Under the pieces are notes generated by a model. It did no database searches and was not told where the DNA came from. It was given only the letters and a program-made list of their open reading frames with translations. From NCBI GenBank assembly GCA_025060455.1, contig JANXBY010000003.1, positions 34,719 to 98,718 on the forward strand: a DNA stretch of 64,000 nucleotides, written 5' to 3'. The DNA is from Armatimonadota bacterium. Its GTDB lineage: Bacteria; Sysuimicrobiota; Sysuimicrobiia; Sysuimicrobiales; Sysuimicrobiaceae. Below, one piece after another: positions 1 through 64,000 of this stretch (positions within the stretch are counted from its first letter, which is position 1; every line of letters begins with the position of its first letter). Made by a program: the position numbers and the translations under genes.

Positions 1-431
1 CGGTGGCAGGCCAGGACGGAGGCGGGCTGGCGGGCGGCCTGCGGCGGGGCGACCAGGAACTCCTGCACGGTGCGGCCACACGCCGAGCCGACGTCCCGCA
101 GCCGGTCGGCCTCCTGCCGGGCCTCGTCCGGAAACAGGTCCGGGTCGCGGGACAGGCGCTCTAACTGAAGCGACAGCACCCGGGCCAGCAGCTGCTCTTC
201 GTCGGGGCCGGCGGAGGCGTCCGCGGCGCGGAGCAGCACGGTGAAAAGCCGCCGCTCCACCACCGCCAGCGCCAAAAGGACCCGCCCCGCGGCCCGGTTG
301 GCCTGGTCCACCCGCCGGGCCACGTGCACGACCCAGGAGCCCGCGGAGGCCGAGGCCGCCAGCAGGCAGGCCAGCAGGACCGAGACCGCGAGGTATCCCG
401 CCAGGATCCTGCGGCCGATGCGCGAACGCAT
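1..431 (-). CDS. Hypothetical membrane-anchored protein, N-terminal part only (runs off the left edge of the window)
   Basis: Minus-strand ATG at 431 opens a protein-like frame (MRSRIGRRILAGYLAVSVLLACLLAAS...) with an N-terminal hydrophobic segment. It is not in the ORF track because no stop lies inside the window. It is divergent from pxpA. Confidence 0.3.
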   Translation of the reverse strand, partial: MRSRIGRRILAGYLAVSVLLACLLAASASAGSWVVHVARRVDQANRAAGRVLLALAVVERRLFTVLLRAADASAGPDEEQLLARVLSLQLERLSRDPDLFPDEARQEADRLRDVGSACGRTVQEFLVAPPQAARQPASVLACH

Positions 432-485
432 CTTACGGGTATCTTCCGGGAACCCTGCGGCGGCTGGCAAGCGAAGGAGGCAGCG

Positions 486-1253
486 GTGCGGTACCTGGAC
501 TTGAACTGCGACCTGGGAGAGTCCTTCGGCCCCTACCGGCTCGGGGAGGACGAGGCGGTGCTGGCGTATGTGACCTCCGCCAACGTGGCGTGCGGGATGC
601 ACGCGGGCGACCCGGTGGTGATGCGCAGGACGGTGCAGCTGTGCCGGGAGCGCGGCGTGGCGGTGGGTGCCCACCCGGGCTACCCCGACCTGTGGGGGTT
701 CGGTCGGCGGCCCCTGCCCATGACCCCCGAGGAGGTGTACGCGTTCGTCGTGGCGCAGGTGGGAGCCCTGGAGGCGGTGGCGCGCGCGGAGGGCGTCCGG
801 CTGCAGCACGTCAAGGCCCACGGCGCCCTCTACAACGTGAGCGCGCGGGACGAGGCCACCGCCGCGGCGGTGGCGGAGGCTGTGCGACGCGCGTGGCCGG
901 ACGCCATCCTGGTGGTGCTGAGCGGCTCAGTGAGCGAGCAGGTGGCGCGGAAGGCGGGCCTGCGGGTGGCGCGGGAGGGCTTCTGCGACCGTGGGTACCG
1001 TAGGGACGGCAGCCTGGTACCCCGGGACCAGCCGGGAGCGGTGCTCACGGAGCCACACGAGGTGGCTTCCCGGGCCGTCCGGATGGCCTACGGGGAACCC
1101 ATTGACGCCGTGGACGGGGGCCAGGTGGTGGTGCAGGCGGACACCCTGTGCATCCACGGCGACACCCCGGGCGCAGCGGAGCTGGCGGCCGCGGTCCGCG
1201 CGGCCCTGGAGGAGGCCCACGTGCGGGTGCAACCTCTGGGCACGTGGCTGTGA
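486..1253 (+). CDS. pxpA: 5-oxoprolinase subunit A (LamB/YcsF family)
   Basis: N-terminal VRYLDLNCDLGESFG motif and the LamB/YcsF family signature. GTG start at 486 lies 8 nt after GGAGG. The track ORF 324..1253 extends upstream of the likely start. Confidence 0.8.
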   Translation: MRYLDLNCDLGESFGPYRLGEDEAVLAYVTSANVACGMHAGDPVVMRRTVQLCRERGVAVGAHPGYPDLWGFGRRPLPMTPEEVYAFVVAQVGALEAVARAEGVRLQHVKAHGALYNVSARDEATAAAVAEAVRRAWPDAILVVLSGSVSEQVARKAGLRVAREGFCDRGYRRDGSLVPRDQPGAVLTEPHEVASRAVRMAYGEPIDAVDGGQVVVQADTLCIHGDTPGAAELAAAVRAALEEAHVRVQPLGTWL

Positions 1254-1347
1254 AGCGTCCTCTGGCCGCGACGAGGAGCGCGGCCGGGGTGTACCTGTTG
1301 GGGCGCGCGTTTCCTCAGGAGGTAAGGTAGCCGGCCCGCCACAGGCC

Positions 1348-1396
1348 TTGACCGGGAGGCGACAGCGGGGTAGACTGCACCCACCGAACGTTTGGT
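1348..1396 (+). promoter_or_regulatory. Sigma-A-like promoter (TTGACC-17 nt-TAGACT) plus imperfect palindrome ACCGAACGTTTGGT, a candidate TetR operator
   Basis: TTGACC at 1348-1353, a 17-nt spacer, TAGACT at 1371-1376. A 14-nt near-palindrome at 1383-1396 lies between the -10 and the TetR start at 1406. Confidence 0.35.
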
Positions 1397-1405
1397 AGGC
1401 GACCG

Positions 1406-2005
1406 GTGCAGGCGGGGGTACGTCCGAAGCACGAGGAGCTGTTAGCTGCGGCGGTGCGGCTGTTCCGCCAGAAGGGCTACCACGACACCTCGATGCAGGA
1501 CTTGGCGGAGGCGGTGGGGATCCAGCGGGGCAGCCTGTACCACTACATCGAGGCCAAAGAAGACCTGCTGCACGAGATCATGGAGCGGGCCATGCGGCGG
1601 CTGCTGGACGCAGTAGAGCCCGTCGCCGCCTCCACAGCCCCCGCCTCGGAGAAGCTGCGCCGGGCGGTGGAAGCTCACCTGGCGGTGGCGGCCTCCTACC
1701 GGGACGAGCTGGTGGTGCTGCACGTGGAGCTTAAGAGCCTGTCCGCAGCCCGCCGGCAGCGCATGTTGGCCCTGCGGGATCGGTACGAGGGGTTGTTCCG
1801 ACGCATCGTGCAGGAAGGTGTGCGTACGGGAGAGTTCCGGGAGGTAGATCCCAAGACGGTGGGGCTGGCGGTGCTGGGAGTGTGCAACTGGTTCACCACG
1901 TGGTTCCGGCCGGACGGACCGCTGTCACACGCGGACTTCGCCCGGGCGTTTGCGGACCTGTTCCTGGACGGGCTGGTCCGTCGGCCCCAACCCGGAGGAG
2001 GCTGA
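1406..2005 (+). CDS. TetR/AcrR family transcriptional regulator (FadR-like regulator of the downstream beta-oxidation operon)
   Basis: TetR HTH signature LLAAAVRLFRQKGYHDTSMQDLAEAVGIQRGSLYHYI. Its stop lies 1 nt before the fadN start. Confidence 0.8.
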   Translation: MQAGVRPKHEELLAAAVRLFRQKGYHDTSMQDLAEAVGIQRGSLYHYIEAKEDLLHEIMERAMRRLLDAVEPVAASTAPASEKLRRAVEAHLAVAASYRDELVVLHVELKSLSAARRQRMLALRDRYEGLFRRIVQEGVRTGEFREVDPKTVGLAVLGVCNWFTTWFRPDGPLSHADFARAFADLFLDGLVRRPQPGGG

Positions 2006-2006
2006 C

Positions 2007-4394
2007 GTGCGGAGGATCCGCCGCGCCGCGGTGCTGGGAGCCGGGACCATGGGATCCCAACTGGCCGCGCTCCTGGCCAACGCCGGCGTTCCCGTGCTGC
2101 TGCTGGACCTGGTACCCACGGAGCTCACGGAAGACGAGGGGCGCCGGGAGCTGACCCTCGAACACCCGGAGGTCCGCAACCGCCTCAGCCGGGCGGGCCT
2201 GGACCGGGCGCTGCAGATGCGGCCCACGGCCTTCACGGTGCCCGAACGTGCGCAGCTGGTCACCGTGGGCAACTTCGAGGACGACCTGCACCGGGTGGCG
2301 GAGTGCGACTGGGTCATCGAGGCGGTGGTGGAGGACCTGGCGGTGAAGCAGGCCCTCATGGAGCGTCTGGAGCGCGTGTGGAGGCCGGGCGTGGTGGTGA
2401 CGACCAACACCTCGGGCCTGCCGGTCCGCGAGATCGCCCACGGCCGGTCCGAAGCCTTCCGCCGCCACTTCCTCGGCACCCACTTCTTCAACCCGCCCCG
2501 CTACCTGAGGCTGCTGGAGGTCATCCCACTCCCGGAGACAGACCCGGAGGTGGTGCGGTGGGTGGAGGAGGTGGCGGGACGGGTGCTGGGCAAGGGCGTG
2601 GTGGTGTGCAAGGACACGCCCAACTTCATCGCCAACCGCATCGCCACCTTCGGCTTCCTGCACACGGTCCGGGTGATGGTAGAGGAGGGGCTGACGGTCG
2701 AGGAGGTGGACGAGCTCACCGGACCTTTCCTCGGACGGCCCCGCAGCGCCACCTTCCGCACCGCGGACCTGGTGGGGTTGGACGTGCTGGCCCACGTGGC
2801 CCGCAACGCCTACCAACGCCTGGTGGACGACGAACAGCGGGACACCTTCCGCCTTCCCGACTGGCTAGAGGCCATGCTGGAGCGCGGGTGGTTGGGGGAC
2901 AAGGCGGGAGGCGGGTTCTACCGGCGGACGGACGGAGAGATCCTCACGTTGGACTACCGGACCCTGGAGTACCGGCCGCGGCAGCGGCCGCGCGTTCCCG
3001 CGTTGGAGGCGGTGCGCAACCTGGACGACTGGGCGCGGCGGGTGAAGGCGGTGCTGGGGGCGGGGGACCGGGCCGGCCGGTTCCTGTGGCGTGTGCTGTC
3101 CGGGGGCCTGGTGTACGCGGCCCGCCGCATCCCCGAGATCTCCGAGGACCTCGTCAGCGTGGACCGGGCGATGCGCTGGGGGTTCGGGTGGGAAATGGGG
3201 CCGTTTGAGACGTGGGACGCCCTGGGCGTCGTGGAGGTGGCGGGCCGGCTGCAGCGGGAGGGCGTGTCGCTGCCGCCGCTGGTGGAGGAGGTCCTGGGAG
3301 CCGGGGGCCGCTTCTACCGGCGCTCGGACGGGGTGCTCGAGGTGTACGACCCCCGGCACCGCACGTACGTGCCCGTCCAATGGCCCCAGGGCGTGATCGT
3401 GTTACAGGAGCGCAAAGCCCGAGGGGCCGTGGTGGCCCGAAACGCGGGCTGCAGCCTGGTGGACCTGGGGGACGGGGTGGCGTGCGTGGAGTTCCACGCC
3501 AAGATGAACGCCATCGGCGAGGACATCGTGCGCATGCTTCAGCAGGCCCTCCGCGAGGCGGAGCCCCGGTTCGAGGCCGTGGTGGTGGCAAACCAGGGCC
3601 CTGACTTCTCCGCGGGCGCCAACCTGGTGCTGCTGCTGATGGAAGCACAGGAGGGCAACTGGGACGACCTCGAGCTGGCGGTGCGCAGCTTCCAGCAGCT
3701 GAACCAGGCCATCAAGTACTTCCCCAAACCGGTGGTGGTGGCTCCCCACGGCCGCACCCTGGGGGGAGGGTGCGAGCTGGTGCTACACGCGGGCCGGGTG
3801 CAGGCGGCCATGGAGACGTACATGGGTCTGGTGGAGACCGCGGTCGGGCTGGTCCCTGCGGGAGGTGGGCTCAAGGAGATGGCGGTGCGGGCCTCCGAAC
3901 GCTTCCCGGAAGGGGTGGGCGCGGATCTGTTCCCCGTCTTGCGTTGGGCCTTCGAGCTGGTGGCCACCGCGCGGGTGGCCACTTCCGCGGAGGAGGCCCG
4001 CCAGCTCGGATTCCTCCGGGACGGAGACGGCATCACCCTCAACCCGGACCGGCTGGTGGCGGACGCCAAGGACCTGGCCCTGTGCCTGGTCCGCACTGGC
4101 TACCGGCCGCCCCTGCGTCGCCCGGTCCGGGTGGGCGGCCAGCGGGTGCGCGCCGCCCTGTACGCGGGACTGCACAACCTGCGGGTGGGCGGCCACATCA
4201 CCGAGTACGACGAGTACATCGGCCGGAAGGTGGCGCATGTACTTACCGGCGGCGACGTGCCGGAGGGTAGCCGCGTGGACGAGCAGCACCTCCTAGACCT
4301 GGAGCGGGAGGCGTTTTTGAGCCTGTTGGGCGAGCGCAGGACGCAGGACCGGATCCGACACATGCTGGAGCGGGGCCGGCCGCTCCGCAACTGA
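2007..4394 (+). CDS. fadN: Bifunctional 3-hydroxyacyl-CoA dehydrogenase / enoyl-CoA hydratase
   Basis: N-terminal Rossmann AVLGAGTMGSQLAA, 3-hydroxyacyl-CoA dehydrogenase motifs and a C-terminal crotonase domain. About 795 aa from the GTG at 2007, preceded by GGAGGAGG. Confidence 0.85.
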   Translation: MRRIRRAAVLGAGTMGSQLAALLANAGVPVLLLDLVPTELTEDEGRRELTLEHPEVRNRLSRAGLDRALQMRPTAFTVPERAQLVTVGNFEDDLHRVAECDWVIEAVVEDLAVKQALMERLERVWRPGVVVTTNTSGLPVREIAHGRSEAFRRHFLGTHFFNPPRYLRLLEVIPLPETDPEVVRWVEEVAGRVLGKGVVVCKDTPNFIANRIATFGFLHTVRVMVEEGLTVEEVDELTGPFLGRPRSATFRTADLVGLDVLAHVARNAYQRLVDDEQRDTFRLPDWLEAMLERGWLGDKAGGGFYRRTDGEILTLDYRTLEYRPRQRPRVPALEAVRNLDDWARRVKAVLGAGDRAGRFLWRVLSGGLVYAARRIPEISEDLVSVDRAMRWGFGWEMGPFETWDALGVVEVAGRLQREGVSLPPLVEEVLGAGGRFYRRSDGVLEVYDPRHRTYVPVQWPQGVIVLQERKARGAVVARNAGCSLVDLGDGVACVEFHAKMNAIGEDIVRMLQQALREAEPRFEAVVVANQGPDFSAGANLVLLLMEAQEGNWDDLELAVRSFQQLNQAIKYFPKPVVVAPHGRTLGGGCELVLHAGRVQAAMETYMGLVETAVGLVPAGGGLKEMAVRASERFPEGVGADLFPVLRWAFELVATARVATSAEEARQLGFLRDGDGITLNPDRLVADAKDLALCLVRTGYRPPLRRPVRVGGQRVRAALYAGLHNLRVGGHITEYDEYIGRKVAHVLTGGDVPEGSRVDEQHLLDLEREAFLSLLGERRTQDRIRHMLERGRPLRN

Positions 4395-4474
4395 GGAGGC
4401 TGCAGGGAAGTGCGGTCCCCGGATGAGGCGGCCCAGGACGTGCGGCAGGTGCACACGGAGCCGGGAGGTGCGCG

Positions 4475-5650
4475 GTGAGGCAGGCGGTGGTGGTGACCGC
4501 GGTCCGGTCGGCGGTGGGCAAGGCCCCCAAGGGGTCGCTCAAGGACGCGCGGCCGGACGAGCTCGCCAGCCAGGTGATCCGCCAGGCTCTGGAGCGCACG
4601 CCCGGCCTGGAACCGAGCGAGGTGGACGACGTGATCCTGGGCTGCGCCATGCCCGAGGGCGAGCAGGGCCTGAACGTGGCGCGTGTGGCCGCGCTGCGGG
4701 CGGGGCTTCCCGACTCCGTGCCCGGGGTGACGGTGAACCGTTTCTGCGCCTCCGGCCTGCAGGCCATCGCCATGGCGGCGGAGCGGATCCTGGCAGGCTG
4801 GGCCGAGGTGGTGGTGGCCGGTGGGGTGGAGAGCATGAGCCTAATCCCCATGACCGGGTGGAAGTTCGCGCCGCACCCCGAGCTGGTGGAGCGGTGGCCG
4901 GACGTGTACCTGAGCATGGGGAACACCGCGGAGGTGGTGGCGCGGCGGTTCGAGGTGTCCAGGGAGGACCAGGACCGGTGGGCCTTGCGCAGCCACCAGC
5001 GAGCCGCCGCGGCCATCCGCGAGGGGCGGTTCCGGGACGAGATCGTTCCCGTCCGGGTGCGGCGGTGGGAGGACGCAAGCCTGGCGCCTCGGCCGCAGGA
5101 GCTGGTCTTCGAGGTGGACGAAGGGGTGCGGTTTGACACCTCCCTGGAGGCCCTGGCCCGGCTGAAGCCCGCGTTTGCCAAAGACGGCACGGTGACCGCG
5201 GGCAACGCCTCCCAGACCAGTGACGGGGCAGCCGCCTGCGTGGTGATGAGCGACCGGAAGGCCGCCGAACTGGGCCTGCGACCCCTCGGGGTGTTCCGGT
5301 CGTTTGCGGTGGCGGGCGTGTCGCCGGAGGTCATGGGGATCGGGCCCGTGGAGGCGGTGCCCAAGGCTCTGCGGCTGGCGGGCCTCCGGCTGCAGGACGT
5401 GGACCTGGTGGAGCTCAACGAGGCGTTTGCGAGCCAGACCCTGGCGGTGATCCGGCTGCTGGAGCTGGACCCCGAGCGGGTGAACCCGAACGGCGGCGCC
5501 ATCGCCCTGGGTCACCCGCTGGGCTGTACGGGCGCCAAGCTGACCGCCACCCTGCTGCACGAGATGCGGCGGCGAGGTGCCCGGTACGGGGTGGTGACCA
5601 TGTGCGTGGGCGGCGGCATGGGTGCCGCGGGCGTGTTCGAACGGGCGTAG
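4475..5650 (+). CDS. fadA: Acetyl-CoA C-acyltransferase (3-ketoacyl-CoA thiolase)
   Basis: Thiolase N- and C-terminal signatures ([17 protein letters not shown] ... [18 protein letters not shown]). GTG start after GGAGG. Confidence 0.85.
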
Positions 5651-5672
5651 GCCCAGAGGGGAGGGGACCACC

Positions 5673-7436
5673 GTGGAGACCAGAGAAAAGGCGCAGCTAC
5701 CCGGTGGGGGATTCCTGGTGACGCCGAGCGCCCCGGAGGAGGTGTTCACCCCCGAGGATTTGGACACCACCCACCGCATGGTGCGCAAGGCCGCCGCGGA
5801 CTTCATGGAACGTGAGGTCCTCCCGCGGGATGCGCAGCTGGAAAACCAGGACTGGGAGCTCACGCGGTCGCTGCTGCGCAAGCTGGGCGAACTGGGGTTC
5901 CTGGCCCCGGACCTGCCGGAGGAGTACGGGGGCGGAGGCATGGACAGCCTGACCTCCCTGGTGCTGGCGGAGGAGCTGTCCGGGTCGTCCTTTTCGGTGA
6001 GCTACGGAGGCCACGTGGGCATCGGCACCCTGCCCATCGCCTTCTTCGGCAACGAGGATCAGAAGCGCCGGTACCTTCCCGCCATGGCCCGCGGGGAGAA
6101 GGTGGGTGCCTACGCCCTCACGGAGCCCACCGCGGGGTCGGACGCCCTGTCCATCCGGACCCGGGCTACCCTCAGCCCGGACGGCCGGTATTACCTGCTG
6201 TCCGGCCAGAAGCAGTTCATCACCAACGCGGCCTTCGCGGACGTGTTCACGGTGTACGCCAAGGTGGACGGCGAGCACTTCACCGCGTTCATCGTGGACC
6301 GGGACACCGAAGGGCTCAGCCTGGGGGACGAGGAGCATAAGATGGGGGTTAAGGGCTCCTCCACCCGCAGCGTGTTCCTGGAGAACGCCAAGGTGCCCGT
6401 GGAGAACCTCCTGGGGGAGGTGGGGAAGGGTCACCGCATCGCCTTCAACATCCTGAACCTGGGCCGCTTCAAGATCGGCGCCGCGTGTCTGGGCGGTGGC
6501 AAGAAGGCCCTTCGGCACGCGGTGGCGTACGCCCAGCAGCGCCACCAGTTCGGCCGGCCCATCGCGGAGTTCGGGCTGATCCGCCAGAAGCTGGCGCGCA
6601 TCGCGGTGGGGTTGTATGCGGTGGAGAGCATGGTCTACCGCACGGGTGGGTTGGTGGAGGGCGCGGTGGGCCGCATCCGCTCGGGCCAGGAGGTCCTGCG
6701 GGCGCTGGAGGAGTACGCGGTGGAGTCGTCCATGAACAAAGTGTTCGCCACGGAGGTGCTGGACTTCGTGGTGGACGAGGTGGTGCAGATCTACGGCGGC
6801 TACGGCTACGTCGAGGAGTACCCCGCGGCCCGGGCGTACCGGGACGCCCGCATCAACCGGATCTGGGAGGGCACCAACGAGATCAACCGGCTGTTGATCG
6901 TGGACATGCTCACCAAGCGGGCCCTGCGGGGCCGGCTGGATCTCACAGGCGCCATCCAGCGGGTGGTGGCGGAGCTCACTGCGCCGCCCGCCGACGAGCC
7001 CGGGGACGGGCCCCTGGCGGAGGAGGCCCGGTTGGTGGAGGGCATGCGGAAGGCGGCCCTGCTCGCCGCGGGGGTGGCGGTGCAGAAGCAGCTGGATCGG
7101 TTGGAGGAGCTGCAGGAAGTCCTGGGCTGGATCGCGGACCTGGCCACGGAGGTGTTCGCCGCGCAGAGCAGCCTGTTGCGGGCCCAGAAGGCGGCGCTGC
7201 GGCAGGATCCCAAGGCGGCGCTGCTCGCGACCCTGACCCGGGCTCACGTGTACGAAGCCCTACCCCGGGTGGAGGCGACCACACGCCAGGTGCTGGCCGC
7301 GGTGGACGAGGGCGACAGCCTCCGCACGGAGCTGGCAGGCCTGCGCCGGTTCTTGCGCCACACACCCACGAACCTGGTGGCCCTGCAGCGGGAGGTGGCG
7401 GAGGCGGTGCTGCGCGCGGGGGGCTACCCCGTGTAG
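5673..7436 (+). CDS. fadE: Acyl-CoA dehydrogenase (long FadE-type)
   Basis: Acyl-CoA dehydrogenase N, middle and C domains (YALTEPTAGSDA, GYVEEYPAARAYRDARINRIWEGTNEI). GTG at 5673 follows GGAGGGGA. About 588 aa, matching B. subtilis FadE. Confidence 0.8.
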   Translation: METREKAQLPGGGFLVTPSAPEEVFTPEDLDTTHRMVRKAAADFMEREVLPRDAQLENQDWELTRSLLRKLGELGFLAPDLPEEYGGGGMDSLTSLVLAEELSGSSFSVSYGGHVGIGTLPIAFFGNEDQKRRYLPAMARGEKVGAYALTEPTAGSDALSIRTRATLSPDGRYYLLSGQKQFITNAAFADVFTVYAKVDGEHFTAFIVDRDTEGLSLGDEEHKMGVKGSSTRSVFLENAKVPVENLLGEVGKGHRIAFNILNLGRFKIGAACLGGGKKALRHAVAYAQQRHQFGRPIAEFGLIRQKLARIAVGLYAVESMVYRTGGLVEGAVGRIRSGQEVLRALEEYAVESSMNKVFATEVLDFVVDEVVQIYGGYGYVEEYPAARAYRDARINRIWEGTNEINRLLIVDMLTKRALRGRLDLTGAIQRVVAELTAPPADEPGDGPLAEEARLVEGMRKAALLAAGVAVQKQLDRLEELQEVLGWIADLATEVFAAQSSLLRAQKAALRQDPKAALLATLTRAHVYEALPRVEATTRQVLAAVDEGDSLRTELAGLRRFLRHTPTNLVALQREVAEAVLRAGGYPV

Positions 7437-7459
7437 GGTTGCGGGAGGAGGGGTGGAGG

Positions 7460-9136
7460 ATGGCACCGGTGGGCGTGGAGCGGCCGTGGCTGAGGCACTA
7501 CGACCCGGGCGTGCCGGCGCACGTGCACATCCCCGACCTTCGGCTGGACGAGATCGTGCGGCGCGCCGCGGGCGCCTACGGCAGCCGGGTGGCCTTGGTG
7601 TTCTTCGGACGGAAGATCACCTTCGCAGAGCTGGACCGTTTGGTGGACCGCTGCGCCGCGGGCCTTCAGCGGCTGGGGGTGCGGCGGGGCACGCCCGTGT
7701 CCCTGCACCTGCCCAACTGCCCGCAGTTCGTGGTGGCGTACTACGGCACGCTGCGGGCCGGTGGGGTGGTGGTGCCCCACAACCCCCTGTACACGGAAAC
7801 CGAAGTCGCCCGCCAGCTCCAGGACAGCGGCGCGGAGGTGGCCATCACCCTCTCCCTGCTCTACCCCCGGGTGGCCGCGGCGGCCCGGCAGGCCCGGGTG
7901 CGGGAGGTGGTGTTCACCGCCATCCACGAGTTCATGGGAACGGTGGCACGCCTGCTCTATCCCCTGAAGGCGCGTCGGCAAGGCCAGTGGGTGAACGTGC
8001 GGCCCCAGCCCGGGGTGCGTCCCTTCTCCGAGCTGCTGCGCCCGGGCAGCCCGCAACCCACCTCCGTGACCCCGCAGGATCCCGCCGCCTACTTGTACAC
8101 GGGGGGTACGACGGGCGTGCCGAAGGCCGCGGTCCTCACCCACCGCAACCTGGTTGCCAACCTGCTGCAGGCGGCCAGCTGGGACCCGCAGCTGCGCCCG
8201 GGACAGGAGGTGGCGCTGGCGGTCCTGCCCTTCTTCCACAGCTACGGGATGACCTCCGTGTTGAACTTCTCCATGTGGATGGGCGCCACGGTGGTCCTGG
8301 TGCCCCGCTTTGATCCCGAGCTGGTCCTCGACGCGGTGCGGCGGTACCGCCCCACCCTGTTCCACGGTGTCCCGACCATGTACATCGCCCTGCTCAACGC
8401 GCCTGAGCTGCAGCGGGTGAGCTTCCAGTCTGTCCGGGCGGGGATCAGCGGGGCCATGGGCCTGCCGCGGGAGGTGCAACGGCGGTGGGAGGCGGTCACC
8501 GGAGGACGGCTCGTGGAAGGCTACGGTCTGACGGAGGCGTCCCCGGTCACCCACTGCAACCCGCTGTACGGGTTGCGGAAGGAGGGCAGCATCGGAATCC
8601 CGGTCCCGGACACCGACGCCCGGGTGGTGGACCCGGAGAGCGGCCAGGCACTGCCACCCGGTGAGGTGGGCGAGCTGGAGGTGCGGGGCCCGCAGGTGAT
8701 GCAAGGCTACCTGAACCGCCCGGACGAGACCGCGAAGGTGCTGCACGACGGCTGGCTGCGCACAGGCGACATGGCGCGCATGGACGAGGACGGATTCTTC
8801 TACGTGGTGGACCGCAAGAAGGACATGATCAACGTGGGCGGCCTGAAGGTGTTCCCCCGCGAGGTGGAGGAGGTGCTGTACCGGCACCCCGCGGTGCGGG
8901 AGGCGGCCGCGGTGGGCGTCCCGGATCCCACCCGGGGCGAGGTGGTCAAGGCGTTCGTGAGCCTCAAGGAAGGCCACCACGTGACCGAGGAGGAGCTGGT
9001 GCACTTCTGCCGGCAGCACCTGGCGCCCCACAAGGTGCCGCGGGCCGTGGAAGTACGACCGGAGCTCCCGAAGACCCTGATCGGGAAGGTCCTCCGGCGC
9101 GCCCTGGCGGAGGAGGAGGCCAAGGCGGCGCGCTGA
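7460..9136 (+). CDS. fadD: Long-chain-fatty-acid--CoA ligase (AMP-binding)
   Basis: AMP-binding motifs (YTGGTTGVPKAAVLTHRN, GYGLTEASP). ATG at 7460 follows GGAGGAGGGGTGGAGG. The track ORF extends spuriously upstream to 6485. Confidence 0.85.
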   Translation: MAPVGVERPWLRHYDPGVPAHVHIPDLRLDEIVRRAAGAYGSRVALVFFGRKITFAELDRLVDRCAAGLQRLGVRRGTPVSLHLPNCPQFVVAYYGTLRAGGVVVPHNPLYTETEVARQLQDSGAEVAITLSLLYPRVAAAARQARVREVVFTAIHEFMGTVARLLYPLKARRQGQWVNVRPQPGVRPFSELLRPGSPQPTSVTPQDPAAYLYTGGTTGVPKAAVLTHRNLVANLLQAASWDPQLRPGQEVALAVLPFFHSYGMTSVLNFSMWMGATVVLVPRFDPELVLDAVRRYRPTLFHGVPTMYIALLNAPELQRVSFQSVRAGISGAMGLPREVQRRWEAVTGGRLVEGYGLTEASPVTHCNPLYGLRKEGSIGIPVPDTDARVVDPESGQALPPGEVGELEVRGPQVMQGYLNRPDETAKVLHDGWLRTGDMARMDEDGFFYVVDRKKDMINVGGLKVFPREVEEVLYRHPAVREAAAVGVPDPTRGEVVKAFVSLKEGHHVTEEELVHFCRQHLAPHKVPRAVEVRPELPKTLIGKVLRRALAEEEAKAAR

Positions 9137-9214
9137 CCTCCTCGGGTCGGCGGTCTGCAGCAAGCGGGGCAGACGGCGCCCGCCGGCCGGGTGTACCCTT
9201 TCTGGAGGCCTCGC

Positions 9215-10942
9215 ATGGGCAGCCGCAGGTTCTGGACCCTGGTCCGCGGCCATCTGCGCGCCTACCTGCTGGGATACGCGGCGGCGGTGGGTGCGGTGGC
9301 CGCGGCGCAGGTATCCCCCTGGGTCCTGCGGGGCGCGGTGGACCGCCTGCAGCACGCGGCGCCAGCGGTGGAAGCCCTGGCGGCGGCGCTGCTGGGGCTG
9401 GCCCTGGTAGAGGCGGCCTTCAGCTACGCCATGCGCTGGCAGATTTTGGGTGCCGCCTTCCGGATCGAGGCACAGCTGCGGGAGGAGCTGTTCGCGCACC
9501 TGCAACGCCTGGACGCCACCTTCTTCCACCGGTGGCGCACGGGCGACCTGATGGCCCGCGCGGTCAGCGACGTGCGCGCGGTGCAGCGGTTTGCGGGCGT
9601 GGGGCTGATGCGGTCCTTCCACACCGCGCTGATGGTCACCAGCTCTGTGGCCTTCATGTTGGCCACCAGCCCCCGCCTCACCGCGGTCACCATGGGGATC
9701 CTGCCCGGCGCCACGGTGCTGTTCGTGGTCCTGGGCCGGCAGGTCCACCGCCGGTTCGAGCGGGTGCAGGAGCGTCTGAGCGACCTGTCGGTGCTGGGCC
9801 AGGAAAACTTCAGCGGCATCCGGGTGGTCAAGGCCTTCGCCCGGGAGGCCTTGGAGGTGCGCCGCTTCCGCGCCTCCGCGGAGGAGCTAGCCCGTGCCCA
9901 GGTCCACCTGGCGCGGGTGCAGGGGGCCCTGTGGCCTGCGGTGGGCTTGGTGCTGGGCACCGCGGCGGTGGCCCTGCTGTGGGAAGGGGGCCAGCTGGTG
10001 GCCTCCGGGCAGCTCACCCTGGGCCAGCTGGTGCAGTTCTCGTACTACCTGGCCCGGCTCAGCTTCCCCATGATCGCCGCGGGGTGGGTGCTGAACCTGT
10101 GGCAGCAGGGCCGCACGTCCATGGCTCGGCTGGAGGAGGTTTTCCGGGCGAAGCCGCAGGTGCAGGACCCCCCGGTCCCCGTGGTGCTGCCCCAGGTGCA
10201 GGGGGAGGTGGAGTTCCGGGGCGTGTGGTTCGCGTACGACGGCCGCTTTGTACTGCGCGGGGTGGACCTGCACATCCCCGCGGGCCGCACGGTGGCCCTG
10301 GTGGGTCCCACGGGCTCGGGCAAGACCACCCTGGTGAGCCTGGTGCCGCGGCTGTTTGACCCGAGCCGGGGCGCGGTCCTGCTGGACGGGGTGGACCTGC
10401 GCCGCCTTCCCCTGCGCACGGTGCGCAAGGCGGTGGGCTTTGTCCCTCAGGACCCGTTCCTGTTCAGCGACACCCTCTTGGCCAACGTGGCCTTCGGCGC
10501 CGCGGACGAGGCTCAGGCGCGGGAGGCCATGCGGGTGGCGGGGCTCCTCAAGGACCTGAGCCAGCTGCCCGAGCGCGAGCGGACGGTGGTGGGGGAACGG
10601 GGCGTCAGCCTGTCCGGAGGCCAGCGGCAGCGGGCGGCATTAGCGAGGGCCCTGGCTCAAGACCCGCGGGTGCTGATCCTGGACGACGCCTTGAGCAGCG
10701 TGGACGCGCAGACGGAGGCGGAGATCGTGGCGGAGCTTCGGCGCTGGCTGCGCTCCCGCACCGCGGTGGTGATCACCCACCGGCTGGCGGCCCTGGAGGA
10801 GGTGGATTGGATCGTGGTGCTGGCCGGGGGGCGCGTGGCCGAACAAGGCACCCACCGGGACCTGATCCGGCAAGGCGGGGTGTACGCGGAACTGTACGAG
10901 CAGCAGCGGCTGCGGGAGCTGCTGGAGGCGGAGGCGCCGTGA
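9215..10942 (+). CDS. ABC exporter, fused permease/ATP-binding subunit (MdlA/type I exporter-like)
   Basis: Six-TM N-terminal domain. C-terminal NBD with Walker A GPTGSGKTT, signature LSGGQRQR and Walker B LILDDALSSVD. Confidence 0.8.
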   Translation: MGSRRFWTLVRGHLRAYLLGYAAAVGAVAAAQVSPWVLRGAVDRLQHAAPAVEALAAALLGLALVEAAFSYAMRWQILGAAFRIEAQLREELFAHLQRLDATFFHRWRTGDLMARAVSDVRAVQRFAGVGLMRSFHTALMVTSSVAFMLATSPRLTAVTMGILPGATVLFVVLGRQVHRRFERVQERLSDLSVLGQENFSGIRVVKAFAREALEVRRFRASAEELARAQVHLARVQGALWPAVGLVLGTAAVALLWEGGQLVASGQLTLGQLVQFSYYLARLSFPMIAAGWVLNLWQQGRTSMARLEEVFRAKPQVQDPPVPVVLPQVQGEVEFRGVWFAYDGRFVLRGVDLHIPAGRTVALVGPTGSGKTTLVSLVPRLFDPSRGAVLLDGVDLRRLPLRTVRKAVGFVPQDPFLFSDTLLANVAFGAADEAQAREAMRVAGLLKDLSQLPERERTVVGERGVSLSGGQRQRAALARALAQDPRVLILDDALSSVDAQTEAEIVAELRRWLRSRTAVVITHRLAALEEVDWIVVLAGGRVAEQGTHRDLIRQGGVYAELYEQQRLRELLEAEAP

Positions 10943-12771
10943 CCGTCCCCGGCGACGAGGAAGAGGCTGTCGGCACGCCGGACCGCCGGACGGTGGGGCG
11001 GCTGCTGGCGTACGTGTGGCCCTACCGGGTTCAGGTGGTGGCGGCCGCAGGGCTCCTCCTGGTGACTTCCGCCGCGGACCTGGCAGGCCCCCAGCTGTAC
11101 CGGGTGGCCATCGACCGGTACATCGCGCCCCGTTCGGGCTCCCCGGACGTGTGGGGGCTGTCGAAGTTGGCCGCGGCGTACCTCGCGGTGCTGACGGTAG
11201 GGTTCGCCGCCCGCTGGGCGCAGAACGTGCTGATGCAGGCCGCGGGCCAGAGGGCCATGGCGGACCTACGGACGGATCTGTTCGCGCACCTTCAACGCCT
11301 GCCCGTGGCTTTCTTCCACCGCCACCCCGTGGGTCGGCTGGTTACGCGGGTGACCCACGACGTGGACAGCCTGAACGAGCTGTTGACCTCGGGTCTGGTG
11401 GCGGTGTTCGGGGACCTGTTGACCCTGCTGGGGGTGGTGGCCGCCATGCTGTGGCTGGACTGGCGGCTGGCGCTGGTGGTCCTGGCAGTCCTGCCCCTCG
11501 TGTACGGGGTCACCGAACGCTTCCGGAGGCGGGCCCTGCAGGCGTACCGGGCCGTGCGGAGCCGCCTGGCGCGGCTGAACGCGTACCTCAACGAACGGAT
11601 CACGGGGATGTCCACGGTGCAGCTGTTCGGCAAGGAGCCGCGGGCCCGGGCCCAGTTCCGCGAGCTGAACGAGGACCACCTGCAGGCCAACCTGGCGTCT
11701 GTGGCCAACATGGCCCAGTTCTTCCCCGCGGTGCAGGTCCTGGGGACCCTGACGGTAGCCCTGCTGCTGTGGGTGGGCGGGGGCCGGGTGGTGCAGGGCT
11801 GGGTCACCCTGGGGGTTCTGGTGGCCATGATCCAGTACGCGGAGCGGCTGTTCGACCCCATCCGGGAGCTGGCGGAGAAGTTCAACCTGCTACAGCAGGC
11901 GGTGGCCAGCAGCGAGCGGATCTTCCGGCTGCTGGACGAGCCCGTCACGCTGCAGGACCCGGCGGCCCCGGTCTCCCTCGGCCGGGTTCGGGGCGCGGTG
12001 GAGTTCCAAGACGTGTGGTTTTCCTACCACACCCCAAAGGCGGTTCAGGACGAGGTGGGCTGGGCACTCCGGGGCGTGTCTTTCCGGGTAGAGCCGGGCC
12101 AGAGGGTGGCCCTGGTAGGCCCCACGGGCGCCGGGAAGAGCTCTGTGGTGCAGCTGCTGTGCCGGTTCTACGACCCCCAGCGGGGGAGGGTGCTGCTGGA
12201 CGGGGTAGACGTGCGGGCGGTGCGCCAACAAGACCTGCGGCGCCACGTGGGCTTGGTGCTACAGGACGTCTTCCTGTTCTCCGGTACGATCCTGGACAAC
12301 ATCCGGCTGTGGGATCCTGACGTCCCGTTGGAGCGGGTCCGGGAGGCCGCCCGGCGGGCCGGCGCGGAAGGGTTCATCGAGCGCCTCCCGAAAGGCTACC
12401 TGACGGAGGTGGGGGAGCGGGGCGTGCGCCTCTCCGCGGGCCAGCGGCAGCTCATCGCCCTAGCGCGGGCCTTGCTACAGGACCCCGCGGTGCTGGTGGT
12501 GCTGGACGAAGCCACCAGCAGCGTGGATGCGGAGACGGAGCGGGAGGTGCTCCAGGCGCTGCGCGGCAGCCTGCAGGGGCGGACGGTGTTCGTGGTGGCC
12601 CACCGCCTGGCCACGGTGCAGGACGTAGACCGGATCCTGGTGCTGCACCGGGGGCGCCTGGTGGAGGAGGGTACGCACCGGGAGCTCCTGGCCCGGGACG
12701 GCGTCTATGCGAAGTTGTACAGGCTGCAGACAGGTCGGCTGTGGCAGCCCGACGGGGGAGGTGGCAGGTGA
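10939..12771 (+). CDS. ABC exporter, fused permease/ATP-binding subunit (heterodimer partner)
   Basis: Second TMD-NBD protein (GPTGAGKSS, LSAGQRQL, VVLDEATSSVD). GTG start overlaps the upstream stop (GTGA), indicating translational coupling. Confidence 0.8.
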   Translation: MTVPGDEEEAVGTPDRRTVGRLLAYVWPYRVQVVAAAGLLLVTSAADLAGPQLYRVAIDRYIAPRSGSPDVWGLSKLAAAYLAVLTVGFAARWAQNVLMQAAGQRAMADLRTDLFAHLQRLPVAFFHRHPVGRLVTRVTHDVDSLNELLTSGLVAVFGDLLTLLGVVAAMLWLDWRLALVVLAVLPLVYGVTERFRRRALQAYRAVRSRLARLNAYLNERITGMSTVQLFGKEPRARAQFRELNEDHLQANLASVANMAQFFPAVQVLGTLTVALLLWVGGGRVVQGWVTLGVLVAMIQYAERLFDPIRELAEKFNLLQQAVASSERIFRLLDEPVTLQDPAAPVSLGRVRGAVEFQDVWFSYHTPKAVQDEVGWALRGVSFRVEPGQRVALVGPTGAGKSSVVQLLCRFYDPQRGRVLLDGVDVRAVRQQDLRRHVGLVLQDVFLFSGTILDNIRLWDPDVPLERVREAARRAGAEGFIERLPKGYLTEVGERGVRLSAGQRQLIALARALLQDPAVLVVLDEATSSVDAETEREVLQALRGSLQGRTVFVVAHRLATVQDVDRILVLHRGRLVEEGTHRELLARDGVYAKLYRLQTGRLWQPDGGGGR

Positions 12772-13109
12772 GCGAGCAGCGGCTGCTGGAGGAACTGCGG
12801 GCCGTGGTAGCGGAGGCGGTGGCGGAGCGGCGGGGGCTGGTGGCGTTCACCCGGCTGGCCGCGGCAGACCTAGACCGGATGGCCCGGCAGACGGAGCACC
12901 GGGCGCTGCTGGCGGTGTGGTCCCGCCTGCCGGAGGACGTGCGCCAACCACCCCTCCCGCAGGTGCTGGACGCCCTGCGGGCCATGCAGCGGGAGTTGGA
13001 CGAACTGGAGGCCCGGCAGGACATCCGCCCCGAGTCCCGCTCCCTGGCACGGGATGAGGTGGTGTGGCAGACCTTCGAGCGCGTCGCGGGGCTGCTGGGG
13101 GTGCTCTAG
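12768..13109 (+). CDS. Hypothetical helical protein (~113 aa), translationally coupled to the ABC exporter pair
   Basis: GTGA overlap with the stop of the second ABC gene. Protein-like composition with no recognisable domain. It converges on the S1 gene 10 nt away. Confidence 0.45.
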   Translation: MSEQRLLEELRAVVAEAVAERRGLVAFTRLAAADLDRMARQTEHRALLAVWSRLPEDVRQPPLPQVLDALRAMQRELDELEARQDIRPESRSLARDEVVWQTFERVAGLLGVL

Positions 13110-13119
13110 CCCCTTGGGC

Positions 13120-13515
13120 TCAGCGCCGGCGGCGGCCGCCGCCCCGCTTGGCTTCCGTGTTCCGCTTCAGGTCCAGCAGGCGCTCCTCACTCTGCCGCAG
13201 GAACGCCTTCAGCTTCTCCTCGAAAGTGGTGCGTTGCTTCTGGCGGTTGGCCCGCTCTTCCGGGCTTAAGGCCTGCTTGACGGACAGGTCGAGCTTGCCC
13301 CGCTCGTTGAGCCCCAGGACCTTGACCCGGACCGTCTGCCCCTCCCGCAGGTACTCCCGGATGTCCCGCACGAAGGTGTCGGCGATCTCGGAGATGTGCA
13401 CCAGTCCGCTGCGGCCGTCCGGGAGGTCCACGAAGGCGCCGTAGCTGGTGATCTTGGCCACGACCCCTTCAACGATCTGCCCCGCTTCCACCGCCTGCTG
13501 CGGGTTCGTGCTCAT
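13120..13515 (-). CDS. S1 RNA-binding domain protein (YugI / general stress protein 13-like)
   Basis: Single S1 domain (GQIVEGVVAKITSYGAFVDL...GLVHISEIA) with a basic C-terminal tail. A TACAAT -10 lies upstream on the minus strand. Confidence 0.8.
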   Translation of the reverse strand: MSTNPQQAVEAGQIVEGVVAKITSYGAFVDLPDGRSGLVHISEIADTFVRDIREYLREGQTVRVKVLGLNERGKLDLSVKQALSPEERANRQKQRTTFEEKLKAFLRQSEERLLDLKRNTEAKRGGGRRRR

Positions 13516-13722
13516 GCGACCTCACAACACCCCCGCTCCCGAAGTCCGCTTGCATTGTAGGGAGGAGGGTGCCGGCCGTCAACGCGCCTGCCTTCGGCAC
13601 CGGGCGATCAACAGCTTGCGGCGGACGGGGGCCGGCGTGGCCCCGGGCTTGCCCCGCTCGACCCGACCGGGAGCCGGGTTCGGGTTAGGATAAAGGGGAC
13701 GCACGGCGGTGGGAGGTCGGAT

Positions 13723-14412
13723 TTGCTGCGGGGTAAACGCATCCTGGTAACCTCCGGACCCACCCGGGCTCCCCTGGACGCGGTGCGGTTCATCAGCAAC
13801 AAGGGGTCGGGGCGCACCGGCGCCCTGGTGGCGGAGCTGGCCCTGAGGGCGGGGGCGTCGGTGACCTACGTGTACGGCCGGGGAGCCCAGCTGCCCCAGA
13901 TCCGGGCGCGGGGCCGCGACCACCTACGCCTGATCCCCGTCGAGACCGTGGACGACCTGGTGAACGTGTTCCGGGAGGAGCTGCCCACGGGCTACGACGC
14001 CGTGGTGCACCCCATGGCGGTGTTGGACTTCGCGCCCGCGGAGGTGCGGCGGGAGAAGGTGGGGTCGGAGGAGGCGTGGGTGGTGCGGCTGGTGCCAACC
14101 CCGAAGGCCATCCAGCTGGTGAAGGAGCTGAGCCCCCGCACCTTCCTGGTGGGGTTCAAGCTGGAGGTAGGCAAGACCCGGGAGGAGCTGGTGCGCATCG
14201 CCCACGAGTCCCTGGTCCGGAACCAGGCGGACGTAATGGTGGCCAACGACCTGGAGGAGATTGACCGGGGAGTGCACCGGGGTTACTTCGTGGGCCCAGA
14301 CGGACGGGTGTTGCGGGTGGCCGAAGGCAAGGAGGAGATCGCCCGCGCGGTGGTGGAGCTTCTGGAGGAGCGGCTCGACGGACCGTCGGACGGGGCAGGG
14401 AGGACAACATGA
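13723..14412 (+). CDS. coaB: Phosphopantothenate--cysteine ligase domain protein (stand-alone CoaB-like, no CoaC domain)
   Basis: CoaB signature ILVTSGPTRAPLDAVRFISNKGSGRTG. TTG start follows GGGAGGT. Only about 229 aa, so no flavoprotein CoaC half. Confidence 0.65.
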   Translation: MLRGKRILVTSGPTRAPLDAVRFISNKGSGRTGALVAELALRAGASVTYVYGRGAQLPQIRARGRDHLRLIPVETVDDLVNVFREELPTGYDAVVHPMAVLDFAPAEVRREKVGSEEAWVVRLVPTPKAIQLVKELSPRTFLVGFKLEVGKTREELVRIAHESLVRNQADVMVANDLEEIDRGVHRGYFVGPDGRVLRVAEGKEEIARAVVELLEERLDGPSDGAGRTT

Positions 14413-14783
14413 GCCGGTTCGAGGAAGGCCTGCAGGTGCGCAAGGCGGTGATGGGCGAGGAGTACGTGGAGCGCAGCTTCCAGGAAGCGGACGAGTTCAC
14501 CCGTCCGTTCCAGGAGCTCGTGACGGAGTACGCGTGGGGGGCTGTGTGGGCGCGGCCGGGCCTCCCGAGGAAGGTCCGTAGCCTCCTCACGGTGGCGGTC
14601 ACCGCGGCCCTGAACCGCCCGCACGAGCTCCGGCTGCATTTGCGGGGCGCCCTGCGCAACGGCTGTACCCCGGAGGAGATCCGGGAGACGCTGCTGCAGG
14701 TGGCGGTGTACGCGGGCATGCCCGCGGGCCTGGACGCCTTCCGCGTGGCGCGGGAGGTCCTGGAGGAAGCCCGCGGGGCGTAG
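14409..14783 (+). CDS. Carboxymuconolactone decarboxylase (CMD) family protein
   Basis: CMD/AhpD-like fold motifs. ATGA overlap with the coaB-like stop. Confidence 0.7.
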   Translation: MSRFEEGLQVRKAVMGEEYVERSFQEADEFTRPFQELVTEYAWGAVWARPGLPRKVRSLLTVAVTAALNRPHELRLHLRGALRNGCTPEEIRETLLQVAVYAGMPAGLDAFRVAREVLEEARGA

Positions 14784-14841
14784 GTGGCGCGGCGCCGGTC
14801 AGGGATCTTACCATCGGGGCAGACGACGGCGGAGGTGCGGA

Positions 14842-15933
14842 ATGACGGCCAGTTACCGGGCGGACCAGGTGGGCAGCCTGTTGCGGCCGCAGGAGCTGCT
14901 GGAGGCACGCTACCGCGGCGCGTCGGAGGAAGAGCTGCGGCCCCTGGAGGACCGGCACATCCTCCGGCTGCTGGACCGGCAGCGGGAGCTGGGGGTGGAC
15001 GTGTTCACCGACGGCGAGCTGCGGCGCCGGAACTTCATGAGCGACCTCATGGACTCGGTGGAAGGGTTCGACTTCCGGGAGGCGCTGCCGCGCAGCTGGA
15101 AAGGAGAGGGGCAGGCGCCGCCCGCCAGCGTCACCGGGGTGGTGGTCTCCCGTCTTCGGCAGGTCCGCCGGCTCACCGAGCACGAGGTGCGTTTCCTGCG
15201 GCAGCACAGCCCGGGCCCGTTCAAGATCACCCTACCGAGCGCCAACCAGTTCCCCGCCATCGCGTTCAAGAAGGGTGTCACCGACCGGGTGTACCGGGAC
15301 CACTCGGAGCTGTTGTGGGACATCGTGCCCATCGTGCGGCGAGAGGTGGAAGCTCTGGTGGCGGAGGGCGTGCCGTACGTGCAGATCGACGCACCTCGGT
15401 ACAGCTACTACATCGACCCCCGCTGGCGCCAGTACATCCGGGACGAGATGGGGGTGGAGCCCGAGGTGGCCCTGGAGGAGGCCATCCGGGCGGACAACGC
15501 TTGCCTGGAGGGGCTTCGGGGCCGGGGGACGGTGCTGGCCATCCACCTGTGCCGTGGGAACAACCGCAGCCAGTGGTACGCGGAGGGCGGGTACGACGCC
15601 ATCGCGGAGAAGCTGTTCGGCGAGCTGCAGGTGGACCGGTTCCTCCTGGAGTACGACGACGAGCGATCGGGCACCTTCGAGCCCCTGCGGTTCGTGCCCG
15701 CGGACAAGACCGTGGTGCTGGGGCTGGTAAGCACCAAGCGCCCGCAGCTGGAGTCCCAGGATACTCTCCTGAGGCGCCTAGAGGAGGCCAGCCGCTACGT
15801 TCCCCTGGACCGGTTGGCCCTGAGCCCCCAGTGCGGCTTCGCCTCCGTGATGGAGGGTAACCTCCTCAGCGAGGCGGACCAGTGGGCGAAGCTGCAGCTG
15901 GTGGTGGACACCGCGCGCCGAGTCTGGGGCTAG
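14842..15933 (+). CDS. Cobalamin-independent methionine synthase II family protein (MetE C-terminal domain-like)
   Basis: Family signature at the N-terminus (DQVGSLLRPQELLEA) and zinc-binding C-terminal motifs typical of MetE-like methyltransferases. Confidence 0.7.
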   Translation: MTASYRADQVGSLLRPQELLEARYRGASEEELRPLEDRHILRLLDRQRELGVDVFTDGELRRRNFMSDLMDSVEGFDFREALPRSWKGEGQAPPASVTGVVVSRLRQVRRLTEHEVRFLRQHSPGPFKITLPSANQFPAIAFKKGVTDRVYRDHSELLWDIVPIVRREVEALVAEGVPYVQIDAPRYSYYIDPRWRQYIRDEMGVEPEVALEEAIRADNACLEGLRGRGTVLAIHLCRGNNRSQWYAEGGYDAIAEKLFGELQVDRFLLEYDDERSGTFEPLRFVPADKTVVLGLVSTKRPQLESQDTLLRRLEEASRYVPLDRLALSPQCGFASVMEGNLLSEADQWAKLQLVVDTARRVWG

Positions 15934-16032
15934 GACCGGCCGGAGTCCGCCGGCCCCGCGGCCCAGGCGCTGGCTTCCCTGTTCGTCATATATCCTTGAC
16001 GTAGTTTTTCTATCGTTGCCTAGCCTGCAGCC

Positions 16033-17081
16033 GTGGGGCGGCGGGTGCCGGTGGAGCTGGAAAGCAGGGTGCGCAGGGTCCGGCAGTCCCGGGGCCTGTC
16101 GCAGGCGGAGCTGGCCCGGGCCGTGGGGCTGTCCCCGCAGGCGCTGTCCGCGGTGGAAGCCGGCCGCTACGTGCCGAACACCGCGGTGGCGCTGCGCCTG
16201 GCGCAGGTGCTGGGGTGTGCCGTGGAGGACCTGTTCGTCGGGCTGCCACCTCCACGGTGCAGGTGCTCCTGGCGGAGGAGACACCGGCCACGCGGGTGCG
16301 GGTGGGCCGCATCCGGTACCGGCTGGTAGCCTGGCCCATGCAGGGCGCCTGGGCGTACGCTCCCGCGGACGGCACCGTGGTGGGCCGTGACGGCCTTAAG
16401 GCGAGGGTCGCTGTTGCGGGGGGTGCGCCCGAACGGACCCTGTTTGTGGCCGGATGCGACCCGGCCCTGCGGATCGCGGGGCCTTGGCGGAGGCCACCGG
16501 GCGGGTGCGGGTCCACTGGATTCCCACCGGCAGCGTCCAGGCCCTGCAGGCAGCGGGCAAAGGGCTGGTGCACGTGGCGGGCACCCACCTCCACCCACCT
16601 GGAGACCCGGAGGGCGTGGGGACGATCCAGCGAGCCCTGGGGCGGAGGCGCGGTGGTGGTGACCCTGGCGAGGTGGGTGGAGGGCCTCCTGCTGCGGCCG
16701 GGCGTGCGGGTCCGTAGCGCCGAGGATCTCCTCCGCAGGGGCCTGCGGGTGGTGAACCGCGAGCAGGGCTCAGGAAGCTGTGTGGTTTTTGACCAGTGGC
16801 TCCGCAGCTTGGCAGTGCCCCCAGAAAAGGTGTCCGGCTACGGCCGTGAGTTGTCTACCCACCTTGCGGTGGCGGAGGCGGTGGCCGCGGGGTTTGCGGA
16901 CTTGGGCCCCGGGGTGCTGCCGGTAGCCCGGTTGTACGGCCTGGACTTCCTGCCCCTGACGGAGCCGTGCTACGACCTGGTGATTCCCCGGGACCTGGCG
17001 GACCACGAACCGGTTCGGGTCCTCCTGGAGGTGATCAGCCCAACACCCGCAGGGACCACGCGCAAGCTGGGGGTCCGATGA
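16033..17081 (+). pseudogene. XRE-type HTH + PBP_like (PF12727-type) regulator upstream of modAB, apparently disrupted by three frameshifts
   Basis: HTH ([47 protein letters not shown]) is in frame 1 up to about 16250. PBP_like segments then run in frame 0 (TLFVAGCDPALRIAG), frame 2 (ALAEATGRVRVHWIPTGSVQALQAAGKGLVHVAGTHLH) and frame 0 again (VVVTLARW...NREQGSGS...LDFLPLTEPCYDLVIPRD). Its last codons overlap the modA start (ATGA). Confidence 0.5.
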
Positions 17082-17854
17082 CGCGATTGGTGGCCTTGGC
17101 ATGTGTGGTCCTGCTGGCGGGGTACGCGGCGCCTGCGCCCGCGCAGCCCGCGCTGCTGGTGGCCGCGGCCGCCGACCTGAGGTATGCCTTCGAGGAGATC
17201 GGGGCTGCGTTCCACTCCCGGGGCGGCGTCCCCATCACCTTCTCCTTCGGTTCGTCGGGCCAGCTGGCTTTTCAGGTGGAGCACGGGGCACCCTTCGACG
17301 CGTTCTTCTCCGCCAACGAGGCGTTCGTCCACCGGCTGGCCGAACGCGGCCTCGTCGTACCGGACACGGTGCAGCTGTACGCCCTCGGGCGCATCGTCCT
17401 GTGGGTGCGCCGTGAAAGCGGCCTTCCCGTGGAGCGGGGGTTGAACGTCTTGACAGACCCCCGGGTGCGGTACGTGGCTCTCGCCAACCCGCAGCACGCG
17501 CCCTACGGGGAAGCCGCCCGTCAGGCCCTTCTGCGTTCCAGGCTGTACGAACGGCTGCGGCCGAAGCTGGTGTACGGAGAGAACGTGAACCAGACCCTGC
17601 AGCTGGTTCAGTCGGGAAACGCGGACGTGGGGATCGTAGCCCTGTCCCTGGCCCTGGCGCCGCCGGTATCCCGCGGAGGGCGGTTCTGGCTTGTTCCCCA
17701 ACGACTGCACGAACCCATCCGCCAGGCTGCAGGCGTGGTCACCCGTTCAGTGCGTCCGCGGGAGGCCCGTGCTTTCCTGGCGTTCGTCAACGGCCCGGAG
17801 GGCCGACCGGTGATGCGGCGGTACGGGTTTGTCCTCCCCGGGGAGGGTCCGTAG
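17078..17854 (+). CDS. modA: Molybdate ABC transporter substrate-binding protein
   Basis: Signal peptide followed by the ModA fold motifs (FSFGSSGQLAFQVEHGAPFDAFFSAN). ATG overlaps the upstream stop. Confidence 0.8.
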   Translation: MTRLVALACVVLLAGYAAPAPAQPALLVAAAADLRYAFEEIGAAFHSRGGVPITFSFGSSGQLAFQVEHGAPFDAFFSANEAFVHRLAERGLVVPDTVQLYALGRIVLWVRRESGLPVERGLNVLTDPRVRYVALANPQHAPYGEAARQALLRSRLYERLRPKLVYGENVNQTLQLVQSGNADVGIVALSLALAPPVSRGGRFWLVPQRLHEPIRQAAGVVTRSVRPREARAFLAFVNGPEGRPVMRRYGFVLPGEGP

Positions 17855-17887
17855 CTGGACGCAGCGCCCCTTTGGATCTCCCTGAAG

Positions 17888-18511
17888 GTGGCAACTGCGG
17901 CCACGCTGGTGGCGGGCGTGGTCGGCGTCGGGCTGGCGTACGTGCTGGCGGCGTGCAGATTTCCCGGCCGCGGTGTCCTGGAGGCGCTTACGTCGTTACC
18001 GTTGACCCTGCCGCCCACGGTGCTGGGGTACTACCTCCTGGTCCTCTTGGGCCGCCGGAGCCCGCTGGGAGCCTGGGTGGAGAGCACGTTTGGAGTGCCT
18101 TTGGTGTTCACCTGGCAGGGAGCCGTGGTGGCTGCCGCGGTGCCCTCGCTCCCGCTCGTGGTGCGGACGGTGCGGGCGGCGTTCGCGGAGGTGGCCGCGG
18201 AGGTGGTGGAGGCCGCCCGGATGGACGGCGCGGGCTGGTGGCACCAGTTCGCGTACGTGCTTCTCCCCCTGGCGCGCCGGGGCCTTGCCGCCGGGCTCTC
18301 GCTGGCCTTCGCGCGCGCGTTGGGGGACTTCGGGACCACCCTCATGGTGGCCGGCAACATCCCCGGCCGCACGCAGACCATGCCCATCGCCCTGTACGAC
18401 GCGGTGCAGGCCGGACGGTGGGACGCCGCGGCGGCCCTCGCCGCCGTCCTGGGGGCGGTGGCGGTGGCGGTGGTGGTGGCTGTGGGGCGGCTCGGAGAGC
18501 GGGTCGTCTGA
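17888..18511 (+). CDS. modB: Molybdate ABC transporter permease
   Basis: ModB motifs (PLVFTWQGAVVAAAVPSLPLVVRTV, EAARMDGAGWW). The conserved N-terminal PLWISLKVA is encoded just upstream of the first canonical start, so the real start may be a non-canonical codon near 17855. No modC follows. Confidence 0.7.
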   Translation: MATAATLVAGVVGVGLAYVLAACRFPGRGVLEALTSLPLTLPPTVLGYYLLVLLGRRSPLGAWVESTFGVPLVFTWQGAVVAAAVPSLPLVVRTVRAAFAEVAAEVVEAARMDGAGWWHQFAYVLLPLARRGLAAGLSLAFARALGDFGTTLMVAGNIPGRTQTMPIALYDAVQAGRWDAAAALAAVLGAVAVAVVVAVGRLGERVV

Positions 18512-18550
18512 GCGCTGCAGGCCCGTGGGGCCGCAACCTACTCTGTTCCA

Positions 18551-18593
18551 CTGCCCCCCCCCCAGGCCGAACGGCAGCGGGGAGGGGTCGGGG
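18551..18593. terminator. Candidate bidirectional terminator hairpin with C10 tract between convergent modB and Memo-like genes
   Basis: CTGCC-C10-AGGCCGAAC-GGCAG hairpin followed by a G-rich run (CGGGGAGGGGTCGGGG), in an 82-nt convergent intergenic gap. Confidence 0.25.
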
Positions 18594-19808
18594 TTACGGC
18601 GGTGGCGAGGTGAACGCGAGGGCCGCGAAGCTGACGATGCCGCCCGCGGGGTCCGGAGCCTGTGCGTAGTGCAGCAGGTGGCCGTGGACCGGCTCTAGGA
18701 TCCGCAGGGCGGCGTACAGGGCGCTTGTGGCGTCGATGCGCTGCGGGTTGCCGCCTCCCGCCACCTCCCTCCAGAACCCCTCTGCGTCCCCGCGCAGCAC
18801 ATGCTCCAGGGCCCGGTGGTCGCCCGCGGAGGTGCGCAGCGCCAGGGAAGAGTCCGGCGGCTCTGGGTCGCCGAAGCGCGGCCCCACGTGGCTGAAGTCC
18901 ACCCCCACCACCACCGCGGCGCGGTCCCTCCGACTTTGGAACCCGCGGCGTAGCAACTGCACCACCCGCTCGACCTCTGGGATCCCCCTCGGGGAGCCGC
19001 GCCCCGCCCACTGCTCGAAGGCCGAACACAGGATGGGAACCACACGGACCCGCCGGCCCTGCAGGGCCGCCTGCACGAACACCGCCTGGAACTCCAGGGA
19101 GTGCTCCGCCCTGTGCACGTGTTCGGCTTCAGCCAGGTGCGGTGCTTCCTGCAGGAGTTCGGCCACCCACTCTCGATCCACGGGCAGCGTGCCCAGGGGC
19201 GTGCGGTACGGCTTCGTGCAGAGGACGAACGGGTGCGGGGCGCCGCCGTGGGCGACTCCGAGCATCAACAGGGTGGTGGCGGGCGAGCGGGCCAGCGCGG
19301 CGTATGCCCACCCATAGCAGACACCACCCCGCTGGAAGTCTACGTGGGGTGCCACCACGCCCAGGGGCGGTGTGGACGGCAGCCGCGCCGGGTCCGCGGC
19401 CCGCACGTAGGCGCCGAGCTGCCCCCGGAGGGCTGCCGGCTCCAGGGGGTAAGACTTGCCCGCGAAGTACGGCGGCCGGTCCGGTGCAGCTCGGAAGGCC
19501 TGTTCTGCCGCCTGACGCCTCGCGCGGGCCCGCTCGGTCTCCAGCAGTCCCCACCGGTCCAGCTCCTCCACGATCCGGAGCAGGTCGGACTGCAGCAGGA
19601 GCTGGCCTTGGTGGCGCCGTGCCCACTCCACCTGGACGTCCACCGCGTCCCGTTGCCCGTCCAACAACAGGGCCAGTTCCGCCACCTCTAGGGGTAGCAG
19701 CAGGGTATCCTTCACCAGCCCCTCCGGGTCGCGCACCGCCACCACGGTCCGTCCGCCCACGTGGGTGGGAACAAGGTCCAGGGCTCGCAGCCGCGGAAGG
19801 CTCGACAT
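18594..19808 (-). CDS. MEMO1 / AmmeMemoRadiSam system protein B family protein with ~100-aa N-terminal extension
   Basis: MEMO core (PPYFAGKSYP, VVAPHVDFQRGG, VDFSHVGPRFGD) preceded by an extra N-terminal region. No AMMECR1 or radical SAM partner is adjacent. Confidence 0.6.
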   Translation of the reverse strand: MSSLPRLRALDLVPTHVGGRTVVAVRDPEGLVKDTLLLPLEVAELALLLDGQRDAVDVQVEWARRHQGQLLLQSDLLRIVEELDRWGLLETERARARRQAAEQAFRAAPDRPPYFAGKSYPLEPAALRGQLGAYVRAADPARLPSTPPLGVVAPHVDFQRGGVCYGWAYAALARSPATTLLMLGVAHGGAPHPFVLCTKPYRTPLGTLPVDREWVAELLQEAPHLAEAEHVHRAEHSLEFQAVFVQAALQGRRVRVVPILCSAFEQWAGRGSPRGIPEVERVVQLLRRGFQSRRDRAAVVVGVDFSHVGPRFGDPEPPDSSLALRTSAGDHRALEHVLRGDAEGFWREVAGGGNPQRIDATSALYAALRILEPVHGHLLHYAQAPDPAGGIVSFAALAFTSPPP

Positions 19809-19873
19809 GGCTTCCAGCGCCGCATTGTACCGGGCGGGGCGGGGGGCCGGGGAAGCGGTGGCATAATGATGGG

Positions 19874-21034
19874 GTGAGCCGTCCTCTGTGGGCGATCTTC
19901 CTCACGGTGCTCGCCAACCTGGTCGGCTTCGGGATCGTGATCCCGTTGCTGCCGTTTTACGCTACCAGCTTCGGGGCGACCCCTTTTCAGGTGGGGTTGC
20001 TGTTCGCCAGCTACTCCGCCTGCCAGCTGGTGGCCGCTCCCGTGCTGGGAGCCTGGTCGGACCGATGGGGCCGCCGGCCCGTCCTGCTTCTGAGCCTGCT
20101 GGGGACCGGGGTGAGCTTCGCCCTGCTGGCGCTGGCTCGCAACCTGCCCATGCTGTTCGCCGCGCGGGTGGTGGACGGGCTTTCCGGAGGGAACGTCTCC
20201 ACCGCGCGGGCCTACATCGCGGACGTGACGCCGGACGAGGGCCGGGCGCGCAGCTTCGGCCTCATCGGCGCGGCCTTCGGGATCGGGTTCGTCCTGGGCC
20301 CGGCTCTGGGTGGGGCGCTGTCCCGCTTTGGGTACGCGGCGCCGGCGTGGGCCGCGGTGGGCCTCACGGGAGTGGCCGCGTTGCTGGCCTGGTGGTGGCT
20401 TCCGGAGTCCGTCCGTCGCGTGCATGCGGGCGCAGGGGGGTGGCGGCAGCTAGGCGCGGTGCTGTCGCGGCCCCAGCTGGGGGCGCTGCTGGGCGTGGAC
20501 TTCGCATACTGGGCCACCGCCTCCGTGTACCAGACGACCTTCGCCCTGTTCGTCCACCGGAGGTTCGGGCTGGACGCCACCCACACCGGCTACCTCCTGG
20601 CCCTTTGGGGCTCCGTGGGGGCTGCGGCTCAGGTGGGGCTCGTTGGCCCGGTGGTGAGGCGGTGGGGCGAACGCCGGGCGCTGACGGTGGGCCTGGTGGT
20701 GGCAGGGCTGGCTCTGCTGGGGGCGTCCACCACGCCGAGGCTGCCGTGGTTCGTGGCGAGCACCCTGGTTGCTGCCGTGGGGGCTGCGATCTCCAGTCCC
20801 GCCCTGGTGGCGCTCATCAGCCGGGCTGCGGCGTCCCACGAGCAGGGGGCCGTGCAGGGCGTGGCGAGCACCGTGGAGAGCCTGGGGCGCATGGTGGGGC
20901 CGGTGTGGGGCAACGGGTTGCTGGGCGTCGCAGGGGAAGGTGCGGCCTTTGGCTCCGCGGCGGCGGTGATGATCCTGGCGGGGCTGGCGGCCTCGGCCCT
21001 TCGGCCCCCTTTGCAGGCCACCGACGGGAGGTGA
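19874..21034 (+). CDS. MFS transporter (DHA1/Tet-like, 12 TM)
   Basis: MFS motifs (LPFYATSFGATPFQVGLLFASYS, GAWSDRWGRRPVLLLS). GTG start at 19874. The track ORF 19142..21034 is over-extended upstream. Confidence 0.8.
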   Translation: MSRPLWAIFLTVLANLVGFGIVIPLLPFYATSFGATPFQVGLLFASYSACQLVAAPVLGAWSDRWGRRPVLLLSLLGTGVSFALLALARNLPMLFAARVVDGLSGGNVSTARAYIADVTPDEGRARSFGLIGAAFGIGFVLGPALGGALSRFGYAAPAWAAVGLTGVAALLAWWWLPESVRRVHAGAGGWRQLGAVLSRPQLGALLGVDFAYWATASVYQTTFALFVHRRFGLDATHTGYLLALWGSVGAAAQVGLVGPVVRRWGERRALTVGLVVAGLALLGASTTPRLPWFVASTLVAAVGAAISSPALVALISRAAASHEQGAVQGVASTVESLGRMVGPVWGNGLLGVAGEGAAFGSAAAVMILAGLAASALRPPLQATDGR

Positions 21035-21040
21035 TCCCAC

Positions 21041-21601
21041 CTGGACTGGAAGGCGAAGTTCCAACAGGCACTCCCGTACGGGGAGTTCCTGGAGCGGTAC
21101 GGCACCGAGGCGCACCGGGAGCGGTGGAGCCGGGTGTACGAGGCGGTGACCGTGAGCCCCGAGCAGCAGGCGCTGCTACAGAGCTTCCAGCGGGACATGA
21201 AGCTGCTGGTGCTGGCCGGGACGTGGTGCGGAGACTGCGTGAACCAGTGCCCGGTGCTGCAGCGGATCGCAGAGTCCTCCCCGCGCATCGAGCTTCGGTT
21301 CCTGGACCGGGACGAGCACCCGGACGTGCGGGAGGAGCTGGCCATCAACCGCGGGTATCGGATCCCCATGGTGGTGTTCCTCAGCGAGGACTTCGTCGAG
21401 GTGGCGCGGTACGGGGAGCGGACGCTGTCCATCTACCGCCAGATGGCTGCGGAGCGCCTGGGGCCTGCATGTCCGGTGGGCGTGATCCCACCGGGCCCGG
21501 ACCTTCTCCGGAACGTGACGCAAGAGTGGCTCAACGAGGTGGAGCGGGTGCAGCTGCTGCTGCGGCTGTCGCCGCGCCTGCGGCAGCTCCACGGCGACTG
21601 A
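21041..21601 (+). CDS. Thioredoxin-like protein (WCGDC motif, TRP14/DUF953-like); putative CTG start
   Basis: The conserved N-terminus (LDWKAKFQQALPYGEFLERYGTEAHRERW) is encoded immediately after the MFS TGA, in the same frame. No ATG/GTG/TTG exists there. CTG at 21041 lies 6 nt after GGGAGGTGA. The first canonical start is GTG at 21134. Confidence 0.5.
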   Translation: MDWKAKFQQALPYGEFLERYGTEAHRERWSRVYEAVTVSPEQQALLQSFQRDMKLLVLAGTWCGDCVNQCPVLQRIAESSPRIELRFLDRDEHPDVREELAINRGYRIPMVVFLSEDFVEVARYGERTLSIYRQMAAERLGPACPVGVIPPGPDLLRNVTQEWLNEVERVQLLLRLSPRLRQLHGD

Positions 21602-21641
21602 GCGGAGGCGGGATGGGGTTTCAAGGCTCACGGGAGGGGCC

Positions 21642-23132
21642 ATGTTGGAGCTGATCGTGTTCACCAGCGGGGGCGTGCTGCTGGCCCTGGAGATCGTCGC
21701 GAGCCGTGTGCTGGCCCCGACCTTCGGAAACTCCATCTACGTGTGGGGTAGCCTCATCGGCGTGTTCCTGACCGCGCTGAGCGTGGGCTACTGGCTGGGC
21801 GGGCGTGTGGCGGACCGCTACCCCACCCACGGGGTGTTCTGCGGGTTGGTGTTCTTGGCTGGGCTGCTCACGGTCCCCATCCCCGCCGCAGCACCCCCCC
21901 TGTTGTCGGCCTTGGCGGCCGCGGACCTGGACAGCCGCGCGGGGCCCCTGGTGGCGGCGTTGGTGCTGTTCTTCCCCGCCAGTGTGGTTATGGGTACCAT
22001 CTCCCCGTACGCGGTGCGGTTGAGCGCCCGGTCCGTGGCCACCGTGGGCGGGACCGCGGGGCGGCTGTACGCCCTGTCTACCCTGGGAAGCATCGCGGGC
22101 TGCTTTGCGGCGGCGTTCTGGCTCATCTCGGTGATGGGAGTGCGCGAGGTGATCCTGGCCTTGGGGCTGGTGGAGATGGGCCTGGCGGTGCTGGGGCTGT
22201 TGGGTCTTCGGCGCGCGGGAGCTGCCACCGTGGCCGCCCTGCTGCTCGTGGGATCCGGCGCAGGCAGCGCCCGGCTAGTGCCACCGGAGGGCCCGGAGGT
22301 GGTGTACGCCCGGGACACCGTGTACCACCGAATCACCGTGAGCGACGAGGGGCGGATCCGCTACCTGAAGCTGGACAATTACTGGCAGAGCGCCCTGGAC
22401 CTGGACGACCCGCATCGGACGGTCTTCCGGTACGCGGACTACATGCACCTGGGGATGGTGTTCCAACCCAACCCGCAACGGGTGCTGGTGATCGGCATGG
22501 GGGGCGGGACGATCCCCAAGCGCTACGTGGAGGACTACCCACAGGTGCACGTGGACGTGGTGGACATCGACCCGGAGGTGGTGGAGGTGGCCCACCGCTT
22601 CTTCGGGGTCCCGCGGGGCGGGCGGATCCGGGCGTTCGCGCAGGACGGCCGGCAGTTCGTCCGACGCACGCAGGACCGCTACGACCACGTCCTCATGGAC
22701 GCGTACCTGCGGGACACCCTGCCCTTCCACCTGGCCACGCGGGAGTTCTTTCAGGAGGTGCGGGCAAAGCTCCGGCCTGGCGGCGCCTTCGTGGTGAACG
22801 TGATCGGTGCCCTGGAGGGGCCCCGCAGCCGGCTGTTCCGCGCGGTGTACCGGACGCTGGCGGAGGTGTACGCCGGCGTGTACGTGTTCCCCGTGGACTT
22901 CCATCCCGGGGGGTGGGCCGAGGCGCTGCGCAACATCATCGTGGTGGGCACAGACCACCGGTGGCCGCCCGGGCAGGTGCGGGCGCGGGCACAGGCGGTG
23001 CGCTCCCTGGTGAAGGTGTCGGGGTTTGATGCCGCGGTGGCGGACCTGTACACCCGTCCCATCGCCACCGACGACGTCCCCACCCTCACCGACGACTTCG
23101 CGCCCACGGACGTCCTGCTAGCCGTACGCTAG
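21642..23132 (+). CDS. Fused multi-TM membrane domain / spermidine synthase-like (polyamine aminopropyltransferase family) protein
   Basis: About 200-aa N-terminal hydrophobic domain followed by a SpeE-like methyltransferase fold (VLVIGMGGGTIPKRYVEDYP...DVVDIDPEVVEVA...VLMDAY). Confidence 0.7.
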   Translation: MLELIVFTSGGVLLALEIVASRVLAPTFGNSIYVWGSLIGVFLTALSVGYWLGGRVADRYPTHGVFCGLVFLAGLLTVPIPAAAPPLLSALAAADLDSRAGPLVAALVLFFPASVVMGTISPYAVRLSARSVATVGGTAGRLYALSTLGSIAGCFAAAFWLISVMGVREVILALGLVEMGLAVLGLLGLRRAGAATVAALLLVGSGAGSARLVPPEGPEVVYARDTVYHRITVSDEGRIRYLKLDNYWQSALDLDDPHRTVFRYADYMHLGMVFQPNPQRVLVIGMGGGTIPKRYVEDYPQVHVDVVDIDPEVVEVAHRFFGVPRGGRIRAFAQDGRQFVRRTQDRYDHVLMDAYLRDTLPFHLATREFFQEVRAKLRPGGAFVVNVIGALEGPRSRLFRAVYRTLAEVYAGVYVFPVDFHPGGWAEALRNIIVVGTDHRWPPGQVRARAQAVRSLVKVSGFDAAVADLYTRPIATDDVPTLTDDFAPTDVLLAVR

Positions 23133-23140
23133 GAGCCAGG

Positions 23141-23464
23141 ATGCCTGCCCCGTACGTGAAGCTGTACGTGGGAGATGTCATCCGCACCCGCAAGGCGCAC
23201 CCGTGCGGAGGTGACGTGTGGGTGATCGAGCGCCTGGGTGCGGACGTGGGCATCCGCTGCCGCACCTGCGGGCGGTTCGTGTTGATGGACCGCATCAAGC
23301 TGGAGCGGCGGATCCGGGCGTTCCTGCGGCGCGGCAACGAGCCCGTACCTGAGCCCGAACCGCCCCCGCCGCCGGAGGCCGCCAAGCCCCGGGGACGCAG
23401 GCCTGCGCAGCCGTCGCCCGAGCCGCGGCCCCGCCGTCGTATCGTGAAGCGGGCGAGGGCGTAG
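23141..23464 (+). CDS. DUF951 family protein (YyzM-like) with Pro/Arg-rich C-terminal tail
   Basis: Zinc-ribbon-like HPCGGD...CRTCGR core. Conserved position immediately upstream of ychF as in Bacillus. AGGAG lies 5 nt before the ATG. Confidence 0.7.
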   Translation: MPAPYVKLYVGDVIRTRKAHPCGGDVWVIERLGADVGIRCRTCGRFVLMDRIKLERRIRAFLRRGNEPVPEPEPPPPPEAAKPRGRRPAQPSPEPRPRRRIVKRARA

Positions 23465-23485
23465 GGGCCACAGGGGAGCCCAGAC

Positions 23486-24562
23486 GTGCTTTCCGTGGGG
23501 ATCGTGGGCCTGCCCAACGCCGGCAAGAGCACCCTGTTTCGCGCGCTCACGCGGGCCCGGGTAGCGGTGGCGCCGTACCCGTTCACCACCGTGGACCCCA
23601 ACACGGGGGTCGCCCCGGTGCCCGACGAACGGCTGGAGGTTCTGGCGGGGCTGGTGGCCGCGGAGCGGGTGGTGCCAGCCACCGTGCGGGTGGTGGACAT
23701 CGCGGGGCTGGTGCGGGGCGCACACCGGGGGGAGGGCCTCGGGAACCGCTTCCTGGCCCACGTGCGGGAGATGGCGGCTTTGCTGCACGTGGTGCGCGCC
23801 TTCCACCAGCCGCAGGTGGTGCACGTGGAAGGAAGCCCCGACCCCGTGCGGGACATCGAGGTGGTGGAGACCGAGCTGTTGCTGGCGGACCTGGAGACGG
23901 TGCAGCGCCGCGCGGAGCGGATCCGGCCGAGGGCCCGCACGGGCGACACCAAAGCGAGGGAAGAGCTCTCGGCCCTGGAGCAGGCCGAGGAAGCCCTGGA
24001 CGCGGGCCGGCCGGCGCGCTTCCTGCCCCGCGAGGTGCGGCAGGTGTTGCGGCCGCTGCGGCTGCTCACGGACAAGCCGGTGGCGTACGTGGTAAACGTG
24101 GGCGAAGGCCAGCAGGACGGCGCGGTGGAGGCGGTGAAGGCCGTGGCCCGAGCCCGGGACGTGCCCGTGCTGGTCGCCAGCCTGAGGGTGGAGGAGGAAC
24201 TGCTGGACCTGCCGGAGGAGGAGGCCCGCGCGTACCGGGCCGAGGCTGGACTCGGAGAGGAAGTGCTGGCTCAGGTGGTGCGTACGGGCTACCGGCTCCT
24301 CGACCTGGTGACGTTCTTCACCACGGAGAGCCGGGAGGTGCGGGCCTGGCCCGTGCCTAGGGGGACGCGGGCCCCCCAGGCCGCGGGCGTCATCCACACC
24401 GACATGGAGCGGGGGTTCGTACGGGCGGAGGTGATCGGGTTCGAGGAGCTGGTCCGGATCGGCTCTCTCCAGGCCGCCCGGGATGCGGGCAGGATCCGGC
24501 TGGAGGGCCGGGACTACGAGGTGCAGGAAGGCGACGTGATTACCTTCCGCTTCCACACCTAG
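23486..24562 (+). CDS. ychF: Ribosome-binding ATPase YchF (Obg-family GTPase)
   Basis: G1 GLPNAGKSTLF, G3/G4 motifs and a C-terminal TGS domain (RAWPVPRGTRAPQAAGVIHTDMERGFVRAEV). Confidence 0.9.
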   Translation: MLSVGIVGLPNAGKSTLFRALTRARVAVAPYPFTTVDPNTGVAPVPDERLEVLAGLVAAERVVPATVRVVDIAGLVRGAHRGEGLGNRFLAHVREMAALLHVVRAFHQPQVVHVEGSPDPVRDIEVVETELLLADLETVQRRAERIRPRARTGDTKAREELSALEQAEEALDAGRPARFLPREVRQVLRPLRLLTDKPVAYVVNVGEGQQDGAVEAVKAVARARDVPVLVASLRVEEELLDLPEEEARAYRAEAGLGEEVLAQVVRTGYRLLDLVTFFTTESREVRAWPVPRGTRAPQAAGVIHTDMERGFVRAEVIGFEELVRIGSLQAARDAGRIRLEGRDYEVQEGDVITFRFHT

Positions 24563-24582
24563 ACCACCCCCGAGAAACCGCG

Positions 24583-24612
24583 GCAGCGATTTTTGGGGAT
24601 CCCGGTCCCCTT
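24583..24612. promoter_or_regulatory. Inverted-repeat motif CCCC(G)AGAAACCGCGGCAGCGATTTTTGGGG, first copy of a motif shared with the iolE/iolB intergenic region
   Basis: Shares the 20-nt core CGCGGC-N-GCGATTTTGGGGA with 38137..38164. Lies downstream of ychF and about 130 nt upstream of the small ORF at 24742. Confidence 0.3.
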
Positions 24613-24741
24613 CCGCACGTGCTGCGTTTCACGGACGGGCTCCTGGCCGGCGTGGCACCGGAGTTGCACCAGCCCCTGTGGAAACCATCTGGTATCCTGG
24701 GACGTTGTATGAAGGGCAAGGACCCGAGGGAAGGAGCAGGG

Positions 24742-25032
24742 ATGGGAGTGCCCAACGACTTCGTGGACCCCTTCGAGCTCACGCTGGAGGAGGTGGACCG
24801 CCGCATCGCGGAGCTGGCGGAGCAGCGGCGACGGATCTGGCAGAGCAGCGTCCCGCACACCGGCACGGGGGAGACCGGCCGGCGGGCACTGGCGGCCATC
24901 GAGGCGGAGCTGGAGGAGCTGTACCGGACCAAACGGGAGCTGCTGGCCCGGCGCGCCAACGGGAACCGTACCCCGAAGCTGCGCCGCCGGACGGGGCCCA
25001 CCCCGCCGGCCGGACTGTTCCGCGACGACTGA
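24742..25032 (+). CDS. Small coiled-coil hypothetical protein (DUF2630-like)
   Basis: ATG at 24742 lies 6 nt after GAAGGAG. Predicted helical or coiled-coil (EVDRRIAELAEQRRRIW...AIEAELEELYRTKRELLARR). The track ORF starts further upstream at 24619. Confidence 0.45.
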   Translation: MGVPNDFVDPFELTLEEVDRRIAELAEQRRRIWQSSVPHTGTGETGRRALAAIEAELEELYRTKRELLARRANGNRTPKLRRRTGPTPPAGLFRDD

Positions 25033-25100
25033 ACCAAGCGCAGCACCCCTGGCGGTAGGGCGCGGGTCCAGCCGCTGCCTGGCACGGAGGACGCGCCATC

Positions 25101-25109
25101 TGGTAGAAT
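25101..25109 (+). promoter_or_regulatory. Extended -10 element (TGGTAGAAT) of the putative rpsF operon promoter
   Basis: TGnTAGAAT about 75 nt upstream of the rpsF start. A weak -35 (TGGCAC) lies 17 nt upstream. Confidence 0.35.
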
Positions 25110-25182
25110 CAACCGGCTGAGCACCTCCCGTCTCCGCGAAGCTGAGACCGGGGACGAAACCCCTGACCGAGGGAGGTTGGAA

Positions 25183-25548
25183 GTGCGGAAAGCGTACGAG
25201 ATCGTCTTCATCCTGCGGCCGGACCTGGACGACCAGCAGGTGCAGGCGGCCATCGACCGGGTGGCGGGTCGCATCACCGAGCGAGGCGGAACCCTCCTGG
25301 CCACGGAGCCGTGGGGCAAGCGCCGGCTGGCCTACCCCATCGCGCGCCACCGGGAGGGCTTTTACGTCCTCATGCGGTTCGAGCTGGACGGGCAGCGGGT
25401 GCAGGACCTGAAGAACGCGGTGGGGCTGCAGGAGGAGGTCATCCGCTTTCTGGTGTGTGAGGCAGTCCCCACCGCGCCGGCCGCGGTACCGGCCCAGGCG
25501 GAGGCCGTGCAGCCCGTGCCTTCTGGGGGAGGTGATGGGGGGTGTTGA
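25183..25548 (+). CDS. rpsF: 30S ribosomal protein S6
   Basis: MRKAYEIVFILRPDLDDQQV matches the S6 N-terminus. GTG lies 6 nt after GGGAGG. Acidic C-terminal tail. Confidence 0.9.
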   Translation: MRKAYEIVFILRPDLDDQQVQAAIDRVAGRITERGGTLLATEPWGKRRLAYPIARHREGFYVLMRFELDGQRVQDLKNAVGLQEEVIRFLVCEAVPTAPAAVPAQAEAVQPVPSGGGDGGC

Positions 25549-25943
25549 ACCGGGTGGTGCTGATCGGTCGCCTCACGCGGGACCCGGAGCTCCGCTACCT
25601 GCCCAGCGGACAGCCGGTGGCGACCTTCACCCTGGCCGTGGACCGGCCTTTCGCCGGCCCGCAGGGTGAGCGCAAGGCGGACTTCATCCCCGTGGTCGCT
25701 TGGCGCAAGCTGGCAGAGCAGGTGTCGCAGCACCTGGCCAAGGGCCGCCTGGTGGCGGTGGACGGCCGGCTGCAGATCCGCGAGTACGAAACGCAGGATG
25801 GGCAGCGCCGGCGCGCGGTGGAGGTGGTGGCGGACCACGTGCGGTTCCTGGACCGCAAGGCTTCCGAACCGGTGGCGGAGGCGGCCCCCGAGGAGTTCGA
25901 GCCTGCTCCCGAGCCGGAGGAAGAGGAGGACGTGCCCTTCTAG
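25542..25943 (+). CDS. ssb: Single-stranded DNA-binding protein
   Basis: OB fold (LNRVVLIGRLTRDPELRYLPSGQPVATFTLAV) and an acidic C-terminal EEEDVPF tail. Overlaps the rpsF stop. Confidence 0.9.
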   Translation: MLNRVVLIGRLTRDPELRYLPSGQPVATFTLAVDRPFAGPQGERKADFIPVVAWRKLAEQVSQHLAKGRLVAVDGRLQIREYETQDGQRRRAVEVVADHVRFLDRKASEPVAEAAPEEFEPAPEPEEEEDVPF

Positions 25944-25958
25944 GTCCGGAGGTCCCAG

Positions 25959-26213
25959 ATGGCGGAGAAGGAGAAGAAGGAGAAGCGCGAGTGGAGGCCC
26001 CGGAGGCCCCGCAAGAAGGTGTGCGTGTTCTGCTCGGAGCGCGCGCGGGCGGTGGACTACAAGGACAGCAACCGGCTGCGCCGGTTCGTCTCCGAGCGGG
26101 GCAAGATCCTGCCCCGGCGGGTGACGGGCACCTGCGCCAAGCACCAACGCCTGCTGGCGGTGGCCATCAAGCGGGCACGCGAGCTGGCCCTGCTCCCCTA
26201 CACCGCGGACTGA
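25959..26213 (+). CDS. rpsR: 30S ribosomal protein S18
   Basis: S18 signature [43 protein letters not shown]. Confidence 0.9.
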
Positions 26214-26249
26214 CGGCACGGGCGAGGCCCCCGACGGGGCCGGAGGCGT

Positions 26250-27242
26250 ATGTCCAGGGCACAGGGCAGCGCCGCAGCGGCGGGAACCCGCACCGCGAGT
26301 CTGACCGAGGGCGCCCTGCTGGCGGCCCTGACCGCGCTCGTGGCCTTGCTGGTGGCGCTGCTGGGCTCTCCGGGACTGGTGGCTGCTCCCCTTCCGCTGT
26401 TCGTGCTCACGTACCGCCGCGGGGTCCGGACCGCGGTCCTGAGCGCGGTCGTTGCGGGGCTGGCGCTTTCCCCCTTCTTCGGCTTCCCGCAGGGTCTTTT
26501 GTTCGTGGCCGCGTTCGCGCCCGTGGGCGTGGTGCAGGGATGGGTGGCCCGGAGGGGAGGAGGCGAAGTCGCCGGGCGCGCGGTGCTGGCTGGCGCGGCG
26601 GTGGGTGTGGCGGTGACCGTGCTGAGCCTTGCGGTCAGCCGTTTCGTGATCGGGATCGACCCTCTCGAGGCGGTGGTGGAAGCCCAGGTGAAGGGGGCCG
26701 AGGCGGCTGCGGACCTCAGCCGGCGGCTTGGGGCACCGCCTCAGCAGATCCAGCAGATGGAGCAGCTGGCCAAGCAGATGCCGGAGCTGGTTCGCACCAT
26801 CCTGCCCGCAGCCGTGGCCTTGGGCGTCCTGGTGTGGGCCTACGCTGCGTACGCCCTGGGGCGGCACGTGATGCGCCGCCTCGGGACAGAGCTGCCTGGG
26901 TTCGCACCCATCCTCACGTGGCGGCTGCCGCCCGCGGGCGCGGTGATCCTGGTCCTGCCCGTGCTGGCGGGAGTGGTGGTCCAGCCGTGGGCTCCTCAAG
27001 TGGGCCGGGCGCTGGCCGCAAACGGGTTCATGGCCAGCGTATTGGTGTTCGCGTTTTTCGGCGTCCTCACCATGTTGCACTACCTGAACTCCCGGGAGGT
27101 TCCCCGGGCGGGCAGGGTGATGGCGGTGGTGGCGGTCCTGATGCTGGGTGACCTGGGTACCTTCGCGATGGTGGCCCTGGGCGTGGTGGACCTGTGGCTG
27201 GACCTGCGGAAGGTGGGGCCGCGGGGGGAACGTCCGCTATGA
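26250..27242 (+). CDS. yybS: YybS-like integral membrane protein (DUF2232)
   Basis: Multi-TM protein in the conserved position between rpsR and rplI. Its stop overlaps the rplI start (ATGA). Confidence 0.7.
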   Translation: MSRAQGSAAAAGTRTASLTEGALLAALTALVALLVALLGSPGLVAAPLPLFVLTYRRGVRTAVLSAVVAGLALSPFFGFPQGLLFVAAFAPVGVVQGWVARRGGGEVAGRAVLAGAAVGVAVTVLSLAVSRFVIGIDPLEAVVEAQVKGAEAAADLSRRLGAPPQQIQQMEQLAKQMPELVRTILPAAVALGVLVWAYAAYALGRHVMRRLGTELPGFAPILTWRLPPAGAVILVLPVLAGVVVQPWAPQVGRALAANGFMASVLVFAFFGVLTMLHYLNSREVPRAGRVMAVVAVLMLGDLGTFAMVALGVVDLWLDLRKVGPRGERPL

Positions 27243-27685
27243 AGGTGATCCTGATCCAGGACGTGCCGTCGTTGGGTAAGGCCGGCGCGGTGGTGGACGT
27301 CCGGGAGGGCTACGCCCGCAACTACCTGCTGCCCAGGGGGCTTGCGCGGGAGGCCACGGAGGGCCAGCTGCGGGCGCTGGAGCAGGAGCGGGCGGTGCGC
27401 GAACGGAAGCTGGCGCGGGAGCGGCAGCGGGCCGTGGAGGTGGCTCACGCCCTGCAGAGCCGTCCGGTGCGGATCCGGGCGAAGGCAGGGGCCGGCGGGA
27501 AGCTGTTCGGGTCGGTGACCGCGCAGCAGGTGGCGGAGGCGCTGCGGCAGATGGGCTTTGAGGTGGACCGCAGGCAGGTAGAGCTGGCGGAGCCCATCAA
27601 GGCGGTGGGAACCTACCGGGTCACGGTCCGGCTCCCCCACGGGCAGCAGGCAGAGGTGGAAGTGCAGGTGACCGGCGATGGCTGA
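27239..27685 (+). CDS. rplI: 50S ribosomal protein L9
   Basis: MKVILIQDVPSLGKAGAVVDVREGYARNYLLPRGLA matches the L9 N-domain. Confidence 0.9.
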   Translation: MKVILIQDVPSLGKAGAVVDVREGYARNYLLPRGLAREATEGQLRALEQERAVRERKLARERQRAVEVAHALQSRPVRIRAKAGAGGKLFGSVTAQQVAEALRQMGFEVDRRQVELAEPIKAVGTYRVTVRLPHGQQAEVEVQVTGDG

Positions 27686-29594
27686 ACGGGTGGGCGCCGC
27701 ACGCAGCATCAGGGTGCGGAACCGGGCCGAGTTGAAGCGCCGGGTGGGGGCCCTGTTCACGGTCCTCAGCGACGTGTACGGCCCGGAGCGGCTCATCGTG
27801 AAGGCAGGGAAGCTCGAGGCCCTCACACTCATGCGATCCCCCCGCCTGGCGGATCGGGTGGTGGCCCTGCAGCGGCTGGTGTACGAGGATCCGACCATCC
27901 AGCGGGCCCCCTCCGAGGCGGAGATCCCGAAGGTGTTGTCCGAGATCGAGGAGGAGCTGGCGGACCTAGTGGCGCAGCGCCGGGTGGAGGAGGAGCTGGA
28001 GCGCAAGGTGGCCGAGCGCATGAACCGCCGCCAGGACGACTACCTCCAGGAAATCCGGCTCCAGGTGCTCCGCGAGGCCGCGGGGCCGGAGAACGCCAGC
28101 ACCCGAAAGAAGCTGGAGGAGCTGGAAGCGCTGGAACGAGTCCGGCTGTCCCAGTCCGCCCTGGAGGCCCTGCGCCCCCGACGGCTGAAGGAGGTGGTGG
28201 GTCAAGAGCGCGCCATCCGGGCTCTGCTGGCTAAGCTGGCCACCCCCTACCCTCAGCACGTGATCCTGTACGGGCCGCCCGGGGTGGGTAAGACCACCGT
28301 GGCACGGCTGGCCCTGGAGGAAGCACGGCGGCTTCCGTACACCCCCTTCCCGGAGAACGCGCCCTTCGTGGAGGTGGACGGAAGTACCCTGCGGTGGGAC
28401 CCGCGGGAGGTCACCAACCCCCTCCTGGGGTCTGTGCACGACCCCATCTATCAGGGCTCGCGACGGGACTTCGCGGAAGGGGGCATTCCGGAGCCGAAGC
28501 TGGGGCTGGTCACCCGCGCCCACGGCGGCGTGCTGTTCATCGACGAGATCGGGGAGATGGACCCACTCCTGCAGGCCAAGCTGCTGAAGGTCCTGGAGGA
28601 CAAGCGGGTGACCTTTGAGTCCAGCTACTACGACCCGGACGACCCCCACGTGCCCGCCTACGTGCGCCGCCTGTTTGAGCAGGGCGCGCCCGCGGACTTC
28701 GTGCTGATCGGCGCCACCACCCGGGACCCGGAGGAGATCAGCCCCACCCTACGGTCTCGGTGCGCGGAGGTGTTCTTCGACCCTCTGTCGCAGTCGGACA
28801 TCGAGCGCATCGTGGTGCAGGCGGCGAAGCGGCTGCGCGTCAGCCTGGACCCCAAGGTGCCCGAGCTCATCGCCGCGTACACGGTGGAGGGGCGCAAGGC
28901 CGTGAACCTCCTCGCGGACGCCTACGGGATGGCCCTGTACCGCCGGAAGGGGCGGGGCGGCCGGGTGCGGATCACCCAGGAGGACATGCTGGAGGTCGTG
29001 CGGGTCTCACGTCTGGCGCCGTTTTCCAGCGCCCGGGCCTCGGAAACACCTGAGGTGGGGAAGGTGTTCGGGCTGGGCGTGGCGCACTACCTGGGCTCGG
29101 TGGTGGAGGTGGAGGCCGCGGTGTTCCCCGCCGCGCAGCGGGGCCGCGGCACGGTGCGGTTCAACGAGACCGCGGGCACCATGGCCAAGGACTCGGTGTT
29201 CAACGCCCTGTCGGTGCTGCGCCGGCTGCTGGGGGTCGACCTAGCGAACTACGACGTGCACGTGAACGTGGTGGGCGGCGGGTTGGTGGACGGCCCGAGC
29301 CTGGGGCTGGCCATCACGGCGGCCCTGGCGAGCGCGGTGCAGAACCGGCCGGCGCTGCAGAACGTGGCCCTCACCGGCGAGGTGAGCATCCAGGGCCGGG
29401 TGCGGGGCGTCGGAGGCATTCCGGAGAAGCTGTACGGCGCCCGACAGGCGGGGATGAAGAAGGTGGTGGTCCCACAGGAGAATCAGAACGACCTGCCCTC
29501 CGAGGTGTCGGGCCTGCAGGTTGTCCTGGTGCAGACGGTGGAGGAGGCCCTTCCGCACGTGCTGGTGGCCGCCCGGCGCCGGTCGCGGGCCTGA
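27678..29594 (+). CDS. Lon-family ATP-dependent protease (LonB/LonC-like, no Lon N-domain)
   Basis: AAA+ Walker A ILYGPPGVGKTTVARL, Walker B VLFIDEIGEMD, and a Lon proteolytic domain with the DGPSLGLAI serine motif. Overlaps the rplI stop. Confidence 0.85.
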   Translation: MAERVGAARSIRVRNRAELKRRVGALFTVLSDVYGPERLIVKAGKLEALTLMRSPRLADRVVALQRLVYEDPTIQRAPSEAEIPKVLSEIEEELADLVAQRRVEEELERKVAERMNRRQDDYLQEIRLQVLREAAGPENASTRKKLEELEALERVRLSQSALEALRPRRLKEVVGQERAIRALLAKLATPYPQHVILYGPPGVGKTTVARLALEEARRLPYTPFPENAPFVEVDGSTLRWDPREVTNPLLGSVHDPIYQGSRRDFAEGGIPEPKLGLVTRAHGGVLFIDEIGEMDPLLQAKLLKVLEDKRVTFESSYYDPDDPHVPAYVRRLFEQGAPADFVLIGATTRDPEEISPTLRSRCAEVFFDPLSQSDIERIVVQAAKRLRVSLDPKVPELIAAYTVEGRKAVNLLADAYGMALYRRKGRGGRVRITQEDMLEVVRVSRLAPFSSARASETPEVGKVFGLGVAHYLGSVVEVEAAVFPAAQRGRGTVRFNETAGTMAKDSVFNALSVLRRLLGVDLANYDVHVNVVGGGLVDGPSLGLAITAALASAVQNRPALQNVALTGEVSIQGRVRGVGGIPEKLYGARQAGMKKVVVPQENQNDLPSEVSGLQVVLVQTVEEALPHVLVAARRRSRA

Positions 29595-29600
29595 CGGCGG

Positions 29601-29729
29601 TTACCCACACCGTCCACAATCCAGACTCCCCACAGTTTTTCCACACCCCGTCCCGCGCTCCGGCCCGGCCCTTCCCCAGGTGGTCCCCACGGTCCACGAA
29701 TCCACAGCTTGCTCCCGCTGCGTTCCACA
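29601..29729 (+). promoter_or_regulatory. Cluster of DnaA-box-like motifs (TTATCCACA relatives) upstream of dnaB
   Basis: TTACCCACA (29601), GTCCACAAT (29612), TTTTCCACA (29637), GGTCCACGA (29690), AATCCACAG (29699) and GTTCCACAG (29722), all in the same orientation. This 130-nt stretch has lower GC than its surroundings. Confidence 0.45.
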
Positions 29730-29787
29730 GCCGCGGTGTAGTAGGAGTTCCCCGTCGAGCCGGTAGAAAAGCAGGCGAACGGACGTT

Positions 29788-29796
29788 TGCTACAAT
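29788..29796 (+). promoter_or_regulatory. Extended -10 element TGCTACAAT for dnaB
   Basis: TGnTACAAT lies 12 nt upstream of the dnaB ATG region. RBS GGAGGT lies 5 nt before ATG 29808. Confidence 0.35.
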
Positions 29797-29807
29797 GGAG
29801 GTCGGAC

Positions 29808-32183
29808 ATGGCTGTGGCCGTTGACCGGGTCCCGCCCCAGAGCCTGGAGGCGGAGATGGGCGTCCTGGGATCCATGCTGCTGGACCGGGACGCCATCGCC
29901 ACCGTGGTGGAGCTGCTGCGTCCCGAGGACTTCTACCGGGAGGGGCACCGCCTGGTGTACTCCGCCATCGTGGAGTTGTTCGAACGCGGGGAGCCCGTGG
30001 ATCTGATCACCGTCACCGACCGCCTGCGCGACCTGGGCAAGCTGGAGGAGGCCGGGGGGGCCGCGTATGTGTCCAGCCTCCTCAACGCGGTGCCCACCGC
30101 GGCCAACGCGGAGTACTACGCGCGCATCGTGCTGCAGAAGTCCATGCTGCGGGCCCTGATCCGCGTGGGCACCCAGATCGCCCACATGGGCTTCGAGGGC
30201 GAAGAGGACGTCGAAGTGCTCGTGGACCGCGCAGAGCGGCTGGTGTTTGAGATCGCCAACCGCCGCATGCGGCAGGACTTCCAGCCCCTCCGGGACCTGA
30301 TCCGGGAAACCATGGAGCGGCTGGACAGCCACTACGAGCGGGGCATGATCACGGGCGTGCCCACCGGGTTCGTGGACCTGGACGAGCTCACAGGCGGCCT
30401 GCAGCGGGGCGACCTCGTGATCGTGGCCGCCCGGCCGTCCATGGGTAAGTGCCTGAAGTACGACAGCCTCGTGGTGGATCCCCGCACGGGACTCCTGCGC
30501 ACCATCGAGGAGATGGTGCGGTCCGGCGAGGGCACGGTCCTCACCCTGGACGGCGGCCGGCTGCGGGAGGCCAAGCCCTCCCACTTCGTGGACGACGGGG
30601 TCAAGCCCACCTTCCGGGTCCGCACCGCCCTTGGCCGCGAGGTGGAGGTCACCGCCACCCACCCGTTCCTGACGCCGGAAGGCTGGAAGCCCCTGGCCTC
30701 CCTGAGGCCCGGCCACTTCGTGGCCGTACCCGCGCGCATCCCCGTGTTCGGAACGCTGGACCTGCCGGGCGCAGAGGTGCGGATCATGGCGTACCTGAGC
30801 GCGGGTCGGCTGCCGGCTCAGCCGGAGGTGAGCCGGGACTTCTTGGATGCGGCCTCCGCGGCCGCCGCGGTGCGTGCCTCCCGCGTGCCTGCCCTGGTCG
30901 GCGCCCTCGGGGTGCGGGCGCACGGAGAGGGCCCGCAGCCCCAGGAAGCCGCCGCGGTGGTGGCGGAGTTCCTGCAGGACTACCCGGAGCTGGCGGAGCC
31001 GGACCACCGGCGGCGGCTGCCACCCGCGGCCTTCCAGCTGAACCGGGCCAAGCTGTGCCTGCTGCTGCGGTGCCTGCTCGGCTGCGTGGCCACCGTCCAG
31101 GGCGAACCCGACCGCTGGGGAGCGCCGGATGCGGACGCCTCCCAGGAGTTTTCGATCCGGGCGGAGCTGCCCAACGCCACCATGGCCCGACAGGTGCAGC
31201 ACCTCCTCCTGCGCCTGGGCGTGCTCAGCGCGTGGGACGGCCAGCGGGCGTTGGAGGTGAGGGGCACGAATGCCCTGCAGCTGCTCCGCACCTGTGGCGT
31301 CCTGGGCTGGGAACGGCTCCGGCAGTGGGCGCGCTACGCCCCCGAGCCGCTTTTGCCGGAGCCGGACGTGGTGTGGGACCCCATCGTGTCCGTGGAGTAC
31401 ACGGGCGACCACCCCGTGTACGACCTCACCGTGCCCGACACGCACAACTTCGTGGCCAACGACGTGTGCGTCCACAACACCACCTTCTGCCTGAACATCG
31501 CGCAGCACGCCGCGGTGGAGCACCGGGTGCCCGTGGCCATCTTCTCCCTGGAAACGAGCGCGGAGCAGCTGGTGCAGCGCATGCTGTGCGCTCAGGCGCA
31601 GGTAGACGGCCAGCGCCTGCGCCGCGGGTACCTGTCGGAGGCCGACTGGCGACGCCTCACCCGGGCCATGGGGGCCCTGGTGGAGGCGCCCATCTTCATC
31701 GACGACTCTTCCAACCTGTCCGTGGTGGAGATGCGCGCCAAGTCCCGGAAGCTGAAGGCGGAGCACGGGCTCGGGCTCATCGTGGTGGACTACATCCAGC
31801 TCATCCAGTCCTACAAGCGGACGGAGAACCGTACCCAGGAGCTCAGCGAGATCGCGCGGGCCATCAAGTCCCTGGCCAAAGAGCTGGACGTGCCCATCCT
31901 GGCCGTGTCCCAGCTGTCCCGGGCCGCAGAACAGGGAGGGTCCAAGATCCCCATGCTGAGCCACCTGCGGGAATCCGGGGAGCTGGAGCAGGTCGCAGAC
32001 CTGGTCCTGTTCCTGTACCGGGAGGACTACTACGACCCCGAACGCGCGCGCCGGGAGGGCAAGGAGAACGTGGCCCTGGTGCGGGTGGCCAAGCACCGCA
32101 ACGGCCCGACCGACGACCTCGAGTTGTTCTTCCACAAGGAGACCTCGCGGTTCGCGAACCTGGACACCCGGCACGGCGCCTGA
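29808..32183 (+). CDS. dnaB: Replicative DNA helicase DnaB (DnaC in Bacillus nomenclature), interrupted by an in-frame intein
   Basis: DnaB N-domain (SLEAEMGVLGSMLLD), P-loop split as GDLVIVAARPSMGK | intein | TTFCLNIAQ, then RecA-like motifs (LGLIVVDYIQLI, ILAVSQLSRA). The mature helicase is about 448 aa, and 791 aa with the intein. Confidence 0.9.
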   Translation: MAVAVDRVPPQSLEAEMGVLGSMLLDRDAIATVVELLRPEDFYREGHRLVYSAIVELFERGEPVDLITVTDRLRDLGKLEEAGGAAYVSSLLNAVPTAANAEYYARIVLQKSMLRALIRVGTQIAHMGFEGEEDVEVLVDRAERLVFEIANRRMRQDFQPLRDLIRETMERLDSHYERGMITGVPTGFVDLDELTGGLQRGDLVIVAARPSMGKCLKYDSLVVDPRTGLLRTIEEMVRSGEGTVLTLDGGRLREAKPSHFVDDGVKPTFRVRTALGREVEVTATHPFLTPEGWKPLASLRPGHFVAVPARIPVFGTLDLPGAEVRIMAYLSAGRLPAQPEVSRDFLDAASAAAAVRASRVPALVGALGVRAHGEGPQPQEAAAVVAEFLQDYPELAEPDHRRRLPPAAFQLNRAKLCLLLRCLLGCVATVQGEPDRWGAPDADASQEFSIRAELPNATMARQVQHLLLRLGVLSAWDGQRALEVRGTNALQLLRTCGVLGWERLRQWARYAPEPLLPEPDVVWDPIVSVEYTGDHPVYDLTVPDTHNFVANDVCVHNTTFCLNIAQHAAVEHRVPVAIFSLETSAEQLVQRMLCAQAQVDGQRLRRGYLSEADWRRLTRAMGALVEAPIFIDDSSNLSVVEMRAKSRKLKAEHGLGLIVVDYIQLIQSYKRTENRTQELSEIARAIKSLAKELDVPILAVSQLSRAAEQGGSKIPMLSHLRESGELEQVADLVLFLYREDYYDPERARREGKENVALVRVAKHRNGPTDDLELFFHKETSRFANLDTRHGA
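30450..31478 (+). mobile_element. DnaB intein (343 aa) inserted in the Walker A P-loop between GK and T
   Basis: Begins with Cys (CLKYDSLV) right after GK and ends with HN before the Thr +1 residue. Hint blocks present: TATHPFLT, VYDLTVPDTHNFVAN, VCVHN. The central region has only degenerate LAGLIDADG-like segments. Confidence 0.8.
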
Positions 32184-32242
32184 GCTACCTGCGTCCGGCC
32201 CCGCGTGGTAGAGTGGAGGCAAGTCCAGGTGGAGGGCGCGCC

Positions 32243-32665
32243 ATGGGCATTGGCCGGTGGCTACTGGCGGTAGGGGTGTTCGTGGCGGCTGCCGCGGTGT
32301 GGACCGCGGGATACGCAGCCGGCATCCAGCAAGCCTCGCGAGACGCCGTGCCCGTCGCCGCTCAGCCCGTGCAGGCTCCCCTTCAGGAGCTCATCCCGCT
32401 GCCGGGCCCCGGCCAGCAGTTTCCGGGGGCCCGGCCGCAGCCGGGGCAGGGGGACAAGTGCGAGGCCCGGGTATACCTGTTCTTCAACGGCCGGTTCTAC
32501 GAGATGCGGCCCGGCCCAGGGATCGGGCCTGACGGCCGGCCCATGGGCCCCCAGGAGCTGATCCCGCTGCAGCCCGCGCCCTCGCTACCAGGCCCTGGGT
32601 GGCCCGCTCCTCGCGGCAACCCGTTCGCCCCTCCCACCCCGTTCCCGCCCGGGTCGAGGTCGTAG
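32243..32665 (+). CDS. Small Pro-rich secreted or membrane-anchored hypothetical protein with internal repeat
   Basis: ATG lies 6 nt after GGTGGAGGG. N-terminal signal/TM (MGIGRWLLAVGVFVAAAAVW) followed by two copies of a PQELIPL(P/Q) motif, also repeated at the DNA level. Confidence 0.5.
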   Translation: MGIGRWLLAVGVFVAAAAVWTAGYAAGIQQASRDAVPVAAQPVQAPLQELIPLPGPGQQFPGARPQPGQGDKCEARVYLFFNGRFYEMRPGPGIGPDGRPMGPQELIPLQPAPSLPGPGWPAPRGNPFAPPTPFPPGSRS

Positions 32666-32924
32666 CACACGGGGGAGGGACGGCACACCGAGCTCGTCCC
32701 GTGCCTCTGGTACACGACCCAGGAGGAGGAGGCCGCCCGCTTAAACGCCTCGATCTTCCCCGACTCGCGAGTGGAAGCCGTGCACCATCTGCCCGCCGAC
32801 TCACCCAGTGGCCGCGCTGGCTCCGTGGCCATCCTGCGGTTCACCCTGCCGCCTGCCGGTCCGTGTGAGGCATCTGTCCCCGGCCCTCCCCGTGGGCGGC
32901 CCCCGCCGGGGAGAGGAGCGGAGC

Positions 32925-33932
32925 TCACCGGCCTCGTGCGGTGTCCCGCCCCGCCCCGCGGACCGCCTGCACTGTGGCCTCCACGTTGGCCTCCGGCGTG
33001 TCCACGGGGATCACGCAGCCCGGGGCCACCACGTGGCCCACGCCGCCGGTTTGGGCCAGCGCCTCCCGGGCCTCCTCCGCCACCTGCGCGGGATCCCGGT
33101 CCGCGAAGGTGGCCTCGTCCAGCCCACCGCATAGGCAGCCGGAGTAACGAGCCCGCGCCTCCCGCAGGGACGGGGGCGTCCGTCGGTCGTGCCAGTTCAG
33201 GGCGTGGACCGGGTAGCCTGCCAGAAGGTCGAAGTAGGGCCGGTCACCGTGGGCGTGGAGCAACAGCACCTCTGCGCCCGCCGCAGCTTCCAGCACCCGT
33301 AGGTCGTAGGGCCGCCCAAACACCTCGTACTCCTCCTCCGTGACCGCGGCGGGGCAGGCCATCTGCGTGGCGAAGAACAGCCCGTCGGCACCTGCGCTGA
33401 GACACTCGGCGGCGAAGCGGGCGGTGACCTCGGTGATCACCTCCAGGCCCTGGTGCAACGCTTCGGGCTGCTCCCGGAGGTATCGGACCACCGCCTGGTC
33501 TCCGGACAGGGTCCTGGCCACCGTGAGGGGGCTGAACACCGTCGCGAGGACTGGCACCTCACCCCCCACGGCTTGGCGGATGAGCCGCAACGCCTTCAGC
33601 TCGCGGCCGTACGCCCCCGCGGTAACGTCCAGGCGCCGGAGGCGCGCCCAGTCCGCCGCCTTCTTCACCGGCCGGTCCACGTAGGTGCGCACGCCCTCCC
33701 GGTTCGGACGGTAAGCCGCCCGCAGGCCCCAGTCGTCCCCGTAGTAGCCGCTCGCGGGGGTCACCTTCAGCAGGTCGAACCGGAACCGGCGCCAGAAGGC
33801 CACGTGGGCCTCGGCCATGGTGTCCGCCCGGTGGTCTTCACCCGGAAAGTGGCGCCACAAGGCCACCGGCGGCAGGTCCGCCACTTGTCCCCGCAGCGCC
33901 GCCCGCACCCGGTCCCAGTGCACCACGTCCAT
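32925..33932 (-). CDS. Uroporphyrinogen decarboxylase (URO-D) family protein (MtaA/CmuA-like methyltransferase fold)
   Basis: URO-D fold motifs (MDVVHWDRVRAALRGQVADLPPVALWRHF...). The track ORF carries about 120 aa of spurious N-terminal extension. The ATG at 33932 is immediately preceded by AGGAGG. Confidence 0.6.
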   Translation of the reverse strand: MDVVHWDRVRAALRGQVADLPPVALWRHFPGEDHRADTMAEAHVAFWRRFRFDLLKVTPASGYYGDDWGLRAAYRPNREGVRTYVDRPVKKAADWARLRRLDVTAGAYGRELKALRLIRQAVGGEVPVLATVFSPLTVARTLSGDQAVVRYLREQPEALHQGLEVITEVTARFAAECLSAGADGLFFATQMACPAAVTEEEYEVFGRPYDLRVLEAAAGAEVLLLHAHGDRPYFDLLAGYPVHALNWHDRRTPPSLREARARYSGCLCGGLDEATFADRDPAQVAEEAREALAQTGGVGHVVAPGCVIPVDTPEANVEATVQAVRGAGRDTARGR

Positions 33933-33946
33933 CCTCCTATGGCCGC

Positions 33947-34411
33947 TCAGAGGTCCTTCGCCCGGTACACCATGTACGTACGGTAGCCCGCGCGTTCCCA
34001 GAACGCCTCGGCCTGTGGGTTGCCCACGGCCACCGTGAGTTCCACCCGCCGCACCCCCTGCCGTCGCAGCCACGCCTCGATGCGGTCGAGCATCGCCCGC
34101 CCGATCCCCTGTCCCCGGTAGCCCTCCCGGGTGTACACGTCCTGGATGTAGCCCCGGCGCCGCTGCCGGAAGAAGGCCGGCAACAAGGTGATGCGCCCCA
34201 CCGCAAGGCCCACCAGCTGGCCCTGGCTCTCCGCCACCACCACCAGCACGTCGTCCCGGCCCAGCAGGTGGACCAGGTACTCCTCGTACGCCCGCTGCCA
34301 CGTGCGGCTGAGGGCGAACGCGCCGTCCAGCCGCTCATGCAGCGTGGCCAGCTCTCCCCACAGCTCCACCAGGGCCGGAACATCCCGCGGCTCCGCGGGC
34401 CGGATCTGCAC
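33947..34411 (-). CDS. GNAT family N-acetyltransferase
   Basis: Acetyl-CoA binding motif QGQLVGLAV...RGQGIGRAML. The start is uncertain (GTG 34411, TTG 34417 or GTG 34429). The track ORF is over-extended. Confidence 0.6.
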   Translation of the reverse strand: MQIRPAEPRDVPALVELWGELATLHERLDGAFALSRTWQRAYEEYLVHLLGRDDVLVVVAESQGQLVGLAVGRITLLPAFFRQRRRGYIQDVYTREGYRGQGIGRAMLDRIEAWLRRQGVRRVELTVAVGNPQAEAFWERAGYRTYMVYRAKDL

Positions 34412-34505
34412 CGCCAACGCGCGGGCCACACCGCGCTGATTGAACGCGGGCAGGCCGGAATCCTGCGGGGTGGGAGGAGGGCGCCGCGCGTGGGATACTG
34501 GGAGC

Positions 34506-35420
34506 GTGGGCTGGCCGGAGCGGCTGCGGGCCATCGAGGCGATGACGCGGGAGAGCGCCACGGAGATCGGGGTGGCCGCCGCGGAGGCCCTGGAGCTGTG
34601 GGTGGCGGAGCACGAAGGCCCGGACCCCCGGGCCTTCGTGCAGGCCCTGGACGAGGCGACCCGGCAGCTCACCGACCGCAAGCCGGCCACCGCACCCCTC
34701 CACAACCTCCGGTACCGCATGGTGCAGTTCGCCGCAGAGATGCTGCGCGAGGGAGTGCCCCTGGACCAGATGCGGGAGGAGCTGCGGGACTGGCTGCGCG
34801 GCTACCGGACACACGTGGCGGAGTCCCACGCCCGGATCGCCCACCACGGGGCCGAGGCGCTGGTGGAGTGCGAGGTGATCCTCACCCTCTCGTACAGCCG
34901 GACCGTGTTCGCAGTGCTGGAGGAGCTGTACCAGCACAACCCGGACCTCAGCGTGGTGGTGTTCGAGGCGCGGCCCTACCTGGAGGGACGGCGGATGGCC
35001 GAGGCCCTGGCGCAGCTGGGCGTTTCCGTGACCCTCACGGTGGACGCGGCCATGGCGTACTACATGGACGTGGCCTCCGCGGTGCTCACCGGAGCGGAGG
35101 CGGTGTCCCTGGAGGGTAGCTTCGTGAACAAGGTCGGTACCCGGCCCCTGATGACGTGCGCCCACGCTCACGGGGTGCCCGCCTACGTGGCCACAGAGAC
35201 GGTGAAGATCCTCCCTCCCACCCTGCGGGGCGAGTCGGTGACCACCGTGGTGGGCCGCCCGGAGGACCTGACCGCGGGCTGGACGCCGCCGGAGGGGGTT
35301 GAGGTGTCGTCCATCCTGTACGAGCCCACGCCCGACCGGCTGGTGACCGCGTACATCACCGAAGAAGGGGTGGTCTCCCCGGTGCGGTTGGCCACCCTCA
35401 GCCGTCCCCTCGGCGTGTAG
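34506..35420 (+). CDS. eIF-2B alpha/beta/delta-like (IF-2B family) protein, short form
   Basis: IF-2B family Rossmann-like motifs (VILTLSYSRTVFAVLEEL, AVLTGAEAVSLEGSFVNKVGT). The start is uncertain, between 34440 and 34544. Confidence 0.55.
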   Translation: MGWPERLRAIEAMTRESATEIGVAAAEALELWVAEHEGPDPRAFVQALDEATRQLTDRKPATAPLHNLRYRMVQFAAEMLREGVPLDQMREELRDWLRGYRTHVAESHARIAHHGAEALVECEVILTLSYSRTVFAVLEELYQHNPDLSVVVFEARPYLEGRRMAEALAQLGVSVTLTVDAAMAYYMDVASAVLTGAEAVSLEGSFVNKVGTRPLMTCAHAHGVPAYVATETVKILPPTLRGESVTTVVGRPEDLTAGWTPPEGVEVSSILYEPTPDRLVTAYITEEGVVSPVRLATLSRPLGV

Positions 35421-35469
35421 CCCGCGTGGGACGCCCGCGGAGGCACACCGCGCATGGAGGAGGTGCAGG

Positions 35470-36279
35470 TTGCAGCGCCCGCAGCTATCCATTTACGCGC
35501 AGGTGGCGGTGCGCGCGGTGCGTGAGGCCGCCCAGGTGCTCCTGGACCACTTCCGGCGGCCCCCCGCGCCCGGCGAGGTGCGGTACAAGGGACCCGTGGA
35601 CCCTGTGACGGAGGCCGACCACGCGAGCGAGGCCTGCATCGTGTCCGTACTGCGCGAGGCGTTCCCTGACCACAGCGTCGTGGCGGAGGAAGGCCGTGGT
35701 GCGCGGTTCGAAGGTGCGCCCTGCTGGTACGTGGACCCTCTCGACGGTACCACCAACTTCGCGCACCGCCTCCCGTGGTTCGGCGTGTCCGTGGCCCTGG
35801 CCCAGGGCGAGGAGGTGGAGGTGGGAGTGGTGTGCCACCCCGTGCTGGACGAGTTGTTCGTCGCCGAGCGGGGTGCGGGGGCGTGGCTGCTCTCAGACGG
35901 GCAGGTCCGGCGTCTGCGGGTATCCTCCACCGCCCGGCTGCAGGAGGCCCTGGTGGCCACCGGCACCCCGCCGGACATCGGGATCACGGGGAACAACCTG
36001 CCGCAGATCGTCACCATGCTCAAGCTGGCCGAAGACGTGCGCCAGATGGGGTCTGCGGCCCTGAACCTGTGCTACGTGGCCGCGGGCCGGCTGGACGCCT
36101 TCTGGGAGCCAGACCTGAAGCCGTGGGACGTGGCCGCGGGAGCCCTCATGGTGTTAGAGGCGGGTGGGACGGTCACAGGGATGGACGGGGCGCCGTACAC
36201 CGCGGACACCCGCAACCCGCTGGCCACCAACGGCCTGTTGCACGCTCAGCTGCTCGCCTTGTTCCAGACACGCTCCTGA
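35470..36279 (+). CDS. Inositol monophosphatase family protein
   Basis: IMPase motifs WYVDPLDGTTNFAHRLPWFGVSVAL and WDVAAGALMVLEAGG. TTG start follows GGAGGAGGTG. Confidence 0.8.
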   Translation: MQRPQLSIYAQVAVRAVREAAQVLLDHFRRPPAPGEVRYKGPVDPVTEADHASEACIVSVLREAFPDHSVVAEEGRGARFEGAPCWYVDPLDGTTNFAHRLPWFGVSVALAQGEEVEVGVVCHPVLDELFVAERGAGAWLLSDGQVRRLRVSSTARLQEALVATGTPPDIGITGNNLPQIVTMLKLAEDVRQMGSAALNLCYVAAGRLDAFWEPDLKPWDVAAGALMVLEAGGTVTGMDGAPYTADTRNPLATNGLLHAQLLALFQTRS

Positions 36280-36284
36280 CGGGG

Positions 36285-36869
36285 TCACGCACCCCGGCGG
36301 GCCGGGTACCCGGCCAGGGCCGGCACCCGCGTGCGCACCGCGGCCACCAGCCACAGGGTGATGGCGCCGTTGAGCACGCTGGTGATCAGGTTGAAGGGTA
36401 CGAAGACGGACAACAGGAGCGGAGCCACCCGCCGCTGGAGGATCGCCCAGTCCAGGGGGCTGTAGTGGAGGAAGGCGGGCAACACCACGAACGCCAAGAC
36501 CGGCACCATGAAGACCGCGCGGGCCACCGCACCGGCGGCCACCCCCTTGGTCAGGCCCACCAGGTTGGGTTCCCGACGGTATGCCCACGCCGCGGTGGCC
36601 GCGAAGAAGCTCACCGCGGCGAAGTTGGCGAACGGCCCCACCCACCCCGTGGGGCTACCGAACAGGACCACGTACAGCACGTTCTTGAGGAACGCCACCG
36701 CCACACCCGCCGACGGCCCGAACAGGATGCCTGCCAGCAGCGTGGGGACCTCGCTGGGGTCGAACTTCAGGTATGGCGCACCCGGCAGGATGGGGAACTG
36801 GATGAGCCGCATGAGCAACGCGGACAAGGCGGACAGCATGGCCAGGGAGGCCAACCGACGTGCGCGCAT
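36285..36869 (-). CDS. ribU: ECF transporter S component, probable riboflavin transporter
   Basis: Small, about 194-aa, 5-6 TM protein. ATG at 36869 lies 6 nt after GAGGAGG. It sits immediately downstream of an FMN riboswitch. Confidence 0.65.
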   Translation of the reverse strand: MRARRLASLAMLSALSALLMRLIQFPILPGAPYLKFDPSEVPTLLAGILFGPSAGVAVAFLKNVLYVVLFGSPTGWVGPFANFAAVSFFAATAAWAYRREPNLVGLTKGVAAGAVARAVFMVPVLAFVVLPAFLHYSPLDWAILQRRVAPLLLSVFVPFNLITSVLNGAITLWLVAAVRTRVPALAGYPARRGA

Positions 36870-36909
36870 CTCGGCCCTCCTCGTTGGGTTTCCAGCGGAG
36901 CACCGACCC

Positions 36910-36939
36910 AACAAGAATGCCCCGGAGCAACCTCCGGGG
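36910..36939 (-). terminator. Intrinsic terminator hairpin forming the expression platform of the FMN riboswitch
   Basis: In minus sense: CCCCGGAG-GTTG-CTCCGGGG followed by CATTCTTGTT, between the aptamer and the ribU RBS. Confidence 0.5.
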
Positions 36940-36979
36940 CGCCGGATGACGCGACGCCGCCGCCATACGCGGCCGGGCT

Positions 36980-37160
36980 CGCGGCCACCGACCCTCTCCC
37001 ATCCGGACTGTACCGTCGGCCCCGGCTTCGCCCTTTGGCTGGACCGGGTCCACCGCGCCGCAGACCGTGCGCGGGTCGCGGGCTCGCACCCCGTGGTGCC
37101 TACCGCCGGTCGGGAATCGGGGACCGTGCGGCCCCCTCACCCTGCCCCGAAGGTCGTGCT
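36980..37160 (-). ncRNA. FMN riboswitch (RFN element)
   Basis: Minus-sense sequence matches the RFN consensus blocks CUUCGGGGCAGGGUGA...AUUCCCGACCGGCGGUAG...GCCCG.GACCCG...GCGGUGGA...CCGACGGUACAGUCCGGAUGGGAGAGGG. Confidence 0.8.
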
Positions 37161-37209
37161 CGCTGGTCGCCTCGATCCTACCGCGCTCCGGGCGCGGCGG
37201 CAAGCCGCT

Positions 37210-38136
37210 TCACACCCCGAAGACCCGGCGGACGTAGTCGCGGTTGCGGGCCGCGGAGGCCAGGGTGTCGGTGTCCTCCGTGACCACCCGGTCCTGCTCC
37301 ACCACCAGCCAGCCGCGGTAGCCGGCTGCCTGCAGGCAACCCGCGATGGCCGGGAGGTCCACCGACCCACAGCCCAGCTCCACGAACGTGCCCTGTTTGG
37401 CTACCTCCGCGTAGGCGAGCCCCTGCGCCAGCAGTTGCCGGAGGCGGGGGACGTCTACGTCCTTCAGGTGCACGTGGTTGATGCGGGCGGCATGCCTCCG
37501 CGCCACCTCCACGGGGTCGCCGCCCCCGAACAGCAGGTGGCCGGTGTCCAGGCACAGCCCGACCACCTCGGGGTCTGTCTGGGACAGCAACGCCTCCACC
37601 TCCTCGGGGTTCTCCACGTACGTCCCCCCGTGAGGGTGGAAGGCCACCTGGAGCCCGTACGCCTGCCGCACCAGCCGGGCCAGCCGGCTGGCACGTTCCC
37701 CGTAGCCTGGCCACTCGTCCGGGGCGAGCCCGCACGTCCGGGTGAGCTCCACGCGACCTGCGGCCTGGGCCCGGGCTTCGTCCCCCGCGTCCGCGAACAC
37801 CACGCAGCTTCCGCCGCACCGGGCCAGCAGCTCTGAGGTGCGGCGCACCTCCACCTCCGCCCGGCCGAAGGATTCCGGGTCCCGCAGGGGCAGTGGTACG
37901 AACGCCGCCACCAGCTGCAGCCCGCGGGCCCGCAGGGCGTCCTGGAGCCGGTGGGGGTCTGCGGGCAGAAACCCCCACGGGCCCAGCTCCGTACCTTCGT
38001 AGCCCGCCTGGCTCATCTCGTCCAGCACCCGCTCCCACCGCAGCTGGGGGCCCCATCCGGGGATCTCGCACACACCCCAGCTGATGGGAGCCGAAGCCAC
38101 TCGGATCGTGCCCACGTGCACCTCCGTCAGGACCAT
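37210..38136 (-). CDS. iolE: Inosose dehydratase (xylose isomerase-like TIM barrel)
   Basis: Blocks shared with B. subtilis IolE: ASAPISWGV, HPHGGTYVEN, TDPEVVGLCLDTGH, INHVHLKDV, GWLVVEQD. The track ORF is over-extended upstream. Confidence 0.65.
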   Translation of the reverse strand: MVLTEVHVGTIRVASAPISWGVCEIPGWGPQLRWERVLDEMSQAGYEGTELGPWGFLPADPHRLQDALRARGLQLVAAFVPLPLRDPESFGRAEVEVRRTSELLARCGGSCVVFADAGDEARAQAAGRVELTRTCGLAPDEWPGYGERASRLARLVRQAYGLQVAFHPHGGTYVENPEEVEALLSQTDPEVVGLCLDTGHLLFGGGDPVEVARRHAARINHVHLKDVDVPRLRQLLAQGLAYAEVAKQGTFVELGCGSVDLPAIAGCLQAAGYRGWLVVEQDRVVTEDTDTLASAARNRDYVRRVFGV

Positions 38137-38164
38137 CCCCAAAAACGCGGCCGCGATTTTGGGG
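38137..38164. promoter_or_regulatory. Near-perfect 28-nt palindrome CCCCAAAAACGCGGCCGCGATTTTGGGG in the divergent iolE/iolB intergenic region (candidate operator)
   Basis: Directly abuts the iolE start. Shares its core with the motif at 24583..24612. Confidence 0.35.
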
Positions 38165-38258
38165 ACGCCGCTCTCCCGCCGCACCTTGACAGCTAGTTCC
38201 GTTCGCGCGTCGGGTGGCTGGCCCCTGCGTGCACTACAATCGGCAGCGGGAGGAGGCC

Positions 38259-39155
38259 GTGCCCTGGAAGACGCCCCAGGACTTCCGCATCGAGCCGGTC
38301 CGCCCACGCCCTCAGGACGGGGTGGTGGTGCGGGTCACGCCACAGCAGGCGGGCTGGGAGCTGCTGGGCTTCGAGGTACGCCGGCTGCCGCCGGGCGGGC
38401 GGTGGGAGCACCACACGGGTGACTGCGAGACGGTGCTGGTGTGGCTGGGCGGCCGGGCCGGCGTCCGGTCGGACCGGGGCCGGTGGGACCATGTGGGCCG
38501 GCGCCGGGATCCCTTTGACGGGATGCCATACGCCCTCTACCTGCCTCCCCGCACGGAGTTCGAGGTGGTGGCGGAGTCGGACGGTGCGGAGCTGGCGTGG
38601 GGGTGGGCGCCCGCGGAAGGGCGCTTCCCGCCCCGCCTGGTCACGCCGGCGGACGTGGAGATCGAGGTGCGGGGAGGCCACAACGCCACCCGCCAGATCA
38701 ACGGCATCGTCCCGCCCGGTTTCCCGTGCGAGCGGCTGGTGTGCGTGGAGGTGTACACGCCGGGGGGGAACTGGTCCAGCTACCCGCCCCACAAGCACGA
38801 CGTCCACCGGGTGGACCCCTCGGGGCGGGTGGTGGAGGCAGACCTGGAGGAGGTGTACTTTTACAAGTTCGACCGGGCGGAGGGCTTCGCCCTGCAGCGG
38901 ATCTACGCGCACGACGGCTCCTTCGACGTGGCGGTGGTGGCGCGTCAGGACGACCTGGTGCTGGTCCCGTGCGGGTACCACCCCGTGTGCGCGGCCTACG
39001 GCTACACCTGCTACTACCTGAACGTGCTGGCGGGCTCCGCGCAGAGCCTGGCCAACTCCGAGGACCCCGCGCACGCCTGGGTTCGCTCCACCTGGACGGA
39101 GCGGGACCCTCGGGTGCCCGTGGTGACCCATGCCATGGAGGACCGGAATGGATGA
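38259..39155 (+). CDS. iolB: 5-deoxy-glucuronate isomerase
   Basis: IolB C-terminal blocks VEVYTPGGNWSSYPPHKHD, PCGYHPVCAAYGYTCYYLNVLAG, EDPAHAWV. GTG 38259 follows GGGAGGAGG. An alternative GTG lies at 38214. Confidence 0.8.
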   Translation: MPWKTPQDFRIEPVRPRPQDGVVVRVTPQQAGWELLGFEVRRLPPGGRWEHHTGDCETVLVWLGGRAGVRSDRGRWDHVGRRRDPFDGMPYALYLPPRTEFEVVAESDGAELAWGWAPAEGRFPPRLVTPADVEIEVRGGHNATRQINGIVPPGFPCERLVCVEVYTPGGNWSSYPPHKHDVHRVDPSGRVVEADLEEVYFYKFDRAEGFALQRIYAHDGSFDVAVVARQDDLVLVPCGYHPVCAAYGYTCYYLNVLAGSAQSLANSEDPAHAWVRSTWTERDPRVPVVTHAMEDRNG

Positions 39156-39234
39156 CATGTACCAGGCCAGCACAAAGCCCCTGTCCCACACGTCAGCGTG
39201 GTGACCCATGCCATGGAGGACCGGAATGGATGAC
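39119..39234 (+). repeat. Perfect 38-nt direct repeat (CGTGGTGACCCATGCCATGGAGGACCGGAATGGATGAC) flanking a 40-nt lower-GC spacer at the iolB/iolC junction
   Basis: Copies at 39119..39156 and 39197..39234. Copy 1 encodes the iolB C-terminus and stop. Copy 2 carries the iolC RBS (GGAGG) and ATG. Confidence 0.85.
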
Positions 39235-40185
39235 CGCCGGTACGACGTCCTGGCCATGGGCCGGTGCGGGATCGACCTGTACAGCAACGACGTGGGCGCT
39301 CCCTTCGTGGAGATCCGCAGCTTTGCCGCGTACGTGGGCGGGTGTCCCACCAACGTTAGCGTGGGCACGCGGAGGCTGGGGCTGCGCAGCGCGCTGCTGA
39401 CCGCGGTGGGGGACGACCCGGTGGGGGAGTTCGTGCTGCACTTCCTTCGCCGGGAGGGCGTGGACATCCAGTTCGTCCCCCGAAAGCGGGGGCGGCGCAC
39501 GGGGGCCGTGGTGCTGGGCATCGAGCCGCCCGACCGCTTCCCGCTGGTCTTCTACCGCGACAACGCCGCGGACCTGGGGCTGGACCTGGAGGACGTCTGC
39601 CGCGCGCCGGTGGAGGCCAGCCGGGTGTTGTTCTTGACGGGCACGGGCCTCACCGCCGAGCCCAGCCGCACGGCCACGCTGTTCGCCGCGGAACGGGCGG
39701 TGGCGGCGGGCACGCGGGTAGTGGTGGACCTGGACTACCGCGCCAGCCTTTGGCCCGACGCCCGCGCCTACGGGGTGAACGTGCGGGCGCTCGTGCGGTG
39801 GGCGGAGGTGGTGGTGGGCAACGAGGAGGAGCTGCACGCGGCCACAGGAAGGGAAGGGGTTCAGGGCGCGGCGGGTGCCCTGCTGGAACTGGGCCCCAAG
39901 GTGGTGGTGGCCAAGCTGGGCGCCGGGGGGTCCGCGGTGTTCACCCGGGAAGGCCAGCGGGTGGACGTGCCGCCGTTCCCCGTGGAGGTGTACAAGGTGC
40001 TGGGGGCCGGAGACGCCTTCGCCAGCGGGTTGCTGTACGGGTGGTTGCGGGGCTGGGACTGGTACCGGGCGGCGCGGCTGGGCAACGCGTGCGGGGCCAT
40101 CGTGGTGACGCGGCACGGCTGCGCGAACTTCATGCCGTACGAGGAGGAGGCGCTGCGCTTCGTGGAGGAGCGGGGAGGGTTCTGA
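39226..40185 (+). CDS. iolC: 5-dehydro-2-deoxygluconokinase (PfkB family)
   Basis: PfkB signatures (GRCGIDLYS, VLGAGDAFASGLLYGWL). ATG 39226 lies 6 nt after GGAGG. The track start 39208 lies inside the repeat. Confidence 0.8.
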   Translation: MDDRRYDVLAMGRCGIDLYSNDVGAPFVEIRSFAAYVGGCPTNVSVGTRRLGLRSALLTAVGDDPVGEFVLHFLRREGVDIQFVPRKRGRRTGAVVLGIEPPDRFPLVFYRDNAADLGLDLEDVCRAPVEASRVLFLTGTGLTAEPSRTATLFAAERAVAAGTRVVVDLDYRASLWPDARAYGVNVRALVRWAEVVVGNEEELHAATGREGVQGAAGALLELGPKVVVAKLGAGGSAVFTREGQRVDVPPFPVEVYKVLGAGDAFASGLLYGWLRGWDWYRAARLGNACGAIVVTRHGCANFMPYEEEALRFVEERGGF

Positions 40186-40186
40186 G

Positions 40187-40957
40187 GTGGCGAAGGCGGG
40201 GCGGCCCGACGGCGTGCCGTCCGTGGTGCGGGCGGTGCGCATCCTCGAAGCGGTGGGCAACGCGGTCCGGCCGCCCACCCTGGGCGAGCTGGCCAGGTCT
40301 TTGGGGATCCCCAAGAGCACCACCCACGACCTGTGCGCCACCTTGGTGCAGGAACGGCTCCTGTCGCGGTCCGCGGACGGCCGGTTCCGCCTCGGGGTCC
40401 GCGTGCTGGAGCTGTACCGGGCGTACGACGCCGCCTCCGACCTGTCCGCGGCGTTCGCGGAGGTGTGCGAGGAGCTGTTGCCACGCCACGAAGAGACCTT
40501 GGTGCTGTCGGTGCTGGACGGCCCGGAGGTGGTATACGTGGCCTGCCGGAACGGCACCCAGCCCATTGCGGTGAACTACCGCATCGGCCTGCGGCTACCT
40601 GCCCACTGCACCGCCACCGGCAAGGCGATCCTAAGCGCGCTGCCGGAACAACAGGTGCGCCAGCTGTTCGCGTGCGCAGAGCTCCCACGTCCCACCCGGC
40701 GGAGCGTGGGGTCTGTAGACGAACTGGTGGAGGAGCTGGTCCGGACGCGGCAGCGAGGCTACTCCGTGGACGACGAGGAGACGGTGGAGGGGATGTGCTG
40801 CGTGGGGGCGCCCGTGTACACGCGGAGTGGCGTCTCCGCAGGGGTGGCTTTCAGCACCGTGAAGGCCCGGCTCACCCCGAGCCGGCTGGAGGAGCTGGCC
40901 CGTCAGGTCACGGGACTGGCCCGGCGGCTGTCCGAGAGGCTGGGGGCGCGCCCGTGA
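40187..40957 (+). CDS. IclR family transcriptional regulator
   Basis: IclR HTH (LGELARSLGIPKSTTHDLCATLVQERLL) and a C-terminal effector domain. GTG lies 1 nt after the iolC stop, with GGGGAGGG upstream. Confidence 0.8.
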   Translation: MAKAGRPDGVPSVVRAVRILEAVGNAVRPPTLGELARSLGIPKSTTHDLCATLVQERLLSRSADGRFRLGVRVLELYRAYDAASDLSAAFAEVCEELLPRHEETLVLSVLDGPEVVYVACRNGTQPIAVNYRIGLRLPAHCTATGKAILSALPEQQVRQLFACAELPRPTRRSVGSVDELVEELVRTRQRGYSVDDEETVEGMCCVGAPVYTRSGVSAGVAFSTVKARLTPSRLEELARQVTGLARRLSERLGARP

Positions 40958-40967
40958 GCCGGGCAGC

Positions 40968-40990
40968 TTGACAGCGGGCACAGGCCTGTG
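40968..40990 (+). promoter_or_regulatory. Putative -35 TTGACA overlapping the perfect palindrome CACAGGCCTGTG upstream of iolD
   Basis: TTGACA at 40968-40973. The 12-nt palindrome at 40979-40990 sits in the spacer. GAACACRG is repeated twice further downstream. Confidence 0.3.
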
Positions 40991-41055
40991 TTTGTTTGGT
41001 CGCGCGGTCTCCGCGAACACGGAACCTGTCCGTAAATCCGAACACAGGAGGAACC

Positions 41056-42918
41056 GTGAGTACCCTGCGACTGACGGCGGCCCAGGCCCTGGTGAGGTTC
41101 CTGGCCGCCCAGCGGGTGGAGCGGGACGGCCGCACGGTGCCCTTCTTCGCGGGGGTGTGGGGAATCTTCGGCCACGGCAACGTGGCAGGGATCGGGCAGG
41201 CCCTGCAGGAGTCCCCCCAGCTGCGGTTTTACTTCGCCCGCAACGAGCAGGCCATGGTGCACGCGGCGGCCGCGTTCGCGAAGGCGTCGCGGCGGCTGCG
41301 CACCTTCGCGTGCACCTCGTCCATCGGGCCGGGGGCCACCAACATGGTCACCGGGGCCGCGGGGGCCACCATCAACCGCGTGCCCGTGCTGTTGCTGCCG
41401 GGCGACGTCTTCGCCCGGCGGAACGTGGCCCCAGTGTTACAGCAGCTGGAAGCCGGCTGGTCGCTGGACGTTTCCGTGAACGACTGTTTCAAGCCGGTGT
41501 CGCGCTACTGGGACCGCATCAACCGCCCGGACCAACTGCCGTGGGCGTTGATGGAGGCCATGCGGGTTCTCACCTCGCCGGCGGACACGGGTGCGGTGAC
41601 CCTTGCGTTCCCTCAGGACGTGCAGGCAGAGGCGTGGGACTACCCCGCGGAGCTGTTTGAGCCGCGCACCTGGCGGATCCCGCGTCCCGCGCCGGAGCGG
41701 GAGGTGTTGCGGAAGGCGGCCCGGCGCATCCGGGCGAGTCGGAGGCCGTTGGTGGTGGCGGGCGGAGGCGTGTGGTTCAGCGAGGCCGAGCCCGCGCTAC
41801 GCGCCCTGGTGGAGGCCACCGGAATCCCGGTGGCGGAGACCCAGGCGGGCAAGGGCAGCCTCCCGTGGGATCACCCTCAGAACGTGGGCGCGGTCGGGGT
41901 TACCGGGAGCCTGGCCGCCAACCGGCTGGCGCGGACCGCGGACCTCGTGGTGGGGGTGGGCACGGCGTGGGACGACTTCACCACCGCCTCCAAGACCCTG
42001 TTCGAAGGGTCGGGCGTGCAGTTCGTGAACTTGAACGTGTGCGAGCGCGACGCGCGCAAGCACGGGGCCCTGGCGGTGGTGGCGGACGCCCGCGTGGCGC
42101 TGGAAGGGCTGGCCGAGCTGTTGCAGGGCTACCGGGTGGAGCCGTCGTACGCGGAGGAAGTCGCCCGCCTGCGGGAGGCGTGGGACGCAGAGGTGCAGCG
42201 CCTCGTCAGCCAGCGTCACGGCCCCCCCATGGCCCAGGCGGAGGTGATCGGGGTGGTGAACGCCTTCGCCCGGCCGGAAGACGTGGTGGTGTGTGCGGCG
42301 GGGAGCCTGCCCGGAGACCTGCACAAGCTGTGGCGGGCGCGCCAGCCGGGCACGTACCACCTCGAGTACGGCTACTCCTGCATGGGGTACGAGATCCCCG
42401 GCGGGCTGGGAGTGAAGATGGCGGATCCCAGCCGCGAGGTGTACGTGCTGGTGGGCGACGGCTCGTACCTGATGATGCCCAGCGAGATCACCACCTCCCT
42501 GCAGGAGGGCCACAAGCTCACCGTGGTGCTCCTGGACAACCACGGGTACGCCAGCATCGGCGGGCTGTCGGAGTCTCTGGGACTGGGAGGGTTCGGCACC
42601 AAGCACCGGTTCCGCAACCCCGCCACCGGCCAGCTGGACGGCGACCTCCTGCCCATCGACCTGGCCGCGAACGCGGCGAGTCTAGGTGCGTACGTGGTGC
42701 GGGCGCGGACGAGGGAGGAGCTGTGGAAGGCCCTGGAAGAGGCGAGGGCGCAGCCGCGGACCACGGTGGTGGTGGTGGAGGTGGACCGGCACGCCCGGGT
42801 GCCGGCCTACGAGGCGTGGTGGGACGTGCCCGTGGCAGAGGTTTCCGCCATGGCCGCGGTGCGCGAGGCGCGGGCGGAGTACGAGAAGCACCGGGCGAAA
42901 GAGCGGTTTTACCTGTAG
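41056..42918 (+). CDS. iolD: 3D-(3,5/4)-trihydroxycyclohexane-1,2-dione hydrolase (ThDP-dependent)
   Basis: ThDP-enzyme N, M and C domains. N-terminal LRLTAAQALVRFLAAQ is typical of IolD. GTG lies 4 nt after AGGAGG. The ThDP-binding motif GDGSYLM is present. Confidence 0.85.
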   Translation: MSTLRLTAAQALVRFLAAQRVERDGRTVPFFAGVWGIFGHGNVAGIGQALQESPQLRFYFARNEQAMVHAAAAFAKASRRLRTFACTSSIGPGATNMVTGAAGATINRVPVLLLPGDVFARRNVAPVLQQLEAGWSLDVSVNDCFKPVSRYWDRINRPDQLPWALMEAMRVLTSPADTGAVTLAFPQDVQAEAWDYPAELFEPRTWRIPRPAPEREVLRKAARRIRASRRPLVVAGGGVWFSEAEPALRALVEATGIPVAETQAGKGSLPWDHPQNVGAVGVTGSLAANRLARTADLVVGVGTAWDDFTTASKTLFEGSGVQFVNLNVCERDARKHGALAVVADARVALEGLAELLQGYRVEPSYAEEVARLREAWDAEVQRLVSQRHGPPMAQAEVIGVVNAFARPEDVVVCAAGSLPGDLHKLWRARQPGTYHLEYGYSCMGYEIPGGLGVKMADPSREVYVLVGDGSYLMMPSEITTSLQEGHKLTVVLLDNHGYASIGGLSESLGLGGFGTKHRFRNPATGQLDGDLLPIDLAANAASLGAYVVRARTREELWKALEEARAQPRTTVVVVEVDRHARVPAYEAWWDVPVAEVSAMAAVREARAEYEKHRAKERFYL

Positions 42919-42973
42919 ACCGACACCCTTAGGCGACTCAAGGCACCCAGCATTCGAAGGCAGGGGAGGCAAC

Positions 42974-44005
42974 GTGGCCGAGCTGGGACGAGAGCTCCGG
43001 GTGGGGGTGGTGGGGGCCGGCGGGATGGGCACCCGCCACGCCCGCAACCTCCTGCGGGTGCCAGGGGTCCGGGTGGGGGCTGTGGCGGACGCCGACCCCG
43101 GGCGCGCGGAAGCCCTCGCCAAGGACTGCGGGGCTTCCCGTGTGTACGCGGACGGCTACGAGCTCGTGCTAGACCCAGAGGTGGACGCGGTGGTGGTTGC
43201 CAGCCCCGATCCCACCCACGCGAGCTACGTGCTGGCGTGTCTGGAAGCCCGCAAACCGGTGTTCTGCGAGAAGCCCCTGGCCACCCACGCTGCGGAGGCC
43301 CGGGCCGTGGTGGAACAGGAGGTGTCGTTGGGCCGACGCCTCGTGCAGGTGGGCTTCCAGCGCCGCTACGACCCCGACCTCCAGGCGCTGTGGCGGCTGA
43401 TCCGGAACGGAGTGGTGGGAAAGCCGGTGCTGTACCGCACGTGGCACCGGAACGCGCGGGCCGCGTACGGCCCCCGCAGCAACGCCGAGGTCCTGGTGAA
43501 CTCCGCCATCCACGACCTGGACGAGGTCCGGTGGCTGTCCGGTCAGGAGGTGCGCGCGGTGCGCTCGGTGGTGGGCTGCCGGGTGGACCGGTCGCTGGCC
43601 GAGGGGGTGTTCGACCTGCAGCTGATCCAGCTCGAGCTCGGCGACGGTGCCCTGGCCCTGGTGGAGTTGAACCTGTCCGCGGGCTACGGGTACGAGGTGG
43701 GCGCGGAGGTGTGCGGGGAGCGGGGCTCCATCACCGCGGGGTTGCCGGCTGGAGCGTTCGTGCGGGTTGAGGGCGACGCGCGGGTGCACGTGCCCGCGGA
43801 CTGGCTGGAGCGGTTCGACGCGGCGTACGCCGCCGAGGTGGCCGCGTGGGTCGAGCACGTGCGCGCAGGCCAAGCCTGGCCGCACGCGTGGGACGGGTAC
43901 GCCTCGCTGGTGGTGGCCGAGGCGTGCGCAGAGGCACTGGCGACGGGCAGGCCGGTGTCTCTAACTCCGGAGCCGCCTCCCCCTCTCTACGTCACGCCGG
44001 CTTGA
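42974..44005 (+). CDS. iolG: myo-inositol 2-dehydrogenase (Gfo/Idh/MocA family)
   Basis: Rossmann VGVVGAGGMGTRHARNL and the Gfo/Idh/MocA C-domain. GTG lies 4 nt after GGGGAGG. Confidence 0.75.
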   Translation: MAELGRELRVGVVGAGGMGTRHARNLLRVPGVRVGAVADADPGRAEALAKDCGASRVYADGYELVLDPEVDAVVVASPDPTHASYVLACLEARKPVFCEKPLATHAAEARAVVEQEVSLGRRLVQVGFQRRYDPDLQALWRLIRNGVVGKPVLYRTWHRNARAAYGPRSNAEVLVNSAIHDLDEVRWLSGQEVRAVRSVVGCRVDRSLAEGVFDLQLIQLELGDGALALVELNLSAGYGYEVGAEVCGERGSITAGLPAGAFVRVEGDARVHVPADWLERFDAAYAAEVAAWVEHVRAGQAWPHAWDGYASLVVAEACAEALATGRPVSLTPEPPPPLYVTPA

Positions 44006-44015
44006 GGCCAGGGGT

Positions 44016-44981
44016 ATGTGGGTCGGACTGATGACAGATAGCCTGCGGTCCGAGCCGCGACCGCGGGTGTTCGAGCGCTGTGCGCGGTGGGGGATCCGCT
44101 CGGTGGAACTCGGTACGGGGAACTTTTCCGCGGCGCCCCACTTGGACCTTCAGCAGCTCCTCCGTGACCCCGGTGCACGGGCGCAGCTCCTGCGGGAGCT
44201 ACGAGACCACGGGCTCGTCATCAGCGCCCTGAACTGCAGCGGCAACCCCCTTCACCCTCGTCCGGAGGAGGGCGCCCGGCAGGCCCGGGTGGTGCGCGAC
44301 ACCATCGCGCTGGCCGGCCTGCTCGGGGTGGACACGGTGGTGACCATGTCGGGCTGCCCGGGTGGGCCCAACGGGGGCGACCCGAACTGGGTGCTGTCCG
44401 GCTGGCCGCGGGAGTTCCAGGAAGTCCTGGACTGGCAGTGGCAGCAGAAGGTCATCCCCTTCTGGCAGGAGATGGCGGAGTGGGCACAGCGGTGCGGGGT
44501 GCGGCGGATCGCGGTGGAGATGCACCCGGGCCAGTGCGTGTACAACCCCGCCACCCTGCTCCGGCTCCGGGAGGCGGTGGGCCCCACCGTGGGGGCCAAC
44601 CTAGATCCCAGCCACCTGTTCTGGCAGGGCATCGACGTCCTGGCCACGGTGGAGCGGCTGGGCCCGGCCATCTTTCACGTGCACGCGAAGGACACGTGGG
44701 TGGACGAGGCACGGGTCCGTCAGGACGGGGTGCTGTACCTGTCCACGGGTTGGCCTCCCTCACAGGGTCCGTGGACCTTCCGGACCCTGGGCCTCGGCCA
44801 CGACACCTTCTTCTGGCAGCGGTTCGTGGACGCCCTCCGGCGGGTGGGATACCGCGGGGCCCTGAGCGTGGAGCACGAGGATCCCTACCTGGATGCCGCA
44901 GACGGCGTGGCCCGCGCCGTGGAGGTGCTGCGGGCGTGCTTGCCCCGGCAGGCGGAGGGGGGCGACCTCACCGACTCTTAA
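44016..44981 (+). CDS. Sugar phosphate isomerase/epimerase (xylose isomerase-like TIM barrel; IolI/IolH-type)
   Basis: TIM-barrel motifs (RIAVEMHPGQ, FHVHAKD, SVEHEDP). It cannot be assigned to IolI versus IolH from sequence alone. Confidence 0.65.
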   Translation: MWVGLMTDSLRSEPRPRVFERCARWGIRSVELGTGNFSAAPHLDLQQLLRDPGARAQLLRELRDHGLVISALNCSGNPLHPRPEEGARQARVVRDTIALAGLLGVDTVVTMSGCPGGPNGGDPNWVLSGWPREFQEVLDWQWQQKVIPFWQEMAEWAQRCGVRRIAVEMHPGQCVYNPATLLRLREAVGPTVGANLDPSHLFWQGIDVLATVERLGPAIFHVHAKDTWVDEARVRQDGVLYLSTGWPPSQGPWTFRTLGLGHDTFFWQRFVDALRRVGYRGALSVEHEDPYLDAADGVARAVEVLRACLPRQAEGGDLTDS

Positions 44982-45007
44982 CGAAGGGATCCTTTCCTGG
45001 GACTGCG

Positions 45008-45838
45008 ATGCGGTACCGGTTGCTGGTGACCGACGTGGACGGCACGCTGTTGCCGCCTGACCGGAGGCTTTTGCCCTCGGTCCGGGAGGCGGTGCAGGCG
45101 GCCCAGGAGCGGGGCGCGCGCGTGTGCCTGGCCACCGGCCGCATGTGGCGGTCGGTGCAGCCGTACGTGGAGGCCGTGGGGGCCGACAGCCCCGTGGTCC
45201 TCTACAACGGAGCGGTGGTGTACGACTTCCGGGAAGGGCGCGTGCTCGAGCGGCACACCCTGGACCAGGAGGGCCTGCAGTGTGCCCTGGAGGTGCTGCG
45301 GGAGTTTCCCGAGGTACGGCCCCACCTGTTCGCGGACGAGCAGGTGTACGTGGACCGGCAGGACGAGCAGAGCCGGGCGTACCTGGAGCGCGACGGGATC
45401 ACCGCGGAGGAGGTCGGCGACCTCGCGGTGCACCTGCCGTCCGAAGCCGTTAAGGTCCTGGTGGTGGGGCCACCCGACCGGCTGGCGGTGGTGGACGCCG
45501 AGCTGGCTCGGCGCGCTCCCCAGGTCCGGCGGGTGTTCTCGGAGCGCAACTTCCTGGAGCTGTTGCCTGCAGGGGTCTCCAAGGGGAGCGCCCTGCGGAC
45601 CGTCTGTGCCGCCGTGGGTGTTCGGCCGGAGGAGGCGGTGGCGGTGGGCGACAACCCCAACGACCTGGAGATGCTGGAGGCGGCGGGAGTGGGGGTGGCG
45701 GTGTCTGGTGCGCACCCGGCGTTGCTGACGGTGGCGGACTACGTGACGCGCGCCGGACCCGGGCAGGCTATCGTGGAGGTCGTGGAGCGGTTCTTCTTGG
45801 ACGGCCAGGCGTACGTGAAACTCACGGATGGGAGGTGA
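45008..45838 (+). CDS. HAD-superfamily hydrolase, Cof-like phosphatase
   Basis: HAD motif I LLVTDVDGTLL and motif IV GDNPNDLEM. The track ORF is over-extended upstream to 44438. Confidence 0.75.
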   Translation: MRYRLLVTDVDGTLLPPDRRLLPSVREAVQAAQERGARVCLATGRMWRSVQPYVEAVGADSPVVLYNGAVVYDFREGRVLERHTLDQEGLQCALEVLREFPEVRPHLFADEQVYVDRQDEQSRAYLERDGITAEEVGDLAVHLPSEAVKVLVVGPPDRLAVVDAELARRAPQVRRVFSERNFLELLPAGVSKGSALRTVCAAVGVRPEEAVAVGDNPNDLEMLEAAGVGVAVSGAHPALLTVADYVTRAGPGQAIVEVVERFFLDGQAYVKLTDGR

Positions 45839-45842
45839 GGTC

Positions 45843-46862
45843 GTGAGGCGGTGGTCAGTGCTGTTGGTGGGTATGGCGGTGCTCGTGGTGGGCTCGGTGC
45901 CGGTGGGTGCGCAGGCCCGCCGGATCGTGGTGTACTCTGCACTCCCCGACCTGGAGACGTCCCTGATCAACCGGGAGTTCACCCGCAGGACGGGGATCGC
46001 GGTGGAGGCCCTCAGCGTAGCCGCCGCGGGCACCTTGGCGGCCCGGATCCGGGCGGAGCGGGACCGTCCGCGGGCCGACGTGTTCGTGGGCGGGTCCGCG
46101 GACTTCCACGCACCCCTGGCCCGGGAAGGCCTCCTGGTTCCCTACCGGTCTCCCGTGGCACGGGAGGCACGGGTCAGCCCCGCCTTCTTGGACCGGGACG
46201 GGTACTGGCACGGGTGGTACCTCGGGATCCTGTCCATCATCGTGAACACCGAGCGGTGGGACCGGGAGATGGCTCCGCGGCGGGTTCCCAAGCCCGCCAC
46301 CTGGGACGACCTCCTGCGGCCGGAGTTCCGGGGACACTTCATCATGCCCAGCCCGGTGACCACCGGGGCCGGCTACATCTTCGTGGCCGGGCAGATCTTC
46401 CGCCTGGGGGAAGACCGGGCGTGGGCGTACCTGCGCGAGCTGAACCGCAACGCAGCCCAGTACACGCCCACCGCACCGGGCACCATCACCCTGCTGGAAC
46501 GGGGGGAGGCCGTCGTGGCCATGATGTGGGCGCACGAGGGGATCGGGGCGAGGCGGGTGCGCTTCCAGCCACTGGAGGTGATCGTGCCGCCCGACACCGC
46601 CTTTGAGATCGGCGCGGTCTCCATCCTGCGGGGCGGGCCCAACCCGGAGGGCGCCCGCGCGTACGTGGACTTTCTCATGACCCGCACGCCGCAGGACATC
46701 AACGCCCGCTACGGGTTCCGGTACCCGGTGCGGACGGACGTGGAGCCTCCCGCAGGCGCGCCGCCCTTCGAGTCGGTGAAGTTCGTCCGGTACGACCGGG
46801 AGTGGGCGATCACCAACGCGGAGCGGGTGCGGGAGCGGTGGACCCGGGAGATCGGCCGGTAG
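45843..46862 (+). CDS. ABC transporter substrate-binding protein (iron(III)/FbpA-type family 1 SBP)
   Basis: Signal peptide and SBP fold. GTG 45843 follows GGGAGGTGAGG, overlapping the HAD stop. Confidence 0.7.
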   Translation: MRRWSVLLVGMAVLVVGSVPVGAQARRIVVYSALPDLETSLINREFTRRTGIAVEALSVAAAGTLAARIRAERDRPRADVFVGGSADFHAPLAREGLLVPYRSPVAREARVSPAFLDRDGYWHGWYLGILSIIVNTERWDREMAPRRVPKPATWDDLLRPEFRGHFIMPSPVTTGAGYIFVAGQIFRLGEDRAWAYLRELNRNAAQYTPTAPGTITLLERGEAVVAMMWAHEGIGARRVRFQPLEVIVPPDTAFEIGAVSILRGGPNPEGARAYVDFLMTRTPQDINARYGFRYPVRTDVEPPAGAPPFESVKFVRYDREWAITNAERVRERWTREIGR

Positions 46863-46876
46863 TCGAATCCGGGCGG

Positions 46877-48529
46877 ATGCTGGCTGGCCGCGTGGGCGCC
46901 TTGGTTCCGGGGGTCGAGGCCCGGAGGCAGCTGGCCGACCCAGGCCTCGCCCTCGCGTTCCTCGCGGGAGCCTTCGCCCTGGCGGTGTTCGTGCTGTACC
47001 CCACGGTGCGCGTGCTGGCTTACCCGAGCCTGCAGGACTACCTGAGCATCCCGCACAGCGTCCGGTGGGTGCAGGCAGCCCGCAACAGCCTCCTGAGCGC
47101 CGTGCTGTCCACCACCACGGCGGTGGCGGTCGGCCTGGCCTTCGCCTTTGCCACCACCCGCCCGGACGTGCCCGGGAGCCGGTTCTTCCGTGCCGTGGCT
47201 CTGCTGCCGCTGTTCGCGCCGCCGTTCATGGTGGCGTTCTCGTACATCCTGCTGTTCGGCCGGCAGGGCCTGGTAACCCGCCACCTGCTGGGCCTGGACG
47301 TGAACATCTTCGGCCCCCACGGGCTGTGGCTGGTGCAGACGGTGGCCTTCTTCCCCCTGGCCATGCTGGTGATCGTAGGCGTGCTGGAGAGCATCAGTCC
47401 CAGCCTGGAGCAGGCGGCGCGGAACCTGGGCGCGGACGACTGGCAGGTGACCCGCACCGTGACCCTGGCCCTGGCGCGGCCGGGGATCGCGGGAGCGGCC
47501 CTGGTCGTGGCCATCTCGGTTCTGGCGGACTTCGGCAACGCCGTCGTGATCGCAGGCGGCTGGCCCCTGCTGGCCACGGAGGCGTGGTTCCGAATGGAGG
47601 GCATGGCGGACCTGCGAGGCGCCTCCCTCGTGGTCGCCATGCTGGTGGTCCCCACCACGGCCCTGTTCCTGCTGGAACGGTACTGGGTCGGCCGGAAGCG
47701 GTACACCACCGTGACCGGACGCGGGGGACGGCTGGAGCGCCCGCCCACGTACCCGCCCCTCAAGTGGGCGAGTTTCGCCGTATGCGGGGTGACCAGCATC
47801 CTGGTGTTGCTGGTGTACCTGGGCGTGGTGGCGGGGGCCTTCACCGCGGTGTGGGGACGGGACTGGTCGTTCACCCTGGACCACTGGCGCCTGGCTGCAG
47901 ACCGGACTCCGTCCCTGTGGGCGAGCCTCCGGGTGGCCGCCGGCGCGGGCGCGGTCACCGCGGTGGCGGGCATCCTCCTGGCGTTCCTCGCGGGCCGTCC
48001 GCTGCCCCTGCGAAGGGCCCTGGACTTCCTGGCGGTGTTGCCAGGCGCGCTGCCGGGGGTGTTCGTGGGCGTGGGCTTCGTGTTGGCCTTCAACCGGCCT
48101 CCCCTGGAGCTGGTGGGAACACCGTGGATCCTCATCCTGGCCCTGGCCTTCTGGCACCTGCCCCTGGGGTACCAGGCGGCGGCGGCCCAGCTGCAACAGA
48201 TCGACCGGTCCATCGAGGAGGCGGCCAGCAACCTGGGCGCCCGGGGCCTGCACCTCCTGCGGGATGTCTACCTGCCCCTTTTGAGCCGCGCGTTCGTGGA
48301 GGGGTTCACGGTCTCTTTCGTGCGTGCGGTGACCAACGTGAGCATCGCGGTGTTCCTCGTCTCCCCGGGCAACGTGGTGGCCACCTTCGCCATCCTCAAC
48401 ATGATCGGAAACGGGATCTGGGGCGGGGCTGCCGCCCTCACCACCATGCTCCTGCTGGTGACCTTCGCGGTCCTGGCCGGCGCCCGACTGGTAGTGGGGC
48501 GGGCCCTCCGCCCGGCGGGGGTGGGGTAG
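46877..48529 (+). CDS. ABC transporter permease, two-domain iron(III)-type (FbpB-like)
   Basis: About 550 aa with two MetI-like domains. Confidence 0.8.
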   Translation: MLAGRVGALVPGVEARRQLADPGLALAFLAGAFALAVFVLYPTVRVLAYPSLQDYLSIPHSVRWVQAARNSLLSAVLSTTTAVAVGLAFAFATTRPDVPGSRFFRAVALLPLFAPPFMVAFSYILLFGRQGLVTRHLLGLDVNIFGPHGLWLVQTVAFFPLAMLVIVGVLESISPSLEQAARNLGADDWQVTRTVTLALARPGIAGAALVVAISVLADFGNAVVIAGGWPLLATEAWFRMEGMADLRGASLVVAMLVVPTTALFLLERYWVGRKRYTTVTGRGGRLERPPTYPPLKWASFAVCGVTSILVLLVYLGVVAGAFTAVWGRDWSFTLDHWRLAADRTPSLWASLRVAAGAGAVTAVAGILLAFLAGRPLPLRRALDFLAVLPGALPGVFVGVGFVLAFNRPPLELVGTPWILILALAFWHLPLGYQAAAAQLQQIDRSIEEAASNLGARGLHLLRDVYLPLLSRAFVEGFTVSFVRAVTNVSIAVFLVSPGNVVATFAILNMIGNGIWGGAAALTTMLLLVTFAVLAGARLVVGRALRPAGVG

Positions 48530-48532
48530 GCG

Positions 48533-49582
48533 ATGGCGGTGCACCTCCGATTGGTGGACGTGGTCAAGCGGTTCGGCGCCACCACCGCGGTGGACGGCGT
48601 TTCCCTGGATGTCGAGGAAGGCTGCTTTTTCACCCTCCTGGGTCCTTCCGGCTGCGGGAAGACAACCCTGCTGCGCGTGGTGGCGGGATTCCACCTGCCC
48701 GACCGGGGAGAGGTGTTCTTACGGGACCGGCGGATCACCCACCTGCCCCCGCAAGCCCGGGGGACCGCGATGGTGTTCCAGGAGTACGCCCTGTTCCCCC
48801 ACATGACGGTGGAGGAAAACGTGGGCTACGGCCTGCGCATGCGGCGGGTCCCCGCAGGCCAGGCGCGGGAGCGTGTGCGGCGGGTGTTGGAGTTGGTCGG
48901 GCTGGTGGGTCAGGAGCACAAGTACCCGCACCAGCTCAGCGGCGGCCAGCAGCAGCGGGTGGCCCTGGCCCGGGCGCTGGTGGTGGAGCCGGAGGTGTTG
49001 CTCCTGGACGAGCCCCTCAGCAACCTGGACGCAAAGCTGCGGCTGCGGGTCCGCGAGGAGCTGCGGGAGCTCCAGAGGCGTCTCGGGCAGACCACCCTGT
49101 ACGTGACCCACGACCAGGAGGAGGCCCTGGCCCTTTCGGACCGCGTGGCGGTGATGAACGCAGGCCGGGTGCTCCAGGTGGGAACCCCAGAGGAAGTCTA
49201 CCTGCGCCCGCGGAACCGCTTCGTGGCGGAGTTCGTGGGCATGGCCAACTTCGTGCGGGCCCGGTGGGTGGGTCCCGGGCGGGTGCAGGCCGGCGGCATA
49301 GTGCTCCGGGTGGGCGAGGGGAGGACCTCCGGAGGCGACGTGCTGTTGGCGATCCGGCCGGAGGAAGTCCGGGTGCGGACGGAGCCCGGGGACGGTGGCC
49401 CTAACCTCCTCCAGGGCCGTGTGCAGTCGGTCACCTTCCTCGGGCCGGTCCGGCGGTGTACCGTGGAAACAGACGGGCTGCGGTGGGTGGTGGACGTGCA
49501 GCCCGACGTCCGGGTGGAGGCGGCTCAGGAGGTTTACCTGGAGGTGCCGCCCGAGCGGCTGCGCGTGGTGGAAGAAGCATAG
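48533..49582 (+). CDS. ABC transporter ATP-binding protein (FbpC/PotA-like)
   Basis: Walker A GPSGCGKTT, signature LSGGQQQRVALARAL, Walker B LLLDEPLSNLD, and a C-terminal TOBE-like domain. Confidence 0.85.
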   Translation: MAVHLRLVDVVKRFGATTAVDGVSLDVEEGCFFTLLGPSGCGKTTLLRVVAGFHLPDRGEVFLRDRRITHLPPQARGTAMVFQEYALFPHMTVEENVGYGLRMRRVPAGQARERVRRVLELVGLVGQEHKYPHQLSGGQQQRVALARALVVEPEVLLLDEPLSNLDAKLRLRVREELRELQRRLGQTTLYVTHDQEEALALSDRVAVMNAGRVLQVGTPEEVYLRPRNRFVAEFVGMANFVRARWVGPGRVQAGGIVLRVGEGRTSGGDVLLAIRPEEVRVRTEPGDGGPNLLQGRVQSVTFLGPVRRCTVETDGLRWVVDVQPDVRVEAAQEVYLEVPPERLRVVEEA

Positions 49583-49615
49583 GCCGGTCAGTCACATCGG
49601 GAGGGGGGATTCACA

Positions 49616-50635
49616 GTGCGCAGAGCGTGGCTGCTGATTCTCGGTCTGTTGTTGGTGGTGCCCGCGGGATCCGGGGCAGGCCCCGCGCAGCGAGTGGTGG
49701 TGCTGTGTAGCCCGAACCCCGCGTGGTGTGACGCCGTCAAGGAGGAGTTCCCCAAGGCGACGGGAATCGCCCTGGACTACGTGCGGCTGAGCTCCGGTGA
49801 AGGGCTGGCCCGCCTTCGGGCGGAGCGGCGCAACCCCAGCTTCGACGTGTGGTTTGGCGGGACCGGTGACCCGCACATGGTGGCCTTCGAGGAGGGGCTT
49901 ACGGAGGCGTACCGGCCGCGGAGCTGGAACGACCTGCGGCCGGAACTGCGGGAGGCCGTGGGCGGGAAGTACATCCCCCTGTACGCGGGGATCCTGGGCT
50001 GGGCCCTGAACGAGCGGGTGTTGCGAGAGCGGAACGCCCCGGTCCCGAGGACGTGGAAGGACCTGGCGGACCCGCGCTACCGGGGCCTGGTGGCCTACCC
50101 GAACCCGAACACCTCCGGGACGGGCTACACCATGCTGGCCACCCTGGTCCAGCTGTACGGGGAGCAGCAGGCGTTTGAGCTGCTGAAGCAGATCCACCGG
50201 AACGTGGCGGAGTACACCCGCAGCGGTGCCGCGCCGGGCCAGCTCACCGGGCGCGGGGAGGTGGCGGTGGGCATCACGTTCATCCACGACGCCGTGGACC
50301 AGGTGCTGAAGGGGTTCCCCATCAGCTACGGGGCGCCCCGGGACGGCACGGGCTACGAGATCGGGGGCCTGAGTTTGGTGAAGGGAGCTCCGAACCGCAC
50401 CGCCGCGGTGACCTTCATCGAGTGGGCCCTCACTCCCGAGGCGCAGCGCCTTGGGCCGGAGCGGGGCCAGTCCTACCAGATCCCGTCCAACAGCAAGACC
50501 CCCATCCCGCCCGTGGCGCCGCGGTTTGAGGCTTTCCGGGTGATCAAGTACGACTTCCTGAAGTACGGCAGTGCCGCGGTCCGCGACCGGCTCGTGAAGC
50601 GTTGGACGGACGAGGTGTTCCCGCTGCCGAAGTAG
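49616..50635 (+). CDS. ABC transporter substrate-binding protein (second family 1 SBP)
   Basis: Signal peptide MRRAWLLILGLLLVVPAGSGAG and SBP fold. Paralogous to the SBP at 45843. Confidence 0.7.
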   Translation: MRRAWLLILGLLLVVPAGSGAGPAQRVVVLCSPNPAWCDAVKEEFPKATGIALDYVRLSSGEGLARLRAERRNPSFDVWFGGTGDPHMVAFEEGLTEAYRPRSWNDLRPELREAVGGKYIPLYAGILGWALNERVLRERNAPVPRTWKDLADPRYRGLVAYPNPNTSGTGYTMLATLVQLYGEQQAFELLKQIHRNVAEYTRSGAAPGQLTGRGEVAVGITFIHDAVDQVLKGFPISYGAPRDGTGYEIGGLSLVKGAPNRTAAVTFIEWALTPEAQRLGPERGQSYQIPSNSKTPIPPVAPRFEAFRVIKYDFLKYGSAAVRDRLVKRWTDEVFPLPK

Positions 50636-50640
50636 CGGAC

Positions 50641-52860
50641 GTGGCCCGGGCCGTCGCGCTCCCTCAGACCCGGTGGGCGGCCCAGCCGGCGGTGGCCGCG
50701 TGGGCCGCCGCGACCGTGCTCGCCGCCGCGGCACTGCCGTGGGGCCGCGCGGGCCGCGACCTGGGATCCTGGCTGTGGGACTCCACAGGCGTTGTGCTAG
50801 CGTCGGGTTCCCTCCTGGCGGCAGGCGTTCTGCTGGCCTCCTTCGCCGTTCTCCTGGCAGGGCTGTGGCCCGCGCCGGAGCGCACCCGCGGGGTGGCGCT
50901 AGCGGCCTTCGGAGCGTGCGGGATGGCGCTGTCCGGCCTGCTCCTCGGGGTGCGGGGCACGCCCACAGGGCCGGCCGGCGTCCTGGCACCCCTGGGGTTC
51001 TTGACCCTCACGGGCTTCGGGCTTTCGTCCTCCGGTCGATGGTTTGTAGACCCGTTCCTGTCCGCCGCGGTGCTCTGGGCCGCGGCCTTCGTGGCGTTGT
51101 TCATCCTGCTCCCCCTGGCCTCGGTGGTGGTGGCCAGCGTGTGGGTGGACGGCCGCTTCACCCTAGAGGTGGTGCACCGGACCCTGACCTCGCCTGCCTT
51201 CCTCGCCCTCGACCACCCCGGGACGCCGCACAACGAGCTCGCGGTGGCGGCCGCGGTGGGCTTGGCGGTGGCGGTGGGGACCTTGGTCCTCGGATGGTAC
51301 CTCAGGTGGAGCCGCCGGAGCCTTCCCGCGGGCGGGGCGGCCGGCCTCGCCGCAGCCGCACTGGCGAGCCTGTACCTGGGGTTTGGGGCCTTCCGCAACA
51401 GCCTCCTGCTCGCGGTGGTGGTGGGCGCGGTGTCTACGGCCCTGGGGTTCGCGTTTGCGCTCCTTTCGGAACGGTCGCAGCTGCCCACGCGCCGCCTGTT
51501 GGGGACGCTGTCGGCCCTCCCCATCATCACGCCGCCCTTCGTGTTGGGGATCGCCATGCTGTACCTGTTCGGCCGGCGTGGGTTCGTGACGTACCGCCTC
51601 CTGGGAGTTTCCACGGACGTGTTCTTCGGACCGTTGGGGGTAGCGGTGGCCCAGGTGCTGGCGTACACGCCCATCGCGTACCTGGTCCTGGTGGGCGTGG
51701 TCCGAGCGCTGGACGCGAGCCTGGAGGAGGCGGCGCAGACCCTGGGCGCCTCGCCCTGGCACCTGGTGCGCACGGTTATCTGGCCCCTCGCGCGCCCCGG
51801 CCTCGCGAACGCGTTCCTCCTGGTGGCCATCGAGAGTCTGGCGGACTTCGCCAACCCCATCGTGGTGGGCGGCGGAAAGCCGTTTTTGGCCACCGAGGTG
51901 TTCTTCGCCATCGTGGGCCGGTATAACCCGCACGAGGCGGCCACCTACGGGGCGGTGCTGCTGGCCCTCACCCTGACCGTGTTCGTGTTTCAGCAGCGGT
52001 GGTTGGGTGGGGCGTTCTACGTCACCGTCACGGGCCGTCCCACGGGTGCTCGGCCGCAGCCCCTGCCGCTGTGGCTGGACTGGGCCCTGTCCGCGGTGTT
52101 CGTGGTGTGGATGGTAGTGGTGGTCCTGCTGTACGGGTCGGTGTTCGTGGGGGCGGTGACGCGCCTGTGGGGATTCGACTACACCTTCACCCTGCGTCAC
52201 CTGCAGGACCTCCACCCGCAGGGCTGGCAGGTCCTGCGGACCACGGTGCAGCTGTCTGCGTACGCCGCGGTGCCCTCCGTGGTGGTGGGGTTTCTGATCG
52301 GCTACCTGGTGAACCGGGTGGACTTTCCCGGCCGGCGGGCGCTGGAGTTCAGCTCCATGCTGTCGTTCGCCACGCCGGGGACCGTCATGGGGATCGGGTA
52401 CGTGCTGGCCTTCAACCAGGGGCCGTTGCTGCTCACGGGCACGGAGCTGGTGATCGTGCTGGCCTTCGTGTTCCGCAACATGCCAGTGGCCATCCGGGCC
52501 GCGGTGGCCGCCTTGGAGCAGATCGACCGCTCTTTGGAGGAGGCCAGCACGATGCTCCGGGCGGGTGCGAGTACCACGTTGCGGCGGGTGGTGGCACCCC
52601 TCGCCCGGTCTGCCCTCCTGTCCGGGCTGGTGTTCGCGTTCGTGCGGGCCATGACGGCGGTCAGCCAGGTGATCTTCCTCATCACGCCGCAGCACAACCT
52701 GGCCACCACCCAGATCCTGTCGTACCTGGAGTACGGCAGTCAGGGTCGGGGGGCCGCCCTGGCATCCGTCCTGACGCTGCTCCTGGTGACCGTGGTGGCG
52801 TCCCTCCAGGCATTGAGCCGGCGCCTGGATCCCAGGACGGCCCAGCTGGGGGCGGGGTGA
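50641..52860 (+). CDS. ABC transporter permease, two-domain iron(III)-type with extra N-terminal TM region
   Basis: About 739 aa with two MetI-like domains (PLARPGLANAFLLVAIESLADF and a second copy). GTG start at 50641. Confidence 0.75.
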   Translation: MARAVALPQTRWAAQPAVAAWAAATVLAAAALPWGRAGRDLGSWLWDSTGVVLASGSLLAAGVLLASFAVLLAGLWPAPERTRGVALAAFGACGMALSGLLLGVRGTPTGPAGVLAPLGFLTLTGFGLSSSGRWFVDPFLSAAVLWAAAFVALFILLPLASVVVASVWVDGRFTLEVVHRTLTSPAFLALDHPGTPHNELAVAAAVGLAVAVGTLVLGWYLRWSRRSLPAGGAAGLAAAALASLYLGFGAFRNSLLLAVVVGAVSTALGFAFALLSERSQLPTRRLLGTLSALPIITPPFVLGIAMLYLFGRRGFVTYRLLGVSTDVFFGPLGVAVAQVLAYTPIAYLVLVGVVRALDASLEEAAQTLGASPWHLVRTVIWPLARPGLANAFLLVAIESLADFANPIVVGGGKPFLATEVFFAIVGRYNPHEAATYGAVLLALTLTVFVFQQRWLGGAFYVTVTGRPTGARPQPLPLWLDWALSAVFVVWMVVVVLLYGSVFVGAVTRLWGFDYTFTLRHLQDLHPQGWQVLRTTVQLSAYAAVPSVVVGFLIGYLVNRVDFPGRRALEFSSMLSFATPGTVMGIGYVLAFNQGPLLLTGTELVIVLAFVFRNMPVAIRAAVAALEQIDRSLEEASTMLRAGASTTLRRVVAPLARSALLSGLVFAFVRAMTAVSQVIFLITPQHNLATTQILSYLEYGSQGRGAALASVLTLLLVTVVASLQALSRRLDPRTAQLGAG

Positions 52861-53921
52861 ATGCCGTGGCGGAGGGCGTGCCCGTCCGTCTCGAGGGCGT
52901 CACCAAGCGCTTCGGCGCGGTGTTGGCGGTCGACTCCGTGGACCTGCACGTCCCGCCGGGTAAGCTGGTGACGCTGTTGGGGCCGTCGGGGTGCGGCAAG
53001 ACCACTACCCTGCGCCTCGTGGCGGGCTTGGAGCGCCCCACCGCGGGCCGCGTGTGGATCGCAGACGAGGACGTGACGGACCTGCCCGCGGCACGGCGCG
53101 GGGTGACCATGGTGTTCCAGTCCTACGCCCTGTTCCCCCACCTCACGGTGTTTGAGAACGTGGCGTACGGGCTGCGGGTGCAGCGGCTCCCGGCAGCAGA
53201 AGTCCGGCGCCGGGTGATGGAGGCGCTGGAGCTGGTGGGGCTTCCGGAGACCGCGGAGCGCTACCCGGCGCAGCTCAGCGGCGGGCAGCAGCAGCGGGTG
53301 GCGCTGGCGCGGGCGCTGGTGATGCAACCCCGCGTCCTCCTGTTCGACGAACCCCTCAGCAACCTGGACGCGAAGCTGCGGCGGAGGGTGCGGGCGGAGA
53401 TCCGGATGCTGCAGCAGCGGCTCGGGATCACGAGCCTGTACGTCACCCACGACCAGGCGGAGGCGCTGGCCCTGTCCGACGTGGTGGTGGTGATGAACCA
53501 GGGGCGCGTGGAGCAGGTGGGGATCCCGGAGGAGGTGTACCGTCGGCCGAGGACGCGGTTTGTGGCCGACTTCATCGGGGAGGCCAACCTCTTGCCGGCC
53601 ACCTTCTGGGAGGGTGCGGTGGAGGTGGCCAGCTACCGCTTCCCCGTGGAGCAGGAGGAGGTGCGGGACGGGCCGGTGACCGTGATGGTGCGGCCGGAGG
53701 CGGTGGTGGTGTCGCAAGACGCCTCCGGCCTGCCCGGAGTGGTCCGGACCGTGTTCTTCATGGGCATGACCACGGAGCTGCTGGTAGACACGCCGGCGGG
53801 GGAGGTGCTGGCCACCCAACCGTACCGGGCAGACCGGAGGATCGTGCCGGGAGAGCAGGTGCGCCTGCGCTTCGAACCGGCCGGTGTGTACCTGCTGCCC
53901 GCCGAAGACGGGAGGGGCTAG
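52857..53921 (+). CDS. ABC transporter ATP-binding protein (second FbpC/PotA-like)
   Basis: GPSGCGKTT, LSGGQQQRVALARAL, LLFDEPLSNLD. GTGA overlap with the permease stop. Confidence 0.85.
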   Translation: MNAVAEGVPVRLEGVTKRFGAVLAVDSVDLHVPPGKLVTLLGPSGCGKTTTLRLVAGLERPTAGRVWIADEDVTDLPAARRGVTMVFQSYALFPHLTVFENVAYGLRVQRLPAAEVRRRVMEALELVGLPETAERYPAQLSGGQQQRVALARALVMQPRVLLFDEPLSNLDAKLRRRVRAEIRMLQQRLGITSLYVTHDQAEALALSDVVVVMNQGRVEQVGIPEEVYRRPRTRFVADFIGEANLLPATFWEGAVEVASYRFPVEQEEVRDGPVTVMVRPEAVVVSQDASGLPGVVRTVFFMGMTTELLVDTPAGEVLATQPYRADRRIVPGEQVRLRFEPAGVYLLPAEDGRG

Positions 53922-55091
53922 GTGCACGCAGACGTGGTGGTGGTGGGCGGGGGTTGCGTCGGGGCCAGTGCCGCCTTCTACCTGGGCCGGGCGCGTGTGG
54001 GGCGCGTGGTGTTGGTGGAACGCGACCGCGTGGGCAGCGGCCCCACGGCCCGGACCGTGGGGATCGTGCGACTGCACTACTCCCACGAACCGCTGGTGGA
54101 ACTGGCCCGCCGAAGCCTGGAGCGGTTCGTGCACTTCGAGGAGCTCACGGGCAGGACCGCGGACTTCACCCGGACGGGGTTCCTCCTCCTGGCACCGGCT
54201 CCGGAGCTGGAAGGGCTGGCGGCCAACGTCGCCCTGCAGCGGCGGTTGGGCGTGCAGGCGGAGGTTCTGACGCCCGAGGAGGTGGCCCGGCTGGACTCGC
54301 GGCTGGACCTGGAGGGCGTGGCGGGGGCCGCGTACGAGCCGGACGCAGGCTACGCGGACGGGTACGCCACTGCCACGGGCTTCGGGGCCGCAGCACGGCA
54401 GCTAGGGGTGGAGGTGTGGGAGGGTACCTCTGCGCAACGGCTGCAGGTCACCTCCGGCCGCGTGGTGGGTGTGCAAACCTCCAGGGGCGTCGTGTCGTGT
54501 TCTCGCGTGCTCGTGGCCGCAGGGGTGTGGACCGCGGGGCTGCTGAGGACCGTGGGGGTGGACTTCCCGGTGGTGGCGTCCCGGGAGCAGGTGGTGCAGC
54601 TGGCTCCGCCGCGATCCTTCGGCCGCCTCGAGCTGGTGGTGGAGGACCTGGTCTTGGGATTCTACGCGCGCCCGGAGACCGGCGGCACCGTGCTGGCCGG
54701 CGTCCTGGAGGAGGAACCGGAACAGATCGTGCCCGACCCGGATCACTTCCACACAGGAGTGGATTGGGAGTTCGTGGAGCGGGTCGGGACCCTCTGGTCC
54801 AGGCGGTACCCGTCCGGGGCGCAGGCGGAGTTCCGCGGGGGCTACGCCAGCCTGTACGACGTCACCCCGGACTGGCAGCCAGTGCTGGGACCGGTCGAAG
54901 GGGTTGACGGCCTGTTCGTGGCCGCGGGGTTCAGCGGCCACGGGTTCAAGCTGAGCCCGTCCCTGGGCGAGGAGCTGGCCCGGTGGGTGTGCGGCCAGCC
55001 GCCCACGGTGGACCTGCGGATGTTCTCCCTGCGCAGGTTCTCGGAGGGCACGCTGCTGCGCGGCCGTCACGCGAAGGGCCTGCTCGGATAG
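53922..55091 (+). CDS. FAD-dependent oxidoreductase (DAO family; glycine/sarcosine oxidase-like)
   Basis: N-terminal dinucleotide-binding VVVVGGGCVGASAAFYL and the DAO fold. Its start abuts the ATPase stop. Confidence 0.75.
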   Translation: MHADVVVVGGGCVGASAAFYLGRARVGRVVLVERDRVGSGPTARTVGIVRLHYSHEPLVELARRSLERFVHFEELTGRTADFTRTGFLLLAPAPELEGLAANVALQRRLGVQAEVLTPEEVARLDSRLDLEGVAGAAYEPDAGYADGYATATGFGAAARQLGVEVWEGTSAQRLQVTSGRVVGVQTSRGVVSCSRVLVAAGVWTAGLLRTVGVDFPVVASREQVVQLAPPRSFGRLELVVEDLVLGFYARPETGGTVLAGVLEEEPEQIVPDPDHFHTGVDWEFVERVGTLWSRRYPSGAQAEFRGGYASLYDVTPDWQPVLGPVEGVDGLFVAAGFSGHGFKLSPSLGEELARWVCGQPPTVDLRMFSLRRFSEGTLLRGRHAKGLLG

Positions 55092-55099
55092 GAGGACCT

Positions 55100-55193
55100 G
55101 GCGGAGGGGGTGGGATTCGAACCCACGGGCGGGGTTTTTGCCCCGCCACGGTTTAGCAAACCGCCGCCTTGGACCGCTCGGCCACCCCTCCGG
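55100..55193 (-). tRNA. tRNA-Ser (anticodon GCU), class II with long variable arm, CCA encoded
   Basis: Minus-strand sequence GGAGGGG-TG-GCCGAGCGGTCCAAGGC-G-GCGGT-TTGCTAA-ACCGT-[long variable arm]-GTGGG-TTCGAAT-CCCAC-CCCCTCC-G-CCA. A TTGACA -35 lies upstream. Confidence 0.85.
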
Positions 55194-55331
55194 GCCCACC
55201 CCATGGTACACGACCGGTGCGCAGCGGTGTCAAATCCACCAGGAGCGGCCATGAGCCACCGGTTCACCCACCTGAGCCCTCTCCCGCCTCGCTGGGTGTC
55301 AAAGTGGTGTCATAGGGCTGCCGCACGGAAG

Positions 55332-56006
55332 TCAACGGGCCTTCCGGTACAGGGCGTGCAGGTTCCGCCAGAACCCACCCTCGTCCGTGGGGCGGGTGGT
55401 CACGCGGGTCGGGGCTTCGGGGACGAGCCCGTGCTGGCCCATCCAGGCGTCCAGGGTGGCCTCGTCCAGGAGCACGAACCGACGCCCCTCCCCAGAGGGT
55501 TCGGTGGCCTCGAACACGAACGGCCCCGCCGGGCGCATGGGTTGTGGCCACGGCTGGCTCCCCAAGGCGAAGTGTTGGACCAGCAGCAGGCCTCCGGGCC
55601 GCAGCACGCGGGCTGTCTCCGCCACCGCCCGGTGCCACTCCCCCACGTCCTGTGCCTGCTGGTAGATCCCCAAGGCCACCACCACGTCGAAGGACTCCGC
55701 CCCAAAGGCGGCGAGGTCGTCCATGGTGCACTGGAGCACCCTTCGCGCCGCCTCCTCCGGGCCGAGGTACGGCACCAGCCGCCGGCGGGTGTACGCCACC
55801 ATGGCCTCGGAAGCGTCGCAGGCGTACACGTCAAACCCCTCCCGGGCCAGCCACTCGGTGTTGCGGCCCGCCGCACAGCCCAGGTCCAGGACCCGGGTGC
55901 TCCGAGGCGCCCTCGAGAGGAGCTCCACCATGCGGTCGTCCGGCGGCCGCGTGGCGAACCGCTCCACCACCTCGGGCCGCTCCCAGAAGGGGTCTCGAGC
56001 CCTCAC
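55332..56006 (-). CDS. Class I SAM-dependent methyltransferase
   Basis: Motif I VLDLGCAAGRNTEWLA and post-I DVYACDAS. The GTG start overlaps the upstream stop (GTGA). Confidence 0.7.
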   Translation of the reverse strand: MRARDPFWERPEVVERFATRPPDDRMVELLSRAPRSTRVLDLGCAAGRNTEWLAREGFDVYACDASEAMVAYTRRRLVPYLGPEEAARRVLQCTMDDLAAFGAESFDVVVALGIYQQAQDVGEWHRAVAETARVLRPGGLLLVQHFALGSQPWPQPMRPAGPFVFEATEPSGEGRRFVLLDEATLDAWMGQHGLVPEAPTRVTTRPTDEGGFWRNLHALYRKAR

Positions 56007-56842
56007 GGCGCCTCCGGCGTACCCGGCAAGTGGCGGCACAGCCAGTCCACCACCACGGTACACAGACGGTCTTCCGCACCCACGTAGAAGTGGTCACAGT
56101 CCTCCAATACGGCCACCTGCGCGGGTCCCGCACAGCGCTGGACGAACGCGGAAGCGGGGTAGACGTCCTCGGGCTCTCGATCCCCTCGGACGAACAGCAC
56201 GGGGCAGCGGATCCGCGGGGTCTGCTCCAGGAGGTCTGGACAGTGGCGGGAGTAGTCCAGGAACGTCCGGGCGCTGGTCACGTACCACCACCCGGGCAGC
56301 AGGAGCAGCTCGCGCTCGCGACCCTCTGCGACGAGCTCCTCCGCCCTGCGGGTGATCTCTTCCAGCCGGTCGGCAGCCCACAGCCCGCGGGCGGAAAGCC
56401 GCTCGGCGAACCGGGGACCTCCCGCGTGGGCGGACAGGAGGACCAGGGCGGAGACCTCCGGGTGGGCGGCGGCGTAGCACGCGCCCAACAGGCCGCCGTT
56501 GCTGTGCCCCACCACCGCCGGCGCGGGAAACCCCATTTCAGCGAAAAAACGCCCCGCCAGCTCGTTGTCCTCGAGGCCCTCCGCCACCGTCTGGAGAGCC
56601 CCGCCCACCGGCTCTCGGCTGTCGGCGGTGGTGAGGGTGTCGTGGCCGCGGCGGTTGAACGCCAGCACCGCGAACCCGGCGCGCTGGAGCGCGGCGGGCA
56701 AGAACCAAGCCGGGCCCGAGTAGAAGTTCATCTGGTTCCCGTGGAAGTACAGCACGCCGCCCCTCGGGGCACCGTCGGGCCAGTACAGGAGGCCCTCCAG
56801 GGGGCGGGTGGGCGTGGGGATGCGGACGAGCTCCAGGCGCAT
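56003..56842 (-). CDS. Alpha/beta hydrolase
   Basis: Nucleophile elbow GHSNGG and alpha/beta fold. ATG lies 1 nt after the M20 stop. Confidence 0.75.
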   Translation of the reverse strand: MRLELVRIPTPTRPLEGLLYWPDGAPRGGVLYFHGNQMNFYSGPAWFLPAALQRAGFAVLAFNRRGHDTLTTADSREPVGGALQTVAEGLEDNELAGRFFAEMGFPAPAVVGHSNGGLLGACYAAAHPEVSALVLLSAHAGGPRFAERLSARGLWAADRLEEITRRAEELVAEGRERELLLLPGWWYVTSARTFLDYSRHCPDLLEQTPRIRCPVLFVRGDREPEDVYPASAFVQRCAGPAQVAVLEDCDHFYVGAEDRLCTVVVDWLCRHLPGTPEAP

Positions 56843-56843
56843 C

Positions 56844-58211
56844 CTACCCGCCTGCCTCGCTACTGCCGAAGCGTTCCAGGATCAACGCCACGTGTTTGAT
56901 CCCCTCCACGTAGTCCCGCAGGCGGATGTTCTCGTTCGGCGCGTGCACGTTGGTGCCGGGATAGCCCACGCCCGTGCCCACCGCGGGCGTTCCGAAGCGG
57001 GCGCACACCACGTCCATGGGGCCGGTGGCCGCCATCATGGGGTAGATGACAGGGTCCTTGCCGTACACCTCCCGCGCCGCGGCGGCCACCACCCGCACGA
57101 TCTCGGAGTCCGGCGGTGTGCGGGCGGGATCCTCGAGGCCCATGGGGACCACCTCCAGGTCTGCGAACCCAAAGCGTGCCAGGTGCGCCCGGAGCTTCTC
57201 CAGGACGTCCTCCGCCCGCTGCCGCGGCACCAGGCGGAAGTCGATCTTCGCCCGGGCCACCTTCGGGAGCACCGTCTTGGAGCCCTCGCCCGTGTAGCCC
57301 GCCACGAGTCCGCAGACGGTGCACGTGGGCTGGTACAGGTGGCGCTTGAGCAGTTCCACCCCCGACAGGCCCAGGAGGAACCGGTCCAGCCCCAGGTCGC
57401 GCAGGAGGGCTGCGTCGTCGCGGCTCGCGGCGATCCGCCGGAGCCACTCCACCTCCTGCGGCCCCGGTTCCTCCACGTCGTCGTAGAACCCCTCGATGAG
57501 CACGTTCTCCTGCTCGTCCTTCAGGGTGCGCAGGGCCCACACCAGACGCCACGCGGGGTTGGGCACGATGGTGGCCATGGAGGAGTGCAGGTCACGGTTG
57601 GCACCGCGGGCCACCAGCTCCACGTAGCAGATCCCCTTGACGCCCAGGTACAGGTTGGGCACGTCCTGGTGGTCCTTGCCGCCCGACTCCCACAGGCATC
57701 CGTCTGCCCGGAACAGCTCGGGGTGGGCGTCCGCGTACCTGCGCAGGTTGGGGCTGCCGACTTCCTCCTCGCCCTCCACCAGGAACTTGACGGTGACGGG
57801 CAGCTGCCCCCGGACCTGCCGGAGGGCCCGGATGGCGGACAGACGCGCCACCAGGTTGCCCTTGGTGTCCGCCACCCCACGCCCGTAGATGCGGCCTTCC
57901 CGGACCTCGGGCTCGAAGGGGTCGGACTCCCACTCTTCCAAGGGCTCTACAGGCTGCACGTCGTAGTGCTCGTACACCAGCAGGGTCTTCGGGGAGCGGC
58001 CGGGGAACTCCCCGTAGACCAGCGGTGCCGCACCCGGCAGGCGGTAGACGCGCACCTTTGCCCCCGCCTCCCGCAGCAGGTCCGCCACGAGACGGGCGCA
58101 CTCCTCCAGCCCGACGCCCTGTGCCGCGATACTGGGCTGGCGGACCAGGCGGGCGAGCTGCTCCACGTACTCCTGCACGTGGCGGTCGATGTGGTCGAAC
58201 ACGTCCCGCAT
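56844..58211 (-). CDS. M20 family metallopeptidase / dipeptidase (ArgE/DapE/CPG2 family)
   Basis: M20 metal-binding motifs (HYDVQP, GRGVADTKG, EGEEEVGS) and a dimerisation domain. Confidence 0.8.
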   Translation of the reverse strand: MRDVFDHIDRHVQEYVEQLARLVRQPSIAAQGVGLEECARLVADLLREAGAKVRVYRLPGAAPLVYGEFPGRSPKTLLVYEHYDVQPVEPLEEWESDPFEPEVREGRIYGRGVADTKGNLVARLSAIRALRQVRGQLPVTVKFLVEGEEEVGSPNLRRYADAHPELFRADGCLWESGGKDHQDVPNLYLGVKGICYVELVARGANRDLHSSMATIVPNPAWRLVWALRTLKDEQENVLIEGFYDDVEEPGPQEVEWLRRIAASRDDAALLRDLGLDRFLLGLSGVELLKRHLYQPTCTVCGLVAGYTGEGSKTVLPKVARAKIDFRLVPRQRAEDVLEKLRAHLARFGFADLEVVPMGLEDPARTPPDSEIVRVVAAAAREVYGKDPVIYPMMAATGPMDVVCARFGTPAVGTGVGYPGTNVHAPNENIRLRDYVEGIKHVALILERFGSSEAGG

Positions 58212-58229
58212 GGGGCTACCGCCTACCTC

Positions 58230-58856
58230 CTACACCGCCCCGGGAAGCTTCCGCGCCGAGACGAGTACAGGATACGGACCCGGTGTGCCCTGGGCATAGC
58301 GCTCCTCCCACGGCGTCAGCTGCTCGAGCAGCAGGTCTACGTCCAAACCGAGGTGGCTGGGCCGGTAGGTCACGAGCCGCTCCTTGGCTCGGTCCAACAG
58401 CACTCGAGCGCCGGGGCGGTTGCCTTTCTCGTGATGGTAGAAGGCCGCGGCCAGCTGGACCAGGCCCTGGTAGAAACCGCGGTCCTCCGCGGCCGCGGTG
58501 CGCCACAGCCCCTCAAAGTGCTCGTGGCAGGCGAAGAACAGGCCGAAGTCGAACAGGACCAAGCCCAGGTAGGTGGACCTCTCGGGTTCCGGCGCGGGAG
58601 GCGGATCCAGGAGGAACACCGCGGCCCGGTGGAGCCGGTCCGCCTGCACCTGAAAATACCGGCTGTACGGGCGGTACGCACGGGGTAGGGCCAGGCGGCC
58701 GCGCCCCTGCCAGAGGACCCGGGCCTGGACGGCCACGGCGAGCTCCGAGCGGGACCCGGTCCACGCGACAGGCCGCGCCAACCGTGTTGCGTGCTCCTGC
58801 ACCCACTCCACCGGCAGCGGCCCGCCATCGGGCGCAAGCTGCGCGTACGCGGCCAT
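58230..58856 (-). CDS. DUF309 domain-containing protein
   Basis: DUF309 core LVLFDFGLFFACHEHFEGLW. The start is uncertain. ATG 58856 is chosen because it avoids overlap with the upstream gene. The longest ORF runs to 59048. Confidence 0.5.
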   Translation of the reverse strand: MAAYAQLAPDGGPLPVEWVQEHATRLARPVAWTGSRSELAVAVQARVLWQGRGRLALPRAYRPYSRYFQVQADRLHRAAVFLLDPPPAPEPERSTYLGLVLFDFGLFFACHEHFEGLWRTAAAEDRGFYQGLVQLAAAFYHHEKGNRPGARVLLDRAKERLVTYRPSHLGLDVDLLLEQLTPWEERYAQGTPGPYPVLVSARKLPGAV

Positions 58857-58966
58857 CCACGCCACAAACCCTGCCTGGCGGGGCTGAGCGGCCGCGCGCA
58901 GGGTGAGCTCGCTTAAGGAGTGCTTCAGCCGGACGTACAGGGTCCGCTCCCGTTCCCTTCGAAGGG

Positions 58967-61033
58967 TCAGCGGGCCGGGCTTGCCTCCAGCGTCCTGCGG
59001 AGGGCCTCCGGGTCCGCAACCGGCGGGGCGCAGGAGTTGCCAACGCACACGAAGGCCGTGCTCCCGCCCGCAGCCGCCTCGGCGGCGGAGCGCGCCGGCT
59101 CAGGCAGCTCCTGGCCGGGCTCTGCCCAAGAAACGACCCGGTCCGGGTGGGCGGCGGACCACGCGGCGCGGTGCAGGGCCCGGGCCGCGGGGTCGTGGCG
59201 CCCGCCGGCCACCACTACGTGCACGGGAGGCTGCAGGGATCGGCTGGCGGCCAGGGAGTAGGTGGCCGCAAAGTAGCCGTGGGCCCGGGCCACCCCTGCA
59301 AAGGTTCGCACCACCTCCTCCGCGCGTTCTGCCCACCGGACCTCTCCGCTCAGCGCGGACAGGTCCTGCAAGAACAGCGCCGCCACGCCGTTGCCGGACG
59401 GCGTCGGTGCGTCCTGGATCGGCTTGTAGGGTAGCTCCAGGGCGGGGCCCCGCGCCTGAGACCTGGGCACGTCAAAGAAGCCGCCCTCCGCCGGGTCGTG
59501 GTACTCTCGATCTAGCAGCGCGGCGACCTCCCGCGCCGCGTCCAGATGTCTCCGCTCTCCCGTCAGGCTGTAGGCCAGCAGCAGGGCGTATCCCATGTGC
59601 ACCTGGTCGTCCAGGGTCCGGGGGCCCTGCGGCTCGTGCAGGGCGTGCGAAAAGCCCCGTGCTGGGTCAAACCCCTCCCGCAGGAAACGGTCCACGGTGC
59701 GCAGGGCGGCCTGGGCGTACCGTTCCACCGCCGTGGCCTGGTGGGCCACCAACAGGGCGGTGGCCGCCATCCCGTTCCAGGCCGCGTACAGGGTGCGGTC
59801 CACCGCAGGAGCGCTTCGCGCGCTGCGCCCGTGGCGCAGCTTGCGGACCGCGGATTGCAGCAGCTTCTGGACGCGCGGCACGTCCCAGCCCAGCTGTGCT
59901 GCCACCTCTTCCACGGAGGCCGCCACCCACAGGACGTTCCGCCGCGGGTCGTGGTGCATCTCCCCTTGCTCGTGCAGGTCAAACCGTCGCCGCACCACCT
60001 CCAGCTCGTCCGGCTCCAGGAGGGCGGCGGCTTCGTCCACCGTCCACGTGAAGTAGTCGCCGTCGTCCCCCGGGCCGGTGTCGGCGTCCTGGCTTGCGCC
60101 GAACCCGCCTGCGGGGTCAGCCAGCACGTCCAGGAGGAAGCCCGCGGTACCCTCCACCACCTCCGCGTACAGGGGGTCGCGCCACAGCAGGTAGGCGCGG
60201 CTGTAGGTGGCCAGCAGCGCTGCGTTGTCGTACAGCATCTTCTCGAAGTGTGGGACGCACCACCGGGCGTCGGTGCTGTACCGGTGGAAGCCACCCCCCA
60301 GCTGGTCGTAGATGCCGCCGTGGGCCATGGCCCGCAGGGTGTGCCGGGCTACCACCTCCATCCACTCCTCCCGCCGGTAGCCGAAGTGGTACAGCACCAA
60401 ATCCAGGGCGGACGCGTGGGGAAACTTCGGGGCGGTCCCGAACCCCCCGTAGCGGGCGTCGAAGGCCCGCGCGATCCCGTCCAGCACGTCCTCCACCATC
60501 TGCAAACTCACGGGGCCCGGGTCGGTGGCGGTCTGCGCCCGACGGAGCTCCTGCGCCAGCTGGGCTGCCACCTCCCGCGTGCGATCCCGCTGCCGGCGGT
60601 AGGCTTCCGCTACACCCTGGAGGACCCGGAGGAAACCGGGCCGGCCGTAGCGGTCCTCCTTGGGAAAGTACGTCCCGCCGTAGAAGGCATACCCGTCCGG
60701 CGTAAGGAAGACGGTGAGGGGCCATCCGCCCTGCCCACTCAGGGCCGCCACCGCGTTCTGGTAGCGGACGTCCACGTCCGGCCGCTCGTCGCGGTCCACC
60801 TTCACCGGGACGAAGTGCTCGTTGATGAAGGCCGCGATCTGCGGGTCGTCGTAGGACTCGTGGTCCATCACGTGGCACCAGTGGCACCAGGCTGCCCCAA
60901 TGTCCAGGAGTACCGGTTTGTCCTCCCGGCGGGCGCGCTCAAAGGCCTCCTCGCACCACGGGAACCAGTCCACCGGTTGGCGCGCCGCGGCGCGCAGGTA
61001 CGGGCTTGCGGCACCTCGGAGGCGGTTGGTCAT
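58967..61033 (-). CDS. Thioredoxin domain-containing protein YyaL family (DUF255 + six-hairpin glycosidase-like domain)
   Basis: N-terminus [31 protein letters not shown]...AWCHWCHVM matches the YyaL/DUF255 family. The track ORF carries about 95 aa of spurious upstream extension. Confidence 0.8.
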
Positions 61034-61073
61034 CTCCTCCCTATGGTAGATCACCGACGAGGCAGCCGGGCGG

Positions 61074-61889
61074 TCAGAGGGGAGACCTACGGGTGAAACG
61101 GGGTTCCCGCTTTTCGCGGAAGCTGGCCACCCCCTCCCGGGCGTCCGCGCCGAGGAAGGCCAGGAACTCCAGCGCCGTGGAGGTGTCGAACACCGGGCCC
61201 GCCATGCGCAGCCAGTTGTTGAGGGCGTACTTGGTCCACCGGATGGCCTGAGGGCTGCCGGCGGCCAGGCGGCGGGCCACGGCCAGGGCGGTGGGGTAGA
61301 CTTGGTCGTCCGGCACACACAGAGAGACCAAGCCCAGGCGCTCCGCCTCCTCCCCCGACAACGGCTCGTTCAGGAGCAGGTGGTACTTGGCCTTGGCTAG
61401 CCCCACCAGGAGCGGCCACAGGAGCACCGCGTGGTCGCCTGCCGGAACCCCCAGGCGCACGTGCCCGTCCAGTAACCGGGCGGTGCGGCCCACCACGGAC
61501 ACGTCCGCCAGCAGGGCCACCGCCAGCCCCGCGCCCACCGCCACCCCCTCCACGCACGACACCACGGGCTTGCCGCAGTCCAGCAGGTTGTACACGAGAT
61601 CCCTGGCTTCCTTCCACACCCGGAGTCGGACCGTCTCGTCCCGGATGATGTCCTCGATGAGCTGCAGGTCGCCTCCGGAGGAGAAGGTGCCGCCGGCGCC
61701 CCGCACCAGGACCGCGCGCACGTCCTCGTCTGTGTCCAGGTCCCGCCAGATGCGGGCCAGCTCCGCGTGGGCCTCCGCGGTCACGGAGTTCAAGGTGGGA
61801 GGGTTGTGGAGGATCACCTCCACGATGCCGTCCTCCACCGGGCACACCTGCAGGGCGCGGTAGCCGGACCGCCACGTTCCCCCTCTCAT
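61074..61889 (-). CDS. Enoyl-CoA hydratase/isomerase family protein (crotonase fold)
   Basis: Crotonase motifs ([36 protein letters not shown]). ATG 61889 lies 7 nt after GAGGGGG. Confidence 0.8.
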
Positions 61890-61972
61890 CCGGGAACCCC
61901 CTCGGGTGGGTTTTTGGCTGGACGCCCTCCCCATGGTACGGGATCGCAGCCGGCCAGGGGAGGGGTCGCCGG

Positions 61973-62257
61973 TCAGGACTGGCGGCGGCTGGCTTCCAGG
62001 TAGTTCAGACGCACGTCCGCCACGTGCATCAGCAGCTCGGTCAGCCGATCCCCCTGAAGGTGGTTCTGCAGCAGGTCTGTAAGGGCACCTGCAGCGTCGA
62101 TGGCCAGCCGGGCCTGTTGCAGATCCACCTGAGTCTTGCCCGGAATCAGGCCCAGGTACACGCGGGCCTGGTGCAGCATCAACATGACGCACCAGCTCAG
62201 CACGTCCGCTGCCGAGGCGGACTCTAGGGACGCTACGGGGTTGAACTCCTCTGCCAC
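61973..62257 (-). CDS. DUF1844-like small protein
   Basis: Conserved pattern [12 protein letters not shown]...[15 protein letters not shown]...[11 protein letters not shown] lies 5 nt after GGGGAGGT. Confidence 0.5.
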
Positions 62258-62307
62258 CGTCGACCTCCCCGTACTCTATACCCGCCCCGCGCGGCCCGTA
62301 GACCCGG

Positions 62308-64000
62308 TCAGGGTTCCCGTGCGGTGGAGGGCTGCGCCCGCGTAAACCACTGTAGCAGCACCACCACCACCACCGCACCCGCGGCCACCAGGTCCAGGGC
62401 CACGGACGGGTAGATGAGCAACAACCCGGCTCCCACCAGGATCCCCCGCTCGACCCAGGTGGCCTCCCGGATGAGCCACCCGTTGATGCCCGCGGCAAGG
62501 CTGGTGAGGCCCAGCGCCGCGGTCAGGGTGGTCCGGACGACCAAGTCTACGGGCGCGTAGAACAGCAACGCCATCCCGTCGGGGTGCACGGTGAACATGA
62601 AGGGCACCACGAAAGCAGGCAACGTGTACTTCCACGCCATCATCATCGTCCGGAAGGCGTTGCCCCCGGTCAGCGCGGAAGCCGCGAGCGGGCTCAGCCC
62701 CACAGGCGGGGAGACCTCGGAGAGGATGGCGTAGTAGAAGATGAACATGTGCGCAGCCAGCTCGTGCACTCCCAGCTGGATGAGGGCGGGAGCGATGATC
62801 GCCGCGGCGATGATGTAGGTGGCGGTAATGGGCAGTGCGAGGCCCAGGATCCACAGGGCTACGCCCGAGTACACCAGGGTAAGCAGCAGGTTACGGCCAG
62901 CCATGTCCACGATGATACCTGACAGCTTCAGGCCCAGGCCGGTGAGCGTGATGACCCCGACCACGATGCCCGCCACCGCGCAGGTGACGGCCACCGTGAG
63001 GACCTGCTTGGTGCCGTTGGCCAGGGCGGCCACCAGGGGGGTGATGCTGACCTCCCACGGTCCCATCCGGACGAAGCGGTGTTCCGTGGGGCGCAGGGCC
63101 TGTCCGGCGTACACTTCCTCCCAGGCCGGGCGGGCCCGGACGCCCAGGTAGGCGCCGAGGAGCAGGCACAGCGCCGCGGCGGCGGGGGTGGGCAGGCCGG
63201 CAAGGTCCCGTGCCGCGGGCACCAGGGGCGATGCCAGCAGCGCTCCCACGAGGGGAGCGACCAGGGAGCGCAGGGCGGGTGAGGAGCGCCGCACGTCCGT
63301 GGCCCGACGCACCGCGGCCAGGGACGTCTCCGGCCGCAGGAAACTCGTGAGGCAGGCGACCACGGTGGACCAGAACACAGCGGCGATGGCGGTGAACCCG
63401 CGGACCATGAACAGGGGGATCATCACGAGGGAGGCCAGCAGGTACCAGTACCGGCCCGCGAGCCGCCACGGGTTCCCCGCCTGGATCTCCACCTGCCGCA
63501 GGCGGAACCGCCGGGCGTCCAGCTCGATCATCAGGAAGATAGAGAGGTAGTAGAGGAGAGTGGGGATGGTGGCCAGGACCAGCACCTGCAGGTACGAGAT
63601 CTTGAGGATCTCAGCGATGATGAAGGCCGCGGCCCCGAGGATAGGCGGAGAGATCACGGCGCCGATGCCGCCCGCGGACAGCAGACCGCCCGCGGACTCC
63701 GGGTCGTAGCCGGAACGCCGCAACAGGGGGTAGGCGATGGCGCCCACCGTCACCGTGGTGGCCACCCCGCTTCCCGAGGGCCCACCCAGCAGGAACGAAG
63801 CCACGGTGACTGCCTGCCCCGCGCCCGTACGCCGACGGCCCACCAGGGCGAAGGCCAGGTCCACGAAGTACTTCCCCGCACCGGACTGTTCCAGGAACGA
63901 CCCGTAGATGGTGAACAGGATGATGAAGCTGGCCGACACGTCCAGGGGCACCCCGAAGATGCCTTCCAGCCCCACGTACAGGTGCCCGATGATCCGATCC
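62308..64000 (-). CDS. TRAP transporter fused permease subunit (DctQ/DctM-like, 4TM+12TM), C-terminal part; N-terminus beyond window edge
   Basis: TRAP fused-permease motifs ([29 protein letters not shown]). The reading frame stays open to position 64000. Confidence 0.75.

Follow-up and report, generated by a model that had tools for sequence, protein, structure and literature searches.

The iolB/iolC junction of the strain studied here, which belongs to an uncultured bacterium, ancestrally …GGAGGACCGGAATGGATGAC…, has received a 78-bp insertion in which 40 bp of foreign or untraceable DNA lie between perfect 38-bp duplications of the target. Because the duplication matches a CRISPR repeat in size and the insert a spacer, our analysis tentatively favors off-target integration of a spacer by Cas1-Cas2 at a non-CRISPR site, which we propose as the best reading while stopping short of calling it probable. 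The window referred to below is the whole 64-kb stretch of DNA analyzed.

A repeat-spacer-repeat unit between iolB and iolC

The two genes belong to an inositol-catabolism cluster. They were identified by scores above the curated NCBIfam equivalog cut-offs, and the other members by Pfam matches.

37210..44981, no strand assigned: inositol-catabolism cluster (Pfam matches; syntenic with relatives)
37210-38136, minus strand: AP_endonuc_2 (Pfam)
38259..39155, plus strand: iolB, 5-deoxy-glucuronate isomerase, 298 aa (TIGR04378, 321 bits, cut-off 205)
39226..40185, plus strand: iolC, 5-dehydro-2-deoxygluconokinase, 319 aa (TIGR04382, 392 bits, cut-off 300)
40187-40957: IclR regulator (Pfam)
40996-42918: TPP enzyme, iolD-like (Pfam)
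ending at 44005: GFO/IDH/MocA oxidoreductase (Pfam)
44016-44981: second AP_endonuc_2 (Pfam)

The IolB translation is identical to NCBI protein P0121, an identity by which the GTG start at 38259 was assigned, and the gene ends with a TGA codon at 39153-39155. The 319-aa IolC product read from 39226 equals NCBI protein P0124, and the products of the relatives are likewise 319 aa long. The gene order of the cluster is identical in L002, L003 and L005.

The sequence CGTGGTGACCCATGCCATGGAGGACCGGAATGGATGAC is present twice, in copies that start 78 nt apart and occupy 39119-39156 and 39197-39234; they agree at 38/38 positions, as the initial annotation had reported. This pair is the longest exact repeat of the window, the runner-up measuring 20 nt, and about 1.6e-11 such 38-nt pairs are expected by chance. 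The 40 nt between the copies (39157-39196) occur only once in the window, even when up to 3 mismatches are allowed. The full unit, R-I-R, is 116 nt long and is located at the iolB stop/iolC start.

39119..39156, plus strand: R1, first 38-nt target copy, encoding the IolB C terminus, (V)VTHAMEDRNG-stop
39157..39196, no strand assigned: inserted spacer, 40 nt, ATGTACCAGGCCAGCACAAAGCCCCTGTCCCACACGTCAG
39197..39234, plus strand: R2, second 38-nt target copy, with the functional iolC Shine-Dalgarno (SD) sequence (GGAGG, 39215-39219) and ATG (39226)

R1 contains an orphaned copy of the iolC SD (GGAGG, 39137-39141) and of its ATG (39148), and the IolB C-terminal tail that it encodes is conserved in relatives. 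Given a 1-nt ambiguity at each boundary, the duplication measures 36 to 38 bp, and the spacer would be 41 to 42 nt long if a boundary C is counted in. In the 37-nt version of the duplication, the 5′ border is a G and the 3′ border a C, as in many CRISPR repeats. The spacer had been described as clearly lower in GC than the genome, put at about 70%. This description does not hold, as its GC content is 60.0% compared with 60.5% for the repeat, and 6% of all 40-nt segments do not exceed 60% (mean 71.1%, sd 6.3%). Low GC was thus discarded as a mark of foreign origin.

Slipped-strand tandem duplication of 78 nt, one of the origins suggested in the initial annotation, would place two perfect copies just 78 nt apart, and a locus of another lineage, L070, does have a true tandem duplication at this junction. 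However, slippage predicts an R-X-R-X arrangement, whereas the spacer shares 17.5% identity with the 40 nt that follow R2 and 35% with the 40 nt preceding R1, both at the chance level. Tandem Repeats Finder reports nothing at the junction. Since the spacer is unrelated to both flanks, the structure is not a tandem duplication, and we regard the likelihood of slippage as close to negligible.

Relatives retain the uninterrupted junction

An 8-nt stop/start overlap of the ATGGATGA type is present in all ten same-lineage loci (L001-L009 and L088), in the variant form GTGGGTGA in L005-L007. The ancestral overlap between iolB and iolC that had been reconstructed from the window is therefore found as such in its relatives, and the conservation of these 8 nt suggests that the ancestral junction was of the stop/start overlap coupling type. 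The lineage relatives have the un-duplicated site; their alignment to the window leaves a clean 78-nt gap, and the spacer is absent. L088, an independent Logan assembly and the sole other same-species sequence compared, is 99.6% identical to the window upstream of the site and 100% downstream, with one R and no spacer. Between 38335 and 39544, the 78-nt insertion is the only difference between the two. Alignment of the junction to relatives, the check proposed with the initial annotation, thus yielded the un-duplicated form, including in a strain that is 99.6 to 100% identical. The complete absence of such a form, named there as a refutation, was not observed. Of its 38 positions, R has 4 mismatches to its counterpart in L001, a 93% relative, while within the window its two copies show none.

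Three further observations were made in the comparison. An apparent 23-nt length difference of L004 was dismissed, as it merely corresponds to runs of N. Other lineages (L070) have true tandem duplications with a period of 78 nt at this junction. In L043, an unrelated MAG locus, another perfect 38-nt repeat surrounds an unrelated spacer of 35 nt.

Since the relatives are un-duplicated, including the near-identical L088, the alignments indicate that the insertion is a very recent, strain-specific event with a 38-bp target-site duplication, or else an error of one assembly. The structure is known from a single metagenome-assembled contig. In the second case, an assembly or library artifact, or a rare variant path in the MAG consensus, would have been recorded while the dominant real sequence is un-duplicated. 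L088, identical around the site but devoid of the insertion, would be explained in this manner, and the source contig does belong to a MAG. The L043 repeat also measures 38 nt, and this agreement in length might point to a cause in the method (38 = k-1 for k = 39). Nevertheless, the R-I-R unit is only 116 nt long and no de Bruijn loop would form without the R-I and I-R k-mers, so by this reasoning these must come from real spanning reads. Gap-filling errors would copy the flanks, whereas the spacer is unrelated to either flank. There are no Ns and no second structure of this kind within the 64 kb, and both reading frames are exactly preserved, as selection on a real insertion would leave them. 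We therefore consider an artifact distinctly unlikely.

The insertion preserves both enzymes and creates a short upstream ORF

As judged from the reading frames, both enzymes are unchanged by the insertion. The duplicated segment spans the gene junction, and the IolB C terminus and stop as well as the iolC ribosome-binding site and ATG are kept for this reason: copy 1 ends iolB properly, and copy 2 provides the SD and ATG of iolC. As the initial annotation had recognized, the 78 added nt bring with them a second copy of the iolC SD and ATG. The sole new coding feature is an 18-codon upstream ORF (uORF) that starts at the old iolC start position.

39148..39204, plus strand: new 18-codon uORF, MDDMYQASTKPLSHTSAW-stop, from the ATG in R1 to the TGA in R2

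The existence of this uORF had been correctly noted, although it was placed at 39147-39203, off by one nucleotide. The uORF's ATG and the iolB stop overlap as in the ancestral ATGGATGA junction, and its TGA (39202-39204) lies within R2, 21 nt upstream of the iolC ATG. The uORF is in none of the relatives, and its peptide has no homologue among 5.8 billion protein clusters.

Altered translational coupling is a plausible consequence of this arrangement. Ribosomes that end iolB would couple into the uORF and terminate, and iolC would then be translated by reinitiation after the uORF or by fresh initiation on its intact SD. Because uORF coupling would be followed by reinitiation or new initiation, this model predicts that the change in iolC expression is probably slight. 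Predictions of how accessible the iolC SD is gave small and inconsistent differences between the ancestral and derived junctions. No Rfam family matches the junction RNA, and the fold of the junction is no more stable than those of shuffled sequences (z = 0.46).

The inserted DNA has no match in sequence collections

No source of the spacer was found within the 64-kb window, which reaches about 39 kb upstream and about 25 kb downstream of the insertion, and blastn-short of the spacer against the window and 89 loci gave no match elsewhere. An exact 25-mer of the spacer was not found in the genome_contigs and metagenome_contigs collections. In viral contigs, a 32-mer, the two half-spacers and a pattern leaving every third base free were all without match, and the every-third-base-free pattern was also not found in metagenomes. 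blastn of the spacer against phages and plasmids returned chance hits only (E ≥ 0.6). Finally, the six-frame peptides of the spacer were compared with 5.8 billion protein clusters, which include the MAG's own proteins, and no cluster shared three 5-residue words with them, corresponding to at least 7 consecutive residues. Thus, no protospacer, and with it no PAM, was found in viral, genome, metagenome, phage, plasmid or protein collections. Such an orphan is typical for CRISPR spacers; had the DNA been copied from the host's own, mostly coding chromosome, it would be less expected. The lack of a match is common for real spacers and by itself proves nothing.

These searches also bear on two origins suggested in the initial annotation that involve a larger element. 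The insert could be the footprint of an insertion sequence or transposon that generated a long target-site duplication and then lost all but 40 nt. Transposition characteristically leaves a direct target duplication on both sides of the DNA that it inserts, and in a few IS families, for example the IS1634 group, these duplications are long and variable. However, the terminal 12-mers of the spacer match as inverted repeats at only 3/12 positions, and no further copy exists in the window or in the collections. The absence of terminal inverted repeats argues that the insert is not a transposon remnant. Moreover, excision between the duplicates would restore the empty site and leave no footprint, and a deletion of the element that spares both duplicate copies exactly is an ad hoc assumption. 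A mobile-element footprint thus finds no support and appears very improbable.

The same applies to a scar of site-specific recombination, in which an element with a 38-nt attP core equal to R would have integrated to form attL and attR before being almost wholly deleted. Integrase-mediated insertion does yield perfect direct repeats of the core. Nevertheless, the R core occurs in 0 of 2.9 million viral contigs, no integrase gene or element remnant is present nearby, and the target is a protein-coding junction instead of a typical att site. As a second, very precise deletion would be required in addition, this proposal, likewise unsupported, is hardly credible.

Template switching during replication, of the MMBIR/FoSTeS type, needs no dedicated enzyme. 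A stalled 3′ end would jump, copy about 40 nt and return 38 nt behind its departure point. This predicts a P-R-I-R-Q topology with a duplication flanking a templated insert, and it requires no CRISPR system, none being seen in the window. One codon phase of the spacer has a GC3 of 11/13, as if it came from high-GC coding DNA, a weak signal with an estimated p of about 0.16 after correction for the three phases. Against this model, neither the window nor any searched collection holds a template, and no frame of the spacer matches the protein clusters although about 78 to 90% of such a genome is coding. It also gives no reason why both lengths should fall within CRISPR repeat and spacer ranges. 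To our knowledge, bacterial duplications combined with insertions have seldom been reported, in comparison with simple tandem duplications. We therefore place template switching on the unlikely side.

Proposed off-target integration by Cas1-Cas2

Staggered integration followed by gap repair duplicates the repeat of a CRISPR array, and we know of one enzyme system, Cas1-Cas2, that makes repeat-sized duplications around spacer-sized inserts. Neither this system nor template switching figures among the origins suggested in the initial annotation. The 40- to 42-nt insert falls in the general range of CRISPR spacers, while 38 nt is toward the upper end of the common repeat lengths, which counts against this reading. 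In the mechanism that we favor, the two 3′-OH ends of a prespacer of about 40 bp would attack opposite strands of the junction one repeat length apart (36 to 38 bp), and gap repair would duplicate the intervening target. The product would be a repeat-spacer-repeat unit, or “neo-CRISPR.” Insertions inside genes would be lost, and the present one may have survived because its duplication straddles a gene boundary.

Several published observations are relevant to this mechanism. Cas1-Cas2 can perform full-site integration at non-CRISPR sites by attacks one repeat length apart, and the positions attacked are preferentially G/C (PMC6698737). In E. coli, off-target genomic integration can seed new arrays (Nivala, Shipman & Church 2018, as cited by other authors). 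The length of the repeat is set by the distance between the Cas1 active sites, three species having repeats of 28, 36 and 37 bp (PMC7969031), and the duplication of 36 to 38 nt is compatible with known repeat lengths such as 36 and 37 bp. An empty site in close relatives, as expected of an ectopic Cas1-Cas2 product, is present. Against this reading, off-target integration in nature is regarded as rare, and the evidence from the wild as circumstantial only.

The search for a CRISPR system covered the 64-kb window, which is part of a 129.6-kb contig in a larger genome. It contains no CRISPR arrays, and PADLOC matched no Cas protein model among its 43 called proteins, the hits being to generic ATPase-type families. 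R has no match at E ≤ 10 in Rfam, including its CRISPR direct-repeat families. Within this scope, these negative results weigh against the Cas1-Cas2 reading, which predicts a host with Cas1-Cas2 and with repeats of 36 to 38 nt around spacers of about 40 nt. CRISPR goes unmentioned in two papers on Sysuimicrobiota/CSP1-3.

We hold more tentatively the fuller account, in which a natural off-target integration would segregate as a presence/absence polymorphism between strains otherwise identical over 1.2 kb, having been preserved by the junction-straddling duplication and having left a relay uORF behind.

Implications

Should Cas1-Cas2 have made the insertion, it would be among very few natural off-target spacer integrations. 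Such integration has so far been documented mainly in E. coli that over-expresses Cas1-Cas2 and in assays in vitro. In the present case the empty site is known, and the event is thus unambiguous and its borders exact. If true, our interpretation would provide direct evidence from the wild that the CRISPR adaptation machinery mutates the host chromosome outside arrays and seeds repeat-spacer-repeat units there, and it would reveal landing sites that survive selection. It would point both to a mutational cost that CRISPR adaptation imposes on its own host and to a route for seeding new arrays. The features of the junction also yield a search rule, namely, a perfect duplication of repeat length, an orphan insert of spacer length, and an empty site in sister strains. 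Whatever the mechanism, the junction represents a natural experiment on coupling, in which a putatively coupled uORF of 18 codons and then a gap of 21 nt now stand in place of an 8-nt overlap conserved across the lineage. If the structure is an artifact, it would serve as a warning about short repeat-insert-repeat structures in MAGs.

Comparison with known systems

The junction resembles the “neo-CRISPR” units generated by off-target Cas1-Cas2 integration in that a non-CRISPR target is duplicated over a repeat length (36 to 38 bp) around an orphan insert of 40 to 42 bp. Such units are known from Nivala, Shipman & Church 2018, as cited by other authors, and from in vitro work on P. furiosus (PMC6698737). 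With the 37-nt reading, the junction also has a G at the 5′ border and a C at the 3′ border, and a near-identical strain retains the empty site. It differs from such units in being a single one, inside an operon and at a coupled gene junction. It shares with canonical CRISPR arrays the repeat-spacer-repeat geometry and the usual length ranges. In contrast with those arrays, it has only two repeats, no leader, no cas genes nearby and no Rfam CRISPR-DR match; its repeat is the local coding and SD sequence of iolB/iolC, and close relatives lack it. A canonical array was rejected on these grounds, the repeats being two copies of the local junction sequence in a window with no Cas match.

As in the target-site duplications of transposons and insertion sequences, one copy of a directly duplicated target lies on each side of inserted DNA. 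However, the insert is 40 nt long, with neither inverted repeats nor a transposase, and 38 bp greatly exceeds the usual 2 to 14 bp. Templated insertions of the MMBIR/FoSTeS type have the same P-R-I-R-Q topology and need no special sequence features, but no template was found here, and that model leaves the lengths unconstrained. With respect to translation, the ancestral 8-nt overlap is akin to overlap coupling of the ATGA or ATGxxTGA type, and the derived form keeps this overlap into the uORF. Unlike the uORFs of termination-reinitiation systems, the present one is an accident of insertion, unconserved and encoding a peptide without homologue.

A perfect direct repeat at the iolB/iolC junction

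The open reading frames on either side of the junction were assigned to iolB upstream (TIGR04378, 321 bits) and iolC downstream (TIGR04382, 392 bits). The 38-nt direct repeat that the initial annotation had placed between them, around a 40-nt spacer, was seen directly, and its two copies (R1 and R2) are identical. The features of the junction are as follows.

39119-39156: R1, 38 nt, CGTGGTGACCCATGCCATGGAGGACCGGAATGGATGAC, identical to R2 at 38/38 positions
39148-39204: uORF of 18 codons, MDDMYQASTKPLSHTSAW followed by a stop, opened by the orphaned SD-ATG of R1
39153-39155: iolB stop codon, TGA, within R1
39157-39196: spacer, 40 nt, ATGTACCAGGCCAGCACAAAGCCCCTGTCCCACACGTCAG, between R1 and R2
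39197-39234: R2, 38 nt, CGTGGTGACCCATGCCATGGAGGACCGGAATGGATGAC, identical to R1 at 38/38 positions
39215-39219: iolC SD, GGAGG, within R2
39226: iolC ATG, within R2

The repeat is the longest exact one in the 64-kb window, the runner-up being a 20-nt match between two paralogous ABC-ATPase genes, and the chance expectation for such a 38-nt pair, from base composition, is about 1.6e-11. No second copy of the spacer was found in the window with 3 mismatches tolerated. The spacer had been described as clearly lower in GC, but it has 60.0% GC versus 60.5% for the repeat, and 6% of all 40-nt windows of this 71% GC sequence are as low or lower. There is a 1-nt ambiguity at each repeat boundary, where a C fits equally into spacer or duplication; the latter may thus be 36 to 38 nt long and the insert 40 to 42 nt. 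Read as 37 nt (GTGGTGACC…GGATGAC), the duplication has G as its first base and C as its last.

The duplicated arrangement appears recent

Judged by its IolB homologues, the window belongs to the Sysuimicrobiota (GAL15/CSP1-3) lineage, the best named relative being a GAL15/Candidatus Sysuimicrobiota MAG. We compared the orthologous loci of lineage relatives (L001, L002, L003/L004/L009, L005-L007 and L008; IolB identity of 79-93%). Every one of L001-L009 has an 8-nt overlap of iolB and iolC, ATGGATGA or GTGGGTGA, in agreement with the un-duplicated ancestral stop/start overlap proposed initially, and in the alignment the spacer and one repeat copy of the window face a clean gap of 78 nt in all relatives.

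No same-species representative genome was found in the GTDB collection, the closest being at 86% and 83%. Window IolB belongs to the 90% cluster of its best hit, as does an IolB homologue with 1 residue different (P0123), encoded on a single 2.3-kb Logan contig of a near-identical strain (L088, run SRR15826900). L088 is 99.56% identical to the window over 37126-39156 and 100% over 39197-39544. It carries one repeat copy and no spacer, contrary to an arrangement with no un-duplicated form anywhere, which the initial annotation had considered. All nine differences are at or upstream of 38334, and over 38335-39544 the two sequences differ by the 78 nt alone.

Between the window and L001, the 93% relative, the repeat sequence has 4 differences in 38 positions, whereas R1 and R2 are identical to each other. 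Judging from this identity and the empty site in relatives, the structure is derived and arose very recently, at the strain level, by insertion of 78 bp (40 bp of insert and a 38-bp target-site duplication), or else is present solely in this assembly. The insertion is known from a single MAG contig. A minor-variant path or an artefact of assembly would agree with the lack of the insertion in the single other same-species assembly, L088, and with the finding of a second structure, of 38, 35 and 38 nt, in an unrelated MAG (L043). Against an artefact, the whole unit has only 116 nt and must be contained in reads, its spacer resembles neither flank, and the window has neither N nor a further such structure; we regard an artefact as rather unlikely.

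Two runs of N (4281-4411 and 4754-4785) and others elsewhere lie inside iolC and its neighbours in L004, a second GAL15 MAG (GCA_040289805.1). They explain why no iolC was called there, and account for an apparent length difference that we rejected as real.

Both genes remain intact

The repeat comprises the last 11 codons and stop of iolB and the SD, ATG and first two codons of iolC. The IolB tail, …VVTHAMEDRNG, is conserved in relatives and is still closed by R1, and R2 supplies an untouched SD-ATG for the 319-aa IolC, the product annotated by NCBI. The 18-codon uORF of the initial annotation is present, but lies 1 base to the right of where it had been placed. It begins in exactly the overlap with the iolB stop that iolC formerly had, and its stop (39202-39204) is 10 nt ahead of the SD and 21 nt ahead of the iolC ATG. 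On leaving iolB, ribosomes would enter the uORF by coupling, with reinitiation afterwards; alternatively, fresh ribosomes might load on the intact iolC SD. The predicted accessibility of the SD/ATG showed small, inconsistent shifts between the reconstructed ancestral and the derived forms. As this prediction changes little, a mild effect on iolC expression is expected.

Origin of the insert

The spacer shares 17.5% identity with the 40 nt after R2 and 35% with the 40 nt before R1, its best ungapped match within 450 nt on either side (52.5%) is below the mean of random 40-mers, and Tandem Repeats Finder reported no repeat at the junction. Tandem duplication was rejected on these grounds, and the slippage origin suggested initially is very improbable. 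A mobile-element excision footprint left by a transposon, also put forward at that stage, is highly unlikely, as the structure has no terminal inverted repeats and no further copy in the window, and is no recognisable mobile-element remnant. A site-specific recombination (att) scar is hardly credible, since the repeat core had no match among 2.9 million viral contigs; no integrative element carrying the repeat was found in them. An RNA element was also discarded, with no Rfam match and a fold no better than that of shuffled sequence.

A perfect duplicated target around an insert means either fill-in around an inserted fragment or the return of a polymerase to its template. By the first route, two opposite-strand breaks 38 nt apart would be filled in around the fragment; by the second, a polymerase would have quit its template and rejoined 38 nt back. 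Such template switching during replication yields the same topology and needs no CRISPR system, but it predicts a template for the spacer in the DNA of the cell. None was found in the window, nor at the protein level among clusters that include the proteins of this MAG, and we regard it as unlikely.

The exact spacer 25-mer had no match in 596 Gb of representative genomes or in JGI metagenomes. In IMG/VR, the 32-mer, both half-spacers and a pattern leaving every third base free gave no credible match, nor did the latter in metagenomes, and blastn against phage and plasmid collections returned chance-level matches alone. Among 5.8 billion protein clusters, no candidate shared three 5-residue words with the six-frame spacer peptides. 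One codon phase of the spacer has a GC3 of 11/13, a weak signal that hints at a fragment of coding DNA from a high-GC organism.

To our knowledge, Cas1-Cas2, the CRISPR adaptation integrase, is the only characterized machinery that routinely brackets inserts of ~30-45 bp with target duplications of 23-47 bp. The distance between Cas1-Cas2 active sites sets repeat length, with values for E. coli of 28 bp, for E. faecalis of 36 bp and for Synechocystis of 37 bp (PMC7969031). With the Pyrococcus enzyme (P. furiosus), full-site integration also takes place at non-CRISPR sites; the two points of attack are spaced by one repeat length, and G/C is preferred where the enzyme attacks (PMC6698737). Nivala et al. 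2018, as cited by others, reported that spacers can integrate off target in the chromosome of E. coli and that such events can spawn new arrays. We tentatively read the 78-bp insertion as a possible off-target spacer integration by Cas1-Cas2. The orphan insert fits a spacer from an unsampled mobile element, and fits less well a copy of the mostly coding chromosome of the host. Its location at the iolB/iolC junction may reflect survivorship, because only a duplication that straddles a gene boundary would leave both genes intact. The central prediction of off-target integration is a host that encodes Cas1-Cas2 and whose arrays combine repeats of 36-38 nt with spacers of about 40 nt. No CRISPR array was detected in the 64-kb window, and no Cas protein model matched its 43 called proteins. 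The unit itself was rejected as a canonical array: it has two repeat copies only, and the "repeat" is the local gene junction.

Repeats in other loci and remaining features of the window

The L043 structure (1211-1321 of this Anaerolineae locus, MAG JAIMBB010000075.1) is intergenic and has the same architecture, with two copies of a perfect 38-nt direct repeat, GTCTGACAAGAGGCTGGTGATACTTGACGCTAACAACG, around a 35-nt spacer unrelated to both flanks (20-23% identity). The shared repeat length of 38 nt is notable; the structure may represent another ectopic integration, a mini-array or an artefact of the method. In a Caldilineaceae MAG (L070, 3989-4210), a near-perfect 74-nt tandem repeat of about 4 copies lies just upstream of iolC, and in it the ATG and first codons of iolC recur together with upstream sequence. 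As read from the sequence, a short ORF starts in each complete ATG-bearing copy and runs to an ATGA overlap with the ATG of the following copy. This would be an independent, true tandem duplication of an iolC start in another phylum, by a different mechanism. The perfect 31-nt direct repeat of L026 (1011-1187, period 88) has a spacer 75% identical to the following sequence, and is thus a diverging tandem duplication; L042 (4781-4886) has a perfect 25-nt direct repeat with an unrelated 56-nt spacer.

A tandem pair of ABC-transporter gene sets occupies 46802-53921 of the window, in the order permease, ATPase (48533-49582), solute-binding protein, permease, ATPase (52857-53921). Exact matches of 17-20 nt, all offset by 4339 nt, identify the ATPase genes as paralogues. 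The sole RNA gene found in the window is the following.

55099-55191, minus strand: tRNA-Ser, long-arm, anticodon GCT

A crude GC3-based caller found no convincing ORF in 7436-9191, 15933-17888, 19808-21134 and 32332-33947, stretches that may hold genes of atypical composition or noncoding elements. Window IolB and IolC are in NCBI under MCS7234444/5.1 and MDW8155042/3.1, labeled "Armatimonadota bacterium," and the nearest named relatives are labeled GAL15/Candidatus Sysuimicrobiota (CSP1-3), a phylum earlier suggested to be part of Armatimonadota according to one paper. Cluster tables give the source of the window as a 129.6-kb contig of an NCBI MAG with the Armatimonadota label, a taxonomic name that is probably out of date.

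Comparison with known systems

The structure belongs neither to the canonical CRISPR array class nor to IS remnants or tandem duplications. Off-target integration is already a known phenomenon, and the attribution of this insertion to it is unproven; a natural case of ectopic integration for which the empty site is available, and which neatly preserves a coupled junction, would be of specialist interest. With an empty site in relatives, and with repeat and spacer lengths that agree with the general ranges, the structure most resembles an off-target Cas1-Cas2 integration product.

Follow-up and report, generated by a model that had tools for sequence, protein, structure and literature searches.

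A conserved co-directional gene array in Ca. Sysuimicrobiota, probably organized around a TAXI-type TRAP importer

The described systems closest to this locus are the TAXI-TRAP operons (T. thermophilus TT1099/1us4 and V. cholerae VC0430), which have been characterized as poorly understood (PMC11574862). As in those operons, a fused DctQ/DctM permease gene is present here, the orthologous loci of relatives carry an NMT1_3 gene upstream, and genes for cytoplasmic proteins follow downstream in the same direction. Literature searches on DUF309, DUF1844, YyaL/DUF255, and 7TKV retrieved no functional study of these families. We analyzed a stretch of 64,000 nucleotides (the window), in which seven minus-strand genes beside a tRNA-Ser gene had been interpreted in an initial annotation as a candidate undescribed, possibly island-borne modification or salvage module. 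Our analysis suggests that these genes make up the last two-thirds of a co-directional array that is inherited vertically on the chromosome, is probably led by a TAXI-type TRAP importer, and has three tiers of membership. The conserved array is real and of modest interest, and it probably represents one or more operons.

Gene content and boundaries of the array

All seven minus-strand open reading frames were recovered where the initial annotation had placed them, and translations and domain searches agreed with the domains proposed (Table 1). The array does not, as had been supposed, start at the DUF1844 gene: a co-directional TRAP permease gene lies 50 nt upstream and exits the window. Its frame contains no stop codon upstream as far as base 63999, and the right window edge cuts the gene. 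Together, eight genes account for every open reading frame from tRNA-Ser to the window edge; none of them encodes a recombinase, which agrees with the reported lack of an integrase. Both of the close junctions pointed out earlier, the 1-nt gap between the M20 and hydrolase genes and the GTGA overlap between the hydrolase and methyltransferase genes, were read directly in the sequence, the methyltransferase having a GTG start within the overlap with the hydrolase stop. The range of 0-40 nt given for the gaps proved too narrow, as DUF1844 and the crotonase are separated by 83 nt with the start chosen by gene callers in relatives.

Table 1 Features from the tRNA-Ser gene to the right edge of the window
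Feature	Coordinates	Strand	Supporting matches
TRAP permease, TAXI class, fused DctQ/DctM-type, 3' part	62308..64000	-	Pfam DctM 225 bits on 62308-63975
DUF1844 small protein, 94 aa	61973..62257	-	27.2 bits, cut-off 27
EchA15-like crotonase/enoyl-CoA hydratase family, 271 aa	61074..61889	-	ECH_1 149 bits; PRK07327
YyaL/DUF255 protein, 688 aa	58967..61033	-	Thioredox_DsbH (PF03190) 242 bits
Long-form DUF309 protein	58230..58940 (open frame to 59048)	-	DUF309 (PF03745) 70 bits
M20-family metallopeptidase, 455 aa	56844..58211	-	Peptidase_M20 and M20_dimer; PRK06446
Alpha/beta-fold hydrolase, 279 aa	56003..56842	-	Abhydrolase_6/1, Hydrolase_4
Class I SAM-dependent methyltransferase, 224 aa	55332..56006	-	Methyltransf_11/25/23, E 7e-18 (Methyltransf_11/25)
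tRNA-Ser(GCU)	55099..55191	-	ARAGORN and Rfam

A Shine-Dalgarno-like motif precedes every gene of the array; that of DUF1844, which has a GTG start, is GGGGAGG, 7 nt upstream. The promoter scan of the region returned 0 promoters, the terminator scan placed no coding-strand terminator-like site in any intergenic gap (total sites equaled chance expectation), and an Rfam search of the region yielded the tRNA as its sole match. Genes throughout the window tend to be packed tightly in one direction, as in seven plus-strand genes at 45819-55091 with near-zero gaps, and the packing alone therefore does not exceed chance. What is significant is the gene order kept in other genomes.

At the transporter end, the permease orthologues are 726-740 aa long and are preceded by TAXI binding-protein (NMT1_3) and DUF1850 genes. 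The orthologous loci L082, L085, L088, L095-L104, and L112-L119 have the binding-protein gene immediately upstream, and the corresponding position here falls beyond the window edge. The closest solved relatives of the L082 binding protein are T. thermophilus 1us4/1us5. The next gene encodes a small, three-helix protein that matched DUF1844 (PF08899) marginally, and this call is borderline because its 27.2 bits compare with a cut-off of 27; the orthologues in L093, L132, and the P0024 contig also pass PF08899. The long-form DUF309 protein would be 236 aa long with the conserved CTG at 58940 as its start codon; the open frame extends to a GTG at 59048. It scored above the Pfam gathering threshold and shows the helical-bundle fold of DUF309 in its C-terminal part, preceded by a helical N-terminal domain. 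The HExxE and HxEKGN motifs are invariant, structure prediction gave a confident two-domain model, and the protein is possibly a metal-binding helical bundle. Of the 150 best matches in a library of 1.84 billion proteins, ~60 cluster representatives aligned over the full length.

The YyaL protein contains a thioredoxin-like domain with a CHWC motif (WCHWCHVM in the sequence) and a large C-terminal part, for which the only match was a faint one to GlcNAc_2-epim (E 0.005, under its cut-off). Both the CxxC motif and the C-terminal domain place it in the YyaL/DUF255 (Thioredox_DsbH) family, and its solved relatives include 7tkv over the full length (E 7e-100) and 3ira. The M20 protein belongs to the subfamily of NCBIfam PRK06446 (433.5 bits, cut-off 369), shows the motifs HYDVQP, GRGVADTKG, EGEEEVG, and NVHAPNE, and has Sso-CP2 (4mmo, E 4e-95), 2pok, and CNDP2 as solved relatives; by this resemblance, it is a putative Sso-CP2-like carboxypeptidase/aminoacylase. 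The crotonase falls into the EchA15-like subfamily (PRK07327, 416.7 bits, cut-off 292), its closest solved chains being 3q1t, 7m3w, and 3qk8 (EchA15) at E ~1e-93, together with 1wz8. The hydrolase has a GHSNGG nucleophile elbow and no solved relative at E<1e-6. For the methyltransferase, no NCBIfam model reached its cut-off, and no solved relative was found at E<1e-8. A secondary-metabolite or RiPP cluster was discarded, with neither a core biosynthetic enzyme nor a precursor gene present and the best methyltransferase matches (CpaM, daptide methyltransferase) far under their cut-offs.

Conservation and variability among relatives

The relatives are labelled Armatimonadota or GAL15 (= Ca. Sysuimicrobiota), an uncultivated hot-spring/soil lineage. 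Conservation of gene order, on which the initial interpretation depended, was confirmed in numerous contigs and metagenome-assembled genomes of relatives. The complete order (TAXI binding protein, DUF1850, DctM, DUF1844, ECH, YyaL, DUF309, M20, (hydrolase), methyltransferase, tRNA-Ser) was seen again in loci L082-L090 and L095-L105. Across the ~13 lineages compared, only permease-DUF1844 and long DUF309 persisted, the latter sharing one array with DUF1844 and the permease in 12 lineages. DUF1844 was always the next gene after the permease in this lineage; YyaL, kept in most lineages of the group, and M20 were frequent, and the crotonase, hydrolase, and methyltransferase came and went.

The idea that the seven genes form one unit did not survive this comparison. 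The hydrolase is missing from four of the six close lineages. Loci L082, L085, L096, and L098-L102 lack it, and apart from the window, only L001 and the L088/L103 lineage (76% identity) have it. The crotonase is confined to the closest lineages and is absent from L091, L108, L110, L093, L112-L126, L132, and the P0024 contig, and the methyltransferase, M20, and YyaL are each lacking in some lineages. The methyltransferase is 77-80% identical among close lineages; L100/L101, L110, and all distant lineages gave no match to it.

Distant members of the group retain a compact core. In L093, L112, L115, L116, and L118, the genes run DctM-DUF1844-YyaL-DUF309 with 4-nt and 1-nt overlaps, and in the P0024 contig and L132, DctM-DUF1844-DUF309-M20 with 1-4-nt overlaps; where M20 occurs in distant lineages, it abuts or overlaps DUF309. 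In one lineage (L091, L108, L110), a reverse-strand gene stands between DUF1844 and YyaL, and an insertion of four unrelated genes separates YyaL from DUF309; therefore, the array there, at least, consists of several transcription units. The flanking DAO oxidoreductase and ABC transporter genes of the closest lineages are syntenic too, so that common descent by itself accounts for some of the conservation.

Outside this lineage, the linkages disappear. The out-group control consisted of 80 YyaL loci from other phyla among the matches listed (31-48% identity, no close relatives); searches of these loci by tblastn and with profile HMMs detected no DUF1844 and no DUF309 in any of them, and M20 only in L038, L061, and L065. 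Distant DUF1844 genes adjoin FtsW/RarA, LigA, or RtcA, L107/L109 carry TRAP-DUF1844 without the remaining members, and a distant long DUF309 (P0058, one locus) has none of the array partners nearby.

The tRNA-Ser gene indeed adjoins the cluster on the same strand, as had been noted. The same position is occupied by tRNA-Ser(GCU) in L082, L085, L088, L091, L096, L098-L100, L103, and L110; in L093, L115, L116, and L118, the tRNA-Ser is inverted and directly follows DUF309, and it is the conserved downstream boundary in all lineages whose array end is seen. G+C over the cluster is 0.70-0.72, the same as elsewhere in the window. The tRNA 3' end (22 and 28 nt, <=3 mismatches) has a single copy in the window, which ends before the place where a far border would be expected. 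The distribution is not patchy, array and tRNA being found in all related lineages, and gene-by-gene identities drop in parallel from lineage to lineage. The cluster is not an acquired island, because G+C is uniform and both an integrase and a duplicated tRNA end are lacking within the window; the conserved tRNA neighbor and the parallel decay of identity also speak against that proposal.

Preferred explanation and its alternatives

With only part of its membership stable, the array qualifies neither as an acquired island nor as a fixed pathway of seven enzymes. In the explanation that we favor, it probably consists of a single long operon or of two to three operons next to each other. The DUF1844 and long-form DUF309 proteins would be persistent companions of the transporter in the lineage (first tier), YyaL and the Sso-CP2-like M20 enzyme frequent ones (second tier), and the EchA15-like crotonase, alpha/beta hydrolase, and SAM methyltransferase lineage-specific passengers (third tier). 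The sequences show directly which genes are present, in what order, how far that order is kept or varies, and that island features are lacking. We infer that the genes may be co-transcribed and their products linked biochemically: the importer may take up a carboxylate or amino-acid-type solute, the cytoplasmic M20 enzyme may cleave short peptides or N-acylated amino acids to yield free amino acids, and DUF1844, long DUF309, and the thioredoxin-fold YyaL would serve as accessory proteins.

The main competitor is pure synteny, in which unrelated housekeeping genes of a compact genome are kept together by kinship and coupling is restricted to the transporter genes. The syntenic flanks of close lineages, the dense co-directionality of the whole window, and the unrelated contexts of DUF1844, long DUF309, and YyaL outside the lineage are consistent with it, as is a methyltransferase more conserved than its neighbors, which is expected of an independent housekeeping gene. 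However, the core DctM-DUF1844-(YyaL)-DUF309-(M20) outlasts a total change of flanks at a YyaL identity of ~50% (L093, L112-L118, L132, P0024 contig), the stop/start codon overlaps of this core indicate translational coupling, and loss of YyaL or the crotonase brings DUF309 next to DUF1844 without dispersal. We consider pure synteny unlikely.

It is unlikely that DUF1844 and long DUF309, often with YyaL and the M20 hydrolase, are dedicated cytoplasmic TAXI-TRAP partners in Ca. Sysuimicrobiota. A further proposal, that DUF1844, long DUF309, and YyaL (with or without M20) constitute a new cytoplasmic accessory module tied specifically to the transporter, with a possible metal- or redox-dependent step that would sense the imported solute or act on it, appears improbable. 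The 12 lineages with a shared array, the start/stop overlaps joining DUF1844-YyaL, YyaL-DUF309, DUF1844-DUF309, and DUF309-M20, and the invariant His/Glu motifs and confident model of long DUF309 argue for such a module; the partnerless P0058 protein, TRAP-DUF1844 alone in L107/L109, the other neighborhoods of distant DUF1844 genes, and fold searches that gave no lead to a function argue against it.

A single dedicated small-molecule or peptide pathway of seven genes, acquired beside tRNA-Ser, could appeal to the tight junctions, the recurrence of the order in related genomes, and the lack of an assigned pathway for any of the genes, but it is very improbable given the variable membership, the 80 YyaL loci without DUF1844 or DUF309, the normality of tight packing in the window, and a conserved tRNA-Ser with uniform G+C, no att-like repeat, and the cluster on its 5' side.

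If the core linkage is functional, it would offer an experimental handle on three widespread families without known function (DUF1844, DUF309, and YyaL/SPATA20-like), namely a transporter and a hydrolase that are both defined, together with a conserved operon, in an uncultivated phylum that is abundant worldwide. Should the partner reading be true, it would provide the first functional context for DUF1844 and DUF309 and a new kind of TRAP accessory module; if the linkage is synteny only, nothing about the region is unusual for a compact genome.

Comparison with known systems

The cluster resembles tRNA-linked genomic islands in adjoining a tRNA-Ser gene; unlike them, it lies 5' of a conserved tRNA and has no integrase, att-like repeat, or compositional shift. 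It differs from the TAXI-TRAP operons in its companions, as DUF1844, long DUF309, YyaL, and M20 are not described as TAXI partners in the literature found. The M20 protein is similar over its full length to the Sulfolobus solfataricus carboxypeptidase Sso-CP2 and shares the usual M20 metal- and catalytic-residue motifs, whereas its placement behind DUF309 in an array headed by a transporter is peculiar to this lineage. In contrast to the structural-genomics DUF309 proteins TTHA0068 (2cwy) and rrnAC1037 (2ijq), the long-form protein of the window possesses an extra conserved N-terminal domain of ~120 residues.

Gene arrangement in the window

Pfam and NCBIfam searches confirmed the seven co-directional minus-strand genes and the domains assigned to them in the initial annotation. 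Both the 1-nt gap between the M20 peptidase and hydrolase genes and the GTGA overlap between the hydrolase and methyltransferase genes were visible in the sequence, and a Shine-Dalgarno-like motif was present at every start among the seven genes. Contrary to the 0-40 nt spacing originally described, the gap between the DUF1844 and crotonase genes measured 83 nt. Nor does the array begin at DUF1844, as had been proposed, since a TRAP permease gene, cut by the window edge, lies further upstream; in relatives the genes for the TAXI binding protein and DUF1850 come just past this point, so the head of the array had remained out of sight.

Features of the minus-strand array and its boundaries in the window
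Feature	Position	Strand	Basis or remark
Class I SAM methyltransferase	55332-56006	minus	Pfam and NCBIfam searches
Alpha/beta hydrolase	56003-56842	minus	Pfam and NCBIfam searches
M20 peptidase	56844-58211	minus	Pfam and NCBIfam searches
DUF309 protein	58230-58940/59048	minus	Pfam and NCBIfam searches
YyaL/DUF255 protein	58967-61033	minus	Pfam and NCBIfam searches
Crotonase	61074-61889	minus	Pfam and NCBIfam searches
Small DUF1844 protein	61973-62257	minus	27.2 bits vs cut-off 27; orthologues pass
tRNA-Ser(GCU)	140 nt downstream of array	minus, same strand as genes	
DctM-type TRAP permease gene	62308-64000	minus	50 nt upstream of DUF1844; frame open to the window's last base

Gene packing alone is a weak argument for a functional unit because dense same-strand packing is typical of the whole window (71% G+C), the seven plus-strand genes at 45819-55091 being as closely packed as the array. 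They run towards the tRNA-Ser, convergent with it; the final ORF (53922-55091) encodes a DAO-type FAD oxidoreductase according to Pfam, and the others, by synteny with the related loci L082 and L085, would encode two ABC importers. At L088, a GDPD gene and an additional ABC system replace the DAO gene. A terminator scan found no terminator signal on the coding strand in the intergenic gaps of the array, and the number of terminator-like stem-loop sites in the region equalled chance expectation. The array is probably transcribed as one or few units. A 10-bp G+C-rich stem-loop in the DUF1844-crotonase gap (61885-61910) was classed as terminator-like for the plus strand, on which no gene stops at that point. 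Read on the coding strand, the stem-loop spans the Shine-Dalgarno-like motif and start codon of the crotonase gene.

Gene order in related lineages

The closest homologues are labelled "Armatimonadota bacterium" and "candidate division GAL15 bacterium" in NCBI, whose taxonomy equates GAL15 with Candidatus Sysuimicrobiota (CSP1-3), a phylum of hot springs and soils once placed in Armatimonadota (PMC11604079). Judged by these labels, the window probably belongs to this phylum. Three locus sets were compared: contexts of homologues of the long DUF309 form (37-70% identity), a metagenome scan anchored on DUF1844 (34 loci, 30-97% identity), and an out-group of 80 YyaL loci from other phyla among the matches listed (31-48% identity).

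The gene order recurred in the closest lineages, which partly supports the initial interpretation, but the seven genes proved to be the wrong unit. In these lineages the order was TAXI binding protein (NMT1_3), DUF1850, fused permease, DUF1844, crotonase, YyaL, DUF309, M20, (hydrolase), methyltransferase and tRNA-Ser; beyond the tRNA, as in the window, came a DAO oxidoreductase gene in convergent orientation and genes for ABC transporters. The hydrolase was limited to the window's lineage and one other (L088/L103, 76% identity) and absent from four others, the methyltransferase gave no tblastn match in L100/L101 and L110, and the crotonase was absent from all lineages beyond the closest group. 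One related lineage (L091 6239-9768, L108 and L110; also L092) carried a reverse-strand gene of 140 aa after DUF1844, in the place of crotonase. There, YyaL and DUF309 were separated by four inserted genes, for a UbiE-like methyltransferase, an FAD-binding monooxygenase, a protein resembling SRPBCC/polyketide cyclases and a ketosynthase. Two reduced forms were found in more distant lineages: permease-DUF1844-YyaL-DUF309 with an inverted tRNA-Ser immediately after it (L093, L112, L115, L116 and L118; overlaps of 4 nt for DUF1844/YyaL and 1 nt for YyaL/DUF309), and permease-DUF1844-DUF309-M20 without YyaL (P0024 contig and L132; overlaps of 1-4 nt). L107 and L109 retained only transporter-DUF1844.

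From this variable membership across about 13 lineages, the stable elements are the permease-DUF1844 pair and the long form of DUF309; YyaL and M20 recur often, and crotonase, hydrolase and methyltransferase are passengers. Identity dropped in step for each gene from lineage to lineage, which is what vertical inheritance predicts. The evidence best fits an array passed on vertically and headed by a TAXI-TRAP transporter, in which a small core is stable while the passengers can be exchanged. It would amount to a TRAP-led operon with uncharacterised companions. Pure synteny is a serious rival, although the core, with its stop/start overlaps, persists where the flanks differ and YyaL identity is only about 50%. 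A further-reaching reading, in which the TAXI transporter has DUF1844 and long DUF309 as genuine partners, either alone or together with YyaL and M20, seems rather doubtful to us. A dedicated seven-enzyme pathway is unlikely because gene membership varies among lineages.

The tRNA-Ser boundary and loci outside the lineage

The earlier proposal of an island acquired at the tRNA-Ser is not supported, in view of uniform G+C (0.70-0.72 throughout), the lack of any recombinase gene among the ORFs of the array region (ORF and Pfam survey) or of a second copy of the tRNA 3' end within the window, the position of the cluster 5' of the tRNA, and the conservation of tRNA-Ser(GCU) as the array boundary in all lineages with that end visible. 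At L093 (4080-13142), which lacks M20 and methyltransferase, the inverted tRNA-Ser after DUF309 is succeeded by two tRNA-Arg genes, then by an integrase of the phage type together with large AAA_16/NACHT-like genes, and this stretch adjoining the array looks like a genuine tRNA-associated insertion.

Using tblastn and profile HMMs, no DUF1844 or DUF309 gene was found within 10 kb of out-group YyaL (0/80 loci), and M20 was nearby at three of the 80 (L038, L061 and L065). Distant DUF1844 genes (L127 631-4852, L128 2637-7045, L113 6969-10321 and L114 3169-6763) occupied three unrelated settings: FtsW-DUF1844-RarA/MgsA-MnmA (L127, matched in L128 by ORF sizes only), LigA-GNAT-DUF1844, and RtcA-DUF1844-asparaginase II. 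The FtsW-RarA context could be a hint that the DUF1844 family has another, general role. When 1.84 billion representatives were searched with a profile, 6778 DUF309 proteins were returned, about 60 of the best 150 matching the long form over its full length; P0058, a distant long-form protein, had no array partner in its neighbourhood. The linkages are therefore lineage-restricted. In P0041 (L131 398-2377, a 2.6-kb contig), one 659-aa ORF contains both a long-form DUF309 domain and a methyltransferase domain of PCMT-like (protein isoaspartate) type, which could be a genuine fusion or an assembly/frameshift artefact.

Predicted properties of the encoded proteins

The long DUF309 protein was modelled with a pLDDT of 93: helices and a beta-hairpin make up its N-terminal domain, and its C-terminal bundle matches 2ijq and 2cwy. 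Its invariant residues (H147, E148, E151, H177, E179, K180 and N182) suggest a putative metal or ligand site. The conserved N-terminus LYVRLKH begins at an invariant CTG (58938-58940, minus strand; also L082, L085, L088, L099 and L100), at which more distant homologues have ATG (MYVRLKH), and the DNA upstream is unconserved, with a GGAG/AGGA motif 5-9 nt away in each lineage; together these features suggest initiation at CUG. The three starts chosen by gene callers (139, 208 and 251 aa) are probably wrong. The DUF1844 model was a three-helix bundle, for which a fold search gave no specific structural relative.

The methyltransferase and hydrolase had no close solved relative and reached no curated family cut-off. 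YyaL matched the full-length structure 7tkv, for which a literature search found no functional paper, and the crotonase was EchA15-like by comparison with solved structures. The M20 peptidase, above the cut-off for NCBIfam PRK06446, had as its nearest relative Sso-CP2, a carboxypeptidase from Sulfolobus (4mmo, E 4e-95), followed by CNDP2-type dipeptidases. The TAXI binding protein of the orthologous locus L082 was nearest to 1us4/1us5 from Thermus thermophilus, whose deposited description is a GluR0-like ligand-binding core. The Thermus protein binds glutamate/glutamine; by analogy, the TAXI transporter may have an amino-acid type of ligand.
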